A program made the position numbers and the translations under genes. From NCBI GenBank assembly GCA_963727485.1, contig CAVSGM010000001.1, positions 160,001-224,000 on the forward strand: a stretch of DNA of 64,000 bases. The letters are read 5' to 3'. This document shows, one piece after another, positions 1-64,000 of this stretch. Below the pieces are notes generated by a model that was given only the letters and a program-made list of their open reading frames with translations, was not told the DNA's origin and ran no database searches. Source of the DNA: an uncultured delta proteobacterium (GTDB taxonomy: Bacteria; Myxococcota; Myxococcia; SLRQ01). Positions within the stretch are counted from its first letter, which is position 1. Each line of letters begins with the position of its first letter.

Positions 1-16
1 AGGGACAGCGCGCGTC

Positions 17-3000
17 TCACTTCACCAGCTCCTGGTAGTAGTCCTTGACCTGCTGTTGGTACTGCTTGGGCGCCCCCTGCTTCATGGCGTCCATCAGCTC
101 CTTGCGGAAGGCGGCCGGGGCCTTGAAGCTGTCGGCGTCGGGGATCTTCACCGGCTCGTGGGCCATGCCGTACATCCCCTGGCCCCCGGGCCCGCCGCCG
201 CTCATGGGCATGGGGATCCCGCCGCCGCCGCCCTGCTGCATCGCCTGCTCCATGGCCTGCTGCAGCTTGCCCAGGCGATCGAGGGCGCTCTTCTGCTCCC
301 CGCTCGCCTGCCGGGCGTCGGACTCGGCGAGGCGCTGGCCGGCCTGCCCCATGTGCTGCATCGCCTGCTGGAGGTCGCCCTGCATCCCCGGGGAGAACAC
401 CGGCGCCTTCTGGCTCATCGCCTGCATCTGCTGCTGGAGCGAGGCCGCCCGGCGGCGCAGCTGCTCCTGGTCGCGGCTCATCCGCGCCATCCGCTTCTGG
501 TCCTGGCGGTCGAAGACGCTCCGGGGATCGGGGAAGAGCTTGTCGAGCTCGTCGCGGATGTCCTGGGCCTTGTCGTGGGCGGCGTCGGCGCGCTGCCTCG
601 CCTCGTCGGCGGGGCCCCCGGCGGCCCGCTGCCCCAGGAGCCCGCGCATCTCCATCGCCCGCTCCGAGAGGGACCCCTGGAGGTTGCGGGACTGCTGGAG
701 CGCCTTCTCGGCCATGGCCCGCGCCTCCTGGAAGTCCCGGGCCTTGAGCAGCATCGCCACGTCCTTGAGCCTTGCGGCGGCGCTGTCCTTGAGGTCGGCG
801 TCGAAGCGGGCGAAGGGCCCGTCGAAGGCCGCCTGGGGGATGCCCTGGAGCTGCCCCCGGGCGTCGTCGGCCTCGGCGGAGAGCTTCTTCACCAGGTCGT
901 CGAGCTTGTCCTTGAGCTTGTGCTCCAGGGCCTTCTGGTAGGTCTGCTTGAGCTTCGCCGAGGCGTCGAGGAGGCGCTGCTGCTGGTGCTTGACCCGCTG
1001 GAGGTCGTCGGAGAAGCGCATCATCTGGGCGGCGAGCTCCCGGTACTTCTGGCCCCCGAAGCCCTTCTGCTGCTTCTGCCAGCTGTCGAGCATCTGGTCG
1101 AGCTGGGTGCCCATCTGGGCCAGGCGCTTGAGGGCCTCGTCGAGCTTGCCCTCGTTGAGGAGCTTCTGGACGTCGTCGAGGTCGCCGAGGAGGTTCTTGT
1201 TCTTGGTGAGCTGGGAGAGGGCCTGGGCGTTGAGGTGCTCGTCGTTGATGCTCCTCGCCAGCTGGGCCATCTTCTGCATCAGCTCCCCGATGCGCGCCTT
1301 GATCCGGGCAATCTCCTCGCCGATCTGGGCCCGGGTCGCCTCGTCGGGGTGCTTCTTGAGCTGGTCGATGAGGTCCGAGAGCCGCCGGCGGTGCTGCTTG
1401 ATCTCCTGGGCCATGGCCATCAGGTCGGCCATCTTCTGCTGGTCGAGGAGGTCCTCGAGGTAGAGGACGTCCTTCTCCAGCTCGCCCACCGACTCGCTCT
1501 CCGAGCGGCGCACCAGGGCGGTGAACGCCTGGTCGGCCATGCCCCGCACCCGCAGCCGCCGGGCGAAGTAGCGAAGCGCGCTCGCCGAGCGGTCGTCCAC
1601 GTGGTGGACCCCGGCCCGGATGTTCATCAGGGCGTCGAGCAGCGGCCTGGGGGTCAGCCGGTCCTGGCCGAGCTTCCCCAGGGTGGCGTCCAGGTGGTCG
1701 ACCAGCGTCGACAGCCCGCCCTCGAGCTTTCGCGCCGCGGCCAGCTTGGGCTCCACCGTGCCCTCGGGCTCGTCGGGGCCCACCGCAAACGGCGTCGCCA
1801 GGTGGTCGGCGAGGGTGGTGATCATCCCCTCCCAGAGCTTGTCCACCTCGGCCATCAGCTTGCGGTGGTGCTCGGCGGCGGAGAACACCTTGAGGTAGCG
1901 GGTCTTGCTGACCCCCCGCTTGGGCCCGGAGACCGCGTCGTCGTCGAGGGCCTCGAGGAAGAAGGCCACCCGGTCGCCGGGGCCGAGGTGGAGGGTGGTG
2001 AGGTCCCAGGCGGTGCGCCCCTCGTCCCGGGGCCGGTCGGCGGGGTGGTGGAGCACCACCCGCTTCTTCTTGGCTCCCTGGATCCGGTAGACCAGGGCCA
2101 GCTCGGTGAGGCCGAAGTCGTCGGAGGCGTGCCAGGAGAGGTCGAGGTGGTCCTGGTCGCGGACCTCGATCTGGTCCTCGTCGTGGCCCACCACCGCGAG
2201 CTGCACGTGGGGGTAGGCGTCGGGCTTGACGGTGATCGCGTGGGGCGCCCCCTCGGCGACGGTCTGGCCCTTCCCGTCGAGGAAGCGGAAGTGGTAGGTG
2301 CCGCCGCGGTCGACCACCAGCTTCCCCGAGAGGGCCCGGGCGCCTTCGACCTTCAGGGGGAGCACCGTCTTCCCCCGGACCAGCGCCGCCCGCGTCACGT
2401 CCCGGTCGGCGACGGTGTGGATCTCCACCTCGGTGCCCTTCAGGGCGGTGATGTCGCCGCCGGTGCCGCTGACGGTCCGGGGCGGGAGGTGGGTGTAACC
2501 CGGGTAGCGGTAGGTGAGCGAGACGTCGCCGGTGATCAGGGTGGCGACCCCGGCGGGGGTCTTCCCGGTGAGGTTCGCCAGCGGCCGGTCGAGGCCGACG
2601 AGGCGCCGGTAGCCGGGGGTGAAGACCGTGGGCCACCCGGCGAGGAGGACGGCGTGGACGGCCAGGACGCCGCCGAGGGCGAGGCTCGCCCGGAGGAGGC
2701 CCCGGGTCGGGATCGCGGGCTTCGGGTCCAGGCGGGCGACCCCGCGGGCCACCCGGGACACGTGGGCGGCGGCGAGGTCGGTCCCGAAGCCCGCGGCCTC
2801 CCGGTGGAAGGCGACGGCGCTGCGCAGGCCCGCGGTCCCCGGGAGCGCCCCCTCGAGGAGCCGCGCCACCCGGGCGTCGCCGCCGAGGCGTCTCACCGGC
2901 CGGAGCACGAAGCGCCAGAGGAGGGCCACGGTCACCGTGGTCACCAGCGCCAGGGCCCCGGTGCGCAGCCACCCGAGACCGGCGGCGGTCTCCGGGGACA

Positions 3001-3157
3001 CCCCGCCGAGCACGGCGGAGCCCACCGCGCCGACGACGGCGGCGGTGGCGAGGAGGAGGCAGGCCCCGGTGAGGAGGCTCACCCCCAGGGCCCGCCGCCG
3101 GGTCCGCGACAGCAGGGAGGCGATGGGCCCGTAGTCTTCGGGGCGGATCTCGACCAT
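17..3157 (-). CDS. DUF4175-like membrane-anchored protein with Ig-like domains and long C-terminal coiled coil
   Basis: 1046-aa ORF with N-terminal TM helices, beta-rich middle (YRYPGYT...; ASDDFGL; LEALDDDAVSGPK) and a Q/K/L-rich coiled-coil C-terminus ending VKDYYQELVK, typical of this family. Confidence 0.7.
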   Translation of the reverse strand: MVEIRPEDYGPIASLLSRTRRRALGVSLLTGACLLLATAAVVGAVGSAVLGGVSPETAAGLGWLRTGALALVTTVTVALLWRFVLRPVRRLGGDARVARLLEGALPGTAGLRSAVAFHREAAGFGTDLAAAHVSRVARGVARLDPKPAIPTRGLLRASLALGGVLAVHAVLLAGWPTVFTPGYRRLVGLDRPLANLTGKTPAGVATLITGDVSLTYRYPGYTHLPPRTVSGTGGDITALKGTEVEIHTVADRDVTRAALVRGKTVLPLKVEGARALSGKLVVDRGGTYHFRFLDGKGQTVAEGAPHAITVKPDAYPHVQLAVVGHDEDQIEVRDQDHLDLSWHASDDFGLTELALVYRIQGAKKKRVVLHHPADRPRDEGRTAWDLTTLHLGPGDRVAFFLEALDDDAVSGPKRGVSKTRYLKVFSAAEHHRKLMAEVDKLWEGMITTLADHLATPFAVGPDEPEGTVEPKLAAARKLEGGLSTLVDHLDATLGKLGQDRLTPRPLLDALMNIRAGVHHVDDRSASALRYFARRLRVRGMADQAFTALVRRSESESVGELEKDVLYLEDLLDQQKMADLMAMAQEIKQHRRRLSDLIDQLKKHPDEATRAQIGEEIARIKARIGELMQKMAQLARSINDEHLNAQALSQLTKNKNLLGDLDDVQKLLNEGKLDEALKRLAQMGTQLDQMLDSWQKQQKGFGGQKYRELAAQMMRFSDDLQRVKHQQQRLLDASAKLKQTYQKALEHKLKDKLDDLVKKLSAEADDARGQLQGIPQAAFDGPFARFDADLKDSAAARLKDVAMLLKARDFQEARAMAEKALQQSRNLQGSLSERAMEMRGLLGQRAAGGPADEARQRADAAHDKAQDIRDELDKLFPDPRSVFDRQDQKRMARMSRDQEQLRRRAASLQQQMQAMSQKAPVFSPGMQGDLQQAMQHMGQAGQRLAESDARQASGEQKSALDRLGKLQQAMEQAMQQGGGGGIPMPMSGGGPGGQGMYGMAHEPVKIPDADSFKAPAAFRKELMDAMKQGAPKQYQQQVKDYYQELVK

Positions 3158-3266
3158 GAGTAGCGTCTGGAAAGGCGAACCGGAGGGTCCGGAGGGCTAT
3201 TCCGTCGCTAATCTCTCACGAAGCCGGCCCTCGATGCGACCGGCGTCGTGGTCGAGGGGGACCCGC

Positions 3267-3509
3267 CTACTGGAGCGTCGGCTGGGGGCTGGGGAAGGTC
3301 CGGGCGGCCCAGGTGGGCACGCTCGCCTCCCAGTCCTCCATCTCGACCTGGATCGCGTAGCTGTCGTCGCGGGGCAGCTCCAGCGCCTCGATGGCGCCGT
3401 TGCCGTCGGTGACCCAGCTCTCGACGACCCTCGCCCGCCCGAAGCTCAACGGCTGGAGGAGGCTCACCCGGAAGACAGGCCGCGTGGGGTGGAAGGAGAC
3501 GTTCATCAC
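3267..3509 (-). CDS. small hypothetical protein (80 aa)
   Basis: Protein-like composition; fills the gap between two genes; sigma70-like promoter TTGACG-N16-TACCCT directly upstream. Confidence 0.55.
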   Translation of the reverse strand: MMNVSFHPTRPVFRVSLLQPLSFGRARVVESWVTDGNGAIEALELPRDDSYAIQVEMEDWEASVPTWAARTFPSPQPTLQ

Positions 3510-3516
3510 ACCCTCT

Positions 3517-3544
3517 AGGGTAAGGCCGGCCCCCCGAACGTCAA
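3517..3544 (-). promoter_or_regulatory. putative sigma70-type promoter (TTGACG-N16-TACCCT)
   Basis: -35 at 3539-3544, -10 at 3517-3522; GTG start lies 7 nt downstream. Confidence 0.45.
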
Positions 3545-3576
3545 CGGGGCCCCTCGGGCGCTTCGGCGGATCGTCA

Positions 3577-3605
3577 TTGAAACCCGAGGCTTGGGGGCGT
3601 ATCAG
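3577..3605 (+). promoter_or_regulatory. putative sigma70-type promoter (TTGAAA-N17-TATCAG)
   Basis: -35 at 3577-3582, -10 at 3600-3605; GTG start at 3613 lies 7 nt downstream. Confidence 0.4.
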
Positions 3606-3612
3606 GCTTCGG

Positions 3613-6600
3613 GTGCGTCCCCTCGAGCCAGGCCAGAAGATTCGCTACCTGCCCCAGCCGGGGTGGGGGGTGGGGCACGTCCTCACCCTCTCCGACGAGG
3701 GCCGCCGCGCCGACGTGCGGTTCCCCGAGCCCACCGGCACCGTCCGCATCTCCCTGAAGGGCGGGAAGGTCGAGCCCCACTTCTTCGAGCCCGGGGACGA
3801 GGTCCTCCTCGACGGGCTCCCGGCCCAGATCCTCGAGCGCATCGACGACCTCGGGGACTACGACGACCTGGCGACCTACCGCTGCCTCACCGAGGCCGGG
3901 GAGATCGAGATCTCCGAGGATCGCATCGAGGCCCCGGCGCCCCCGGAGGACCTCCTCGACGCCCTGCGCGCCGGCCGGGTGGGCCGGGCCTCGGCCTTCG
4001 TGCTCCGGCGGGAGAGCCTCGCCCTCGACGACGAGCGCCGGGCCGACGCCCTGGGGGCGCTGTTCGCCTCCCGGGTCATGGTCCGCCCCCACCAGGTCGG
4101 CGTGGTCCAGCGGGTGCTCTCGGCGCCGAGGCCGCGCTTCGTCCTCGGCGACGAGGTGGGCCTCGGGAAGACCATCGAGGCGGGGATGATCTACAGCGCC
4201 CTGCGCCTCTCGGGGATGGCGCGGCGGGTGCTGGTGGTGGCCCCGGGCCACCTCACGGTGCAGTGGCTGGTGGAGCTCTTCCACAAGTTCAACCAGCTCT
4301 TCACCTTCATGGACGCCGATCGCTACCGCCAGAGCCTGGAGGAGGCGCCGGAGGTCAGCCCCTGGGAGCGCTTCGACCAGGTGGTCACCTCCCTCGAGCT
4401 GCTCACCCGCGGCGAGGGGCACTTCGAGGCCCTCGCCGACACCGAGTGGGACCTGGTGATCCTCGACGAGGCCCACCACCTCTCGGGGCCCAAGGCCCGG
4501 GCGGTGGCCGAGCGCCTCGCCGAGAAGAGCTTTGGGCTGCTGCTGCTCACCGCCACCCCGATGCAGCTCGACCCCGAGGGCTACCGGAGGCTCCTGGCCC
4601 TGGTGGACCCCGACGCCGCGCCCACCAAGAAGGCCTTCGCCGATCGGATGAAGCGCCAGGGCGAGGTGGCGGCGGCGGCGCGGGCGCTCCTCGAGGGCAC
4701 CGACGCCGCCGGCGCCCTCGAGGCCCTCCGGGGCGCCTTCCCGGACGACCCGGTCCTCGCGGGGAAGGCGAAGCCCCAGGCGCTCCTGGCGCACCTGGCG
4801 AGCACCTACTCCCTCTCCGATCGCCTGGTCAGGAACCGCCGGGCGGTGGTCGGTGGCTTCCCCGAGCGGCGGGTCCACCGGCACCGGGTGGCCCTCGATC
4901 CCGCCGAGGCCGAGGCCCGGGCGAAGGTGGTGGCGCGCCTCGACGAGAGCGGGGTGCGCGGGGCGGCGCTGGCGGGGATGCTCCGGCGCCTCGAGTCCTC
5001 GCCCTCGGCCCTCAAGGCGGCGGTGGCGTCGAACCAGGCCCTGGCGGATCTCGAGATCGATCTCCCCGATCGCGACGGGCGCTACCTCGCCCTCCGGGCG
5101 CTCCTCGAGGACGATCCCTCCGCCAAGGTCCTGGTGTTCACCGAGGCGCGGGCCACCCTGGACTTCCTCCAGGCCGAGCTCGGCCGCGACGGGATCGCGG
5201 CGCTGGCCTACCACGGCGATCTGGCCCTGGTGGAGCGCGACCGGCAGGTGGCGCGCTTCCGGGATCCCGAGGGGCCGCGGGTGCTGCTGTCCACCGACCT
5301 CGGCGGTGAGGGGCGCAACTTCCAGTTCGCCCACCACCTGGTCAACTACGATCTCCCCTGGCGCCCGGCGGCGGTGGAGCAGCGCATCGGTCGCCTCGAC
5401 CGGGTCGGGCGCACCACCCCGGTGGACATCCACGTCTTCGAGGTCCCGGGGACGCTCTCCGCCGAGGTCCTGGAGCTCCTCGACGACGCGGTGGACGTGT
5501 TCCGCCGGCCCATCGGCGGCCTCGATCCGGTCCTCGAGGAGGTGGAGCCAAGGCTCCTCGAGCTGGCGCTGGTGGGCCCCGCCGAGCGCGCTGCCTATGC
5601 GAAGACCCTGAAGAAGAAGGTCGCCCGGGCCCGGACCCAGGTGGGCCGCGACTACGATCCCCTCCTCGACCTGCGCAGCTACGACCGGGAGGACGTGGCG
5701 GCGTTGGTCGACCGGGCGCTCAAGCGTCACGACCTCGACGAGACCTTCGCCGACGCCACCGTGGAGGAGCGGCTGGTGGGCCTGGCCCGGGACCTCGACG
5801 AGCGCCTCGAGGAGACGGTCACCGAGCTGGCCGAGCGCGTGGGCATCGGTGTCGACACCGAGCAGGAGGTCGACGCCTTCCACTGCGCCTTCCACTTCGG
5901 GCACGCCCTCAACGTCGAGGCCCTCCCCGGGGTCGACATCCGCGAGGAGCGCACCGAGGTGGGCACCTTCTGGCGGGACACGGCGGTGGAGGCTGAGGAG
6001 AACGCCTACTTCGCCACCGGCCACCCCCTGGTCGAGGCGCTCTTCAGCTTCCTGCGCGACGGGCCCTACGGCCGCGCCGCCTTCCGGCACCTGCACCGGC
6101 GCCGCGGCGGGACCGAGGCCCGGGGTCTCGAGTGCCTCTTCCACCTCCGGCCCCCGGAGCCCGAGGACACCACCCCCGGCGCCCGGGTGCCCTCACGGCA
6201 GCTCGCCCGCTTCCTCGACCGCTGGTTCATCCGGGTGGCCGTCGCCCGGGGCGACGACGGCGCGCCGGTGGAGGCGCTCGGGCTCCTCGAGACCCTGGAG
6301 AGCACCGGCCGGGGCCTCAAGGGCGCCCAGCTCGAGGCGGCCTTCCCCGGCTTCGATCGCTTCCTCGAGCCGGGCCTCGACGCCGCCTGGGAGTCGGCGG
6401 CGGCGGTGGCCATGAAGCGCGTCGCCGAGGCCAAGAAGGCGCTGGCCGCCGAGCGGGAGGAGACGGTGGCCCGATTGGCCCTGGCCCTGCCGCACCGCGG
6501 CCTCGACGACGCCGCGGTCCGCCTGCGCCTGGACGAGGAGCGGCGGTGGTACGACCGGCTGGAGTCGACGCTCGACGAGCTGTCCATCGATCTCGACGCC

Positions 6601-6624
6601 ATCAGCGGGTTCGTGATCGCGTAG
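3613..6624 (+). CDS. SNF2-family helicase, RapA/HepA-like RNA polymerase-associated ATPase
   Basis: Motifs LGDEVGLGKT, LDEAHH, LLLTATP, GGEGRNFQ, EQRIGRLDRVG; RapA-like C-terminus (GHPLV); start moved to in-frame GTG at 3613. Confidence 0.85.
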   Translation: MRPLEPGQKIRYLPQPGWGVGHVLTLSDEGRRADVRFPEPTGTVRISLKGGKVEPHFFEPGDEVLLDGLPAQILERIDDLGDYDDLATYRCLTEAGEIEISEDRIEAPAPPEDLLDALRAGRVGRASAFVLRRESLALDDERRADALGALFASRVMVRPHQVGVVQRVLSAPRPRFVLGDEVGLGKTIEAGMIYSALRLSGMARRVLVVAPGHLTVQWLVELFHKFNQLFTFMDADRYRQSLEEAPEVSPWERFDQVVTSLELLTRGEGHFEALADTEWDLVILDEAHHLSGPKARAVAERLAEKSFGLLLLTATPMQLDPEGYRRLLALVDPDAAPTKKAFADRMKRQGEVAAAARALLEGTDAAGALEALRGAFPDDPVLAGKAKPQALLAHLASTYSLSDRLVRNRRAVVGGFPERRVHRHRVALDPAEAEARAKVVARLDESGVRGAALAGMLRRLESSPSALKAAVASNQALADLEIDLPDRDGRYLALRALLEDDPSAKVLVFTEARATLDFLQAELGRDGIAALAYHGDLALVERDRQVARFRDPEGPRVLLSTDLGGEGRNFQFAHHLVNYDLPWRPAAVEQRIGRLDRVGRTTPVDIHVFEVPGTLSAEVLELLDDAVDVFRRPIGGLDPVLEEVEPRLLELALVGPAERAAYAKTLKKKVARARTQVGRDYDPLLDLRSYDREDVAALVDRALKRHDLDETFADATVEERLVGLARDLDERLEETVTELAERVGIGVDTEQEVDAFHCAFHFGHALNVEALPGVDIREERTEVGTFWRDTAVEAEENAYFATGHPLVEALFSFLRDGPYGRAAFRHLHRRRGGTEARGLECLFHLRPPEPEDTTPGARVPSRQLARFLDRWFIRVAVARGDDGAPVEALGLLETLESTGRGLKGAQLEAAFPGFDRFLEPGLDAAWESAAAVAMKRVAEAKKALAAEREETVARLALALPHRGLDDAAVRLRLDEERRWYDRLESTLDELSIDLDAISGFVIA

Positions 6625-6812
6625 GCCGCGTGGGGCGGCGGGCAGCGCGGATCCGGACGAGAGGGAGTCGCCCTACCTGGATCCGGGGAGGTCGGATTGC
6701 GGCGAGATCCGTAGGATGTGGGCTCGAGCAGGCGTTCGAGCAGTCCTGGGCGTCCAGCTGACCATCCACGGATTGGCCGGGGGCCTCGCCGCCTCCGCTG
6801 GGGGGCATTTCC

Positions 6813-9348
6813 ATGCGCGTCACGCCGCGGTCGTCGACCGCCGTTCTCCTCTCGCTCGCGGTCTGCTCGCTGGTCGGCTGCCAGAAGGCCCCCGGGTTCT
6901 CCTACACCATCGATCCGTCCCTGACGCCGAGCCCGGCGACCCTCGGCGATCGGCCCCTGGCGCAGCTCTCGGATCCCGACGGGCTCGAGACCCTCTTCGT
7001 CGCCAACGCGGTGCTGGTGCGGCCCGGTAGCCGCAGCCAGCTCGACACGGTGCTCAAGGCGCTCAACGACCGCGGTCTCGAGGCGCATCTCGCCGGCGAC
7101 GACGCGGTCCCCGACCCGCCGCCCGCCTCCCAGAATCTCCGCCGACCCGGCCTCCTCGACGCCCACCACCTACCTCATCGAGCTGGACCCCACGAAGGCG
7201 CACGCCTACCTCGACGGCTTCGCGACCGACGCCGCGAAGGCAGGATTCCAGGGAAAGATCCGGGTGTCGGGGGTCGACGCGGCCGCCCTGCTCGCGGTCA
7301 CCATGCACCTGGCGGCCTCGGGGGTGGCGGCCGGGCCGGACTTCGTGTCCACCCCCGACAGCCTGACCTCGACCGCGGAGGCGCCCGACGGATCCGGGGG
7401 GAACCTCGACGCCTTCACCATGACGCCGTTCCTGGCCACCGGCTCCCGGTCCGACGTGGTCGGGGCCTGGCGGCTGGTCGACGCGGCGCCGGCGGGCACC
7501 TGGCACCGCGTGGGCCTGGTGGTTCTCGACGGGGGCTTCTGGATCGACGCCTCCGGCCGCCCCAACACCGCCTCGACCGGCGCCTGGAACTCCGATCTGC
7601 CCGCCCTGCCGATCCAGTACGACTTCAACGGCCGGGACCGCTTCGCCGGGGGGATGAACCCGAGCCAGTGCACCGGCGGCTTTCCGTGTCCCTGGCACGG
7701 CAACGGCAGCGCCGGGGTCGCCGCGGGGATTCTCGACAACCGCTACGGCGGCGCCGGCACCGGCGGGCTGGTGGCCGACCCCTGGCTGTTCAAGACGGAC
7801 TACTCGGACAGCCAGGTGACCCGCGCCCTGCGGACGGCGGTGGCCTGGCACGCGGGGGTAATCTCCATGAGCTTCGGTGGGTCCTGCGGGGACTTCTGCC
7901 GCTTCGGCCGGCACTTCGACGGCTACTACGACGCCTTCGGGGCCGCCCGCACCCACGGCCTGGTCCTGGTCGCGGCCGCCGGGAACGACAACGCCGACGT
8001 CGACCGGCGGCACGAGTTTCCCTGCAACCTCGACGGGGTCATCTGCGTCGGGGCGCTCGCCGGCGGGACCTCCAACAAGATATCCTACTCGAACTACGGC
8101 AGCCACGTAGACATCTGGGCCCCGACCGACATCACGGTCATGCCCAACGGCCAGACCGCCCCCGCGACGGCCAACCACAACGGGACCAGCGCCTCGGCTC
8201 CGTTCGTGGCGGGCATCGCGGCGATGCTCAAGGCCTTCGACCCGTCCCTGACCTCCGACCAGGTACGCGACCTGCTGCGCGACCACGCCTGGACCGACTC
8301 GGCGGATCCCGACGTCGACCGCTACGTCGACGCCCACCGCTCGCTCGCCGCCGTGGCTCCGGGGGTCGACATCGCGCCGCTCATCTCCGTGTCGCTTCCG
8401 GGTCGGACCACCCTCGACGTCGATCTCAACCGTGGCTTCCAGGTCCTGGCGACGACCTCCGACGTCGAGGACGGCACCCCCTGCTGCCAGGTGACCTGGA
8501 CGCCGGCCCCGGTCGTGTCCAACGCCGGGGGGCGATCCGCCGTCCTCGACCTCCACTCGACCGGGACGCAGACCATCACCGCCGTCGCCACCGACAGCGG
8601 AGGCGCGACCGCCCAGGCGACCCTCGAGGTGACCGTGCACAACCAGGCGCCGGTGGTGGGCATCGAGGAGCCCCTCGATGGGCACCTCGTGCTCTCCGGG
8701 GCAAACTTGCAGCTCCGGGGGACCGCCACCGACGCCAACGAGGGGCCCGGGCCCGACCCCGGTGCCCTGCCGTGCGGCGCGCTGCACTGGAGCAGCGACG
8801 ACCCCGGCGACGTGGGGCTCCCGGCCACCGGCTGCGATCTCACCGTCCAGTTCTCCACCCCCGGGAACCGGGTGGTGACGCTCGAAGCCCATGATCCCGA
8901 GGGGCTGGTCGGCTCCACGCAGGTCAACCTGGTGGTCGGCGCGCCCCCGACCAACTATCCGCCGACGATCCACGTGGGCAGCCTGCCTGCGTTCACCTAC
9001 AACGGCGACGGCTACCCGATGACCAACGCCCTGTCGTTCACCGCCAGCGCCACGGATCCCGAGGGGAACACCCCGATCCAGTTCAGATGGAGCGCGACCA
9101 CATTCCGGCCCGGCCAGGATTCTTCCGTGTACGTCGGCGCCGCCCCCGTGGGGGCCGCCACCACGGCCACCGGCAACCTCGACTGGACGCCCTCGAGCAC
9201 GCCGGACCTGTTCATCCCGGACTGCACCGGGGCCAACGCCTACCTGGGCCAGAAGGTCGAGCTCACCGTGCTGGCCAGCGACTCCCTGGGCTACTCGAGC
9301 TCCGTGACCTTGCCGGCGTTCAGGGTCTACAAGTGCACCCTGAACTAG
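6813..9348 (+). CDS. S8 subtilisin-like serine peptidase lipoprotein with C-terminal Ig/PKD-like domains (apparent frameshift ~7135)
   Basis: Lipobox SLVGC; catalytic D (VLDGG), H (WHGNG), oxyanion N (AAAGND), S (NGTSASAP); ORFs 6813 and 7264 join if one A is removed from GAATC at ~7135. Confidence 0.85.
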
Positions 9349-10812
9349 GACGCCGCGGCGTCCTTGGGCGTGAGCCGGTACCGGCCCGCGTCGAAGCGCC
9401 ACGTCCGCAGGCGGTACTCCAGGGTGAAGCCGGGCCACAGGGTGGTGTTCCGTCCGTCCCGGGTCCGGTACCAGCTCACGCAGCCGCTGCTCCAGACCGT
9501 CCGTGGGAAGCGGCGGGCGAGATTGGCGTTGAACTTCGCCTGGGCCTCGGGCTCGACCTCCACCGCCGCGAGGCCCCGGCGGCGCATGGTGCGCACCGCC
9601 TCGAGGATGTACCGGGCCTGGCTCTCGATCATGAGGATCATGGAGCTGTGCCCCAGCCCGGTGTTGGGCCCGACGATGAAGAAGAGGTTGGGGAAGCCGG
9701 CGACGGTGGTGCCGAGGTAGGCCTGGGGTCCGTCGGCCCAGGCGGCGTCGAGGTCGGTGTCGCCGGCGCGCAGCGGGAAGGGCGCGCCCACCTCGGCGGC
9801 CTGGAAGCCGGTGGCCAGCACGATGGCGTCCACCGGCCGGGCCACGCCGTCTTCGGTCTCGACGCCCTCGGGGCCCACCCGGACGATGGGGCTGGTGACG
9901 ACCTCCACGTGCTCCCGGCACAGGGCCGGGTAGTAGTCGTTGGACAGGAGGATGCGCTTGCAGCCCATGGTGAACTGCGGCGTGAGCGCCTCCCGGAGCG
10001 CCGGATCGGCGACCTGCCGCGCGAGGTGGCGGTAGGCCAGCCGGCTGGCGAGGCGGAGGATGCGCGGGTTGCGGACGAAGCCGTAGGCCAGCAGCTCGTG
10101 GCGCCAGTAGAGCGAGAGCCGGGCGAGCTGCTGGGCCACCGGGACCCTGGCGTAGAGGCGCCGGCGGCCCTCGGGGATGGGGCGGTCGGCCTTGGGGAGG
10201 ATCCACGGCGCGGTGCGCTGGTAAACGTGGAGCCGCGAGACCCGGTCGACGATGCCGGGGACGATCTGGATGGCGCTGGCGCCGGTGCCGATCACGGCCA
10301 CCCGCGCGCCGTCGAGGGGGCGGGTGTGGTCCCACCGGGCCGAGTGGAAGATCCGCCCGCGGAAGGAGTCGAGGCCCTCGAGGTCCGGGTACGACGGCCG
10401 GGAGAGCCCGCCGGTGGCGGCGACCAGGACCCGCGCCTCGAGGCGCTCGCCGCCGGCCTCCACCATCCAGGTGCCGCGCGCGGCGTCGTAGGTGGCGCCG
10501 GTGACGGGCGTGCCGAGGCGCAGGTGATCCGAGAGACCCAGGCGCGTCACCGCGTCCTCGAGGTAGGCCTCGATCTCCGCCTGGGGGGCGAAGGTCCGCG
10601 ACCATCCCGGGTTCGGGCAGGAACGAGAAGGAGTAGAGGTGGCTCTCGATGTCGCAGGCGGCGCCGGGGTAGGTGTTGTCGCGCCAGGTGCCGCCGACCC
10701 GGTCGGCCTGCTCGAGGATCACGAAGTCGTCGAGGCCCGCCGCCTTGAGCCTGGCGCCCAGGGCCAGCCCGGCGAAGCCGGCGCCGACGATGACGATGCG
10801 ATCCTCGCCCAT
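9345..10812 (-). CDS. flavin-containing monooxygenase, Baeyer-Villiger type (apparent frameshift ~10615)
   Basis: GAGFAG Rossmann motif, GGTWRDNTYPGAACD, BVMO fingerprint FRGRIFHSARWD, second Rossmann GTGASA, ATGF. Confidence 0.9.
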
Positions 10813-10985
10813 GGACGATCCATAACGCAGGGCCGCGGCGGAGGGCAGGGGCGGCCCCCCTCGGATGCGGCGCATCCGTCCTCCGTCCCGAGGCAGGCCC
10901 TGTCCCCGGCGGGGTGGTGCAAATGGTGCGGGCTGCTAGGTTGGGTCCGGGAGGGTTGTCCAGCCATGTACGTCACGGAGGCGCC

Positions 10986-12086
10986 ATGAAGGCCGTCGCG
11001 GTCAAGCCCAAGTCCAAGGAGGTGGTCCTCCTCGAAGACCACCCGGAGCCGAAGATCGCCGCACCCACCGAGGTGAAGCTGAAGATGCGCGCGGTGGGCA
11101 TCTGCGGCACCGACAAGGAGCTGGTCTCCTTCCGCTACGGCGACCCGCCCCCGGGGTCGGACTACCTGGTCATCGGCCACGAGTCCCTCGGCGTGGTGGA
11201 GGCGGTGGGCGAGGGCGTCAAAGGCTTCGCCGTGGGCGACCACGTGGTGCCCATCGTCCGCCGCCCCTGCGACCACCCGGATTGCGCCGCCTGCCGGGGC
11301 GAGCGCCCGGACTTCTGCTTCACCGGCGACTACACCGAGCGCGGGATCAAGCAGGCCCACGGTTACCTCACCGAGCACGTGGTGGTGGACCAGGCCTACC
11401 TCCAGCACGTGCCGGCGTCGCTCGGGATCCACGGGGTGCTCACCGAGCCCTTGACCATCGCCGAGAAGGCCATCGACCAGCTCCACGACGTGCAGCAGCG
11501 CCTCCCCTGGGGCGTGCGCCACCACCGGGCGGTGGTCATCGGCGCCGGGCCGGTGGGCCTCTTGGGGGCCATGGCGCTGATCGCCGACGGCCTCCACGTC
11601 ACCGTCTACTCCCTGGAGGCCGAGGACTCGGACCGGGCGCAGCTGGTTCGCCGCTTCGGCGCCGACTACGTGAGCTCCAAGGTCAGCGATCCGAGGCAGC
11701 TCGCCGAGCGGGTGGGGCGCATCGACGTGGTCTACGAGGCTGCCGGCGCGCCGCAGATCGCCTTCGAGGTGATGGAGGTGCTGGGCACCAACGGGGTGTT
11801 CCTGTTCACCGGCGTCCCCGGCCGCAAGACCCCGGTGGAGATCGAGACCGGCACCCTGATGAAGCGCCTGGTCCTCTCCAACCAGGTGATCCTGGGCACG
11901 GTGAACGCCGGGGTCCCCGCCTTCGAGGCGGCGGTGCGCGACCTCTCGTTCTTCCACGCGCGGTGGCCAAAGGTCATCGAGGCCATGGTCCACCCCTACC
12001 CGCTGGCCGAGTGGAAGACCCCGCTCCTCGAGGGGGGCGCGGGGATCAAGAACATCCTCGTCATCCACGAGGAGGACGCCGCGTGA
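10986..12086 (+). CDS. zinc-dependent (MDR) glucose 1-dehydrogenase-like protein
   Basis: GICGTD, GHESLG, structural Zn cysteines (CDHPDCAAC...DFC), GAGPVG; GGAGG RBS. Confidence 0.85.
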   Translation: MKAVAVKPKSKEVVLLEDHPEPKIAAPTEVKLKMRAVGICGTDKELVSFRYGDPPPGSDYLVIGHESLGVVEAVGEGVKGFAVGDHVVPIVRRPCDHPDCAACRGERPDFCFTGDYTERGIKQAHGYLTEHVVVDQAYLQHVPASLGIHGVLTEPLTIAEKAIDQLHDVQQRLPWGVRHHRAVVIGAGPVGLLGAMALIADGLHVTVYSLEAEDSDRAQLVRRFGADYVSSKVSDPRQLAERVGRIDVVYEAAGAPQIAFEVMEVLGTNGVFLFTGVPGRKTPVEIETGTLMKRLVLSNQVILGTVNAGVPAFEAAVRDLSFFHARWPKVIEAMVHPYPLAEWKTPLLEGGAGIKNILVIHEEDAA

Positions 12087-13888
12087 GGTACCAGCCCATC
12101 GAGAACTACGGGGTCATCGGCGACCTGCACACCGTGGCCCTGGTGGGCCTCGACGGCTCCCTCGACTTCCTCTCGTTTCCCCACTTCGACTCGCCGACGA
12201 TCTTCGCCGCCCTCCTCGACCACGAGAAGGGCGGCCGGTTCAAGATCGCCCCGATGCTCGAGGGGGTGAAGACGCGCCAGCTCTACCTCCCGGACACCAA
12301 CGTCCTGCTCACCCGCTTCCTCTCCGAGGAGGGCGTCGCCGAGATCACCGACTTCATGCCGGTGGAGGAGGCGGGTCACGCCCACAACGTCATCCGCCGG
12401 GTGCGCATGGTCCGCGGGGAGATGCGCTTCCACCTCCTCTGCGACCCGCGCTTCGACTACGGCCGGGCCAAGCACCAGACCCGCCACCAGGAGGGGATGG
12501 TCTACTTCGAGGCCCAGGACGCCCCCGAGCCCCTGGTCGTCCGCCTCCAGGCCGAGGGCGCCGACCTGAAGGTCCGAGAGGGCGCCGCCGTCGCCGAGTT
12601 CCGCCTCAAGGCCGGCGAGGTGGTCGACTTCATCCTCGAGCAGGTCAAGGGCGAGGACACCCCAAAGATCAGCGAGGCCTTCATCTCCGAGGCCTTCCAG
12701 CGGACGGTGAACTTCTGGCGCCGGTGGATCGGCCACTGCCAGTACACCGGCCGCTGGCGGGAGATGGTCAACCGGGCGGCGCTCACCTTGAAGCTGCTCA
12801 CCAGCAAGCCCCACGGGTCCCTGGTGGCGGCGCCGACCTTCGGCCTGCCCGAGCAGATCGGCGGCCCCCGCAACTGGGACTATCGCTACACCTGGATCCG
12901 CGACTCGTCGTTCACCCTCTTCGCCCTGCTGCGCCTCGGCTACCACGAGGAGGCCCACGCGTTCATGGACTGGGTGGAGGATCGGTGCCTTCAGCTCGCC
13001 AGCGGCGGCGGCCTGCAGATCATGTACGGCATCGACGGGCGCACCGAGCTCACCGAGGTCACCCTCGACCACTTCGAGGGCTACCGGGGCTCGAGGCCGG
13101 TGCGCATCGGCAACGCCGCCTACCAGCAGACCCAGCTCGACATCTACGGCGAGCTCCTCGACGCCGCCTACGTCTACGACACCCACGCCGAGCCCATCAG
13201 CTGGGACCTGTGGCAGTCGCTGGCGCGGCTGGTCGACTGGGTGTGCGAGCACTGGGAGACCCAGGACGAGGGCATCTGGGAGGTCAGAGGCGGCGCCAAG
13301 AGCTTCCTCTACTCGCGGCTGATGACCTGGGTGGCCATCGACCGGGGCCTGCGGCTGGCCCTCCAGCGCTCGTTCCCGGCGCCGCTCGAGCGGTGGATGC
13401 AGACCCGCGACGCGATCCACAAGGAGATCTTCGACAACTTCTGGGACCGCAACCGGAAGGCCTTCGTCCAGTACCAGGGCGGCAACGTCCTCGACGCCTC
13501 GACCCTGCTGATGCCGATCATGAAGATCATCGGCTTCAACGACCCCAGGTGGCGCTCGACCCTCAAGGCCATCGAGGAGGACCTGGTCTACGACGCCCTG
13601 GTCTACCGCTACCGCACCGACGACGGGCTCTCCGGCGACGAGGGCACCTTCTCCATGTGCTCGTTCTGGTACGTGGAGAACCTGGCCCAGGCCGGCGAGG
13701 TCGACCGGGCGCGGCTGACCTTCGAGAAGATGCTCGGCTACGCCAACCACCTCGGCCTCTACTCCGAGGAGCTGGGGCCGCGGGGCGAGCACCTGGGCAA
13801 CTTCCCACAGGCGTTCACCCACCTGGGGCTCATCACCTCGGCGCTGCGGTTGGACGAGGGGCTGTCGAAGGCCGGCTGGCGGGCGTAG
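12083..13888 (+). CDS. glycoside hydrolase family 15 (glucoamylase/trehalase-like)
   Basis: YQPIENYGVIGD N-terminus, WDYRYTWIRD, GIWEVRG, LGLYSEE, GNFPQAFTH; GTGA overlap with the upstream gene. Confidence 0.9.
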   Translation: MRYQPIENYGVIGDLHTVALVGLDGSLDFLSFPHFDSPTIFAALLDHEKGGRFKIAPMLEGVKTRQLYLPDTNVLLTRFLSEEGVAEITDFMPVEEAGHAHNVIRRVRMVRGEMRFHLLCDPRFDYGRAKHQTRHQEGMVYFEAQDAPEPLVVRLQAEGADLKVREGAAVAEFRLKAGEVVDFILEQVKGEDTPKISEAFISEAFQRTVNFWRRWIGHCQYTGRWREMVNRAALTLKLLTSKPHGSLVAAPTFGLPEQIGGPRNWDYRYTWIRDSSFTLFALLRLGYHEEAHAFMDWVEDRCLQLASGGGLQIMYGIDGRTELTEVTLDHFEGYRGSRPVRIGNAAYQQTQLDIYGELLDAAYVYDTHAEPISWDLWQSLARLVDWVCEHWETQDEGIWEVRGGAKSFLYSRLMTWVAIDRGLRLALQRSFPAPLERWMQTRDAIHKEIFDNFWDRNRKAFVQYQGGNVLDASTLLMPIMKIIGFNDPRWRSTLKAIEEDLVYDALVYRYRTDDGLSGDEGTFSMCSFWYVENLAQAGEVDRARLTFEKMLGYANHLGLYSEELGPRGEHLGNFPQAFTHLGLITSALRLDEGLSKAGWRA

Positions 13889-13891
13889 AGG

Positions 13892-13923
13892 CCCGCGTCG
13901 CTGCCGGGCCCGGGCGGCGCGGG
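13892..13923. terminator. GC-rich hairpin between convergent genes
   Basis: CCCGCGTCGC pairs with GCGGCGCGGG (one G-U); no U-tract. Confidence 0.4.
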
Positions 13924-13924
13924 G

Positions 13925-15640
13925 CTACCGCGTCGCCTGCCAGGTCCCGGAGATCGCCTGGGACGACCCGCCGACGTCGATGGTGCCCTGCCACTGGCCG
14001 TTGAGCAGGCCCTCGCACACCAGGTCGTGGTCGTCGTCGTGGATCTCGGCGACGCCGGTGAGGTCCACCGTGCTCGGCTGGGCGGCGGCGAGCTGGGCGA
14101 GCTGGCTGTCGATCTGGTTGCCGATGGCCGTGAGCACCGTGCCGCAGGCGCTGAAGAGCTGGGCGTTGGTGAACACCGAGTACCCGGCGATGTTCAGGCC
14201 GTCGCCCTGGGTGCCGTCGGCGCCGTCGAGGTAGTCGGCGACCCGCTGGCAGTCGATGGAGCCGTTCAGGATGTCGCCGGTGCTCGTGGCCCCGGGGATG
14301 ACCTCGGGGTAGACGACCTGCATCAGGAAGAGGTGGAAGAGCTGGGCGTAGGGGATCTGCGCCTGGTGGCTGGGGACGTTGAACCGCGGGTCGGCGCGGG
14401 TCACCGGGTAGCTGGTGGTCACCTCGCCGACCTCGGTGCCGGCCAGGGCGAGCTTGCGCTGGTCGCAGCCGGGGGTCGCGGTCGGGTCGCAGTTGCCCAC
14501 GAAGGTGAAGATGGCGGTCTGCCACACCTCCTTGGCCGAGAGGCTCCCGCCGGCATCGCTGACGGTGAAGGTCCCCTCGACCTTGGGCTTGGTGACCACG
14601 CCCGCGGCCTGGCTCACCCAGGTGGCCCACTTGCGGAAGGTCGGCGGCACGTACTTGGCGTAGAGGTCGTTGAGGCCGCTGATGGCCGCGTTCTGGATGA
14701 AGCCGGGGACGCTGGTGGGGTCCACGCCGATCTGGTTCTCGATGAGCGTCACCAGGTAGAGCCCCGGGTCGGTGGGGTCGTTGAAGATCTGGCTGACGGT
14801 CTGGATGATGGTGCCCACCGTCCCCGGCATCGCCCCGCCCATGTCGTAGCTCGCCTGGTACTGGTAGGTGCCCACCAGCTGCACCCCGCGCTTGGTGAGG
14901 GTCACGGTGGTGGTGGCGGTCTGGCCGGCGGTGAGGCCGACGTTGGTGGTGCACCCGTCGGCGACCACCACCCCGGCGGCGTTCTTCGCCAGGGCCAGGA
15001 CGGTGACGTAGGTGCCGCCGGTGAGGTTCTGGAAGGTCAGCGAGCCGTTGCCGCTGAAGCCCTGGACCGTCTGCATCGGGACCAGGGGCGTGGGCATGGT
15101 CTGGAGGTTCAGGGCGTCGCAGGTCACCGACTGGTCCTCGACGTAGAGGTCCACGGCGGAGGCGGGCTGGGCGGTCTGGTCGGCGTAGGTCGCGGTCACG
15201 GTCAGGGACGCCGGGTCCACGTGGGGGGCGGTGACGGTGACGTCCACCGCGGCATCCCCGGCGTCGAGGCTCGAGACCACCACCTGGAAGCTGGCGGCGC
15301 CGGTGCCGGCGGTGAGGTCCACCGAGGCGGTGCCGTCGGCGCCGGTGGTGCCCTGGGCCGCCGAGAGGGTGCTCCCCGCGGCCGCGCCGGTGGTGGAGAA
15401 GGCGAGGGTCCGGCCGCTGACCGGCTGGCCGCCCTGGGTCAGCTTCGCGGTGATGGTGCCGGTGGACCCGGGGCCGAGGGTCATGGTCGCGCCGGTGGTG
15501 ATCTCGAGGGCGAAGGCCCCGCTGCCGCCGTCGGTCCCGCCGTCCGGCCCGTGGACCTTGATGATGGCCGAGTCGCCGCAGGCGGCGGCGAAGGCCAGGG
15601 TGGACAGCAGGGCGGCGGTGGCGACGAGGCGGCGGCGCAT
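13925..15640 (-). CDS. surface lipoprotein with invasin/Big_1-like Ig domain and Cys-containing C-terminal domain
   Basis: Lipobox FAAAC; T/G-rich beta domain (TTGADGTASVDLTAG); paired cysteines. Confidence 0.7.
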   Translation of the reverse strand: MRRRLVATAALLSTLAFAAACGDSAIIKVHGPDGGTDGGSGAFALEITTGATMTLGPGSTGTITAKLTQGGQPVSGRTLAFSTTGAAAGSTLSAAQGTTGADGTASVDLTAGTGAASFQVVVSSLDAGDAAVDVTVTAPHVDPASLTVTATYADQTAQPASAVDLYVEDQSVTCDALNLQTMPTPLVPMQTVQGFSGNGSLTFQNLTGGTYVTVLALAKNAAGVVVADGCTTNVGLTAGQTATTTVTLTKRGVQLVGTYQYQASYDMGGAMPGTVGTIIQTVSQIFNDPTDPGLYLVTLIENQIGVDPTSVPGFIQNAAISGLNDLYAKYVPPTFRKWATWVSQAAGVVTKPKVEGTFTVSDAGGSLSAKEVWQTAIFTFVGNCDPTATPGCDQRKLALAGTEVGEVTTSYPVTRADPRFNVPSHQAQIPYAQLFHLFLMQVVYPEVIPGATSTGDILNGSIDCQRVADYLDGADGTQGDGLNIAGYSVFTNAQLFSACGTVLTAIGNQIDSQLAQLAAAQPSTVDLTGVAEIHDDDHDLVCEGLLNGQWQGTIDVGGSSQAISGTWQATR

Positions 15641-15850
15641 GGGCTTGGTCTCCTGGTGAGGCTCGGCGTGAGGCTCGGAGGGGACCGAGGATCCTACCTG
15701 ACCGGGGCGGATTCTGGCACTCCGCCAAGGGGAGGATGGGGGGATCCCGGGCCACCGGTCGCCCCCGCCGCCGCGTTGCGCCCGCCGCCCCCGGCTGGTA
15801 GGCTCTCCATCTCCGGTTCAACCCGCTGGAATCACACGAAGAATTTTTTC

Positions 15851-15880
15851 GTGAATTCAGGACCCTCTCCCCACGTCCAA
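15851..15880 (+). promoter_or_regulatory. putative ECF sigma promoter (GTGAAT-N17-CGTCCAA)
   Basis: Matches the GAAy...GTC architecture of RpoE-like promoters; upstream of the ECF sigma gene; similar motif repeated at 16544. Confidence 0.5.
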
Positions 15881-15916
15881 GGGAGCCGGGCCCGAGGCGC
15901 GGGCATCGAGGGCCCC

Positions 15917-16538
15917 GTGGAGCTCGACGACAAGCAGCTGGTGGCGCGCAGCCTCGAGGGCGATGCCCGGGCCTTCGAGGCGTTGGTCCGTGCCTACCAG
16001 CGGCGGGTGTTTCGCGTGGCCTTCGGGATGCTCAAGAACCAGGAAGACGCGATGGACATCGCCCAGGAGGCCTTCGTGAAGGCCCACCAGAACCTCGACC
16101 GGTTCAAGGGCGACGCGGCGTTCTACACCTGGATCTACCGGATCACGACCAACCTCTGCATCGACCACCTGCGCCGGAAGCGGGGCGAGCACGTCGAGTA
16201 CGACGACGGGATCCGCCGCCAGGAGGCCGAGGGCGCCACCCTGGGCCTGCGTACCGCCAGCAAGCAGGGCTCCCCCCAGAAGCGGGCCCTCGACCACGAG
16301 CTCGCCGAGCAGCTCGAGGCGGCGCTGGCCACCCTCACCGACGCCCACCGGGAGATCCTGGTCCTCCGGGAGGTCGAGGGGCTCTCCTACGAGGAGCTCG
16401 CCGAGGCCCTTCGAGATCCCCAAGGGCACGGTGATGAGCCGGCTCTTCCACGCGCGCAAGAAGATGCAGCAGGCCCTCTCCGCCTACGTGGCCGGCGAGC
16501 CCACCGAGGGATCGCAGCCCCAGGAGGAGACCGGCTGA
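15917..16538 (+). CDS. ECF (RpoE-like) RNA polymerase sigma factor (apparent frameshift ~16410)
   Basis: Region 2 DAMDIAQEAFVKA...FYTWIYRITTNLCID; region 4 [27 protein letters not shown] once the frame is corrected. Confidence 0.9.
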
Positions 16539-16543
16539 CGGGG

Positions 16544-16572
16544 GTGAACAAAGCGCCGGCTCCCGCGTCCAT
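16544..16572 (+). promoter_or_regulatory. second putative ECF promoter (GTGAAC-N16-CGTCCAT)
   Basis: Same motif as 15851-15880, located between sigma and anti-sigma genes. Confidence 0.45.
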
Positions 16573-16593
16573 GACGGTGCCGGTCCCCAGCAG

Positions 16594-17122
16594 GTGAACG
16601 AGATGGCCTTGGAGCACGAACCAGACACCCGGATCTCCGCCTACGTCGACGGCGAGCTCTCCGCCGAGGAGGCCAGGGCCTTCGAGGCCCGCCTCGCCGC
16701 CGAGCCGGGGCTCGCCGCCGAGGCCGAGGTCTACCGGGCCCTCGGAGACGCCCTGCGCCGGGACGCCGACCTCGCCGAGCAGTCCGTCGACTTCGACGGG
16801 TTCTACGAGGGCGTCGCCGCCCGGATCACGCCCCGGCCCGCAGCGCAGCCCGCGCCCCGCCCCGGCCGGAATCCGCCGCCTCGCCGCCGCCTTCGCCCGC
16901 CTCCTCCAGCGCCCGGCGCTCGCCGCCGCCGCCGCCGCCTTCCTCTTCGTGGTCGGGGCCGGGTCCTTCTACCTGGTCCACGCCAGCCGCACCCAGCCGT
17001 TCACCTTCGGCGGCGGGCCGGCGGTCATCGAGGACCTCTCGGTCGACGACGGCGGTGCGGTCGTCTACCGTACCCAGAGCAACACCACGGTCATCTGGCT
17101 CACCGCGAACAAGGGGACCTGA
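16594..17122 (+). CDS. anti-sigma factor (apparent frameshift ~16870)
   Basis: ISAYVDGELS N-terminal motif; after removing one A: TM helix and C-terminal VIEDLSV...TTVIWL; directly follows the ECF sigma. Confidence 0.8.
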
Positions 17123-17127
17123 CGTCC

Positions 17128-17565
17128 ATGCCCGCCGCCCGCCACGCCGCCCTCGCCGTCGTCCTCGCCGCCCTCCTCGCCCCCGCCGCCGCCCGGGCCG
17201 GCGGCTCGGTGACCGTGCGGGTCACCGTGATCCACGCGTCCAAGAAGGGCCACAAGGTCGACGCCCGCCTGCGCAGCCTCAAGCGCCAGCTCTCCAGCTT
17301 CGCCTTCACCAGCTACCAGCTGGTGGGCCAGCACTCGGTGAGCGTGGGCTTCGGCCAGACCGGCAAGGTCACCCTCCCCGGCGGCCGGGCCCTCCAGGTG
17401 GTGCCCCAGCGCCGGGACCCCGACGGCAAGCTCCGGGTGCGGCTGGTGATCAAGGGCCTGGTCGACACCACCTATGCCATCGCCCAGGGCGGCACCCTGA
17501 TCATCGGCGGGCCGCCCTACCAGGGCGGGGTCCTCATCCTCGCCGTCACCCAGACCGCCCGGTGA
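17128..17565 (+). CDS. secreted hypothetical protein
   Basis: Signal peptide (AAARA); basic beta-rich domain ending GGTLIIGGP...LILAVT. Confidence 0.7.
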   Translation: MPAARHAALAVVLAALLAPAAARAGGSVTVRVTVIHASKKGHKVDARLRSLKRQLSSFAFTSYQLVGQHSVSVGFGQTGKVTLPGGRALQVVPQRRDPDGKLRVRLVIKGLVDTTYAIAQGGTLIIGGPPYQGGVLILAVTQTAR

Positions 17566-19013
17566 GCTCGGTGAGGTGGCGCCTCGCGGCGGTGGCGGTC
17601 CTCGCCGCGGCCCTCACGGCCGCCCCGGCCCTCGCCGACGCCGCGCCCGACCAGGCGCCGGCGGACAACGCGCCGGCCCGCGACCACCCGGTCCACCCGG
17701 CGCCGCCGCCCGCCGCCAAGACCCCGCCGCCCGCCGCCAAGACCCCGCCGCCGGCCGCCAAGACCCCGCCGCCCGCTGACGACGCGATCCCCCACTTCCA
17801 CGTCTGGGGCGAGGCCGGGGTGCGGGTCCTCGACGGCGACCTCCTCGTCGCCCTGCGCCCGGGGCTGCTGGTGACCGCCCCGCGCCTGCGCCTGGTCCTC
17901 TCGCCGGTCTTCGAGGTCCGGCCGGCGCCCCTGAAGCCCGGCGGCTCGCTCCTGCGCACCGAGGACTGGGACGAGGTCACCGACTACGGGCGCATCCTCA
18001 ACCGCTTCGAGGCCTCGGACGAGGGCGGGGTGTGGGCGGTGCGCGCCGGGCGCCTCGGCGACGCGCGCCTGGGCCACGGGACGGTGGTCGACGACTACGT
18101 CACCAGCCTCGATCCCGACCACGGCCACACCGGGGCCTGGGCCACCGTCGCCGGGGACGCCGTCAGGGTGTCGATGCTCGCCGGGGAGATCCTCTCGCCC
18201 CAGGTCCTGGCGATGCACCTGGCGGTCTCGCCCCTGCGCCTCCTCTCGCCCGCGGGCTTCGCCGGGTGGCACCTGGGCCTCCTCGGCGCCGCCGACGCCC
18301 GGGCCCCGGTCGAGTTCCTCGGGGGCGCCACCTCGGTGCGCCTGCCCCGGGAGCGCCACGCCGCCGTCGCCATCGCCGGCCTCGACACCGACGTCGTCGT
18401 CTGGCGGGCCCCCTCGGGCTCGTTCGCCCCCTACGTCGACGCCAACCTCGAGGTCCTGGGGCCGCGGCAGGGCCGGGGGGCGGTGCACCTGGGCCTGCTC
18501 CTCGACCTGCGCTTCGCCGGCAACGCCAGGCTCGCCTTCAAGCTCGAGGCGAGGCGCCTCGGCAAGGGCTACCTCCCCGAGTACTTCGGGGCCACCTACT
18601 CCATCGCCCGCTACGCCTGGCCGCTGGGCGGCACCACCCCCCAGGCGGTGGCCCCGGGCCTGCCCCCGACCTGGGGCGGCCGGATCGAGGCCCAGCTGAA
18701 GGTGGGCTCGAAGGTCCGGGTGGCCCTGCGCGCCGACGGCCGGGAGGTGGGCCCCGGCGACGTGAGCCTCGACGCCGAGGTCACGGGGATCCACGGCTTC
18801 GACGCGGCGGTGCACCTGGCCCACGTGGGCTTCCACGGGTGGCGGGCCATGGCGAACGACAGCGGGTGGCTGGGCGTCGCCGAGGCCCGGTGGCACTTCG
18901 TGAAGGCGGCCTATGCGTACCTGCGCGCCGGGCGCATCTACCGGGTCGACGCGGTGACCGGCGCCTACGCCCCGACGACCGACCTGGGGCTCGGGGCCGG
19001 CGGGAGCTTCTAG
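17562..19013 (+). CDS. putative outer-membrane beta-barrel protein
   Basis: Signal peptide, Pro-rich linker, amphipathic beta strands, C-terminal Phe (GAGGSF); GTGA overlap with the upstream gene. Confidence 0.65.
   Translation: MSSVRWRLAAVAVLAAALTAAPALADAAPDQAPADNAPARDHPVHPAPPPAAKTPPPAAKTPPPAAKTPPPADDAIPHFHVWGEAGVRVLDGDLLVALRPGLLVTAPRLRLVLSPVFEVRPAPLKPGGSLLRTEDWDEVTDYGRILNRFEASDEGGVWAVRAGRLGDARLGHGTVVDDYVTSLDPDHGHTGAWATVAGDAVRVSMLAGEILSPQVLAMHLAVSPLRLLSPAGFAGWHLGLLGAADARAPVEFLGGATSVRLPRERHAAVAIAGLDTDVVVWRAPSGSFAPYVDANLEVLGPRQGRGAVHLGLLLDLRFAGNARLAFKLEARRLGKGYLPEYFGATYSIARYAWPLGGTTPQAVAPGLPPTWGGRIEAQLKVGSKVRVALRADGREVGPGDVSLDAEVTGIHGFDAAVHLAHVGFHGWRAMANDSGWLGVAEARWHFVKAAYAYLRAGRIYRVDAVTGAYAPTTDLGLGAGGSF
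17703..17776 (+). repeat. 21-bp coding tandem repeat (PPPAAKT x3.5)
   Basis: CCGCCGCCCGCCGCCAAGACC at 17703, 17724, 17745 (1 mismatch) plus a partial copy. Confidence 0.9.
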
Positions 19014-19020
19014 GCGCCCC

Positions 19021-19735
19021 TCACCCCCCGCTGCCGTGGAACTTGTCGCGCTCGTCGCGGAACAGGACGTTGAAGCTGGTCAGCAATCCGTAGCACCGGG
19101 TGATGTACGCCTCGAGCTCGACCTTCTCCGCCTCGGTGAGCGTCTTGTGGCTGTTGAGCTTCGCCTCCAGCACCCGGAGCTGGTCGCGGATCCGGACGAT
19201 CTTCTTGAACAGGGCGTCCAGGTCCATCTCCTTGGGCTGGGTGTCGTTGCCCGGCTTGAGGACCAGGGTGCCGCCCTCCCACTTGCCGGCCAGCTCCGGG
19301 AGGGGGCCGGCCTCGAGGGCCTCGCGGACGATCTCGATGAGCTCGCTTCGGGTCATGTCGGAGAGGTCTCCCAGGTCGACGTCGGGATCCGGCCGCGGGG
19401 GCCGGGGGACGGTGGCGGAGGTGGAGGCGGCGCCGGCGGTCGGGGCGCCGGCGTGGCGGACCCGGGGGCCCACGGTGCGGGCCCGGCGCCGGCGGCTCGG
19501 CTCGGTGGGGGGCGCCGAGGGGATCTCGGAGCCCCGGGCGAGGAAGCGGTCGCAGGCCGGGGCGGTGGCCGGGAGGTCGCCGCGGTCCGGGCGCAGCCGG
19601 CAGTGGCAGACCCAGCGATCGCGGTCGTCGCGCCACAGGGCCTTCCACACCAGGCAGTTGCCGCAGAGGCGGGCGCCGGGGGCGAGGCCGGCGGTGGCCT
19701 CGGCGAGGGGATTCCGGCGGCGGGGCGTCGTCCAT
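19021..19735 (-). CDS. conserved hypothetical protein with N-terminal Cys cluster (apparent frameshift ~19712)
   Basis: Corrected N-terminus MDDAPPPDPLAE...LCGNC...CHC...AC; C-terminal KWEGGTLVLKPG...FKKIVRIRDQLRVLEAKLN...YITRCYG. Confidence 0.7.
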
Positions 19736-19743
19736 CGTCGGCG

Positions 19744-19772
19744 ACGGTACGCAGGGGCGCCGCTCAGGTCAA
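19744..19772 (-). promoter_or_regulatory. putative sigma70-type promoter (TTGACC-N17-TACCGT)
   Basis: Canonical spacing; ATG lies 8 nt downstream of the -10 box; no SD sequence. Confidence 0.55.
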
Positions 19773-19783
19773 CGGAGGGCGGC

Positions 19784-20725
19784 TCACGGCAGGGCGGCGA
19801 GGCCGGCGGTGAGGGCCAGGGTCAGCGCGCAGCCCACGCCGAGGGCGATCGCCGCCGCCTCGGCCCGGCCCCGGGGCGAGGCCCGACCCGGGAGGAGCGC
19901 CGCCGAGGGCAGGGCCGAGGCGGCCGCGGCGGCGAGGCCGGGGAGGGCGATCGCCGGGGCGAAGGGGGCGAAGGTCCCGAGGAGCCCCAGGGCCACCGAC
20001 CCGAGGACCAGGCCGGCGGCCGCCCCGGCGAGGCGGGGGCCGGCGCGCCCCGGGCGATCGCGGAGGTGGCCGGCGAAGGTCGCCGCGGGGATCGCCAGGA
20101 CCGGGAGCACCAGGCCGGCGGTGCCGGCGCCGGCGAGCCCCGGGACCGCGGCGGCGGCCAGCGCCAGGACCGTGGCCCCGGCGGCGAGGCCGTGCTCGGG
20201 GCCCCGGCCCGCCCGGGGGCGCCGGAGGAGGCCCGGGATCGCCAGCACCACCCAGGGCGCCCCGAGGGCCAGGGCCCCGAGGTGGGCGGCGAGGGCGCCG
20301 GCGGCGGCGTCGGCGGACGGCGGGGCCAGGGCGTGGCGCCAGGCGGCGGCGCCCACCAGGAGCCCGGCGCCGGTGACGACCCCGGCGACCCGCAGGAGCC
20401 GCCCGCTGCCCGGGCCGGCGGCCAGGAGGCACAGGCCCACCGCGAGCGAGAGCGGGGTGAGCACCGGGAGGCTCCCGAGGACCAGGGCCACGGTGGCGAG
20501 GTCCACGGCGAAGCGGTTGTCGGCGTGGGCCCGGAGGCGCCGGCGCAGGCCCCAGGCCAGCGCCAGGAGGAGGAGGGCGAAGGCCGCCTTCCCCGTGGGC
20601 AGGCCCCCGATCGCCTGGGGGATCGCCGCCGGCAGGGGCAGGGCGGCGAGGTGGGCCGGCGCCGGGGGCCACAGCAGCGCCCCGGCCAGGGCGAGCAGCG
20701 GCCAGGGGTCGAGGCGACGGATCAC
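19784..20725 (-). CDS. hypothetical integral membrane protein
   Basis: 313 aa, multiple L/A/G-rich hydrophobic segments. Confidence 0.55.
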   Translation of the reverse strand: MIRRLDPWPLLALAGALLWPPAPAHLAALPLPAAIPQAIGGLPTGKAAFALLLLALAWGLRRRLRAHADNRFAVDLATVALVLGSLPVLTPLSLAVGLCLLAAGPGSGRLLRVAGVVTGAGLLVGAAAWRHALAPPSADAAAGALAAHLGALALGAPWVVLAIPGLLRRPRAGRGPEHGLAAGATVLALAAAAVPGLAGAGTAGLVLPVLAIPAATFAGHLRDRPGRAGPRLAGAAAGLVLGSVALGLLGTFAPFAPAIALPGLAAAAASALPSAALLPGRASPRGRAEAAAIALGVGCALTLALTAGLAALP

Positions 20726-20766
20726 GGAGGTGAGGGTAGCGGGCCGGGGATCGGGCCGCCAACCCC

Positions 20767-20805
20767 TTGACGATCCAGGATCGGAAGTCTATACGTTCGT
20801 TCAGT
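20767..20805 (+). promoter_or_regulatory. recA promoter (TTGACG-N17-TATACG) overlapped by a Myxococcus-type LexA box
   Basis: CTATACGTTCGTTCAGT at 20789-20805 matches 16/17 positions of the M. xanthus LexA consensus CTRHAMRYBYGTTCAGS (consensus recalled from memory). Confidence 0.8.
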
Positions 20806-20908
20806 GTTGGCGGTCGCGCCCCCGGTGTCAGGGGGGGCCGGTAGACTCCTCGCCGAATCATCGGAACGCCACTCGAAACGCTCCCACTCACGCACGAGGA
20901 CAGCTCCC

Positions 20909-21996
<1,088 letters not shown>

Positions 21997-22068
21997 GGCG
22001 GCGGATCCCCACCGACTTGCGAGCGGGTCACCCGCGGCCGGCCGCGTGCTCGGGCACCGAGAGGTGCT

Positions 22069-22395
22069 TCAGAGGGCGCGGTCGGCTTTCGCCGCGAGGA
22101 CGAAGTCGCTCTCGGTGAGGCCGTCGATCTTGTGGGTCCAGAGGTCCAGGCGGACCCGGCCCCAGGTGAGGAAGACGTCCGGGTGGTGGCCCTCTTCCTC
22201 GGCGATGGCGCCGACCCGGTTCACGAAGTCCAGGGCCGGCTGGAAGCCGTCGAAGCGGTAGGTCTTCGTCAGGTGATGGCCGTCCTCCACGGTCCAGTCG
22301 CCGCCGAGCTCGCCGAGGAGGCGCTGCTGCTCGTCCTCGGGCAGGGGCGGGACGCCGCCGCGGCAGGGCACGCACTTCAGGCTCGCGAAATCCAT
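22069..22395 (-). CDS. phhB: pterin-4-alpha-carbinolamine dehydratase
   Basis: [34 protein letters not shown]. Confidence 0.9.
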
Positions 22396-22471
22396 GGTCG
22401 CTCCTCGGCTGGAAGGGCGGCGGCCGGGGTTCGGCGCCGACGGGGTCGAACATGGCCCGGAGGGGCGCCGC

Positions 22472-22500
22472 TTGCCAGCCCCGGGGCCGGCGGGGAGAAT
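22472..22500 (+). promoter_or_regulatory. putative sigma70-type promoter (TTGCCA-N17-GAGAAT)
   Basis: 17-nt spacer; argC ATG lies 8 nt downstream. Confidence 0.4.
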
Positions 22501-22508
22501 GCGCCGCC

Positions 22509-23603
22509 ATGAAGCAGGTCAGGGCAGCGGTCGTCGGGGCCACCGGGTACACGGGCGTCGAGCTCCTCCGCATCCTCGAGGGGCACCCGGGGGCCGAGGT
22601 CGTCGCGGCCACCGCCCGGGCCGAGGTGGGGACGCCGCTGCGCCGGGTGTTTCCCCAGCTCGGGCCCGGCGCCGGAGACCGGGTCCTCGAGGCCTTCGAC
22701 GCCGACCACCTCGCCGAGGTCGCCGACGTCGCCTTCCTCTGCCTGCCCCACGCCGCCGCCGCCGAGCACGCCGTCGCCCTCCTCGACCGGGGGCTGGTGG
22801 TCATCGACCTCTCCGCCGACTTCCGCCTCCGGGACGCCGCGGTCTACGAGAAGTGGTACGGCGCCCACCCCTGCCCCGAGCGGCTCTCCGACGCGGTCTA
22901 CGGCCTCCCCGAGCGCTACCGGGACGACCTGCGCACCGCCCGGCTCATCGCCAGCCCCGGGTGCTACCCCACCGCGACCCTCCTGGCGGTGCTCCCCCTG
23001 GTCGAGGCCGGGTGGGTCGACGCGAGGGGTGTCATCGCCGACTGCAAGAGCGGGGTCACCGGCGCCGGGCGGAGCCCCCGGGTCTCGAGCCTCCTCGCCG
23101 AGGCCGGCGAGGCGGTGAGCGCCTACGGCGTCGGCGGCCACCGCCACGCCCCGGAGATCGCCCAGGAGCTCGCCCGGGCCGCCGGGGCCCCCGTGCCCCT
23201 GACCTTCACCCCCCACCTGATGCCCATGGCCCGGGGCATCCTGGCGACCGTCTACGTCGACCTCGAGGCCCGGGACGGCGGCGGCGCCGGGGCGTCTGCG
23301 GGGGACAGCCGCGCGGCCGCCCTCGACGCCGAGAACCTCACGGAGATCTACCGGGCCCGGTACGCCGACGAGCCCTTCGTCGACGTCCTCCCCCCAGGCG
23401 AGGTCCCCTCCACCGGCCACGTCCGGGGCTCCAACCGGTGCGCGGTGGCGGTGACCCGCCACCCCGAGACCGGGAAGGTCATCGCCCTCTCGGCCATCGA
23501 CAACCTGGTGAAGGGCGCCGCCGGCCAGGCGGTGCAGTCGATGAACCTGCGCTTCGGCCTCGACGAGGCCGCCGGGCTCACCGGCCTCGGCCTCTTTCCC
23601 TGA
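22509..23603 (+). CDS. argC: N-acetyl-gamma-glutamyl-phosphate reductase
   Basis: GATGYTG, IDLSADFRL, ASPGCYPT, SGVTGAGR, HRHAPEI, DNLVKGAAGQAVQ. Confidence 0.95.
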   Translation: MKQVRAAVVGATGYTGVELLRILEGHPGAEVVAATARAEVGTPLRRVFPQLGPGAGDRVLEAFDADHLAEVADVAFLCLPHAAAAEHAVALLDRGLVVIDLSADFRLRDAAVYEKWYGAHPCPERLSDAVYGLPERYRDDLRTARLIASPGCYPTATLLAVLPLVEAGWVDARGVIADCKSGVTGAGRSPRVSSLLAEAGEAVSAYGVGGHRHAPEIAQELARAAGAPVPLTFTPHLMPMARGILATVYVDLEARDGGGAGASAGDSRAAALDAENLTEIYRARYADEPFVDVLPPGEVPSTGHVRGSNRCAVAVTRHPETGKVIALSAIDNLVKGAAGQAVQSMNLRFGLDEAAGLTGLGLFP

Positions 23604-23631
23604 GCCGCGGGCGACGCAGGCCGCCCGCGGC
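23604..23631. terminator. perfect 10-bp hairpin between convergent genes
   Basis: GCCGCGGGCG / CGCCCGCGGC with an 8-nt loop. Confidence 0.5.
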
Positions 23632-23641
23632 AGGTGCGCCG

Positions 23642-25324
23642 CTACTTCGCCGCGGTCTTCGCCGAGCCCGCCCCCCCGGCGGCCCGGCGGGCGCGCAGGG
23701 CCAGGCGCTTGACGTCCTCGTCGGCCTTCACGAAGTGGCTCTGCTGGCTCTCGACCTTGAGCAGCGCGTCGAGGCGGTCGGCGACCTCCTTGGCGGTGGC
23801 CGGCGCCGGGGTCTTGGTGTCGTCGCCGAAGAGGAGCTGCTCGATGGCCTGCATCTCGGCCCACTTGGCCTCGAGGTCGTCGTCCTTCACCGCGGCGAGC
23901 AGCGCGCCGAGGGTCTTGGGGTCGCGGATCATCCCCAGCTCCCAGGCGGCCTTCTCGCGCACCCGGCCGTTCTTGTCGGTGAGCTTGCCCGCCCAGCAGG
24001 CGGCGTCGCGCTTGCACTTCTGGGCGGCCACCAGCATCGGCCGGTAGCGGGTGACGTCGTCGTCGTAGGTCTTGATGAGGTTCCGGCAGTTCTTGGCGAT
24101 GGCCTTCTGGTCGCCCTGGAACCAGTTGGTGCAGACCTTGAGCAGGTTGTTCTTCTTGGTCACCGCGTCGTAGCGGGCGAGGTCGGCGGCGCCGCCGAGG
24201 CGCGCCAGCGACTCCTGGGCGTCCTGGCGGGCGGGGTAGCCCTGGCCGGTGAGGGCCGACTTCTCCAGGGCCGGGATGGCGCCGCGCTCGCCCATGAGCA
24301 CCAGGGCCTTGGCGTAGGTGTCGCGGGCGGTGACGTCCTCCTCGCCGAGCATCTTCTCGATGTCCCGGGCGGCCTTCCGGGCCCGCAGCCGCCCCAGGCT
24401 CTGGGCGGCTTGCATCCGCACCGCCAGCTCGAGCTGGGCCTCCTCGTTCTTGTAGCCGAGGCGCTTCATCAGGGCCCCGTCGGCGCGGCGGTCGGCCAGG
24501 TCCCCGAGGAGCTGGGCGCTCTTGGCGTAGATCGCCGCGTCGTAGATGCCCTTGTCCTTGGCCCACTTCATCAGCTGGGCGTCCTTGCCCGCGAGGATCT
24601 GCACCAGGGTGGGCACCGCCGCGTCGCCGAGCTGGAAGAGGGCGAAGCTCGTCTCCCGGTAGAAGGACACGCCGCCCCGCTCCATGAACAGCGCCTTGAC
24701 CAGCACCGGCATCGCCGACGGGTCCTGGATGTTGCCGAGCGCCACGATGGCGTGCTTGACGATGAAGTTGTCGACGCCGGGGTTCTCCACCAGGTCGGCC
24801 AGGGGCTTGACCGCGTCCTTGCCCCCGGCGTGACCGAGGGCCTCCACCGCGGCGAGGGCGGTGAAGCTGTCCCGGCTCCGGGAGAGCTTGAGGAGGGCGG
24901 GCATCGCCTGGGTGTCGCCGAGGCGCCCGAGGGCCTGGGCGATCTGGCCGTTGGCCCGGCTCGCCTCCTTGTCGGCCACCGCCGCCGAGTAGTCGATGGC
25001 GTCGATGAGGGGCGACACCGCCCGCTTGTCGCCGATCTCGCCGAGGAGGTAGGCCGCCGGGCCGCGGACCACCGGGTCCTGCTTGAGGAGCGGGAGGAGC
25101 GCCGGGACGTCGCCCTTGAGGTCCTTGCCCGCCTTGAGCTGCTTGAGGGCCAGGCGCTTGAGGCTGTTCGTCGCCTTCTTGACCTCGGCGGGCCGCTTGA
25201 GGGTCGGGATCCGCTTGGCCCAGCCGGCGACGGTGGTCGGCGGCTTGGAGGTGCAGCCGGCGGCGAGGCCCACGACCGCGATGGAGGCGAGGACGATCCG
25301 GAGACGACGGGACACAACCTGCAT
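23642..25324 (-). CDS. HEAT-repeat lipoprotein
   Basis: Lipobox LAAGC; repeated AxxLGxxGDxxAxxxL HEAT/PBS-lyase units. Confidence 0.8.
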   Translation of the reverse strand: MQVVSRRLRIVLASIAVVGLAAGCTSKPPTTVAGWAKRIPTLKRPAEVKKATNSLKRLALKQLKAGKDLKGDVPALLPLLKQDPVVRGPAAYLLGEIGDKRAVSPLIDAIDYSAAVADKEASRANGQIAQALGRLGDTQAMPALLKLSRSRDSFTALAAVEALGHAGGKDAVKPLADLVENPGVDNFIVKHAIVALGNIQDPSAMPVLVKALFMERGGVSFYRETSFALFQLGDAAVPTLVQILAGKDAQLMKWAKDKGIYDAAIYAKSAQLLGDLADRRADGALMKRLGYKNEEAQLELAVRMQAAQSLGRLRARKAARDIEKMLGEEDVTARDTYAKALVLMGERGAIPALEKSALTGQGYPARQDAQESLARLGGAADLARYDAVTKKNNLLKVCTNWFQGDQKAIAKNCRNLIKTYDDDVTRYRPMLVAAQKCKRDAACWAGKLTDKNGRVREKAAWELGMIRDPKTLGALLAAVKDDDLEAKWAEMQAIEQLLFGDDTKTPAPATAKEVADRLDALLKVESQQSHFVKADEDVKRLALRARRAAGGAGSAKTAAK

Positions 25325-25367
25325 GGCGCTCCCCCTGGGGACGAGGTGGATTGCCACTCCTATACCA

Positions 25368-26470
25368 TCAGCCCTGGGAGGTCACGGTCTCCAAATCCAG
25401 GAGCGCCGCCCGGATGACCCCGACGATGCGCTTGTTCTTGGGAATCCCTTCTGCATCCCCATGAGGACCGGGACCACGCTGGTGTCGCCGCAGCGCCCGA
25501 GGCTCATGGCCGCATAGCCCCGCAGGCCCACGTCCGGGTCCTCGAGGACGTGCTCGAGCACCGACACCGCCCGGGGGCCACCGGCGAAGCCCAGGAGCAG
25601 GATGGCCTTGGCCCGGGCGTCCCGGTCGACGAGGCCCTGCTCGTGCTTCACCAGGTCCTCGACGTCGAGGAGGTGGCTCATGGCCGTGAGGCTCCCGGCC
25701 GCCGCCACCTGCACCTCCGGCGCCTCGAGGGGCGCGGCCAGGCGGTCGGCGAGGGGGTCGATGAACCGGGGGTCGGGGTAGTGCCCGGCCAGGGTCGCCG
25801 CCTCGGCCCGGACCCGGTAGCTGGGATCGGAGAGGGCCCCGAGGAGGAGGCCGACCGCCTGCGCGCGGGGCCAGGTGCCCAGCACCTTGGCCACCGCCGA
25901 GCGCACCCCGGCGTCGGGGTCGCCGAGGAACTCGACCAGGGCCCGGCGGGCCTCGGGGCGGTGGATGTCCCCGAGCGCCGCCACCGCGACCCGGCGGACC
26001 CGCGGGGCGTCGTGGTGGGTGGCCTCCTCGAGGTAGGGGATGGCCCGGGGGCCGGCGAGGTCCTTGACCGCCCGGGCGGCGGCGTCGCGGACGAAGCCGT
26101 CGTCGTCCTCGAGGCCCCGGAGCAGGGGCACCACGCCCCGGGGGCTCCCGAGGTGGCCGATGGCCAGGGCCGCGGCGCCCCGGACCAGGTTCGAGGGGTC
26201 CGAGAGCATCGCCTGGCGGAGGACGGCGAGGTCGTGGTCGGCGTCGCCCCGGCGGCCGAGGATCAGGGCGGCCTCCATCCGGACCTTGAAGGCGTCGGCG
26301 TTGGCGAGGACGGTGTGGAGCTTGTGCCGGGCGCCGGCGTCGAGGTGGCCTCCGGCGGGGGCGGCGGCGGGGGTCGGGCTCCCGCCGGGGGCCGCGTCGG
26401 CGGCGATCGCCGGAGCGGCGGGGAGGAGGAGGCAGACCGCGAGGCAGGGAAGCAGGGCTCGGATGGGCAT
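25368..26470 (-). CDS. secreted HEAT-repeat protein (apparent frameshift ~25445)
   Basis: Signal peptide MPIRALL...AIAA; repeats VRxxAAxALG; C-terminus KNKRIVGVIRAALLDL in an adjacent frame. Confidence 0.75.
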
Positions 26471-26493
26471 CGGGCGCTCCGGGGTGGCGGGGC

Positions 26494-27057
26494 CTAGACG
26501 CCCTGGGTGGTGGCACCGGCCACCGACTGCCGCTTCCGGTCGCGGATGCTCTTGAGGCTCGCCAGGACCTCGGCGTCGGCCCCGCTCCCCTCGAGGGTGG
26601 TGATGGCCGCCTCCAGGCGCTCGGCCTCGGAGAGGTCCCGGGCCTTGAGGCTCTCCACCGCCTTCTCCAGGCTGGCGAAGAAGCCCTTGAGCTCGTCCCG
26701 CTTCCGCAGGGGGCGCAGGTTCGGGTAGGCGCCGTCGGCGACCACGTCGAGGTAGCGCTCCATCACGAAGGCCGGCCCGGCCACCCGGTGGGTGATGAGC
26801 ACCCCCAAAAGCCCCAGCGCCGCCATCATCAGCAGGGTCACGCCCACGTAGAGCCATAGGAGGTGCTGATCGGCCGCCATCACCTGGCTCTTGAGCCCGC
26901 TGTCCGCGAGATCGAGCATCTCGGTGTTGGTCTTGTGCGCCTCCCACATCCACGAGGTGAAGAGCAGGGAGATGGCCCCGCCCACGAAGGCGATGAGCAG
27001 CGTGTACTTGAGCTGGAACGATCGGTCGACGATGTATTGACGACGACGCTGCGCCAT
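26494..27057 (-). CDS. two-TM membrane protein with HAMP-like domain
   Basis: RRRQYIVDRSFQLKY, two TM helices, THRVAGP...LRKRDEL. Confidence 0.75.
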   Translation of the reverse strand: MAQRRRQYIVDRSFQLKYTLLIAFVGGAISLLFTSWMWEAHKTNTEMLDLADSGLKSQVMAADQHLLWLYVGVTLLMMAALGLLGVLITHRVAGPAFVMERYLDVVADGAYPNLRPLRKRDELKGFFASLEKAVESLKARDLSEAERLEAAITTLEGSGADAEVLASLKSIRDRKRQSVAGATTQGV

Positions 27058-27107
27058 GGGTGTCTCCGGAGGTGAGGGTGACGGGACATCCTACGACAGG
27101 GGAGGCG

Positions 27108-28262
27108 ATGTACCCAAGACGCGAGGCCCTCGAGGCGGTGTTCCGGGCGGCGGTCGACGCCGTGGACGGGGCCCGGCTCACCGGGGCGGCGCTCCGGCGG
27201 GCGCCCCTCGCAGGCCCGGTGTGGGTGCTGGGGCTGGGCAAGGTCGCCGGGGCCATGGCCGAGGGGGCGGTGCGGGTCCTGGGTGACGCCGCCGAGCGGG
27301 TGGTGCTGGCAACGGCGGCCGGGGCCCCGACCCCCGCCGGGGCCGAGGTCCTCCTCGGCGAGCACCCCCTGCCGGGCCCCGGGAGCCTCGCCGCCGGCCG
27401 GCGGCTGTTGGAGGTGGCCGCCGAGGCTCGCGCCCGGGGGGCGAGGTGCCTGGTGCTGGTCAGCGGCGGCGGGTCGTCCCTGGCGGAGGTCCCGGCGCCG
27501 GGCCTCGACCTCGAGGAGGTGGCGGCGGCCCACCGGCGGCTGCTGGCCAGCGGCGCGCCCATCGGCGAGATCAACGCCGCGCGCCAGCGCCTCTCGGCGC
27601 TCAAGGGTGGGGGGCTCGCCCGGGCCCTGGGGCCGGCCCTGGCCCGGGTCCTGGTGCTGGCCGACGTGCCGAGCGGGCGGGCCGGGGAGGTGGCCTCGGG
27701 GCCCTGCGACCTGGGGCCCCACGCGCCCTTCGACACCGAGGTCCTCGCCACCCCCGGCGACCTCGCCGCCGCCGCCGCCGAGGCCGCGCGGGCTCGGGGC
27801 CTGGCGCCGGTGGTGCTCCGGCCCGCCGCGGATCCGGTCCCGGGCCGGGTCGCCACGGCCACGGTGGACGCCCTCGCCGCCGAGATCGGCGCGCACCTCA
27901 CCGGCGGCGCCGGGCTGTGGATCGCCGCCGGGGAGGTGGGGGTCGCGCGGCCCGGGGACGGCGCGGGGCAGGGCGGACGGGCCACCCACCTCGCCGCCGC
28001 GGTGCTCCAGGCCATGGCCGGCGCCGCGCGCCCCTTCGCCTTCCTCGCCGGGGCCAGCGACGGCCGGGACGGCGACGGCGGCGGGGGCGCCGCGGTGGAC
28101 GGCGACACCGCCTGCGATCCCGAGGACCTCGCCGGGGCCCTGGCGCGCTTCGACACCGGCCCCCTCCACCGGCGCCTGGGCACGGCCCTCGGAGGCTTCC
28201 CCCCGCGCACCAACCTCACCGACCTCTACCTCGCCCTCGCGCCGGCGGGCCCCATGGACTAA
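27108..28262 (+). CDS. glycerate kinase-like protein (DUF4147/MOFRL)
   Basis: GLGKVAGAMA, GEHPLP, LVSGGGSSL, SALKGG, SDGRDG, TNLTD; GGAGG RBS. Confidence 0.75.
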   Translation: MYPRREALEAVFRAAVDAVDGARLTGAALRRAPLAGPVWVLGLGKVAGAMAEGAVRVLGDAAERVVLATAAGAPTPAGAEVLLGEHPLPGPGSLAAGRRLLEVAAEARARGARCLVLVSGGGSSLAEVPAPGLDLEEVAAAHRRLLASGAPIGEINAARQRLSALKGGGLARALGPALARVLVLADVPSGRAGEVASGPCDLGPHAPFDTEVLATPGDLAAAAAEAARARGLAPVVLRPAADPVPGRVATATVDALAAEIGAHLTGGAGLWIAAGEVGVARPGDGAGQGGRATHLAAAVLQAMAGAARPFAFLAGASDGRDGDGGGGAAVDGDTACDPEDLAGALARFDTGPLHRRLGTALGGFPPRTNLTDLYLALAPAGPMD

Positions 28263-28274
28263 GGTGCGCCGCCC

Positions 28275-29231
28275 ATGGGCACCTTCCGCATCGTCTACCT
28301 GGGGACCCCGGACTTCGCCGTGGCCCCCCTCGAGGCCCTCCTCGCGGGCCCGGACCAGGTGGTCGCGGTGGTCACCCAGCCCGACCGCCCCAGCGGCCGG
28401 GGTCGCAAGCTCACCCCCCCGCCGGTGAAGGTGGTCGCCGAGGGCGCCGGGATCCCGGTGTTCCAGCCGAGGAGCCTCAAGGGCGAGGCCGGGGACGCGC
28501 TGCTCGCCGAGCTCGCCGCCCTGGAGCCGGACCTGGGCGTGGTCGCCGCCTACGGGCGCATCCTCCCGAAGCGCTTCCTCGACCTCCCGCGCCTCGGGTG
28601 CCTCAACGTCCACGCCTCGCTGCTGCCCAGGTGGCGCGGGGCGAGCCCCATCCAGTGGGCCATCGCCGCCGGCGACGCCGAGACCGGGGTCACCATCATG
28701 CAGATGGACGCCGGCCTCGACACCGGGCCGATGCGCCACGTGAGGCGCCTCGCCATCGCCCCCGACGAGACCGGGGGGCAGCTCTTCGAGCGCCTGGCGC
28801 CGCTGGGGGCCGAGGCCCTGATGGAGGCCCTCGACGGCCTGCGCGCCGGCGACCTGCCGCTGACCGTCCAGCCCGAGGCCGGCGCCACCTACGCGCCCCT
28901 GCTCACCCGCGACGACGGGCGCCTGGACTTCACCGGCGACGCCGTCGCCCTGGCCCGGCGCATCCGGGCGTTCCAGCCGTGGCCTGGGGCCTTCACCACC
29001 CTCGGCGGGCGGCTGCTCAAGGTCCAGGGCGCCGAGGCGCTGCCGGCGGGCTCGCCGGACGCGGCGCCGGGCACGGTGATCGCCTCCGGCCCGGCGGGGA
29101 TCGACGTCGCCTGCGGCACCGGCGCGCTGCGCCTCACCCGCGTCCAGCCCGAGGGCCGCCGGCCCATGGACGCCGCCGCCTACCTCGCCGGCCGGCCGCT
29201 GGCCCCGGGCACCCGGCTGGGGGCCGCGTGA
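28275..29231 (+). CDS. fmt: methionyl-tRNA formyltransferase
   Basis: GTPDFA, TQPDRPSGRG, LNVHASLLPRWRGASPI, MDAGLDTG. Confidence 0.97.
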   Translation: MGTFRIVYLGTPDFAVAPLEALLAGPDQVVAVVTQPDRPSGRGRKLTPPPVKVVAEGAGIPVFQPRSLKGEAGDALLAELAALEPDLGVVAAYGRILPKRFLDLPRLGCLNVHASLLPRWRGASPIQWAIAAGDAETGVTIMQMDAGLDTGPMRHVRRLAIAPDETGGQLFERLAPLGAEALMEALDGLRAGDLPLTVQPEAGATYAPLLTRDDGRLDFTGDAVALARRIRAFQPWPGAFTTLGGRLLKVQGAEALPAGSPDAAPGTVIASGPAGIDVACGTGALRLTRVQPEGRRPMDAAAYLAGRPLAPGTRLGAA

Positions 29232-30581
29232 CCAGCCCCCGTCGCCTCGCCTTCGACCTGCTGATGCGGGTGGAGACCGGCGGTGCGTTTGCGGGCGTGG
29301 CCCTCGACGCGGCCCTGCGCCGGGAGGGGAAGGTCGACGCCCGGGACCGGGCGCTGGCCACCGAGCTGGTCTACGGCACCCTGCGCCGGGCGCTCGCCCT
29401 CGACTTCGTCCTCGGCCAGTTCTCCAGCCGGCCGGTGGACGGCCTCGACCCCAAGGTGCGCCAGGTCCTCCGCCTCGGGGCCTACCAGCTGCGCCACCTG
29501 CGCGTCCCCGACCACGCCGCGGTGGGCGAGAGCGTGAACCTCTGCCGGGAGGTGGGGGCGAAGGCGGCGGCGGGCTTCGTCAACGCCGTGCTCCGGGCGG
29601 TGGCCCGGGCGGGGGACGAGGACCTGGCGCCGCCCCTGGAGGTCGACCCGGCGACCCACCTGCTGGTCACCGAGGGCCTGCCCCCGTGGCTCCACGACCT
29701 CTGGGCGCAGGCGCTCCCGGAGCCCGAGGTCGCCGAGCTCGCCCGGGCGGTGAACGAGCCGGCGCACCAGGCCTTCCGCGCCGCCAATCCCGCCGCCCGG
29801 GACGCGGCGCTGGCCCGCCTCGCCGAGGCGGGGATCGACGCCGAGGCCACCCGCTTCTCCCAGGTGGGCCTGGTGGTCGCCCACGGCGCCGCCCAGGACG
29901 CCGTCCTCGCCGCCGCCCCGGCGCTCCAGCCCCAGGACGAGGGGGCCCAGCTCGCCACCGCCTTCGCCGTGGCCGAGGGGCCCGAGCCCCTCACGGTCAC
30001 CCGGATCCTCGACCCCTGCGCGGCCCCCGGGGGCAAGGCCTGCCACCTGGCCCAGGCGGTCCCGGGGGCGCACGTGGTCGCCGCCGACCTCCACCGCCGG
30101 CGCGCCGAGAAGGTCGCCGAGGCCGCCAAGCGCCTGGGCCTCGGGGACCGGGTCGAGGCCCACCCCGCCGACGCGACCAGGCCGCTTGCCCTTCGCCGAG
30201 GCGGCGAGCTTCGACCTGGTGCTCCTCGACGCCCCGTGCTCGGGCCTGGGGACGATCCAGCGCCACCCGGAGATCAAGCTGCGCCGCACCCGGGACGACC
30301 TCGCGCGCCTCGCCGACCTCCAGGGCCGGCTCCTCGAGCGGGCGGCGGCGTACGTGCGCCCCGGCGGGCGGCTGGCCTACGTGGTGTGCACCTGGAGCCC
30401 CGAGGAGACGAGCGAGCGCCTGGCGGCGTTGCTGGTGGCGCACCCGGACTTCCAGGTGGAGCCGGTCGCCGAACCGGGCCCCTGGGAAGGCCTGGTGGGC
30501 GACGACGGCGCCCTGTGGCTCTGGCCGCATCGGCACGGCACCGACGGGTTCTGGGCGGTGCGCCTGCGGCGGGCGGCCTGA
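29228..30581 (+). CDS. rsmB: 16S rRNA (C967-C5) methyltransferase RsmB/Sun (apparent frameshift ~30187)
   Basis: NusB-like N-terminus (GFVNAVLR), QDEGAQ, DPCAAPGGK, DAPCSGLG, YVVC, TDGF. Confidence 0.92.
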
Positions 30582-30607
30582 GCGACGCGGCCGGGACGGA
30601 ACCGATC

Positions 30608-31732
30608 ATGTGGCGGATGGCTTCGTGCGCAGGGGTCCTGGTGCTCACCGGGCTCCTCGGCGCGTGCGGCAGCGGGGCCCTGGGGCCCAGGGGTCCCGAC
30701 GGCTGCGTTCAGCTCGAGAAGGACATCACCACAGCGACGACCCTGCCGGCCGGCTGCTACGACGCGGTCACCCGCATCGCCGTCACCGCGCCGCTCACCC
30801 TCAATCCCGGGGTCACCCTTCACGTCCACGGCGGGAGCGTCCTGGTGATCGGCAGCAAGGACACCCCGACCCAGGGCAGGCTCGTCGCCAGGGGCACCGC
30901 CGGCCGGCCCATCTCAATCGGGGGCACCGGCCAGCCCGGGTCCTTCGGCGGGCTGATCCTCTACACCCCGGGTAACGTCCTCGACCACGTGACCCTCCAG
31001 GGTGGGGGGACCGCGGCCGTCGACGTCTACCCGCCGGGCGGGATCTCGGTGTCGCACAGCACCGTCGAGGGGTCACTGGGGGTGGGCATCCGGGTCGAGC
31101 TCGGTGGGGCCCTGGGTACGTTCATGGCCAACACCCTCACCGGCAACGGTGCTGGGCCCCTGGCCCTCCCCGCCGACCAGGTGGGCAAGCTCGACACAGC
31201 CTCCGACTACGCGGGCGACCACCTGGACGAGGTGAGCGTCTACGGGACGCTCTCCGCCCCCGCCACCTGGCGGGCCCTGGGCGTACCCTACTGGCTGGGG
31301 GAGCAGGTCGACGTACAGGCCGCTCTCACCCTCGAGCCCGGGGTCACGCTCGACTTCGACCAGGTCACCCCGCTCACCGTCGGCGCCGGCCACACCGCCG
31401 GCTCCCTCCACGCGGTGGGGACGGCCGCCGAGCCCATCACCTTCCAGGGGTCCGGTCAGCCCGGCTCCTGGGCGGGGATCGAGATCTTCTCCCACGACCC
31501 GGCGAACGTGCTCACCCACTGCGTGGTGCGGGACGGGGGCAACGGGACGACCCGGGGCTTCGACGTCGGCCTTGGCCAGCACGCCTACGCCAAGGTCACC
31601 CAGAGCGTCATCGGGGACAGCAGCGGCTACGGGCTCTGCGTGGTGTCGCCGCCAGCGACCCTGGTCCTGGACACGCCCGACTCCAACGCCTACGCACCGC
31701 CGAACGCGTCGGGGAATGTCTGCCCGCCTTGA
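30608..31732 (+). CDS. lipoprotein with parallel beta-helix-like repeats
   Basis: Lipobox LLGAC; two repeats LTLxPGVTL...LxAxGTAxxPIxxxGxGQPGSW/FxG. Confidence 0.75.
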   Translation: MWRMASCAGVLVLTGLLGACGSGALGPRGPDGCVQLEKDITTATTLPAGCYDAVTRIAVTAPLTLNPGVTLHVHGGSVLVIGSKDTPTQGRLVARGTAGRPISIGGTGQPGSFGGLILYTPGNVLDHVTLQGGGTAAVDVYPPGGISVSHSTVEGSLGVGIRVELGGALGTFMANTLTGNGAGPLALPADQVGKLDTASDYAGDHLDEVSVYGTLSAPATWRALGVPYWLGEQVDVQAALTLEPGVTLDFDQVTPLTVGAGHTAGSLHAVGTAAEPITFQGSGQPGSWAGIEIFSHDPANVLTHCVVRDGGNGTTRGFDVGLGQHAYAKVTQSVIGDSSGYGLCVVSPPATLVLDTPDSNAYAPPNASGNVCPP

Positions 31733-31849
31733 GCCTTGCCCGCCCGGGTGAACAGGAGTGGGGTGCACTAGGGTTTTTGGCCTCCTCGCGGAAGAGTCTG
31801 CGCTCCGGGTCACCGGATTCCGCCGCGCCGGCACCACCGGGAGGGTTCC

Positions 31850-32071
31850 ATGTCGAAGACGTCCTTGAGGCTGCTCGCCGTCGCCCTCGCCGGTCTCGTC
31901 GCCGCGTGCGGTCCCGCGCCCCAGAACAACAACAACGGGGGCGGCGGAGGCGGAGGCGGCTGCACCCAGGTGGCGAACGACATCGTTCTGCCCCGAGGTC
32001 GACGACCCAGGGGCCCGGGCGCCGCCGCCCTTGACCCGCCCGGCGCCGGCCATTACTCGATGCGGCCATGA
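31850..32071 (+). pseudogene. truncated lipoprotein remnant, paralog of the upstream gene
   Basis: GGAGG RBS, lipobox LVAAC; GCTQVANDI resembles GCVQLEKDI of 30608-31732, then the sequence loses protein-like character. Confidence 0.5.
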
Positions 32072-32748
32072 CCGTCCGACCCGACCCGAGCCGCGTCGCC
32101 ATCGCCCCCTCAATCCTCTCCGCCGACTTCGGGCGCCTCGCCGCCGAGGTCGCCGCGGTGGACGCCGCCGGGGCCGACCTCATCCACGTGGACGTCATGG
32201 ACGGCCACTTCGTGCCCAACCTCACCATCGGCCCGCCGGTGGTGAAGGCGATCCGCCAGGCCACGGACAAGCCCCTCGACGTCCATCTGATGATCGAGCA
32301 CCCGGAGCGCTCCCTCGAGGACTACGTCGCCGCCGGCGCCGACATCGTCAGCGTCCACGTGGAGGCCTGCGTCCACCTCCACCGGGTGGTGCAGCAGATC
32401 CACGCCGCGGGGGCGAAGGCCTCCGTGGTGCTCAACCCCCATACGCCCATCGCCATGGTCGAGCACGTCCTCGAGGACGTGGACATGGTCCTGATGATGA
32501 GCGTGAACCCGGGGTTCGGGGGGCAGGCGTTCATTCCCCAGGTCCTGGGGAAGATCGAGGCCCTCGCCGAGCGGGTCCAGGCGCGGGGGCTCGATGTTGA
32601 CATCGAGGTCGACGGTGGCGTAAAGGTCGCCAACTCCAAGGCCCTGGCAGCCGCCGGGGCCACCGTGCTGGTGGCCGGATCGGCGATCTTCGGCGAATCG
32701 GACTACCAGGCGGTGATCGAGAATATGCGCCGCGCTGCGGCGGGTTGA
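32068..32748 (+). CDS. rpe: ribulose-phosphate 3-epimerase
   Basis: [42 protein letters not shown]. Confidence 0.97.
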
Positions 32749-32766
32749 ATAGGCGGCAGATCCTGA

Positions 32767-32843
32767 CGGGAAGTGGCTCAGCCTGGTAGAGCACCTGGTT
32801 CGGGACCAGGGGGTCGCAGGTTCGAATCCTGTCTTCCCGACCA
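32767..32843 (+). tRNA. tRNA-Pro (anticodon CGG)
   Basis: 77 nt; acceptor stem CGGGAAG/CTTCCCG, anticodon arm CCTGG-TTCGGGA-CCAGG, T-loop GTTCGAATC, encoded CCA. Confidence 0.97.
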
Positions 32844-32855
32844 TCTGCCTCTTTG

Positions 32856-32891
32856 GGCGGCCGCGGGCCTCGCGCCTGCGGCCGCCTTTTT
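32856..32891 (+). terminator. intrinsic terminator
   Basis: GGCGGCCGCGGGC / GCCTGCGGCCGCC stem followed by TTTTT. Confidence 0.85.
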
Positions 32892-32929
32892 CATAGGCAT
32901 GGGCGGCGTCGCCGCCGGGGAGGGCCGCG

Positions 32930-33736
32930 ATGATCGCCCAGTGCACCAGCTGTGGGCACACCTTCGAGACCGAGACCTGGGGCGTCCAGGTCTGCCCCAA
33001 CTGCGGGACCCGGGTGATGCTCGACCCGCCCCCCGAGGAGCCCGAGGTCGTCCCCGGCCCGGACGCCGAGCAGACCTCGGGCGAGGTCCCGCCGCCCTTC
33101 GAGGACCCGAGCTACGGCTTCCTCAAGGGTTACTTCGAGACCTGGAAGCAGTCCATCTTCCAGCCCACCGAGTTCTTCTCCCGGCTGCCGGTGCACGACG
33201 CGGGGAAGGCCTTCCTCTACGCCTGGCTCACCCAGGTGGTCGGCGGCGAGATCGCCATGCTCTGGACCTTCCTCCAGATGCAGGCCCAGCGCGGCCTCAT
33301 GGCGAACGTCCCCGGGGGCGCGCCTCCGGAGACCGCGCAGCTCTTCAAGACCATGAGCTGGGTCTACGGCGGGGCCGGCTTCATCCTCATCCCCCTCTTC
33401 GCGGTCCTCGGGATCTTCCTCTCCGCGGGGATCATCCACCTCGGGGCCATGATCGCCGGGGCCGCGAACCGCGGGTGGAACGCCACCTTCCGGGCGGTGT
33501 GCTACGCCAGTGGTCCCCAGCTCTTCGCGGTGATCCCCATCTGCGGCGGGCTGGTGGGCGGGATCTGGGTCCTGGTCCTGGACATCATCGGCCTGATGCA
33601 CACCCAGCGAACCACCGGCGGTCGGGCGACCATCGCGGTGCTGGTGCTCCCCCTGCTGCTCGTGTGCCTCTGCGGCATCCTCATGGCCGTGGTCATCGGG
33701 GCCGGCAGCGCCTTCCTGCAGCACGCGCGCTACTAG
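32930..33736 (+). CDS. zinc-ribbon + Yip1-domain membrane protein
   Basis: CTSC/CPNC, FQPTEFF, multiple TM helices. Confidence 0.75.
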   Translation: MIAQCTSCGHTFETETWGVQVCPNCGTRVMLDPPPEEPEVVPGPDAEQTSGEVPPPFEDPSYGFLKGYFETWKQSIFQPTEFFSRLPVHDAGKAFLYAWLTQVVGGEIAMLWTFLQMQAQRGLMANVPGGAPPETAQLFKTMSWVYGGAGFILIPLFAVLGIFLSAGIIHLGAMIAGAANRGWNATFRAVCYASGPQLFAVIPICGGLVGGIWVLVLDIIGLMHTQRTTGGRATIAVLVLPLLLVCLCGILMAVVIGAGSAFLQHARY

Positions 33737-33752
33737 GCGCGAGGTCGCGCAG

Positions 33753-34187
33753 ATGAAGCTCGCGTGGACTCCCGGAAAGCGCCGCTTCGGCTTCGGGGAG
33801 ATCTACATGGCCATCGGCCTGCTGGCGATCGCCACCGCGCGCTTCTTCCCCTTCGACCGCATCCGGGGCGTGTGGACCTGCCCCCTCTACGGCATGACCG
33901 GCGTTCCCTGCCCGAGCTGCGGGTTCACCCGCGCCTTCGTGCGCACCGCCCACCTCCACCTGGGCCACGCCTTCGAGGTCAGCCCGCTGGGGACGATGCT
34001 CTTCCTCTTCATCGTCGCCTACGTGGTCTTCGCGCTGTTGCGCCTGGCGTTCAACTGGCCCTGGCCGAGGGTGGTGGTCGAGGGGCGCTTCGAGGGCTAC
34101 TTCTTCCGGGTGGGCATCCTCGTCCTCGTCGCCGGCAACTGGGCGTACCTCCTGGTGCGCCACTTCGTCATCGGAGACTGGGGATGA
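33753..34187 (+). CDS. DUF2752-domain membrane protein
   Basis: CPLYGMTGVPCPSCGFTRA motif. Confidence 0.8.
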   Translation: MKLAWTPGKRRFGFGEIYMAIGLLAIATARFFPFDRIRGVWTCPLYGMTGVPCPSCGFTRAFVRTAHLHLGHAFEVSPLGTMLFLFIVAYVVFALLRLAFNWPWPRVVVEGRFEGYFFRVGILVLVAGNWAYLLVRHFVIGDWG

Positions 34188-34804
34188 ACCCGGGCCTGTC
34201 GCTCAACCCGGCGCTCCCGGCGGTGGTCGCCTTGGCCTACCTCCTCGGCGCCGTGCCCTTCGGGGTCCTGGTGGCGCGCCGCTTCGCCAAGGTCGACGTG
34301 CGCGCAGGCGGCAGCGGGAACATCGGCGCCACCAACGTCGCCCGGGTCGCCGGGAAGAAGCTCGGGGTGCTCACCCTGGCCCTCGACGCCCTCAAGGGCC
34401 TCGTGCCCACCCTGGCCATGGCCGCGTGGGTGGCGCCGCTCGCCCCGGCGACGCAGCGCCCCTACTGGATCGCCGGCACCGGCCTGGCGGCGTTCCTCGG
34501 CCACTGCTACCCGGTCTACCTCAAGTTCCGCGGGGGCAAGGGCGTGGCCACCGCCTTCGGGGTGCTCCTGGCGCTGGCGCCCTGGGCGGCGCTGGCGGGC
34601 TTCGGCCTCTACGCCCTGGTCTACGCCACGTTGCGCATCTCCAGCATCGGGTCGCTGCTCGCCGCGGCCACGGTCCCGGTGGTGGTCTTCTACACCGCCG
34701 GCCGGGTCACCGGGTACTTCGTCCTCGGCATGGTCGCCGTGGTGGTGTGGAAGCACCGGGGCAACATCCAGCGCCTCCTCTCCCGGACCGAGGGGAAGGT
34801 CTGA
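34184..34804 (+). CDS. plsY: glycerol-3-phosphate acyltransferase PlsY
   Basis: GSGNIGATNVAR, DALKG, GHCYPVYLKFRGGKGVAT, HRGNIQRL. Confidence 0.95.
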   Translation: MNPGLSLNPALPAVVALAYLLGAVPFGVLVARRFAKVDVRAGGSGNIGATNVARVAGKKLGVLTLALDALKGLVPTLAMAAWVAPLAPATQRPYWIAGTGLAAFLGHCYPVYLKFRGGKGVATAFGVLLALAPWAALAGFGLYALVYATLRISSIGSLLAAATVPVVVFYTAGRVTGYFVLGMVAVVVWKHRGNIQRLLSRTEGKV

Positions 34805-34816
34805 CCGGCCGCGGGC

Positions 34817-35575
34817 TCAGCGCTGGTTGGTGACCGTCTGGGCGAGCGAGAGGGCCCGCCGGGTGTGGACCATGGCGTTCGCCACCAGCACCCGCGCCCG
34901 GTAGAGGTCCGACTGCCCCAGGGCCGAGACGGCCTCCTGGAGGAAGCCGCCGGCGTCGTCGCAGTGCTTCGCCTCGAGGACCCGGCCCAGGCGGCTCGCC
35001 TCGGTGGACACCTCGCCGAGGGCGGTGACGTCGCGGTTCAGGGTGCCGGAGGCCCCGTCGCCGCTCCCCTCGGAGAGGGCCTTCTCCACCCCCTCGAGGT
35101 CCTGGAGGATCCCGCCGAGGAGGGCGGCGCGGTCGAAGCGCGGGGTCCTCGCCTCGCGCCGGCTCTCGGTGACCCCCTGGGCCTGCTCCAGGTCGGCGAT
35201 CTTCTGGTTGGCGGTGTCGAGGGCGGTCTGGAAGTTGGTCTGGGCCTGCTCCAGGGCGGTGACCCGGGCCTCGAGCTCGGCGAGCCGGGCCTCGAGGCCC
35301 GCCGAACCGCCGGCGTCGGGGGCGCCGCCGTCGGTCTCGACACCCTCGGCGTTGGCGGCGGGGCCCGCGTCGGCGCCCGAGCGCGCGTCGGCGCGCGGGC
35401 GCACCACGCGGGCCCGGGTGCGCGCGGTCCCGGCGTCCCGAACGCCCCCGTCGGCGCGCACCCCGGCGTCGGCGAGGCCGGTGCGGGAGACGGGCTGGAT
35501 GCCGGGGCCCTGGGCGACGGCGAGACCGAGGACGCCGAGGGCGACCACGAGGACGAGCGACACGCGGGTGATCAT
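34817..35575 (-). CDS. secreted hypothetical protein with coiled coil
   Basis: Signal peptide MITRVSLVLVV..., DAG-rich linker, LEARLAELEARVTALEQ coiled coil; promoter-like TTGCCG-N17-CACAGT at 35582-35610. Confidence 0.65.
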   Translation of the reverse strand: MITRVSLVLVVALGVLGLAVAQGPGIQPVSRTGLADAGVRADGGVRDAGTARTRARVVRPRADARSGADAGPAANAEGVETDGGAPDAGGSAGLEARLAELEARVTALEQAQTNFQTALDTANQKIADLEQAQGVTESRREARTPRFDRAALLGGILQDLEGVEKALSEGSGDGASGTLNRDVTALGEVSTEASRLGRVLEAKHCDDAGGFLQEAVSALGQSDLYRARVLVANAMVHTRRALSLAQTVTNQR

Positions 35576-35723
35576 GCCGTCACTGTGGGCGCTCGGGCCC
35601 GGGGCGGCAACCACCGCGGACGCCGGCGAGGGGCTGTTGCGTCCCCGCAACGGTGTGGTGCGGACGCGGGGTCTTACGGCGCGCCGGGGCAGGGCTAGGT
35701 TGCTTCTCGAAAGGAGCAGCACC

Positions 35724-36287
35724 ATGACCACCCCTACTGCCAAGCAGACCCAGACCCCCACCCGCTGGACCGCCGACCCCGCCCACTCGAGCGTCGGCTT
35801 CCAGGTTCGCCACATGATGGTGTCCACCGTTCGCGGCACCTTCAACGAGGTCCACGCCACCCTCGACTACGACCCCGAGAACCCCGCGGCCTCGAAGATC
35901 GAGGTGCGGATCCCGGTGGACAGCATCGACACCCGTGAGCCCAAGCGCGACGGGCACCTGAAGAGCGCCGACTTCTTCGACGCCGAGCACCACCCCGAGG
36001 CGGTCTTCGTCTCCAAGGCCATCGAGGCCACCGGCGACGACACCTACCGGGTGACCGGTGACCTCACCCTTCGCGAGACCACCGAGGAGATCACCGTCGA
36101 GGTCGAGGCCTCGCCGGTGGTGAAGAACCCGATGAGCGGGACCCCCACCCGGGGCTTCGAGGCCCGGGCGACCCTGGACCGCAAGCGCTGGGGCCTCAAC
36201 TGGAACGCCGCCCTCGAGACCGGCGGGGTGCTCGTGGGCGACAAGGTGAAGGTCACCGTCGACCTCGAGCTCACCCCCGAGGGCTGA
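35724..36287 (+). CDS. YceI-family lipid/polyisoprenoid-binding protein
   Basis: WTADPAHSSVGFQVRH, IDTREPKRDGHLKSADFFD, GDLTLR; AAGGAG RBS. Confidence 0.92.
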   Translation: MTTPTAKQTQTPTRWTADPAHSSVGFQVRHMMVSTVRGTFNEVHATLDYDPENPAASKIEVRIPVDSIDTREPKRDGHLKSADFFDAEHHPEAVFVSKAIEATGDDTYRVTGDLTLRETTEEITVEVEASPVVKNPMSGTPTRGFEARATLDRKRWGLNWNAALETGGVLVGDKVKVTVDLELTPEG

Positions 36288-36359
36288 CCCCGGCCGGGCG
36301 GCGGCCGCCTCGGGGCGGACCGTCGCCTGGAAGTCCGGAGCGCGGTAGAGGTGGAATCC

Positions 36360-37367
36360 ATGGTCCCCTCGCCGCGCCCCGGTCGTCTCCCTGGACCGCG
36401 CCTCCTTCGTGGGGGCGCGGTCCTCTGCGTCGCTGGCCTTCTGCTCCTCCCGGGCGCCGGCTGCACCACCCCCGCCGCCACCGGTGCGCCCCCCGAGGCC
36501 GGGCCCTCGACCGAGGGCAGCGCCGCCGACGTCGCCCGGCGCCTGCCCCACGACCCGGTCGCCCCCGCCGGGCCCCGGGGCGCCTCCGCCGACGAGCGGG
36601 CGATGTTCGCCCTGGTCAACCGCGACCGGGGCGTCCACGGCCTCCCGCCGCTGACCTGGGACGACCGGCTCGCCGCCATCGCCCTGGCCCACGACGACGA
36701 CATGCTCCGCCGCCACTACGTGGCCCACGTGAGCCCCGACGGCGTCTCACCCGCGGGCCGGCTGCGGAAGGCCGGCTACCTCAACCGGGTGGTCCGGGAG
36801 AACATCGCCGTCGCCGCCTCCGTCCCCGAGGCGGAGGTGGGCCTGATGCACAGCCCCGAGCACCGGGCGAACCTCCTCGCCCCGGACATCACCCGGGTGG
36901 GCATCGGCATCCGCCGGGTGCCCCTGAAGGGTGGGCCCACGGAGGTGGTGGTGACCCAGGACTTCGCCCGGCCCTACACCGCGCCCTCGCCCCAGGCGGC
37001 GCGGCACGCGGCGCTGCTCGCCATCGGCACCTGGCGCCGCCAGGCCCGCCTCCCGCCGCTGCCGGTGGTCCCGGTGCTCCAGCGCCTCGGGGACGCGGCA
37101 GTGCGCCACCTCGCCATCGGCATCGACGCGGCGCGCCTCCACGACGTGGCCCAGGACGCCGCCAGCGCCGTGGAGCGCGGGCAGATGCCCGGGATCGCCG
37201 GGGTCGCCGTGGCCAGCGAGCGCATCCTCGACCTCTCGGACCTCCGGGTCCCCGAGCCGGCGCGGGATCCCAACGCGGTGGGCCTCGCCGTGGCGACGAC
37301 CCGGGCCCGGGGCGACGACGGCCAGCCGCGGGTGCTGGTGCTGGTGCTGGTGGGGCAGGGGCGGTAG
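36360..37367 (+). CDS. CAP/SCP-domain lipoprotein
   Basis: LVNRDR, HDDDM, AHVSPDG, ENIA, MHSPEHRANLL, VGIGI. Confidence 0.8.
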   Translation: MVPSPRPGRLPGPRLLRGGAVLCVAGLLLLPGAGCTTPAATGAPPEAGPSTEGSAADVARRLPHDPVAPAGPRGASADERAMFALVNRDRGVHGLPPLTWDDRLAAIALAHDDDMLRRHYVAHVSPDGVSPAGRLRKAGYLNRVVRENIAVAASVPEAEVGLMHSPEHRANLLAPDITRVGIGIRRVPLKGGPTEVVVTQDFARPYTAPSPQAARHAALLAIGTWRRQARLPPLPVVPVLQRLGDAAVRHLAIGIDAARLHDVAQDAASAVERGQMPGIAGVAVASERILDLSDLRVPEPARDPNAVGLAVATTRARGDDGQPRVLVLVLVGQGR

Positions 37368-37380
37368 GCCGGCTGCCCGC

Positions 37381-40246
37381 TCAGGGCGCCACGGCGCCGA
37401 GGAGCACCTGCCTGGGCTTGGAGCCGTCGGCGGGCCCCACGATCCCCTCGCGCTCCATCACCTCGATCATCCGCGCCGCCCGGTTGTAGCCGATGGCCAG
37501 GCGCCGCTGGAGGAAGCTGACGCTGATGGCGTCCCGGTCGGCGATGATCGCCAGCGCCTCGTCCCACTTGGCGTCGTGCTCGAGATTCGTCGTCGTCGTC
37601 GCCGCCGCCGCCCTCGTCGTCCCGGGCCTGGAGGATCGACTCGTCGTAGATGGGCTTGCCCTGCTCCTTGAGGTGCGCCACCACCCGCTTGATCTCGTCG
37701 TCGGCGAGGAAGGCGCCGTGGACCCGCAGGGGCTCGGACTGCCCCGGGGGGATGATGAGCATGTCGCCGCGGCCGAGGAGCTTCTCCGAGCCCGGGCTGT
37801 TGATGATGGTCTGGGAGTCGTGGCGGCTCGCCACCCGGAAGCCGATTCGCGCCGGGAAGTTGGCCTTGATGAGGCCGGTGAGGACGTCGGTCGAGGGCCG
37901 CTGGGTCGCGACCATCAGGTGGATGCCGGCGGCGCGCGCCTTCTGGGCGATGCGCGCGATGTAGGTCTCGACCTCCCGGGAGGCGACCATCATCAGATCC
38001 GCGAGCTCGTCGATGATGATCACCACCAGGGGAAGCTTCTCCGGCGGCGGCGGGTCGTCGAGGAGGAAGCGCTCGTGGTCCTCCTTGAGCGCCATGTACG
38101 CCTCGTGGTCCCCGTCGGCGGTCTCCAGGGGCGGCGGGGGGGTGCGGGTCTTCTGCCGCTCCTCCCACTCGGCCCGGCGCTTCTCCGCGACCCGGTTGTA
38201 GCCCGAGAGGTTGCGGACCGAGGTGTCGGCGAGGAGCTGGTAGCGCCGCTCCATCTCGTCCACCGCCCAGCGCAGGGCCAGCGCCGCCTTCGCGGGATCG
38301 TCGACCACCGGGAGCAGGAGGTGGGGGATGCCGTCGTAGAGCTTGAGCTCGGTGACCTTGGGGTCGACCATGATGAAGCGCACCTCGTCCGGGGTGGCCT
38401 TCATCAGGATCGAGGTGATCATGGCGTTGACCGACACCGACTTGCCCGAGCCGGTGGTGCCGGCGATGAGCAGGTGGGGCATCTGGGCGAGGTCGACCAT
38501 GAAGGGCATCCCCTCCACGTCCTTGCCCATGGCCAGGGTGAGCTTGCTCTTCGCCTCGGCGAAGGCGTCCTGGTCGACGATGTCCTTGAGGTGGACGGTC
38601 TGGCGCTTCTTGTTGGGCACCTCGATGCCCACCGCGCCCTTGCCCGGCAGCGGCGCCACGATGCGCACCTGCAGCGCCTCCATGGCCATCGCCAGGTCGT
38701 CGGAGAGCCCGGCGATCTTGGAGATGCGCACCCCGGGGCCCGGGACGAACTCGTACATGGTGACCACCGGGCCCAGGCGGATCTTGCGGACGTCGCCGGT
38801 GATCCCGAAGTCGGCGAGCTTCTGGGTGAGCTTCTTGGCGGTCTCGTGGAGGGCGGCGCGGTCGACGGCCTCCCGGGCCTCCTCGGGGGGATCGTCGAGG
38901 AGGTCGAGGCCGGGGAGGATGAAGGCGTCGCCGTGCTGGGAGAAGGCGAAGGCGTCCTGGCGGGGCCCCCGGGCCGGGCGATCCGGGGCCCGGGCCTCGA
39001 CGATGGCCGGGCCCTCGTCGGCGGGGGCGGCGGGCTGGGGCCTGGCCTCGGCGGGGGCGTCGTCGGCCGGGGCGATCTCCGCCGGCTTGCGGGGGCGGCG
39101 GGGGGGCGCCTCGGCGGCGGCGGCGACCACCGGGGTGGCCTCGACGATGGGCGCGGCCTCGGGCGGGGGCGCGGGGGCGTCGGCGGCCTCGGGGGCGTCG
39201 GCGGCCTCGGCGGCCTCGGCTTCGGCGGCGGCCATCCCGGCGAGGCTCGGGGCCCAGTCGGGATCGGCGTGGGACGGGTCGGCCAGGGGGTCCACCGGCT
39301 CCACGTCGTAGATCGCCTCCACCTCGTCGAGGGGGGCGATGGCCCCGGCCTCGGACGGCGGGGGGGCGGGGAGCGGCGCCGGGGGCGGGGCGTCGGTGAC
39401 CGGGGTCTCGGCGAAGGTCACCCGGACGATGCCCGCGTCGTCGGCCTCGACCCGGGGCGGGGGGAGGGCGGCGCGCTCGGCCTTCCGGCGGGCCCGCTCG
39501 GCGTCGGCGCGGGCCCGGGCCTCGGCGCGGGACTCGGCGCGCTCGGCGGCCCGGGCGGCGCGGAGCTCGGCCCGGCGGGTGCGGGCGTCCCGGTGGCGGG
39601 CCCACTGGAGCCGGGCCAGGTCGAGGCCCCGGCCGGCGAGGCCCCGGAGGCCCCCGGCGGCCAGCCCCCCGAGGTGGGCGAGGGTGAGATCGCTGGCGAC
39701 CACCAGGGACACCAGGACCCCGGCGGTGGCGACGATGGCGGCACCCACGGTGTTCAGCTCGCTGCGCAGCAGCTCCCCGAGGACCAGGCCCAGAACCCCG
39801 CCGGGGCTGTGGGACAGGGGGTGGGCGTGGGGCAGGGCGAGGTGGGCGAGGACGGCGCCGAAGAGCATCAGCGCCCCGTAGCCCAGCACCTCCACCGCCG
39901 AGACGTGGACGGTGCGCCGGGCGAAGAGGGCGAAGGCGACCACCACCAGGGCCAGGGCGACCACGAAGCTGCCCAGGCCGATGGCGGTGAGCATCCCGTC
40001 GGCGACGTGGTGGCCCACCGCGCCGATGAGGTTGCCCACCGGGAGGCCCCGGGCGAGGCGGGCGTCGTCCCCGGCGCTGAACGACGCCAGCGCCAGGGAG
40101 AGGGTGACGCCGAGCGAGAGACACACGATGCCCAGGAGCTCCCGGCGCCGGGGCACCGGGGCCGCCCGGGTCTCCCGACCGGGGGCGGCCCTCTTGGAGG
40201 CGCCCCGCTTCGTCGCCTTGGTCTTCCCTGCTGCCCGTCGCGCCAT
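37381..40246 (-). CDS. ftsK: DNA translocase FtsK (apparent frameshift ~37586)
   Basis: 4TM N-terminus, P/A linker, PHLLIAGTTGSGKS, IDELADLMM, ATQRPS, LLGRGDML; gamma domain LQRRLAIGYNRAARMI in an adjacent frame. Confidence 0.95.
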
Positions 40247-40412
40247 TCGCCGATGCCTCCCAAGGGGTCGCAAGTGGGGCCGTCCGCGCGGCCCGCGCAC
40301 CCCCCGACGCTACCGGCCAGAAGCCGAAGGTCAACTTTTCGACGGGGGGTGCGGGAGGGGCGCCGCGAGTGGTTTTCTTGACCACCCCCCGGGGCCGGCG
40401 AGACTCGAAGCC

Positions 40413-41540
40413 ATGGAACGCGTCGACGGCTCCTGGTTCGTGCCCCCAGAGAACGCCCACGAGGCCGAGGTCACCCCGGCCCCCACCCCGGCGAGGGCGC
40501 CGGTGGACGCCGACCCGGCGATCCTCCTGGAGGAGGCCGGCTGGTCGGTGTCCGAGGCCGAGGCCTGCCTGGCGTCGCCGGCCCTGGCGGCCGCGGCCGA
40601 GGCCGCGCCGGCGGTGGATTCGATCCCGGTGCCCCTGCCCGCGCCCTCGACCGTGGCGACCCTGCCGCTCCCGGCGCCCGCCGCCTCCGCCACCGCCGAG
40701 GCCCGCCTCGCCGACCTGGAGGCGGCGATCGATGCCGCCCTGGTCACCCCGGCGGTGGAGCCCCCCGCCGCCTCCGAGCCCCCCGCCGTCGCCCCCGAGG
40801 CCCACGGCGACGCCATGGCCGAGGCCTTCTTCGCCGCGGGCGACGACCCGCTCCCGGCCCCGGCCCCGGCCCTCGAGGACGACGACGAGCCCGCCTGGGC
40901 CGACGCCCTCGACGCCGACGCCCCCGCCGGCCCGGCCTTCGAGACCCCCGCGGGCCTCGCCGCCGCCCGGACCGCCGACCCGATGCCGGCGCCGAGGTCC
41001 GCCCCGGCCCCCGACGCGATCACCGAGCCCGAGCTCGACGCCGAACCGGTCCCGGCGCCGGCGCGGACCCGGCGCGCCGCCCCGGGCACCCCGCCGGCCC
41101 ACCCGGTGGTCCGGGCCCGGGTCGCCTCGGTCGCCCACCGGGCCCTCGCCTGGCTGGTGGACGGCGCGGTCCTGGTCACCGCGGTCACCGGCACCGTCTA
41201 CGCCGCCGCCCGCCTCGCCGGTCACCCGGGGGGCCTCGCCGCCGTCGCCCACGACCCCCTGCTCCTGGGGGCGGCGCTGGCCTTCGGGGGCATCCTCGGC
41301 CTGGTCTACGTGGGCCTGTTCACGGCGGCCGGGGGCCAGACCTTCGGCGCCCGGCTCGCGGGCATCCGCATCCTCGATCAGCGCGGGGCCGCGCCCACGG
41401 TGGGCCGGGCCTTCGCCCGGGCCGGGGCCGCCGCCCTGGGGACCCTGGCCTGCCTCCTGGGCCTCGCCTGGGTCCTCCTCGACGATCGGGGCCAGGCCCT
41501 CCACGACCGGGTGGCGCGCACCTACGTCGTCGAGGCCTGA
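40413..41540 (+). CDS. RDD-family membrane protein with long acidic/Pro-rich N-terminus
   Basis: RALAWLVD, GQTFG, ALHDRVARTYVV. Confidence 0.85.
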   Translation: MERVDGSWFVPPENAHEAEVTPAPTPARAPVDADPAILLEEAGWSVSEAEACLASPALAAAAEAAPAVDSIPVPLPAPSTVATLPLPAPAASATAEARLADLEAAIDAALVTPAVEPPAASEPPAVAPEAHGDAMAEAFFAAGDDPLPAPAPALEDDDEPAWADALDADAPAGPAFETPAGLAAARTADPMPAPRSAPAPDAITEPELDAEPVPAPARTRRAAPGTPPAHPVVRARVASVAHRALAWLVDGAVLVTAVTGTVYAAARLAGHPGGLAAVAHDPLLLGAALAFGGILGLVYVGLFTAAGGQTFGARLAGIRILDQRGAAPTVGRAFARAGAAALGTLACLLGLAWVLLDDRGQALHDRVARTYVVEA

Positions 41541-41571
41541 TCGGGCCGGGGCCCCCGCCGGCGCCCGCCGC

Positions 41572-42496
41572 CTAGAGCCGGGGCCGGCGCAGGTGCACCC
41601 GGGCCCAGCCGTCGCGGGTGGACCGGCGCACCGGGGTGAGGCCCTGGGCCACGTAGGCGGCCTCGGCCTCGTCGCACTGGTTCTCCAGGAGCCCGGAGAG
41701 GAAGAGGTCGCCGCCCGGGGCCACCCGCGGCGCCACCGTCGGCGCCAGATCCGTGAGCACCCCGAGCTGGATGTTGGCGACCACCAGGTCCCAGAGCCCG
41801 TCGCGGGTGTCCGGGGGGTCGGTGGTGAACTCGCAGCGCTCGGCGACGTCGTTGCGGGCGGCGTTCTCGCCGGCGACCTTCACCGCCATGGGATCGCTGT
41901 CGATGCCCAGGCAGCGCTGGGCGCCGAGGCGGGCGGCGACGATGGAGAGCACCCCGCTCCCCGAGCCCACGTCGAGGACGCTGGGGACCCGGCCGTCCCG
42001 GCGCCAGCTGTCGACCACGTCTTCGACGGCCTCGATGCACAGGGCGGTGGTGGCGTGCGACCCGGTCCCAAACGCCAGCCCTGGATCGAATCTGGAGCTC
42101 GACCAGGTCCGGGTGGTCCTCGGAGGGGTGCCAGCTCGCCCGGATGCGGATGCGGCGGCCCACGCGGACCGGCTTCACCTGCTCCCGCACCTTCTGGACC
42201 CAGTCCTCGGCGGCGACGGTGGAGAAGGCGACGGCGACCTCGGCGCCGGGGTCGCCCTGGTGGAGGGCGGCGACCACCTCGGCGGAGAGCGACTCGGGAT
42301 CGGTCTCGGGGGTCAGCCAGGCGACCACCTGGGCGCGCCCGGAGGCGGGGCCGCTCCCGTCCTCGAAGAAGGTGTCCGAGTCCCGGACCTCGACGCCCCG
42401 GGCGGCGGCACGCATCGCCAGGCCGCACGCGGCATCGGCGAGGGGCTCGGGGACGTCCAGGATGACTTGAAGAAACGTGCTGTCGTCGTCCGCCAT
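41572..42496 (-). CDS. prmA: ribosomal protein L11 methyltransferase (apparent frameshift ~42090)
   Basis: EDW, corrected IDPGLAFGTGSHATT, LDVGSGSGVL, DLVVANI, LSGLL. Confidence 0.92.
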
Positions 42497-42586
42497 GCCA
42501 GCGCAGGGTATCCGGCTTCGTTCCCGGGTGCCACGTTCATGGGGGCAATGTGGCGCCGGTGCGGGGATTGCAGTAGGGATGGAGCT

Positions 42587-43261
42587 GTGACGCCAACCCT
42601 CCGCCTGGCCGCCGCCCTGGCCACCGCCCTCGCCCTGGCCGCCGCCGGGCCCGCCGCCGCCGAGACCGGGGCGCTCACGGCCGAGGCCGGGGGCGGGGTC
42701 GCCTCGCCCGTCCTCACCGCGCCCTACGTCTCCGGGCACCCGGCCCTCGCCGCCGCGCCCGGACCGGCGGCCTTCGCCGGCGTGCGCTACGCCCTCACCG
42801 ACGACCTCGAGCTCGGCCTGCGCCTCTCGGTGACCACGCCGGTGGTCGTGGATCACGTCTGGTCCGCCGGCGCCGGGGACCAGCGCCTCCTGGAGCATGG
42901 GTTCCAGCAGACCGCGGCGCAGGCCCTGTGCCGCCGCTACCTCGCCGGCCTCGACTGGCGCCTCTTCGTCGAGGGGAGCCTCGGCTGGGACCACCGGCGG
43001 TACTTCTCGGTGCAGCCCTACCAGGTGGTCGGCGGCCAGGCCTCGAGCCTGGGGGTGCCCCTGCCCGGCTTCGCCGTCGACGACGTGCTCGTCTCGGTGG
43101 GGCCGGGGGTCGAGTACGTCTGGGACCACGCGGCGGTGGGCGTCCGGGCCGAGGTCGACGCCCGCATCGGGCCGTCGGTCAGCGGCTCGGCCCCGCACCC
43201 GGTGGGCGTGGGCTGGGGCTTCGGCGCGACCGTGTACGCGGCCTGGAGCTTCTATCCCTGA
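42587..43261 (+). CDS. small outer-membrane beta-barrel-like protein
   Basis: GGAG RBS + GTG, signal peptide, amphipathic strands, aromatic C-terminus YAAWSFYP. Confidence 0.6.
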   Translation: MTPTLRLAAALATALALAAAGPAAAETGALTAEAGGGVASPVLTAPYVSGHPALAAAPGPAAFAGVRYALTDDLELGLRLSVTTPVVVDHVWSAGAGDQRLLEHGFQQTAAQALCRRYLAGLDWRLFVEGSLGWDHRRYFSVQPYQVVGGQASSLGVPLPGFAVDDVLVSVGPGVEYVWDHAAVGVRAEVDARIGPSVSGSAPHPVGVGWGFGATVYAAWSFYP

Positions 43262-43417
43262 TCCGGGGGGCCGACCCGGGCTCCCCCGGACGGGCGATGC
43301 ACAGCCTCCGCGCCACCCGACAAGGGATCTCCTGGGAGGATCGGTGGCCGGAACGTGGGGGTTCGCATCGGCGCCCGAGGGGGAGACCGGGTGTCGACGA
43401 GACGGCCAGGCGGGTTG

Positions 43418-43576
43418 ATGCTGCCGTGGGGCGCCCTGGCGGCCCTGGCGCTCCTGGCCGGCTGCCCGGGCACGGCGGCCGGACCCCCGGCCCAGGACGC
43501 GGGCATCGCCGACGCGGGCATCGCCGACGGCGGCGCGAACCACCAGGTGGGCCTCGGACCCAACGCCAGACCGTGA
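43418..43576 (+). CDS. very short lipoprotein (52 aa), possibly an internally deleted remnant
   Basis: Lipobox LLAGC, 15-bp repeat encoding DAGIA x2. Confidence 0.45.
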   Translation: MLPWGALAALALLAGCPGTAAGPPAQDAGIADAGIADGGANHQVGLGPNARP

Positions 43577-43607
43577 GGCGCCGGTCGGTGCCATCGAGGA
43601 GCAGGCC

Positions 43608-44280
43608 ATGACGAGCCTGAAGACGACCCGCGCGATGGCGGTGGCCCTCCTGACCCTCGCGCCCTGGGCGGGGGCCTGGGCCACCCCGCCGGCGGCGCCG
43701 GCCTACCTGCCCATCCAGGGATACCTCACCGACGCCTCGGGGCAGCCGGTCAACGGCCAGGTCGACGTCACCGTCTCCCTCTGGCCCGGGCCCACCGGCG
43801 GCACGGCGCTCTACCAGGAGACCCAGACGGTGCAGGTGGACCAGGGGAGCTTCAGCCTCTACCTGGGCCAGAACGCCTCACCGCCCCTCGACCTCTCGAT
43901 CTTCCGGGACCGCGCGACGATCTTCGTGGGGGTGAGCGTGGACGGAGGCCCGGAGGTCCAGCCGCGCTACCAGCTCGCCACCACGCCCTACGCCGGCTTC
44001 GCCCAGTTCGCGGGGACGGTCGACTGGTCGGGCGTCACCAACGTCCCCTCGAATCTGGGGCAGGGCGGAGCCCTCGGCGGGCTCTCCTGCGCCAGCGGGC
44101 AGGTGGCCAAGTGGAACGGCAGCGCCGGGGCGAACCTGACACTGACCGGGACCACCTTCGTACCGCCCGGGACCGCATATGCCTTCCATGTCTATATGAC
44201 GGACACGCAGACAAACGTCCCCAACGACGCCTTCTTCGGCTGCCAGGTCGACTACTCGACCACCCGGCTGCAGGCCCTGA
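43608..44280 (+). CDS. secreted protein with fibre-protein-like N-terminal domain (stop restored by a 1-bp correction at ~44274)
   Basis: GAGGAG RBS, signal peptide, IQGYLTDASGQPVNG...LYQET...FSLYLG...PRYQLATTPYA; removing one G at 44274 gives ...LQP-TGA. Confidence 0.6.
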
Positions 44281-44498
44281 CCCGACGCGCGCAGGTGCGG
44301 GTGCTCCCAGTGCAGCCCGGTGAGCAGCCAAGCCTCCAGCACCTCGCCCTCGTCGGGCTCGAAGTCGTCGAGAGGCACCTCCTCGGCGAAGACCTCGTCG
44401 CGGACCCGCGAGAAGCTCGAGCCACCGCAGCCACCGCAGCTCGCCGGGATGCCGAGGTCGTAGGTGCGTACGCCGCAGTCGATGCATTCCCACCACAT
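44252..44498 (-). CDS. small rubredoxin/zinc-ribbon-like protein (~81 aa)
   Basis: AAGGAG RBS; WECIDCG...CGGCGG, acidic linker, EAWLLTGL; the same 1-bp correction gives a stop at 44252. Confidence 0.6.
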
Positions 44499-44614
44499 GG
44501 CGTTGCTCCTTGGCTTCCCCCTGGCTCTCCAATTAGACACCTTGGTCCCAAAACCAACAAGCGGCCGGCCGGGCCGTTGACACGCCTGCCCCGCGGCTGC
44601 GACAACCCGCTCTC

Positions 44615-45805
44615 GTGTCGCACCCGTTGGACTTCATCGATGACGCCCTCGCCAAGCTTGATCGGGCCGAGCTGCGCCGGGTGCTCCACCCCATCACCGG
44701 GGGGAGCGCCGCGGAGATCGTCCTCGACGGCAAGCGCTACCTCGACTTCAGCTCCAACGACTACCTGGGGCTGGCGCGCGACGCGCGACTGGTGGCGGCG
44801 GCGAAGGCGGCGCTCGATCGCGACGGGGTCGGGTCCGGGGCCTCGCGCCTCATCACCGGCCACCACGACGCCCACGCGTCGTTGGAGGGGGCGCTCGCCT
44901 CGCTGAAGGGTACCGAGGCGGCGCTCTCGTTCAACAGCGGCTACCACGCCAACCTCGGCACCATCCCCGCCCTGGTGGGCGAGGGCGACGTCGTCCTCTC
45001 CGACGCCCTCAACCACGCCTCGCTCATCGACGGGGCGAGGCTCTCCCGGGCGCGGATCGAGGTCTACCACCACGGCGATCTCGACGACCTGGCCCGGGCG
45101 CTCGCCGGGGCCCGGGGGAAGCGGCGGCGCCTGGTGCTCACCGACGCCCTCTTCTCCATGGACGGCGACCTCGCGCCCCTCGAGGGCATCTGTGATCTCG
45201 CCGAAGCCGAAGGCGCCATGGTCATGGTCGACGAGGCCCACGCCACCGGGGTCTTCGGCGCGCGCGGCGCCGGGGTCGCCGAGCACCTCGGGGTCTCGGA
45301 TCGGATCGCGGTGCAGATGGGGACCCTGGGCAAGGCGCTCGGGGCCTTCGGCGCCTACGTCGCCGGGGAGCAGCGCCTCCGCGACTACCTGGTGAACCGG
45401 GCGCGGAGCTTCGTGTTCACCACCGGGCTCCCCCCGGCCGTCGCCGCCGCCGCCGAGGCCGCGGTGGGGCTGGTGCGCGAGGACGCCGCGGGCCTCCGGG
45501 CGCGCCTGTGGCGCAACGTCGCCCGCTTCCGCGCCGGCCTCGACACCCTGGGCCTCGACTACCGCCGCTCGCCCTCGCAGATCTTCCCCATCATGGTCGG
45601 GCCGCCCGGGGAGACCATGGCGGTCTCGGCGGCGCTCAAGGACCGCGGGATCTACGCCCACGGCATCCGCCCGCCGACGGTCCCCGAGGGCACCGGCCGG
45701 GTGCGCATGACCCTCCGGGCGACCCACACCGAGGCGCACATCGACGCCGCCCTCGAGGCCCTCGAGGACGTCCTCGGCCCCCGCCGCCGCGCCGCCGGCA
45801 CCTGA
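44615..45805 (+). CDS. bioF: 8-amino-7-oxononanoate synthase
   Basis: FSSNDYLGL, GSGASRL, NHASLIDG, FSMDGD, DEAHATG, GTLGKALG, IRPPTVP. Confidence 0.95.
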   Translation: MSHPLDFIDDALAKLDRAELRRVLHPITGGSAAEIVLDGKRYLDFSSNDYLGLARDARLVAAAKAALDRDGVGSGASRLITGHHDAHASLEGALASLKGTEAALSFNSGYHANLGTIPALVGEGDVVLSDALNHASLIDGARLSRARIEVYHHGDLDDLARALAGARGKRRRLVLTDALFSMDGDLAPLEGICDLAEAEGAMVMVDEAHATGVFGARGAGVAEHLGVSDRIAVQMGTLGKALGAFGAYVAGEQRLRDYLVNRARSFVFTTGLPPAVAAAAEAAVGLVREDAAGLRARLWRNVARFRAGLDTLGLDYRRSPSQIFPIMVGPPGETMAVSAALKDRGIYAHGIRPPTVPEGTGRVRMTLRATHTEAHIDAALEALEDVLGPRRRAAGT

Positions 45806-45846
45806 CCCTGCGCCCGCCGCCTCGAGCCCCCGCCGGAGCGACTCCC

Positions 45847-47115
45847 ATGTCCGATCGCCACGCCCACCTCGTCGACGTCGACACCCACCACGTCTGGCAC
45901 CCCTTCACCCAGATGGCCGACTGGATGGGCACCGAGCCGCTGATCATCGAGCGCGGCGAGGGCGCCTGGCTCTTCGACGACCAGGGCAACCGCTATCTCG
46001 ACGGGGTCAGTAGCCTCTGGGTCACGGTGCACGGCCACCGGCGCCCCGAGATCGACGACGCCATTGGCGCCCAGCTGGGTCGCCTCGACCACTCGACGAT
46101 GCTCGGGCTGGCCAGCGTCCCCTCCATCGAGCTCGCCGAGCAGCTCCTGAAGGTGGTCCCCGAGGGGCTCACCCGGGTGTTCTACAGCGACAACGGCTCC
46201 ACCGCGGTGGAGGTGGCGCTGAAGGTCAGCTACCAGTACTGGCAGCAGCAGGGGCGCCCCGAGAAGCGCACGTTCGCGACCCTGAAGGAGGCCTACCACG
46301 GCGACACCATCGGCTCGGTGTCGCTCGGGGGCATCGACCTCTTCCACGCCACCTACAAGGCGCTGCTCTTCGACAGCTTCAAGCTCGACCCCTTCGACGC
46401 CGAGGGCCTGGAGGCCCTCTTCGCCGAGCACGCAGGTGAGCTGGCGGCGGTGATCATGGAGCCTTTGATGCAAGGCGCCGCCGGGATGATCGCCCACCCG
46501 CCCGGGTTCCTCACCCGGGTGCGCGAGCTCTGCGACGCGCACGAGGTGCTCCTGGTCCTCGACGAGGTGGCCACCGGCTTCGGGCGCACCGGGAAGATGT
46601 TCGCCTGCGAGCACGAGGGCGTGCGCCCCGACGCCCTCTGCGTCGCCAAGGGCATCACCGGCGGCTACCTGCCGCTGGCCGCCACCGTGTTCTCCGAGCG
46701 GATCCACGACGGCTTCCTCGGCGAGGGCCAGACCTTCTTCCACGGCCACACCTACACCGGCAACCCGCTCGCCTGCGCCGCGGCGCTGGCGAACCTGAAG
46801 CTCTTCGAGACCGACCGCACCCTCGAGAAGCTCCAGGGGCGCATCGCCCAGCTCACCGCCGGGCTGGAGAAGCTCGCGGCCCACCCCAAGGTGAAGGAGA
46901 TCCGCCAGCGGGGCTTCATGGTCGGCCTCGAGCTCGACTACCCGGAGACGGTGAAGATGGCCCACGAGGTGTGCATGAAGGTCCGGGAGCGCGAGCTCAT
47001 CCTCCGGAACCTGGGCAACGTGGTGGTGCTGATGCCGCCGCTGTCCATCACCGAGGACGAGCTCGCCCACCTCCTGGAGGTGCTGGGCTGGGCCATCGAC
47101 GCCCTGTGCGGCTGA
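45847..47115 (+). CDS. bioA: adenosylmethionine-8-amino-7-oxononanoate aminotransferase
   Basis: WHPFTQM, SSLWVTVHG, SDNGSTAVEVALK, YHGDT, DEVATGFGRTG, AKGITGGYLP, HGHTYTGN. Confidence 0.95.
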   Translation: MSDRHAHLVDVDTHHVWHPFTQMADWMGTEPLIIERGEGAWLFDDQGNRYLDGVSSLWVTVHGHRRPEIDDAIGAQLGRLDHSTMLGLASVPSIELAEQLLKVVPEGLTRVFYSDNGSTAVEVALKVSYQYWQQQGRPEKRTFATLKEAYHGDTIGSVSLGGIDLFHATYKALLFDSFKLDPFDAEGLEALFAEHAGELAAVIMEPLMQGAAGMIAHPPGFLTRVRELCDAHEVLLVLDEVATGFGRTGKMFACEHEGVRPDALCVAKGITGGYLPLAATVFSERIHDGFLGEGQTFFHGHTYTGNPLACAAALANLKLFETDRTLEKLQGRIAQLTAGLEKLAAHPKVKEIRQRGFMVGLELDYPETVKMAHEVCMKVRERELILRNLGNVVVLMPPLSITEDELAHLLEVLGWAIDALCG

Positions 47116-47261
47116 GGCGAGTCGCACCCCAGGCCCCCCGAGATGAGTTCGGCCGGCACCGGCACCGACACCTCGTCCGCGCACCCCCACTCTTGGCGTG
47201 CGGACGTATGTCGATGCCGGGCCAGCCGTGGGTCCTCACCCGGCCTGGAACTGCCGTCCCC
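47114..47261 (-). ncRNA. candidate rod-shaped small RNA
   Basis: Nested stems 47129-35/47242-48, 47150-57/47221-28, 47159-71/47208-20, 47174-85/47195-206; several G-U pairs only on the minus strand; starts ~12 nt after a sigma54-type promoter. Confidence 0.5.
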
Positions 47262-47270
47262 GGGCAACGA

Positions 47271-47287
47271 TGCGGGGGACGTGCCAA
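47271..47287 (-). promoter_or_regulatory. sigma54-type promoter TTGGCACGTCCCCCGCA
   Basis: TGGCACG at -24 with GG-N10-GC spacing. Confidence 0.6.
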
Positions 47288-47407
47288 CCGTGCCGGGATC
47301 CCGCCAAGCCACTGGCACCACAGGGGAAGGTGCCCACAGGTGCCCTGAAACCGGGCCCGCCAGGGCTCGCTGAGGGGGCTGAATCAGGCAAGACGCGCGC
47401 CGATTCC

Positions 47408-47422
47408 TGCGTGATACGCAGC
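47408..47422. promoter_or_regulatory. palindrome CTGCGT-N3-ACGCAG, possible enhancer-binding-protein site
   Basis: Perfect 6-bp inverted repeat ~120-135 bp upstream of the sigma54-type motif. Confidence 0.35.
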
Positions 47423-47571
47423 ATCTGCGCACTTCTGCGGCCCGCCGGCCCGGACGCAGGACGGCCGGCGCCGGTCCCGCCCCACCTCCCCGCGCGCCGA
47501 AGTCCACCGTGCGTCGGAGGGCGGGCCCGGGACCGGGCCGGCCGTGGTCGTTCCGAGGCCTGGTCGTCAGG

Positions 47572-50145
47572 CTACGGCAGGCTCGTCTGCGGCCGGATGA
47601 GGCCGGTGGTGTCCCCGCCGATGTCCTCGATGCTGTCGTAGAGGAGCTCGCCCATGTAGGCGAAGTTGTGGGCGAAGGCGCCGGGGTCCTTGGTGGCGAA
47701 CTGGAGGTTGAAGGACGCCTTGAGCAGCGCCGGGGTCCAGGCCGAGTAGGCGTTGGCGAACACCGCCTCGGTGGCGTCGCAGCTCCCGCTGGAGTCGGTG
47801 TCGTTGAAGAAGTACGGATAGGCCGCCGGGTCGTAGCAGATGGGGTTGCCACCGGCGATCGACACGGTGCTCATCGCGGCGACGAGCTTCTGGCGCAGCC
47901 CCTCGAGCTGATCGTGGAGGGTGGTGGTCGCCGGGTCGTTGTCGTAGTTGGCGTTGTGCCGCATCACGATGTCCTGAACGTTGGTGATCGAGGTGTGGCA
48001 GATCTGGCAGGTGGCGACGTTGTCCTGGGGCCGGAAGGTGTGCTTGGTCTTCACCGGGTCGTGGCAGAGGGTGCAGCTGGTGCCCGGCGGGTGGGTCCAC
48101 GTGGCGGCGTAGCTCTTGCCGTCGTACTCGTAGCCGACCTTTCCGTCGTCACCGAGGAGGGTCGCCGCCGCCGGCAGGTAGTGGATGTTCACGAAGCCGA
48201 GGGTGCCCGAGGCGATCTTGGCGTCGACGCTGGCCTTCGACTCGCGACCCTGGTGGCAGGTGGCGCACATGTTGGAGTCGTTGTCCTGGAGGCTGGTGGT
48301 CACGCCGCTCGGGAGGGTGACCGTGGGCACCTGGATCCGGGTGAAGGTCTGCAGGTTGTCGTGGCAGGTCTCGCACTGGAGCCCGTTGGCCTGGGCGATG
48401 GGCACCTCGGTGCCGGTCCCGTACTCCAGGAAGAAGTGGAAGCCGGTGGCACCGCCGTGGCAGCGGGAGCAGCTCGCCGACACCGCGCCGTCGGCGTCCC
48501 AGTGGCGGAACTGCTCCGCCGAGCCCTGGAAGTGGCCGAAGTCGGTGCGGGTCAGCCCGGTGACGTTCGCCGGGTTGAGGTCGTTCATCGAGTCGTACAT
48601 CAGCTCGATGACATACTTGGCGTTGTGGGCGAAGGCGCCCGGGTCCTTGGTGACGTACTGGAGGTTGTAGGTCGCCCGCACCAGCCGCGGCGTCCAGGTC
48701 TTGTACCCGTTGGCGAAGACCGCCTCGGTGGCGTCGCAGGCGCCGTTCCCGTCGGTGTCCTTGAAGAAGTAGGGGTAGGTCGCCGGGTCGTAGCAGATGG
48801 CATCGGCGCCGGTGAGGCCGGTGGCGTAGGCCTGGATCGCCGTCAGCAGCTGGGTGCGCAGGTGGTCGACCTCGTGCCAGATGCCCTCGGTGGTGTCGCC
48901 GTTGCCGTCGTAGTCGATGGCCGCCGAGCTCGCCATCCGGATGTTCTTCAGGTCGTCGACGGTGGTGACGCCCGTGTGGCAGGTCTCGCAGGCGTCGAGG
49001 CGGATCTTGAGCGTGTGCTGGTCGTGGCAGCCGACGCACGAGTCGCGGGTGGACACGTGGGCGAAGCGCACGTCGTAGCTCTGGCCGTCGTACTGGTAGC
49101 CGCCCTGCACCAGGCCGCCGTTGAGGGTGGCGCCGGCGGCGAAGTAGTGGACGTTGATGAACCCGAGGCTGGTGTCGATGGTGTCCGGGGCGGCGGTGGT
49201 GGGCACCGCGGTGTTCACGCTCACCGTGGACTCACGCCCCTGGTGGCAGACCATGCACCGCGCCGAGCTGTCGAGGTTGGAGACGGTGGCCCCCGAGGGG
49301 AAGGTCACCGAGGTGAGCTTCTGGGCGGCGGCGCTGTGGCAGGCGTTGCAGGTGATCACCTCGCCCACCGGCACCGCGTGGTCCACCGTGCCCACCGCGC
49401 TCCCGTCGTCGCCGAGGTAGTCGCGGTAGCCGCTGGTGGTGTGGCACCGGGCGCAGGAGGTGGGCACCTCCGGCGGGTCGTCGGCGTTCCAGTGGGTGAA
49501 GGGCTCGGCGGTGGCCAGGGCGTGCCCCGACCCGGCCCAGGCGTCGTAGTTGGGGATCTTGGTGGGATCGATCCCGGGCTCCAGGATCACCACGCCCACG
49601 TCGCCCTTGGCGCCGGTGTCGGCGCCGGTGGCGGTGACCACCGCCTCGCCGGGCCCGACCGCGGTCACCAGGCCGGTGGCATCCACGGAGGCGACCTGGT
49701 CGTCGCTCGAGGCCCAGGTGTAGCCGGAGTCGGTGCCGTTGGTGGTGGTGGCGGTGGCCTGGGTGGTGCCCCCGATGGCGAGCATGTAGGTGGTGACCGC
49801 GGCGGCGACCGTGGCGGTCGGCGGCTCGGTGAGGACCGCGACGCCGTGGCTGGCGGCGGCGGCGGTGTCCTTGCCGGTGACGCTGATCTTCGTCTCACCG
49901 GCGGCGACGCCGGTGACCTTGCCGGTGGCGTCGACGGTGGCGATGGCGGTGTCGGCGCTCGACCAGGTGTAGCCCGAGTCGGTGCCGTTCACCGTGGTGG
50001 CGGTGAGCTTGAGCGTCTGGCCCACCTGGACCGAGACGTCGCCGGCGATCTGGACCACGGGCGTGGCCTTGGTGCCGGCGCAGGCGGTGACGAACGAGAG
50101 GCCGAGGAGCAGGACGCTCCTGGACCAGAGGCGATGACGGCGCAT
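47572..50145 (-). CDS. decaheme c-type cytochrome lipoprotein: 2 Ig-like (Big_2) domains plus a duplicated pentaheme module
   Basis: Lipobox FVTAC; two TWxSxD..ATVDATG.VT domains; 10 CxxCH (CARCH, CNACH, CMVCH, CVGCH, CETCH / CSRCH, CETCH, CATCH, CTLCH, CQICH); each half ends DPGAFAHN..Y..EL.YDS; GGAGG RBS. Confidence 0.92.
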   Translation of the reverse strand: MRRHRLWSRSVLLLGLSFVTACAGTKATPVVQIAGDVSVQVGQTLKLTATTVNGTDSGYTWSSADTAIATVDATGKVTGVAAGETKISVTGKDTAAAASHGVAVLTEPPTATVAAAVTTYMLAIGGTTQATATTTNGTDSGYTWASSDDQVASVDATGLVTAVGPGEAVVTATGADTGAKGDVGVVILEPGIDPTKIPNYDAWAGSGHALATAEPFTHWNADDPPEVPTSCARCHTTSGYRDYLGDDGSAVGTVDHAVPVGEVITCNACHSAAAQKLTSVTFPSGATVSNLDSSARCMVCHQGRESTVSVNTAVPTTAAPDTIDTSLGFINVHYFAAGATLNGGLVQGGYQYDGQSYDVRFAHVSTRDSCVGCHDQHTLKIRLDACETCHTGVTTVDDLKNIRMASSAAIDYDGNGDTTEGIWHEVDHLRTQLLTAIQAYATGLTGADAICYDPATYPYFFKDTDGNGACDATEAVFANGYKTWTPRLVRATYNLQYVTKDPGAFAHNAKYVIELMYDSMNDLNPANVTGLTRTDFGHFQGSAEQFRHWDADGAVSASCSRCHGGATGFHFFLEYGTGTEVPIAQANGLQCETCHDNLQTFTRIQVPTVTLPSGVTTSLQDNDSNMCATCHQGRESKASVDAKIASGTLGFVNIHYLPAAATLLGDDGKVGYEYDGKSYAATWTHPPGTSCTLCHDPVKTKHTFRPQDNVATCQICHTSITNVQDIVMRHNANYDNDPATTTLHDQLEGLRQKLVAAMSTVSIAGGNPICYDPAAYPYFFNDTDSSGSCDATEAVFANAYSAWTPALLKASFNLQFATKDPGAFAHNFAYMGELLYDSIEDIGGDTTGLIRPQTSLP

Positions 50146-50259
50146 GTTCCCCTCCCCGTGCGGACCGACCCGGCCGACGTTCGTCCGCGTGGGGGGACGT
50201 CGACTGCTCCGGTCCGGGAATGACGCGTGCCAGGAGCAAGTTCCTGACGCGGGGCAGCG

Positions 50260-50276
50260 TGCGCGTCGCGTGCCAA
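50260..50276 (-). promoter_or_regulatory. sigma54-type promoter TTGGCACGCGACGCGCA
   Basis: TGGCACG with GG-N10-GC spacing, ~115 bp upstream of the cytochrome ATG. Confidence 0.6.
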
Positions 50277-50349
50277 CCGCGCCCGGGTCCCCGGAGGGCC
50301 CCCGGGCGGCTTGCGGCAACGCCGACCCTGGGGTTTGGTAGCCCCGGAA

Positions 50350-52618
50350 ATGGGCGCATCGTTCCTGGAAGATCTGAACCCCGAGCAGCGGGAGGCGGCG
50401 GCCCACGTCGAGGGGCCCCTGCTCATCCTCGCCGGGGCGGGATCGGGCAAGACGCGCGTCATCACCCACCGGATCGCGCACCTCGTGCGGACGGAGGGCG
50501 TCGCCCCTGGGGAGATTCTCGCCGTCACCTTCACCAACAAGGCGGCCGGCGAGATGCGCCGGCGCATCGGCGATCTCCTGGGGTGGGCGGCGGCGTCGGC
50601 GGTGTGGGCGAGCACCTTCCACAGCGCCGGGGTGCGCATCCTCCGCCGGGACGGGCACCACCTGGGCCTGCCCCCCAACCTGGTGGTCTACGACGACGCC
50701 GACCAGCGCGCCCTGGTCCGCCGCATCACCCGGCAGCTCGGCCTCGACCCCGCGATGTACCCCGACCGCCAGCTCCTCTCGCGCATCGACAAGGTCAAGA
50801 GCGCCGGCGGGGGCCCGGGCGACCTGGAGGTCTCCCTCTTCGACCCGGTGGGGGAGAAGGCGCGGGTGGTCTTCGAGCACTACCAGAAGGCCCTGCGGGC
50901 GGCGGGGGCGGTGGACTTCGGCGACCTGCTGGTGGAGTCGGTGCGCCTGCTCGAGACCGTGGACAGCGTGCGCGAGCGGCTACCAGCGCGAGCTGCGCTT
51001 CGTCATGGTCGACGAGTTCCAGGACACCAGCCCGGTGCAGTACGCCCTCATCCGGCTCCTCGCCGGGCCCCGCAAGAACCTGGTGGTGGTCGGCGACGAC
51101 GACCAGGCCATCTACCGCTGGCGCGGCGCCGACATCCGCAACATCCTCTCCTTCGAGCGCGACCATCCCGACGCCAAGGTGGTGCGCCTCGAGCGCAACT
51201 ACCGCTCCACCCAGGTCATCCTCGACGCCGCCCACGCGGTCATCGAGCGCAACCGCGAGCGCAAGGACAAGCGCCTGTGGACCGACCGGGACGGGGGCGA
51301 GCTCATCCAGGTGCTCCAGGTCTCCGACGAGCAGGACGAGGCGCGCCTGGTCGCCGCGCGCCTCGATGACCTCGCAGGGCGCCACCCCAGGCGCGAGCTC
51401 GCGGTCTTCTACCGGGTCAACGCCCAGAGCCGGGTCCTCGAGGACGCCCTGCGCGCCGCGCGCATCCCCTACCACGTGGTCCGCGGGCGCTCGTTCTACG
51501 ACCGCGCCGAGATCAAGGACCTCACCAGCTACCTGCGCCTCTCGGTGAACCCCCGCTCCGACGCCGACGTCCTCCGGGTGATCAACACCCCCCGTCGGGG
51601 CCTGGGCAAGAAGACCGTCGAGCGCCTCCAGTCGGCGGCGCTGGCGGCGGGGACCAGCCTCTTCGAGGTCCTTCAGACCGGCCTCGACCTCCCGGAGGTG
51701 AGCGCCGCGGCCCTGAAGAAGCTCCACCGGTTCCGGGACCTGGTCGCCGGGCTCCACGCCCAGGTGGTGGCCGACCGGCCACCCCAGGACGTGGTCGAGG
51801 CGGCGATCACCGAGTCGGGCTACGCCCGGGCCCTCACCGACGAGGGCACCGAGGAGGCCGCCGAGCGCCTGGAGAACCTCCAGGAGATGATCAACGCCGC
51901 CGCCGCCCGCGCCGACGAGGGCAAGAGCCTCATGGACTTCCTCGACGAGATGGCGCTCACCGGCGACGCCGACGACGCCACCGACGACGGGGACGCGGTG
52001 AGCCTGATGACCCTGCACGCCGCCAAGGGCCTGGAGTTCGACGGGGTGGTCATCGTGGGGATGGAGGAGCGCACCTTCCCCCACGGCCGCGCCTTCCAGG
52101 GCTTCGACGGCTTCGAGGAGGACGAGGCGCAGATGGCCGAGGAGCGGCGCCTCTGCTACGTGGGCTTCACCCGGGCGCGCCGGGAGCTGCTGCTCACCTG
52201 CGCCCGGACCCGGTTCCTCCACGGGCAGCGCCAGGTGCGGAGCCCCTCACGCTTCCTCGGCGAGATCCCCCCGGAGCTGGTGGCGGGGGTGCCGGTGGCG
52301 CCGTCCTGGGGCACGGCCCAGGGTTTCGGGACCCAGGGGGGCTTCGGCGCCACCGGCCGCGGCGACCTCGACGACGACCTCGCCGACGAGCCCGAGCTCG
52401 GGGAGGAGGACGGGATCGTGGTCGACTACGCCTTCGACCAGCGGCCGGCCGGGGAGGGCGGCGGCGTGGCCGCCCGGGGCCGACGGGTGCGCCACCGGAC
52501 CTTCGGCACCGGGGAGATCCGCTCGGTCGATGGGCGTGGCCCCCAGGCCCGGTTGCTGGTCCACTTCGAGGGGGTGGGCACCAAGAAGATCCTGGCTCGG
52601 TACGTAGAGCTGATTTGA
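50350..52618 (+). CDS. pcrA: ATP-dependent DNA helicase PcrA/UvrD (apparent frameshift ~50980)
   Basis: LNPEQ, AGAGSGKT, TFTNKAA, VDEFQD, VGDDDQAIY, NYRST, TLHAAKGLEF, EERRLCYVGFTRA, C-terminal Tudor-like VRHRTFGTG. Confidence 0.93.
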
Positions 52619-52662
52619 GCCGAGCTGTGTGTTAACGTCCCAACTTTACGGGGCATTTGTCG

Positions 52663-53935
52663 ATGCGGGTAGGCTGTCCACAGTGTGGTACCCAGTATGA
52701 GCTGCCGGCGACCCAGCTTCGGCCGGGCCTGAAGGTGAAGTGTCGGCGGTGCAGCCTGGTGTTTGCGCCGACGCCGGCGGCGCCTGGGGCCCCGGAGGCG
52801 CCGAAGCCCGCGGCGGCCGGTGTGCCGAAGCCCGCGGCGCCGTCGGCGCGCCCTGCGCCGGCGACGGGCCTCTCGGATCTCGACAATCTCCCGGAGGATC
52901 CCTACGCCGGCCTCGGCGCGGCGACCGGCGCGTCCCCCTCCCCGCGGGCCCCGGCCCCTGCGTCCCCGGCGCCGCAGCGCTCCGCCGCTCCGTCCTCCCC
53001 GGCCCCGGACGCCGGTGGTCTCGGGGGCCAGCTCTTCGGCGATCTCGGGCGCCGCCTCCACCGAGGCCGGCGACGATCCCTTCGCCGGCATCGACGTCGA
53101 CGTGTCCGTGGAGACCGCCCGCCCGGGCGGGGTCCGGGCCGAGGGGATGTCGACCATCCGCGCCCAGCAGAACCCGGCGTCCGCGGCCCCGTCGACGCCC
53201 GCGGCCGAGGGCCCCGCGGGCACCGGCTGGCTCCTGCGCACCGGAGAGGGCGCCGTCCTCCGCCTCGACGACCTGGAGCGGGTGCGTGCCTGGATCGGCG
53301 CCCACCCCGACACCCCGGTCGAGCTCTCCAGCGACGGCAACCACTGGCGGGCCCCGGAGGCGATCCTGGGCATCGCCGCCGAGCCGCGGCCGGCCAGCGT
53401 CCCCCGGGGCACGCCGCTGGGGGGGACGCCGCTCGGGGGCACCCCCGTCACCTCCGGGCCCAGCTCCGCCCTGCGCGCCGGCGCCTCGGCGCCTCGGGAT
53501 CCCGATCGCGCCGGGCCGGTGTGGGCCCTGGTGATGCTCGTCTCCACCGCCGTCGCCGTCGCCGCCGGCGGCGTCGCCGCCCAGGCCCTGCACCTGGTCG
53601 ATGTCTCGGGTACCGTGCCGCTCGGTCGCCTGGGCCTCGCGCGCTTGGTCCCCGTCGAGCCCCCGCCCCCCACGGTGGCCGCCGCCGAGGCGCCGACCCC
53701 GGCGAAGGCCTACGCCTCGGCCCTGCGCGACGCCCGCGCCGCCCGCCAGGCCGGGCACCTGGTCGACGCCGTCGTCGCCTACCGCCGGGCCCTCGCCGCC
53801 CGCACCAGCTCCGAGGCCCTCGAAGGCCTCGCCGACACCTACGCCCTCCTCGGCGACGCCCCGCGCGCCGAGGCCGCCCGCCGGCGCCTCTCGACCCTCG
53901 ACGGGCACGCCGGCAAGAAGGCCGGGGGCCCCTAG
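52663..53935 (+). CDS. MJ0042-type zinc-ribbon membrane protein with C-terminal TPR (apparent frameshift ~53047)
   Basis: CPQC...VKCRRC...F; W-rich domain (VRAWI...ELSSDGNHW), TM helix, TPR-like helix pair. Confidence 0.75.
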
Positions 53936-53941
53936 GAGATC

Positions 53942-56152
53942 ATGGACGTCCGCTGCGACCAGTGTGGAACCGAGTACGAGTTCGAGGACGATCGGGTGAC
54001 CGAGCAGGGGGTCACCGTGCGCTGCACCGAGTGCAGCCACGTGTTCAAGGTCCGCCGGCGCACCGTCGCCGTCACCGAGCCGGTCTCCGCGGCCCCGGCC
54101 GGCCCCGGGGGGGACGGCGGCGGTGAGAAGGCGTGGATGGTCCGGCGCGAGAACGGCGACGTCTACACCTTCCGGGAGCTGACCACCCTCCAGAAGTGGA
54201 TCGTGGAGCGGAAGGTCACCCGCGCCGACGAGATCAGCCGCTCCGGCGAGACCTGGAAGCGCCTGGGGAACATCGCCGAGCTCGCCACCTTCTTCCAGGT
54301 GGTCGAGCAGGCGGACCGGGCGGCGGCGGTGGCAGTCAACAGCCCGGCGACCGCCGGCGAGGCGGCCACCGCCGTGCCCCTCACCGCTCCCACGTCCCCC
54401 GGGATGGCGGCCCCGGTGGCCCCGGTGGCCGCGCCCCAGGCGCCGGCGCCCGCCCCCTCGGCGGCCGCTCCGCCTCCCGCCGCCCCGGCGCCCCAGGTTC
54501 CGCCGGCGCCGACCGCTCCGTCCCCCCAGGCTCCGGCGGCCGCGCCCCCCCCGGCGCCCCCCGCCGCCGCGCCCCCCCCCGCGCCCCCCGCCGCCGCGGC
54601 GGTCGACGCCTACGTGCCTCCGCCGCCGACCCGCGGCCCGGCCCCCGGGGGCGACCTCGGGGGCCTCTCGCCGGCGAGCGAGCGGAGCTGGCGGCCCCCG
54701 CCCGACGACCTCGTCGGCGACCTCGACGACGACGACTTCGCCGAGTTCCGCAAGGGCGGGAAGGGCAAGTGGGTCTTCCTGGTGCTCCTGCTCCTCGTCG
54801 CCGGCGGGGCCGGCGGCTTCTACTACCTGCGCCCGGCGCAGTTCAAGGCGCTGCTCCACCTGACCCCGGCGATCCCCGCCACCGCCCGGGCCAAGGTCGA
54901 GGCCGGCCGCAAGGCCCTCGTGCCCGACACCCTCGCCGCCTACCAGGCCGCCGAGGGCGACTTCCAGGCGGCGGCCGGCCTCGCCGGCAACACCCCCTAC
55001 CCGGCGGCGGAGGCCGGCCTCGCCGAGACCGATGTGCGCTGGGCCCTGGCGCTCCGGGCCGAGGCGGATGCCGCCGCCACCGAGGCCAAGGCCGAGGGCA
55101 AGGGCCTCGACGCCCAGCCGTCGGACGACGCCGCGGCCAAGGCCCAGGCGAAGACCCACGACGCCGTCGCCGCCCTCGCCAACAAGGCCAACGACCTCGA
55201 CCAGAAGGCCGCCGACAAGCTCGACGCCGCCTTCGCCGCCGCCCGCAAGGCCATGGACACCGCGCCCGAGGCCCTGCCCTCGCTCCGGGCGATGATCGCC
55301 TACTACGCCGCCGAGGCCAGCCAGGCCCAGCTCGACACCCTCCTCGACAAGGCGGCCCGCGTGCAGGGCAGCGAGCGCGACGCCGACCTCGCCTACCTCC
55401 GGGGCCTCGCCCTCGGGGTCGAGGGGGCCCCGCCGGCGAAGGTGGAGCAGGCGCTCGAGCAGGCCCTGTCCCTGGACCCGCACCTGGTCGCCGCCCGCTA
55501 CGCCCTGGCCCGGACCTACGCCGACGCCAAGGACGCCGACGCCGCCACCACCCAGCTCAAGCAGCTCCTCGCCGAGAGCCCGGACCACGCGCGCGCCAAG
55601 GCCCTCCTCGCCCACCTCGCCGCCGCCCCGGCCCCCAAGCCGGCCGAGGCCAAGGCCAAGGAGGCGCCCTCGGAGGCCAAGGCCCAGGCCGCCCCCGCCG
55701 AGACCGCGCCCGCCAACGCCGCGCCCAAGGTCGCCGCCGCGGCCAAGACCAAGGCCAAGGCGCCCAAGGCCGCGCCCAAGCCCGCCGCCCACAAGCCGCT
55801 GGGCTACGACGCCCTCCTCGCCGCCGCCTACCGCCTGCGCAACGACGGCAAGATCCAGCAGGCCCTCGACCTCTACGGCCGGGCCCGGGACCTCAAGCCC
55901 GACCGGGCCGAGCCCTACGCCGGCCAGGGGTGGTGCTACATGGAGATGCACGCACCGGGGCCGGCCATCGCCTCCTTCCAGGACGCCCTCAAGCGCAACC
56001 CCGAGTACGGCGACGCCATCATGGGGATCGCCGAGGCGCACAAGGCCCAGGGCGACAACAAGGCGGCGAAGAAGTACTACAAGCGCTACCTCAATCTCCT
56101 CCCCAACGGCCCCGACGCCAACGTGGCGAGGACCAACCTCAACGCCCTCTAG
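53942..56152 (+). CDS. MJ0042-type zinc-ribbon membrane protein with GYF-like domain and TPRs
   Basis: CDQC...VRCTECSHVF; LQKWIVE...DEISRSGETW; Pro/Ala linker; TM; C-terminal TPRs ending YKRYLNLLPNG. Confidence 0.85.
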   Translation: MDVRCDQCGTEYEFEDDRVTEQGVTVRCTECSHVFKVRRRTVAVTEPVSAAPAGPGGDGGGEKAWMVRRENGDVYTFRELTTLQKWIVERKVTRADEISRSGETWKRLGNIAELATFFQVVEQADRAAAVAVNSPATAGEAATAVPLTAPTSPGMAAPVAPVAAPQAPAPAPSAAAPPPAAPAPQVPPAPTAPSPQAPAAAPPPAPPAAAPPPAPPAAAAVDAYVPPPPTRGPAPGGDLGGLSPASERSWRPPPDDLVGDLDDDDFAEFRKGGKGKWVFLVLLLLVAGGAGGFYYLRPAQFKALLHLTPAIPATARAKVEAGRKALVPDTLAAYQAAEGDFQAAAGLAGNTPYPAAEAGLAETDVRWALALRAEADAAATEAKAEGKGLDAQPSDDAAAKAQAKTHDAVAALANKANDLDQKAADKLDAAFAAARKAMDTAPEALPSLRAMIAYYAAEASQAQLDTLLDKAARVQGSERDADLAYLRGLALGVEGAPPAKVEQALEQALSLDPHLVAARYALARTYADAKDADAATTQLKQLLAESPDHARAKALLAHLAAAPAPKPAEAKAKEAPSEAKAQAAPAETAPANAAPKVAAAAKTKAKAPKAAPKPAAHKPLGYDALLAAAYRLRNDGKIQQALDLYGRARDLKPDRAEPYAGQGWCYMEMHAPGPAIASFQDALKRNPEYGDAIMGIAEAHKAQGDNKAAKKYYKRYLNLLPNGPDANVARTNLNAL

Positions 56153-56168
56153 TCTCCAGGAGATTCCC

Positions 56169-56483
56169 ATGTCGGACAGCGGCAAGCCCAGCACGCAGGA
56201 AGACGAGTACTTCGCCAAGGAGCAGGCGGAGAAGCTTCGCAAGCTGGCCCTGGAGCGCCATCGCAAGCTCGAGGCGGCCGAGCGGGAGGCCCAGAAGCAG
56301 GCCCACTACATGCGCTGCCCCAAGTGCGGGGACGAGCTTCACACCATCCACTTCCGGGAGATCGACGTGGACCGCTGCTTCAACTGCGGCGGCACCTGGC
56401 TCGATCAGGGGGAGCTGGAGAAGGTGGTGGCCAAGGAGGGCGGCGCGGTGACCGAGGCCATCCTCAACTGGTTCCGCGCCTGA
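56169..56483 (+). CDS. zf-TFIIB-type zinc-ribbon protein
   Basis: EDEYF N-terminus, MRCPKCG...VDRCFNCGGTWLDQGEL; AGGAG RBS. Confidence 0.88.
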   Translation: MSDSGKPSTQEDEYFAKEQAEKLRKLALERHRKLEAAEREAQKQAHYMRCPKCGDELHTIHFREIDVDRCFNCGGTWLDQGELEKVVAKEGGAVTEAILNWFRA

Positions 56484-57386
56484 TCAGGCGCGGGTGAAGT
56501 CCGCCGGGGTCGGCGCCTCGATCACCAGGCGCACCCCGGTGACCGGGTGGCGCAGGGCGAGGCGGGACGCGTGGAGCATCAGCCGGGGGGCGGCCGGCCC
56601 GCCGTAGAGGGGGTCGCCGACCACCGGGTGCCCCAGCCAGGCCAGGTGCGCCCGGGCCTGGTGGGTGACCCCGGTGACGAGCTCGATCGCCACCAGGGTG
56701 TCCTCGCCCACCGTCTCCAGGGCCCGCCACCGGGTGAGGGCGGGCCAGGCGTGGCGCACCCCCACCGTGCCCTCGGGGGCCGGGATCATCCGCCGCTTGT
56801 GCCGGGCGCGGCCCAGCGGCACCTCCATCGTGCCCTCGCCCTCGAGGCGTCCGGCGACCAGCGCCAGGTAGTCCTTGTCCACCTGGCGGGTCTCGAAGGC
56901 GTCGCGGACCGCCGCGAAGGCCTCGGCGGTCCGGGCGAAGAGGAGCACCCCGGAGGTGGGGACGTCGAGGCGGTGGCAGAGCCCCGGGGCCAGCGGCAGG
57001 TCCCCGACCGGGGCGAGGTCGGGGAAGCGGGCGAGGACCGCCCCGGCGACGCTCCCGGGCTCGTCCGGGGCCAGGGGGTAGGCGGGGACGCCCGCGGGCT
57101 TGTCGACGGCGATGAGGGCGTCGTCGGCGTGGAGGATCGACAGGGCGAGGTCCGGGGCCGGGGCGGCGCCGGCGGCGTCCTCGAGGCCCAGGAGGACGAC
57201 CTCGGCCCCGGGCCGCGCCAGGTCGGCGCCCCTCACCCGCCGGCCGTCGAGGCGCACCCGCCCGGCGTGGAAGGCGGCCTTGAGGCGCCGGCGGCTCACC
57301 CCCGGGAGCAGGCCCGAGAGGGTGGTGTCGAGGCGCCCGTGGGCGTCCTCGGGGAGGGTCAGGGTGCGGGGGCCGTCGTCGCTCAC
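56484..57386 (-). CDS. RluA/RluD-family pseudouridine synthase with S4 domain
   Basis: GRLD S4-like N-terminus, VDKPAG, HRLDVPTSG, TGVTHQARAH, GHPVVGDPLYG, LHA. Confidence 0.9.
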   Translation of the reverse strand: MSDDGPRTLTLPEDAHGRLDTTLSGLLPGVSRRRLKAAFHAGRVRLDGRRVRGADLARPGAEVVLLGLEDAAGAAPAPDLALSILHADDALIAVDKPAGVPAYPLAPDEPGSVAGAVLARFPDLAPVGDLPLAPGLCHRLDVPTSGVLLFARTAEAFAAVRDAFETRQVDKDYLALVAGRLEGEGTMEVPLGRARHKRRMIPAPEGTVGVRHAWPALTRWRALETVGEDTLVAIELVTGVTHQARAHLAWLGHPVVGDPLYGGPAAPRLMLHASRLALRHPVTGVRLVIEAPTPADFTRA

Positions 57387-58246
57387 CGGAAGATCGACCT
57401 CCGCCGGGCGAGGCCTTCCCGGAGCATGCCCTCGAGGGCGGCGGTGACCTGCCGGACCTTCGCCTCCACCTCGGCGTCCTCCTCGTCGGGGAGGCCGGTG
57501 AAGGTGAGGGGGGCGCCGAACTCGACGTGGTAGCGGGTGGGCAGGGGCAGGAGCCCGAGGGCGGGCACCAACAGCTGGGGCACCACCGGCAAGGCGGGCA
57601 TCCCCAGGCGGCGGCCCAGACCCTCGAGGTTGGCGAGGGACACGTACTGCTCCTCGGCGCCCACCACCGCCACCGGGACGATGGGGACCTTCGCCTCGAG
57701 AGCCAGGCGCATGAACCCCAGGCCGAAGCGCTGGAGCTGGTAGGCCTGGGTGATGGGCTTGTTAATCCCCCGCACCCCCTCGGGGAAGACCAGCACCGCC
57801 TCGCCCTGATCGAGGAGCCTCCTCGCGTTCTCCGGGGTGCCCACCAGCTGGCCGATCCGGGAGAAGAAGATGGAGACGTAGGGCAGGGTCGGGACCCAGA
57901 ACTCGGCCATCGCCCGCAGGTAGCGCGGGGGGTCGGCCTCGAGGAGGGCGGCGAGGCCAATCATCACCCCGTCGAGGGGGAGCTGCCCCGAGTGGTTGGC
58001 GATGACCAGGGAGGGCCCCTCCGGCAGGTGCTCGAGGCCCCGGGCCTCGACCCGGAAGTAGTGGCGGTAGAGCCAGAGGGCCGGGGCGATGGCCTCGTGG
58101 ACGAACTCGGGGTCGAAGCCCACCGCGTCGGTGCCCAGGTCCGAGCCCATCGGCGGGGTCACCTGCGCCAGCCGCGCCTGGAGGTCGTCGGGGCCGAGGC
58201 GATCGGCCCAGCGGCGCATGAAGCCTTTGAGGAATCCCAGGGCCAT
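57383..58246 (-). CDS. lysophospholipid/glycerolipid acyltransferase family protein
   Basis: NHSGQLPLD, VFPEG, GFMRLAL, PIVPV. Confidence 0.88.
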   Translation of the reverse strand: MALGFLKGFMRRWADRLGPDDLQARLAQVTPPMGSDLGTDAVGFDPEFVHEAIAPALWLYRHYFRVEARGLEHLPEGPSLVIANHSGQLPLDGVMIGLAALLEADPPRYLRAMAEFWVPTLPYVSIFFSRIGQLVGTPENARRLLDQGEAVLVFPEGVRGINKPITQAYQLQRFGLGFMRLALEAKVPIVPVAVVGAEEQYVSLANLEGLGRRLGMPALPVVPQLLVPALGLLPLPTRYHVEFGAPLTFTGLPDEEDAEVEAKVRQVTAALEGMLREGLARRRSIFR

Positions 58247-58304
58247 GGCAAAGGCATCGCACAGTCCGGCCCCGGTGCGAAGCGGTCGGCGCGCCCCGGC
58301 GCCG

Positions 58305-60219
<1,915 letters not shown>

Positions 60220-60239
<20 letters not shown>

Positions 60240-61161
60240 GGCCCACGGCAGTCGCCAGCAGTGCGGGATCTCCCGCGCCCCAGCCGAGCGTCTTGGAGAT
60301 GGACACCAGCGAGCGCCCCAGGGCCGCCGCGGAGGGGAAGCGCTCCTCGGGGTCCTTGGCCAGGGCCCGGCCGCAGAGCTCGTCGAAGACCGGGGGAAGA
60401 TCCCCGGCGTAGACCGAGGGCGGCGCCGGGGCGTGCTCCACCACCCGGCGGAGGGTCTCGAACTCGCTCTCGGCGAGGAAGAGGTCCCGGCCGGCGAGGA
60501 GCTCCCAGAGCACCACCCCCGCGGAGAAGAGGTCGGTGCGGGGATCGACGTGGGCGCCGCGGACCTGCTCGGGGGCCATGTACGCCGGGGTGCCCCGGAG
60601 GGCGCCCTCGACCCGCCGGGCGCCCATGCCCTCGCCCTCGGCGACCCCGAAGTCGGTGAGCTTCACCGTGCCGTCGCGGCCGAGGAGGAGGTTGCCCGGG
60701 TTCACGTCCCGGTGGACCAGGCGCACGTGCTTCTCCCCCAGGCGCGCCCGGTGGACGTAGTCCAGGGCCTTGAGCAGCCCCACCAGGATCGCCACCGCCG
60801 CCCGGGGTGGGAGGCGCAGGCGCTTGTGGGAGAGCCGGGTCATCACCGTGGCCAGGCTCCCCCCGTCGACGAGCTCCTGCACCATGTACCAGTCGAGGTC
60901 CCGCTTGAACGCCTTGAAGGTGCGCACCACGTGGGGGTGGCGCAGGCGCACGCAGAGCTTCGCCTCGTCGGTGAACAGGCGCACGAACTCGGCCTCGCTC
61001 CGGTAGCGGGGGAGCAGGCGCTTGACCACCACCCGGGCCTGGCCCTCGTGGGCGGCCGGGTCCCGGGCGGTGGCGAGGTAGACCTCGGCCATGCCTCCGA
61101 TGGCGAGGCGGTCCTCGAGGAGGTAGTCGCCGAGGTCGGTCTCGATCCCCGCCAGCGCCAT
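60220..61161 (-). CDS. Hanks-type Ser/Thr protein kinase (kinase domain only)
   Basis: GGMAEV, VVKR, HRDVNPGN, DFG, GTPAYMAPEQ, DLFSAG. Confidence 0.93.
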
Positions 61162-61186
61162 GGCCTCGACCGGGGACGCCGCCGCC

Positions 61187-62058
<872 letters not shown>

Positions 62059-62062
<4 letters not shown>

Positions 62063-64000
62063 GCTCTCCAGTCGCGCTGTCCTGTCCCCGGTGCCGGCAC
62101 CGTGAGGGTGAGGTGGCCGTATCGGGGCAGTCTCTCGATCTCCACCGCCTCCGATCGCAGGTGCACGGCCAGGCGCACGCGCTCACCGCCGGGCAGGCCC
62201 AAGCGCTCGAAGGGGACGGACACCTCGACTATATCACCGAAGCAGACCCGGCCGAGAGGTTCGCCCTCGTAGGTGGCGGTGGTCTCGGGCCCCCGGACCA
62301 GGGGGGCCTCCACGGTCCAGGTGCGCTCCCCGTGGGCGAGCTCCAGGCGCAGGGTGCCCAGGCCCTCGAGCCGGGCCCCCTCGGGGGTGGGGTCGAGGCG
62401 GAGGAAGAGCTCGGTGGGATCGATGCCGTAGTAGAGGGCGGCGACGCGGGCGCTCGCCTGGAACATGCTCCCGGCCCCGTGGCCCGGGCGGTAGACCCCG
62501 GCGCCGTACCAGTCGACGAAGGGAGCGGCGGTGCCGTCGATGACCGGGGTGACCATCCGGGTGGGCTCCCGGAGCGGCGAGGCGGCCAGCCCCCCGAGGG
62601 CGGCCTCGGAGATGGGGATCCGGAGGCGCTGGGGGGTCGCCTGGCCGGTGAGCTCGTAGACCTTGATGAGGTGGGCCCGGAAGAGCTCGTCGAAGACCTC
62701 GGGGTTCTCGGAGACGAAGTCCTCGCCGTACCACCAGAACCAGTCCGAGCCCTCGGCGGCGAGGAGGTGCTCCCGGGCCTCGGCGCGGTTCTGCTCGGCG
62801 AGGTCCGACGAGTGGGCGTCGAAGACGCTGCCGGCCTCGCAGAGGAGCTGCCAGGCGAGGTTGGTCTCCGGGTGGCCGATCCAGATGGCGTAGCTCGCCT
62901 GGATCCACGAGCCCGAGTGGAGGCGCCGGATGCGCCGGGCCGGGGGCGCGGCGGCCACCGCGTCGCCGAGGGTGGTGCTCTCGATGCGCACCCCGTCGAG
63001 GTTGCCCCGGGCCAGGGCCTGGTGGAGCTGGTCGAGGAACGCGCGGCCGCTGTCGGGGTAGCGCTCCCAGGGGTTCTCGCCGTCGAGGATCACCGGGACC
63101 AGGGGCGGCGGGTCGGCGGGGACCTCCCGGGCGATGGCGGTGACCCGGCGCAAGAAGTCGGTGACCGCCTCCTGTGCGGGGTTGGTGGCGTAGGAGAAGC
63201 CGATGAGGTCGGAGAGGGTGCGGTCCCGGAAGACCATGGCGATCTCCCGGTCCCCGGCGTCGACGGCCCAGGTCCGGTAGAGGTCGGCGCGGGTCGCCTC
63301 GCCGTCGAGCTCGCTCCTGAACAGGACGTCCTCGTCGGAGGCGCACCAGCGGACGCCGGCCTCGGCGAGGATCGCCACCGCCTCGGGGGAGACCGAGCCC
63401 TCGGCGGGCCACATCCCCGCGGGCCTGGCCCCGAATATCCGGGCGTGGGCCTCGAGGGCCTTGGCCACCTGGATCCGGGCGTCGCCGGGGCGGGCGGTGC
63501 GCGGGGGCAGGGCCGCGTCGGGGAGGGCCCGGCGGGCGGCGTCGGTGTCGCACACCAGCGGCAGGATGGGGTGGTAGTAGGGGGTGGTGGTCAGCTCCAC
63601 CTGGCCCCGGTCGGCGAGGCGCTTCCACCGGGGCAGGACCTCGGCGAGCACCCGGGCCTGGCACTGGAGGAGGACGTCCTTCTCCACCTCGGTGAACCCT
63701 CCGCCCTTGGTGAGGAGGTTCTTCACCACATCCTCGTCGGTGCGGGCGGCGAAGCCCATCCACGAGAGGTTGAAGAGCACCTGGAGGTCGCGGAAGTCCT
63801 GGGCGCTGAACTCCCGGACCACCCGCTCGAGGTCGAGGCTCTTGAGGTCCCGGCCCCGCTGGTGGAGCAGCTCCCAGTATCGGGGCAGGGGGCGGGCGCC
63901 GGCCTCCCAGTCGACGCGGAAGAAGCCCCGGAGGATCTCCACCTGCTCGGCGAGGGTGAGGTCCTCGGCCCGGCGCGCCGAGAGGTCGAGGAAGCGGTCG
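62059..64000 (-). CDS. glycoside hydrolase family 57 (5' end outside window)
   Basis: PYYHPILPL, GMWPAEGSVS, ILDGENPWE, GSWI, AEGSDWFWW; reading frame open to the window edge. Confidence 0.9.

Follow-up and report, generated by a model that had tools for sequence, protein, structure and literature searches.

A single-copy rod-shaped hairpin beside a decahaem cytochrome gene of an uncultured myxobacterial lineage: a candidate sigma-54-dependent small RNA

Introduction

In the genome of an uncultured myxobacterial lineage, bioA and a gene for a decahaem lipoprotein cytochrome converge on a spacer of 456 nt (47116-47571) that contains a long hairpin, designated HP2, next to a sigma-54-like motif on the minus strand. 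An earlier note on this DNA proposed that the hairpin is an undescribed non-coding RNA that is possibly co-regulated with the cytochrome. The question raised by the locus is whether HP2 is transcribed from a promoter of its own, marks the end of a neighbouring transcript, or is what remains of a rearrangement. Positions refer to the window, which is the whole 64-kb stretch of DNA that was analysed, and the features of the locus are listed in Table 1.

Table 1. Features of the bioA-cytochrome spacer and its surroundings, with the evidence for each
Feature	Position	Strand	Evidence or remarks
bioA, last gene of bioF-bioA	45850..47115 (start approximate)	plus	TIGR00508, 526.6 bits (cut-off 405); Pfam
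HP2, long imperfect hairpin, 55 pairs	47116..47261	minus	Core stem 47127-47250; apical loop AAGAGUGGG at 47186-47194
Block B, 41 columns, like the cytochrome upstream block	47262..47302	minus	Local alignment
Sigma-54-like -24/-12 motif B, TTGGCACG-N6-GCA	47271..47287	minus	Sequence; pattern match; position weight matrix (PWM) 9.3 bits
Mid-spacer, no significant structure	47303..47460	both	47320-47460: z -0.37 (minus), -0.88 (plus)
HP1, 85-nt hairpin	47461..47545	minus	27 nt past the cytochrome stop codon
Decahaem lipoprotein cytochrome gene	47572..50145	minus	Big_2, MtrC/MtrF-like and cytochrome c7 domains; 10 CXXCH; ATG at 50145, stop at 47572
Block A, with TGGCACG-N6-GCA (50260-50275)	50252..50291	minus	About 115-130 nt upstream of the cytochrome ATG

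Results and Discussion

Coding capacity of the spacer and the end of the cytochrome transcript

The plus-strand gene upstream of bioA was identified as bioF (TIGR00858, 465.6 bits), and the cytochrome gene is separated at its upstream end from a gene for a UvrD-type helicase by a divergent spacer of 205 nt, in which block A is located. The G+C content at third codon positions (GC3) was 0.59 to 0.76 in five frames of the bioA-cytochrome spacer, compared to 0.97 to 0.98 in bioA, bioF, and the cytochrome gene. A hidden small open reading frame in the spacer was ruled out on these values, and the remark in the earlier note that no credible reading frame follows the motif agrees with the absence of a coding signature from every spacer frame examined.

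The spacer as a whole was strongly structured when folded as RNA, with z-scores of -5.8 (minus strand) and -5.7 (plus strand). Part of this structure is HP1, which folded at -71.2 kcal/mol (z -3.75) on the minus strand and at -65.8 kcal/mol (z -3.11) on the plus strand and which is likely to form the end of the cytochrome transcript. Because HP1 directly follows the cytochrome stop codon, an RNA containing HP2 would need a start of its own.

HP2 folds into a long rod on the minus strand

The long nested hairpin that the earlier note had described is present. Minus-strand RNA of 47114-47262 (149 nt) folded at -97.2 kcal/mol with 55 pairs (z -6.22), and none of 200 shuffles, which gave -71.95 ± 4.06 kcal/mol, folded as well. 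The plus strand of the same interval folded at -76.7 kcal/mol (z -4.00), again with 0 of 200 shuffles as good, and the structure thus exceeded shuffled sequence on both strands. The core of the hairpin (47125-47252, 128 nt) gave -87.5 kcal/mol (z -6.95) on the minus strand and -72.0 kcal/mol (z -5.76) on the plus strand; across all analyses the minus-strand z-score ranged from -6.2 to -7.1. The core stem comprises about 125 bases and the whole rod about 145 nt.

Two forms of the minus-strand fold were compared. In the minimum free energy (MFE) form, two tiny side hairpins take the place of a GGGUGAG/CUCAUCU helix, and a continuous rod that includes this helix had an energy of -96.2 versus -97.2 kcal/mol. 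Each form has 55 pairs and the same apical loop, AAGAGUGGG. The five helices named previously all exist, the GGGUGAG/CUCAUCU helix only in the -96.2 kcal/mol form. The outermost pair ends at 47116, one base beyond the bioA stop codon (47113-47115), which bears out the description of the hairpin as ending at the bioA stop. With almost all of its bases paired, such a rod would leave little single-stranded RNA available for pairing in trans, and this was counted against a small-RNA reading.

The continuous rod contains eight G.U pairs on the minus strand (seven in the MFE form) compared to one A.C opposition, and this 8:1 asymmetry favors the minus strand (two-sided binomial p = 0.039). The statement that at least five G-U pairs work only on the minus strand was accordingly right. 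The difference in folding energy between the two strands was dropped as an indicator of direction, because it was uninformative genome-wide: among 55 stop-adjacent hairpins in tandem contexts, 28 favored the sense strand and 27 the antisense strand.

HP2 has a single copy and no known family

At the gathering score, the only Rfam match in the window was a tRNA (32767-32840). At E ≤10, the interval 46900-47700 gave four matches that were far below threshold, to three miRNA families and one Burkholderia small RNA. Assignment of HP2 to a known RNA family was rejected on the lack of a match at the gathering score or of a credible one at E ≤10, as the earlier note had expected of an undescribed RNA.

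HP2 was single-copy in the 5.55-Mb genome, whether the search was made by BLAST or with a covariance model derived from its sequence and fold, with which 150 of 931 candidates were scored, and the dispersed copies that a MITE or REP element would have left were found by neither method. A 39-nt, 88% BLAST match to the 5' arm (C11:256134) lies inside an acyl-ACP thioesterase gene; it was attributed to chance in DNA of 73% G+C and rejected as a sign of a repeat family.

Homologues were sought in collections that exclude records very near this genome (close strains). BLAST of the spacer against 40 relatives returned only short G+C-rich matches to the HP1 region. The covariance model (R1), applied to 150 genomes of the class at E ≤0.1 with stricter filters and 20 candidates scored per genome, identified no homologue, and there was no match to HP2 in the plasmid and phage collections. 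A search of genome contigs anchored on bioA recovered only distant bioA genes from other phyla. Homologues of the cytochrome (30 to 53% identical) were available at 20 metagenome loci, and none of the 12 with downstream sequence had a comparable combination of promoter and rod. One metagenome locus, L030, has a TGGCAC-N4-CTGC string, the spacing of which is wrong. HP2 is a real, single-copy, non-coding structure.

Rank of HP2 among structured loci of the genome

A genome-wide census of structured loci was made on non-coding-like DNA, which was delimited by the loss of codon-position G+C periodicity. This mask covered 1.02 Mb (18% of the genome) and recovered the HP2 spacer as 47122-47608. RNALfold with z-scores was run on both strands of the 3,704 segments that were 130 nt or longer (885 kb in total), and non-overlapping loci were retained if they were 90 nt or longer and had z ≤ -3.5 (n = 735). 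Ranking by raw MFE was dominated by segments with a G+C content of 0.86, and z-scores were used in its place; a fast diagonal-match census failed to recover HP2 and was not used.

With this combination of a crude non-coding mask and SVM z-scores, HP2 ranked 5th of the 735 structured loci (z -7.10, minus strand). When the strands were ranked separately, it was 4th among 493 minus-strand loci and 40th among 486 plus-strand loci. Twenty stretches, which contain 21 of the other loci in the top 22, were compared with Rfam. Four overlap tRNA, 5S, or 16S genes, and thus the census detects real RNAs. The remaining 16 of the 20 had no Rfam match, which points to many more unexplained rod hairpins in this genome.

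A sigma-54-like motif precedes HP2 within a block resembling the cytochrome upstream region

The sigma-54 motif that had been noted on the minus strand at 47271-47287 is present, reading TTGGCACG (47287-47280), six bases, and GCA (47273-47271). Its spacing is the canonical GG-N10-GC, and therefore a start would be predicted near 47260, at most one or two bases from where the pairing of HP2 begins. The -12 element is CCGCA, not TTGCW, and the bases at -15/-14 are CC, not TT.

The block that contains this motif resembles a block upstream of the cytochrome gene. Local alignment of blocks A and B gave 32 identities over 41 columns, with a score of 35 versus 23.0 ± 2.9 for shuffles, and none of 500 shuffles matched that score. 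Four of the nine differing columns fall within the 6 nt that separate the -24 element from the -12 element. The genome (5.55 Mb) contains CGGTTGGCACG at two places only, 47280-47290 and 50269-50279, in each case on the minus strand. The word noted earlier as common to the two putative promoters is thus present, and the likeness extends beyond it to 41 columns. The 19-nt pattern GGTTGGCACG-N6-GCA had 12 matches in 150 other genomes of the class (34 for the reversed control) and never two in one genome; the pair is therefore a feature of the HP2/cytochrome locus and not a class-wide motif. The possibility that HP2 itself is a copy of the cytochrome 5' leader was rejected as not significant, because 82 of 500 and 23 of 500 shuffles reached the scores.

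Sigma-54-type motifs were also found at the equivalent upstream place in three loci with the closest full-length homologues of the cytochrome. Two of these (L045 and L046, 53% identity) have a canonical TGGCACGCCGGCTGCA approximately 60 nt upstream of the ATG, and a third (L044) has TGGCTTGGGGTTTGCT approximately 95 nt upstream of the start.

By the standards of this genome, the motif is weak. A PWM was built on 32 canonical-type sites of the genome, in which T at -14 is fixed by construction. Motif B scored 9.3 bits and the cytochrome copy in block A 0.2 bits, compared to 10.3 to 26.5 bits for the training sites, and 191 coding-like sites scored as high as motif B or higher. Canonical TGGCAC-N5-TTGC sites do exist in the genome, one of them directly after an activator gene (C2:1353738-1354241). 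Approximately 31 activator genes (PF00158) are present in the genome, and no such enhancer-binding-protein gene was found within the 64-kb window.

Loose versions of the motif were as frequent in the window as expected by chance (5 versus 3.6 expected). Among the 150 top structured loci, HP2 alone had a loose motif no more than 90 nt upstream, compared to 1.6 loci expected by chance. Of 76 loose motifs that, like both copies, have C at -14, 34 were located in non-coding-like DNA, compared to 15 of 73 for those with G at this position (Fisher p = 0.0018).

A sigma-54-driven rod RNA as the preferred reading

The reading that we tentatively prefer, at somewhat less than even confidence, is that a copy of a sigma-54-type promoter drives a minus-strand transcription unit, the product of which would be a rod RNA of about 145 nt that terminates at the hairpin or slightly beyond it and is induced together with the cytochrome. 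We infer the transcription, the termination, and the function of such an RNA from the sequence. An enhancer-binding protein, encoded elsewhere than nearby, would act on both block copies, A and B, and transcription by the sigma-54 polymerase would begin near 47260. As it emerges, the RNA would fold up into the 55-pair rod. Since a U tract is lacking, it would be the rod itself that terminates or stalls transcription immediately before bioA.

The candidate small RNA is a reasonable hypothesis and not a finding, because the motif is weak compared to the canonical sites of the same genome and a loose motif near a hairpin of this kind is expected by chance. The original proposal of an undescribed RNA that is possibly co-regulated with the cytochrome is partly supported. 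Three findings that would have refuted it (a fold no better than shuffled sequence, dispersed copies, or a known Rfam family) were looked for and not obtained, and the likeness of the blocks and the motifs upstream of the homologous cytochrome genes also speak for it. The weakness of the motif and its chance-level co-occurrence with structured loci speak against it.

What such an RNA might do is the part of this reading that is most speculative. Since the rod is complementary over its full length to the 3' tail of the convergent bioF-bioA message, it could serve as a cis antisense partner of that tail; an alternative role would be merely to insulate bioA from minus-strand transcription. We consider it rather improbable that duplication of the promoter created a new RNA gene and that, when the cytochrome is induced, the antisense rod destabilizes the bioF-bioA transcript. 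If that were so, extracellular electron transfer and cofactor synthesis would be linked through a cis-antisense RNA in this uncultured lineage of myxobacteria.

HP2 as a possible transcript-end hairpin

It is possible, but on balance somewhat unlikely, that HP2 stops or caps the plus-strand bioF-bioA message, and perhaps also minus-strand read-through from the cytochrome gene before it reaches bioA, and that block B is silent or incidental. The core stem begins 11 nt past the bioA stop codon, a position that has a chance of about 3.6% if the hairpin were placed uniformly in the spacer, and next to the cytochrome gene the mirror position is occupied by HP1. Folding of the plus strand is still substantial (-72 to -77 kcal/mol; z -4.0 to -5.8). 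No U-tract terminator was found on either strand in 46900-47800, and two were found in 40000-59999 compared to 3.0 expected. Since U-tract terminators are thus at chance level, other stop signals must exist.

The relatives of this genome are also in keeping with a transcript end at HP2. The order to which it belongs contains only four other genomes. In the two of these that have bioA (G003 and G002; 66 to 69% identity), the gene runs straight into a PF04452 (RsmE-type) gene without a hairpin, and therefore only the lineage studied here would have required a new end signal.

However, the 55 pairs of HP2 far exceed the stems of terminators, the 8:1 asymmetry of the wobble pairs favors the strand opposite bioA, and the 41-column likeness to the cytochrome upstream block is left unexplained. 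Furthermore, strongly structured loci of this genome were not enriched near stop codons (62 of 136, compared to 71.4 expected from a placement control). A first count, 69 of 145, had suggested that long hairpins sit at gene ends, and the placement control removed this impression. The small-RNA and transcript-end readings are compatible, in that the rod could both cap the bioA message and form an antisense minus-strand RNA.

HP2 as a possible relic of a rearrangement

The same relatives bear on a further explanation, which we regard as unlikely. HP2 might be a decaying fold-back (inverted) duplication without function, formed at the junction where an rsmE gene linked to bioA was lost and the cytochrome locus became the neighbor of bioA, in which case block B would be an incomplete and inactive duplicate of the promoter region of the cytochrome gene. 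Because the RsmE-type gene directly follows bioA in G003 and G002, synteny breaks within 11 nt of HP2. Each of these two genomes has two PF04452 matches, compared to a single match in the genome studied here, at a distance of 750 kb. The cytochrome gene was not found at E ≤1e-40 in the four other genomes of the order, and HP2 was an orphan wherever it was searched for (this genome, relatives, class genomes, plasmids, and phages).

Nevertheless, neutral decay predicts equal numbers of G.U and A.C oppositions, and eight to one were observed. The GC3 of the cytochrome gene (0.98) indicates that it is fully adapted to the composition of its host, which argues against a recent event, and yet HP2 still ranks 5th of the 735 structured loci. 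The differences between blocks A and B cluster between the promoter elements instead of being spread evenly. An rsmE pseudogene was also considered, and no remnant was detectable in the spacer (best tblastn E value, 0.88).

A remnant of a mobile element or recombination site, either a MITE or REP-like palindrome or att-like repeats A and B around a cytochrome cassette, is very improbable: HP2 is close to a palindrome, the whole cytochrome gene lies between blocks A and B, which are direct repeats separated by 2,989 bp, and the relatives are without that gene, but HP2 is single-copy by BLAST and covariance model with no plasmid or phage match, no target-site duplication was seen beside the stem, no integrase or transposase domain was found in the flanking bioA, cytochrome, and UvrD-type helicase genes, and the composition of the cytochrome gene is fully host-like.

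Comparison with known systems

Several classes of hairpin resemble HP2 in part. Hairpin terminators that lack a U tract exist in G+C-rich bacteria, and HP2 resembles terminators in that it is G+C-rich, lies between convergent genes 11 nt past a stop codon, and folds on both strands. It differs from them in having 55 pairs instead of roughly 5 to 15, no U tract, and wobble pairs that favor the opposite strand. A canonical intrinsic terminator, which its position would fit, was rejected on the 55-pair stem and the lack of a T run. With REP and MITE elements, HP2 shares the form of an imperfect palindrome in an intergenic spacer; these were rejected because HP2 is single-copy and was not found in the 150 class genomes. 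The rod-like shape and the length of about 150 nt or more are reminiscent of 6S RNA, as had been remarked earlier together with the dissimilar context. The rod shape was confirmed, and 6S RNA was rejected because HP2 has small internal loops only, in place of a large central bubble, no Rfam match to 6S RNA, and a different genomic context.

Qrr, GlmY/GlmZ, and CrcZ are sigma-54-dependent small RNAs with single-stranded seed or protein-binding motifs and defined terminators. The arrangement proposed for HP2 is similar, in that an activator-dependent -24/-12 promoter would produce a short non-coding RNA that is co-regulated with a physiological module. In contrast to these RNAs, HP2 is almost fully paired and has no U tract, no known partner, and no relation to them in Rfam.

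Pxr of Myxococcus xanthus and its relatives is sigma-54-dependent and has an adjacent activator gene. Like the RNA proposed for HP2, Pxr (RF01812) is a small non-coding RNA of myxobacteria. HP2, however, does not match the covariance model of Pxr, either at the gathering score in the window or at E ≤10 in 46900-47700, and it has no adjacent activator gene and a non-consensus -12 element. Its shape differs as well, since HP2 is a single rod and Pxr, in the passages of PMC5684412 that describe it, has three stem-loops; the passages on Pxr in PMC11928866 do not mention sigma factors.

Should HP2 prove to be no more than the end of a transcript or a relic, there would be nothing unusual about it. 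At present it is a single orphan locus from a single genome, the value of which is that of a cheap and well-defined target for transcript mapping. Should the RNA be real, myxobacteria would have a second activator-dependent RNA, of different structure, one that is tied to a surface multihaem cytochrome and not to development, and it would offer a clean example of an RNA gene born from a duplicated promoter beside a rearrangement junction.

Cytochrome gene and its neighborhood

The decahaem lipoprotein cytochrome gene (window 47572-50145, minus strand) is followed, 27 nt past its stop codon, by a hairpin (HP1; -71.2 kcal/mol; z, the folding energy relative to shuffled sequence, of -3.75) at which the cytochrome transcript likely ends. 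Two metagenome loci with cytochrome homologues (L045:3811 and L046:559; 53% identity) have the canonical sigma-54 promoter TGGCACGCCGGCTGCA. At L046, a second cytochrome-like gene lies 175 nt downstream of the homologue on the same strand.

Divergent from the cytochrome gene is a helicase gene whose coding sequence is broken into two reading frames near window 50970-50995. The frame beginning with the ATG at 50350 (+) encodes PF00580 positions 1 to 212, and the frame of 50378-52615 (+) encodes positions 206 to 270 together with the C-terminal domains. This break is a frameshift: the gene is a pseudogene, or the assembly is in error here.

Sigma-54-type motifs across the genome

Four canonical sigma-54 sites in the genome to which the window belongs (G000, 5.55 Mb) have TGGCAC(G/A)CCGGTTGC(T/C)CTA in common, and one of them, C2:1354766, is located just past an activator gene (PF00158; C2:1353738-1354241). 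Many of the non-coding-like matches of a relaxed -24/-12 pattern genome-wide have the form TGGCAC-N5-GGCGCC, and these could represent a distinct motif with partial palindromic symmetry rather than sigma-54 promoters.

Rod-shaped structures and repeats

The most extreme structure in the both-strand, genome-wide census of non-coding-like DNA was a minus-strand rod on contig C2, 29 nt past the stop codon of a plus-strand gene. The stability of this rod is much greater on the minus strand than on the plus strand (-54.3 versus -37.5), and its only Rfam match was a sub-threshold one to an miRNA. Two pairs of rod hairpins, alike in structure within each pair (z, -6.5 to -7.0), were also detected. 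The members of the C1 pair are distant from one another and have identical 70-nt upstream flanks, and thus this pair is a repeated element. None of the four paired hairpins on C3 and C1 had a match in Rfam.

Within the window, the plus-strand scan revealed several strongly structured stretches (32169-32731; z, -4.7 to -5.2) just 5' of its sole tRNA gene (32767-32840), in a possibly coding region (32035-32748). Raw folding energies in the window were lowest (-94 to -101 kcal/mol per 140 nt) in segments with a G+C fraction of 0.83 to 0.88, which are probably within low-complexity coding sequence.

Locations of hairpins, repeats, motifs, and genes in the window and in G000
Feature	Location	Strand	Remarks
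HP1	window 47461-47545	-	85 nt
UvrD/PcrA-type helicase gene	window 50350-52618	+
High-G+C segments	window 19.8-20.3, 27.9-28.0, 35.2-36.6, 39.0-41.2 kb
Canonical sigma-54 sites	C1:1065725, C2:1354766, C2:1772851 (+); C5:50797 (-)
TGGCAC-N5-GGCGCC (examples)	C1:560358, C1:1023403, C2:1144908, C3:54313, C3:503658
Rod	C2:1697168-1697257	-	90 nt; z, -9.0
Tandem rod-hairpin pair	C3:24041-24137 and 24265-24361		spaced ~220 nt
Distant rod-hairpin pair	C1:114343-114463 and 1251785-1251905
Unit containing TTTGGCACGGCCACGCTCGCCG	C1:606910-606954	-	22 nt; three tandem copies
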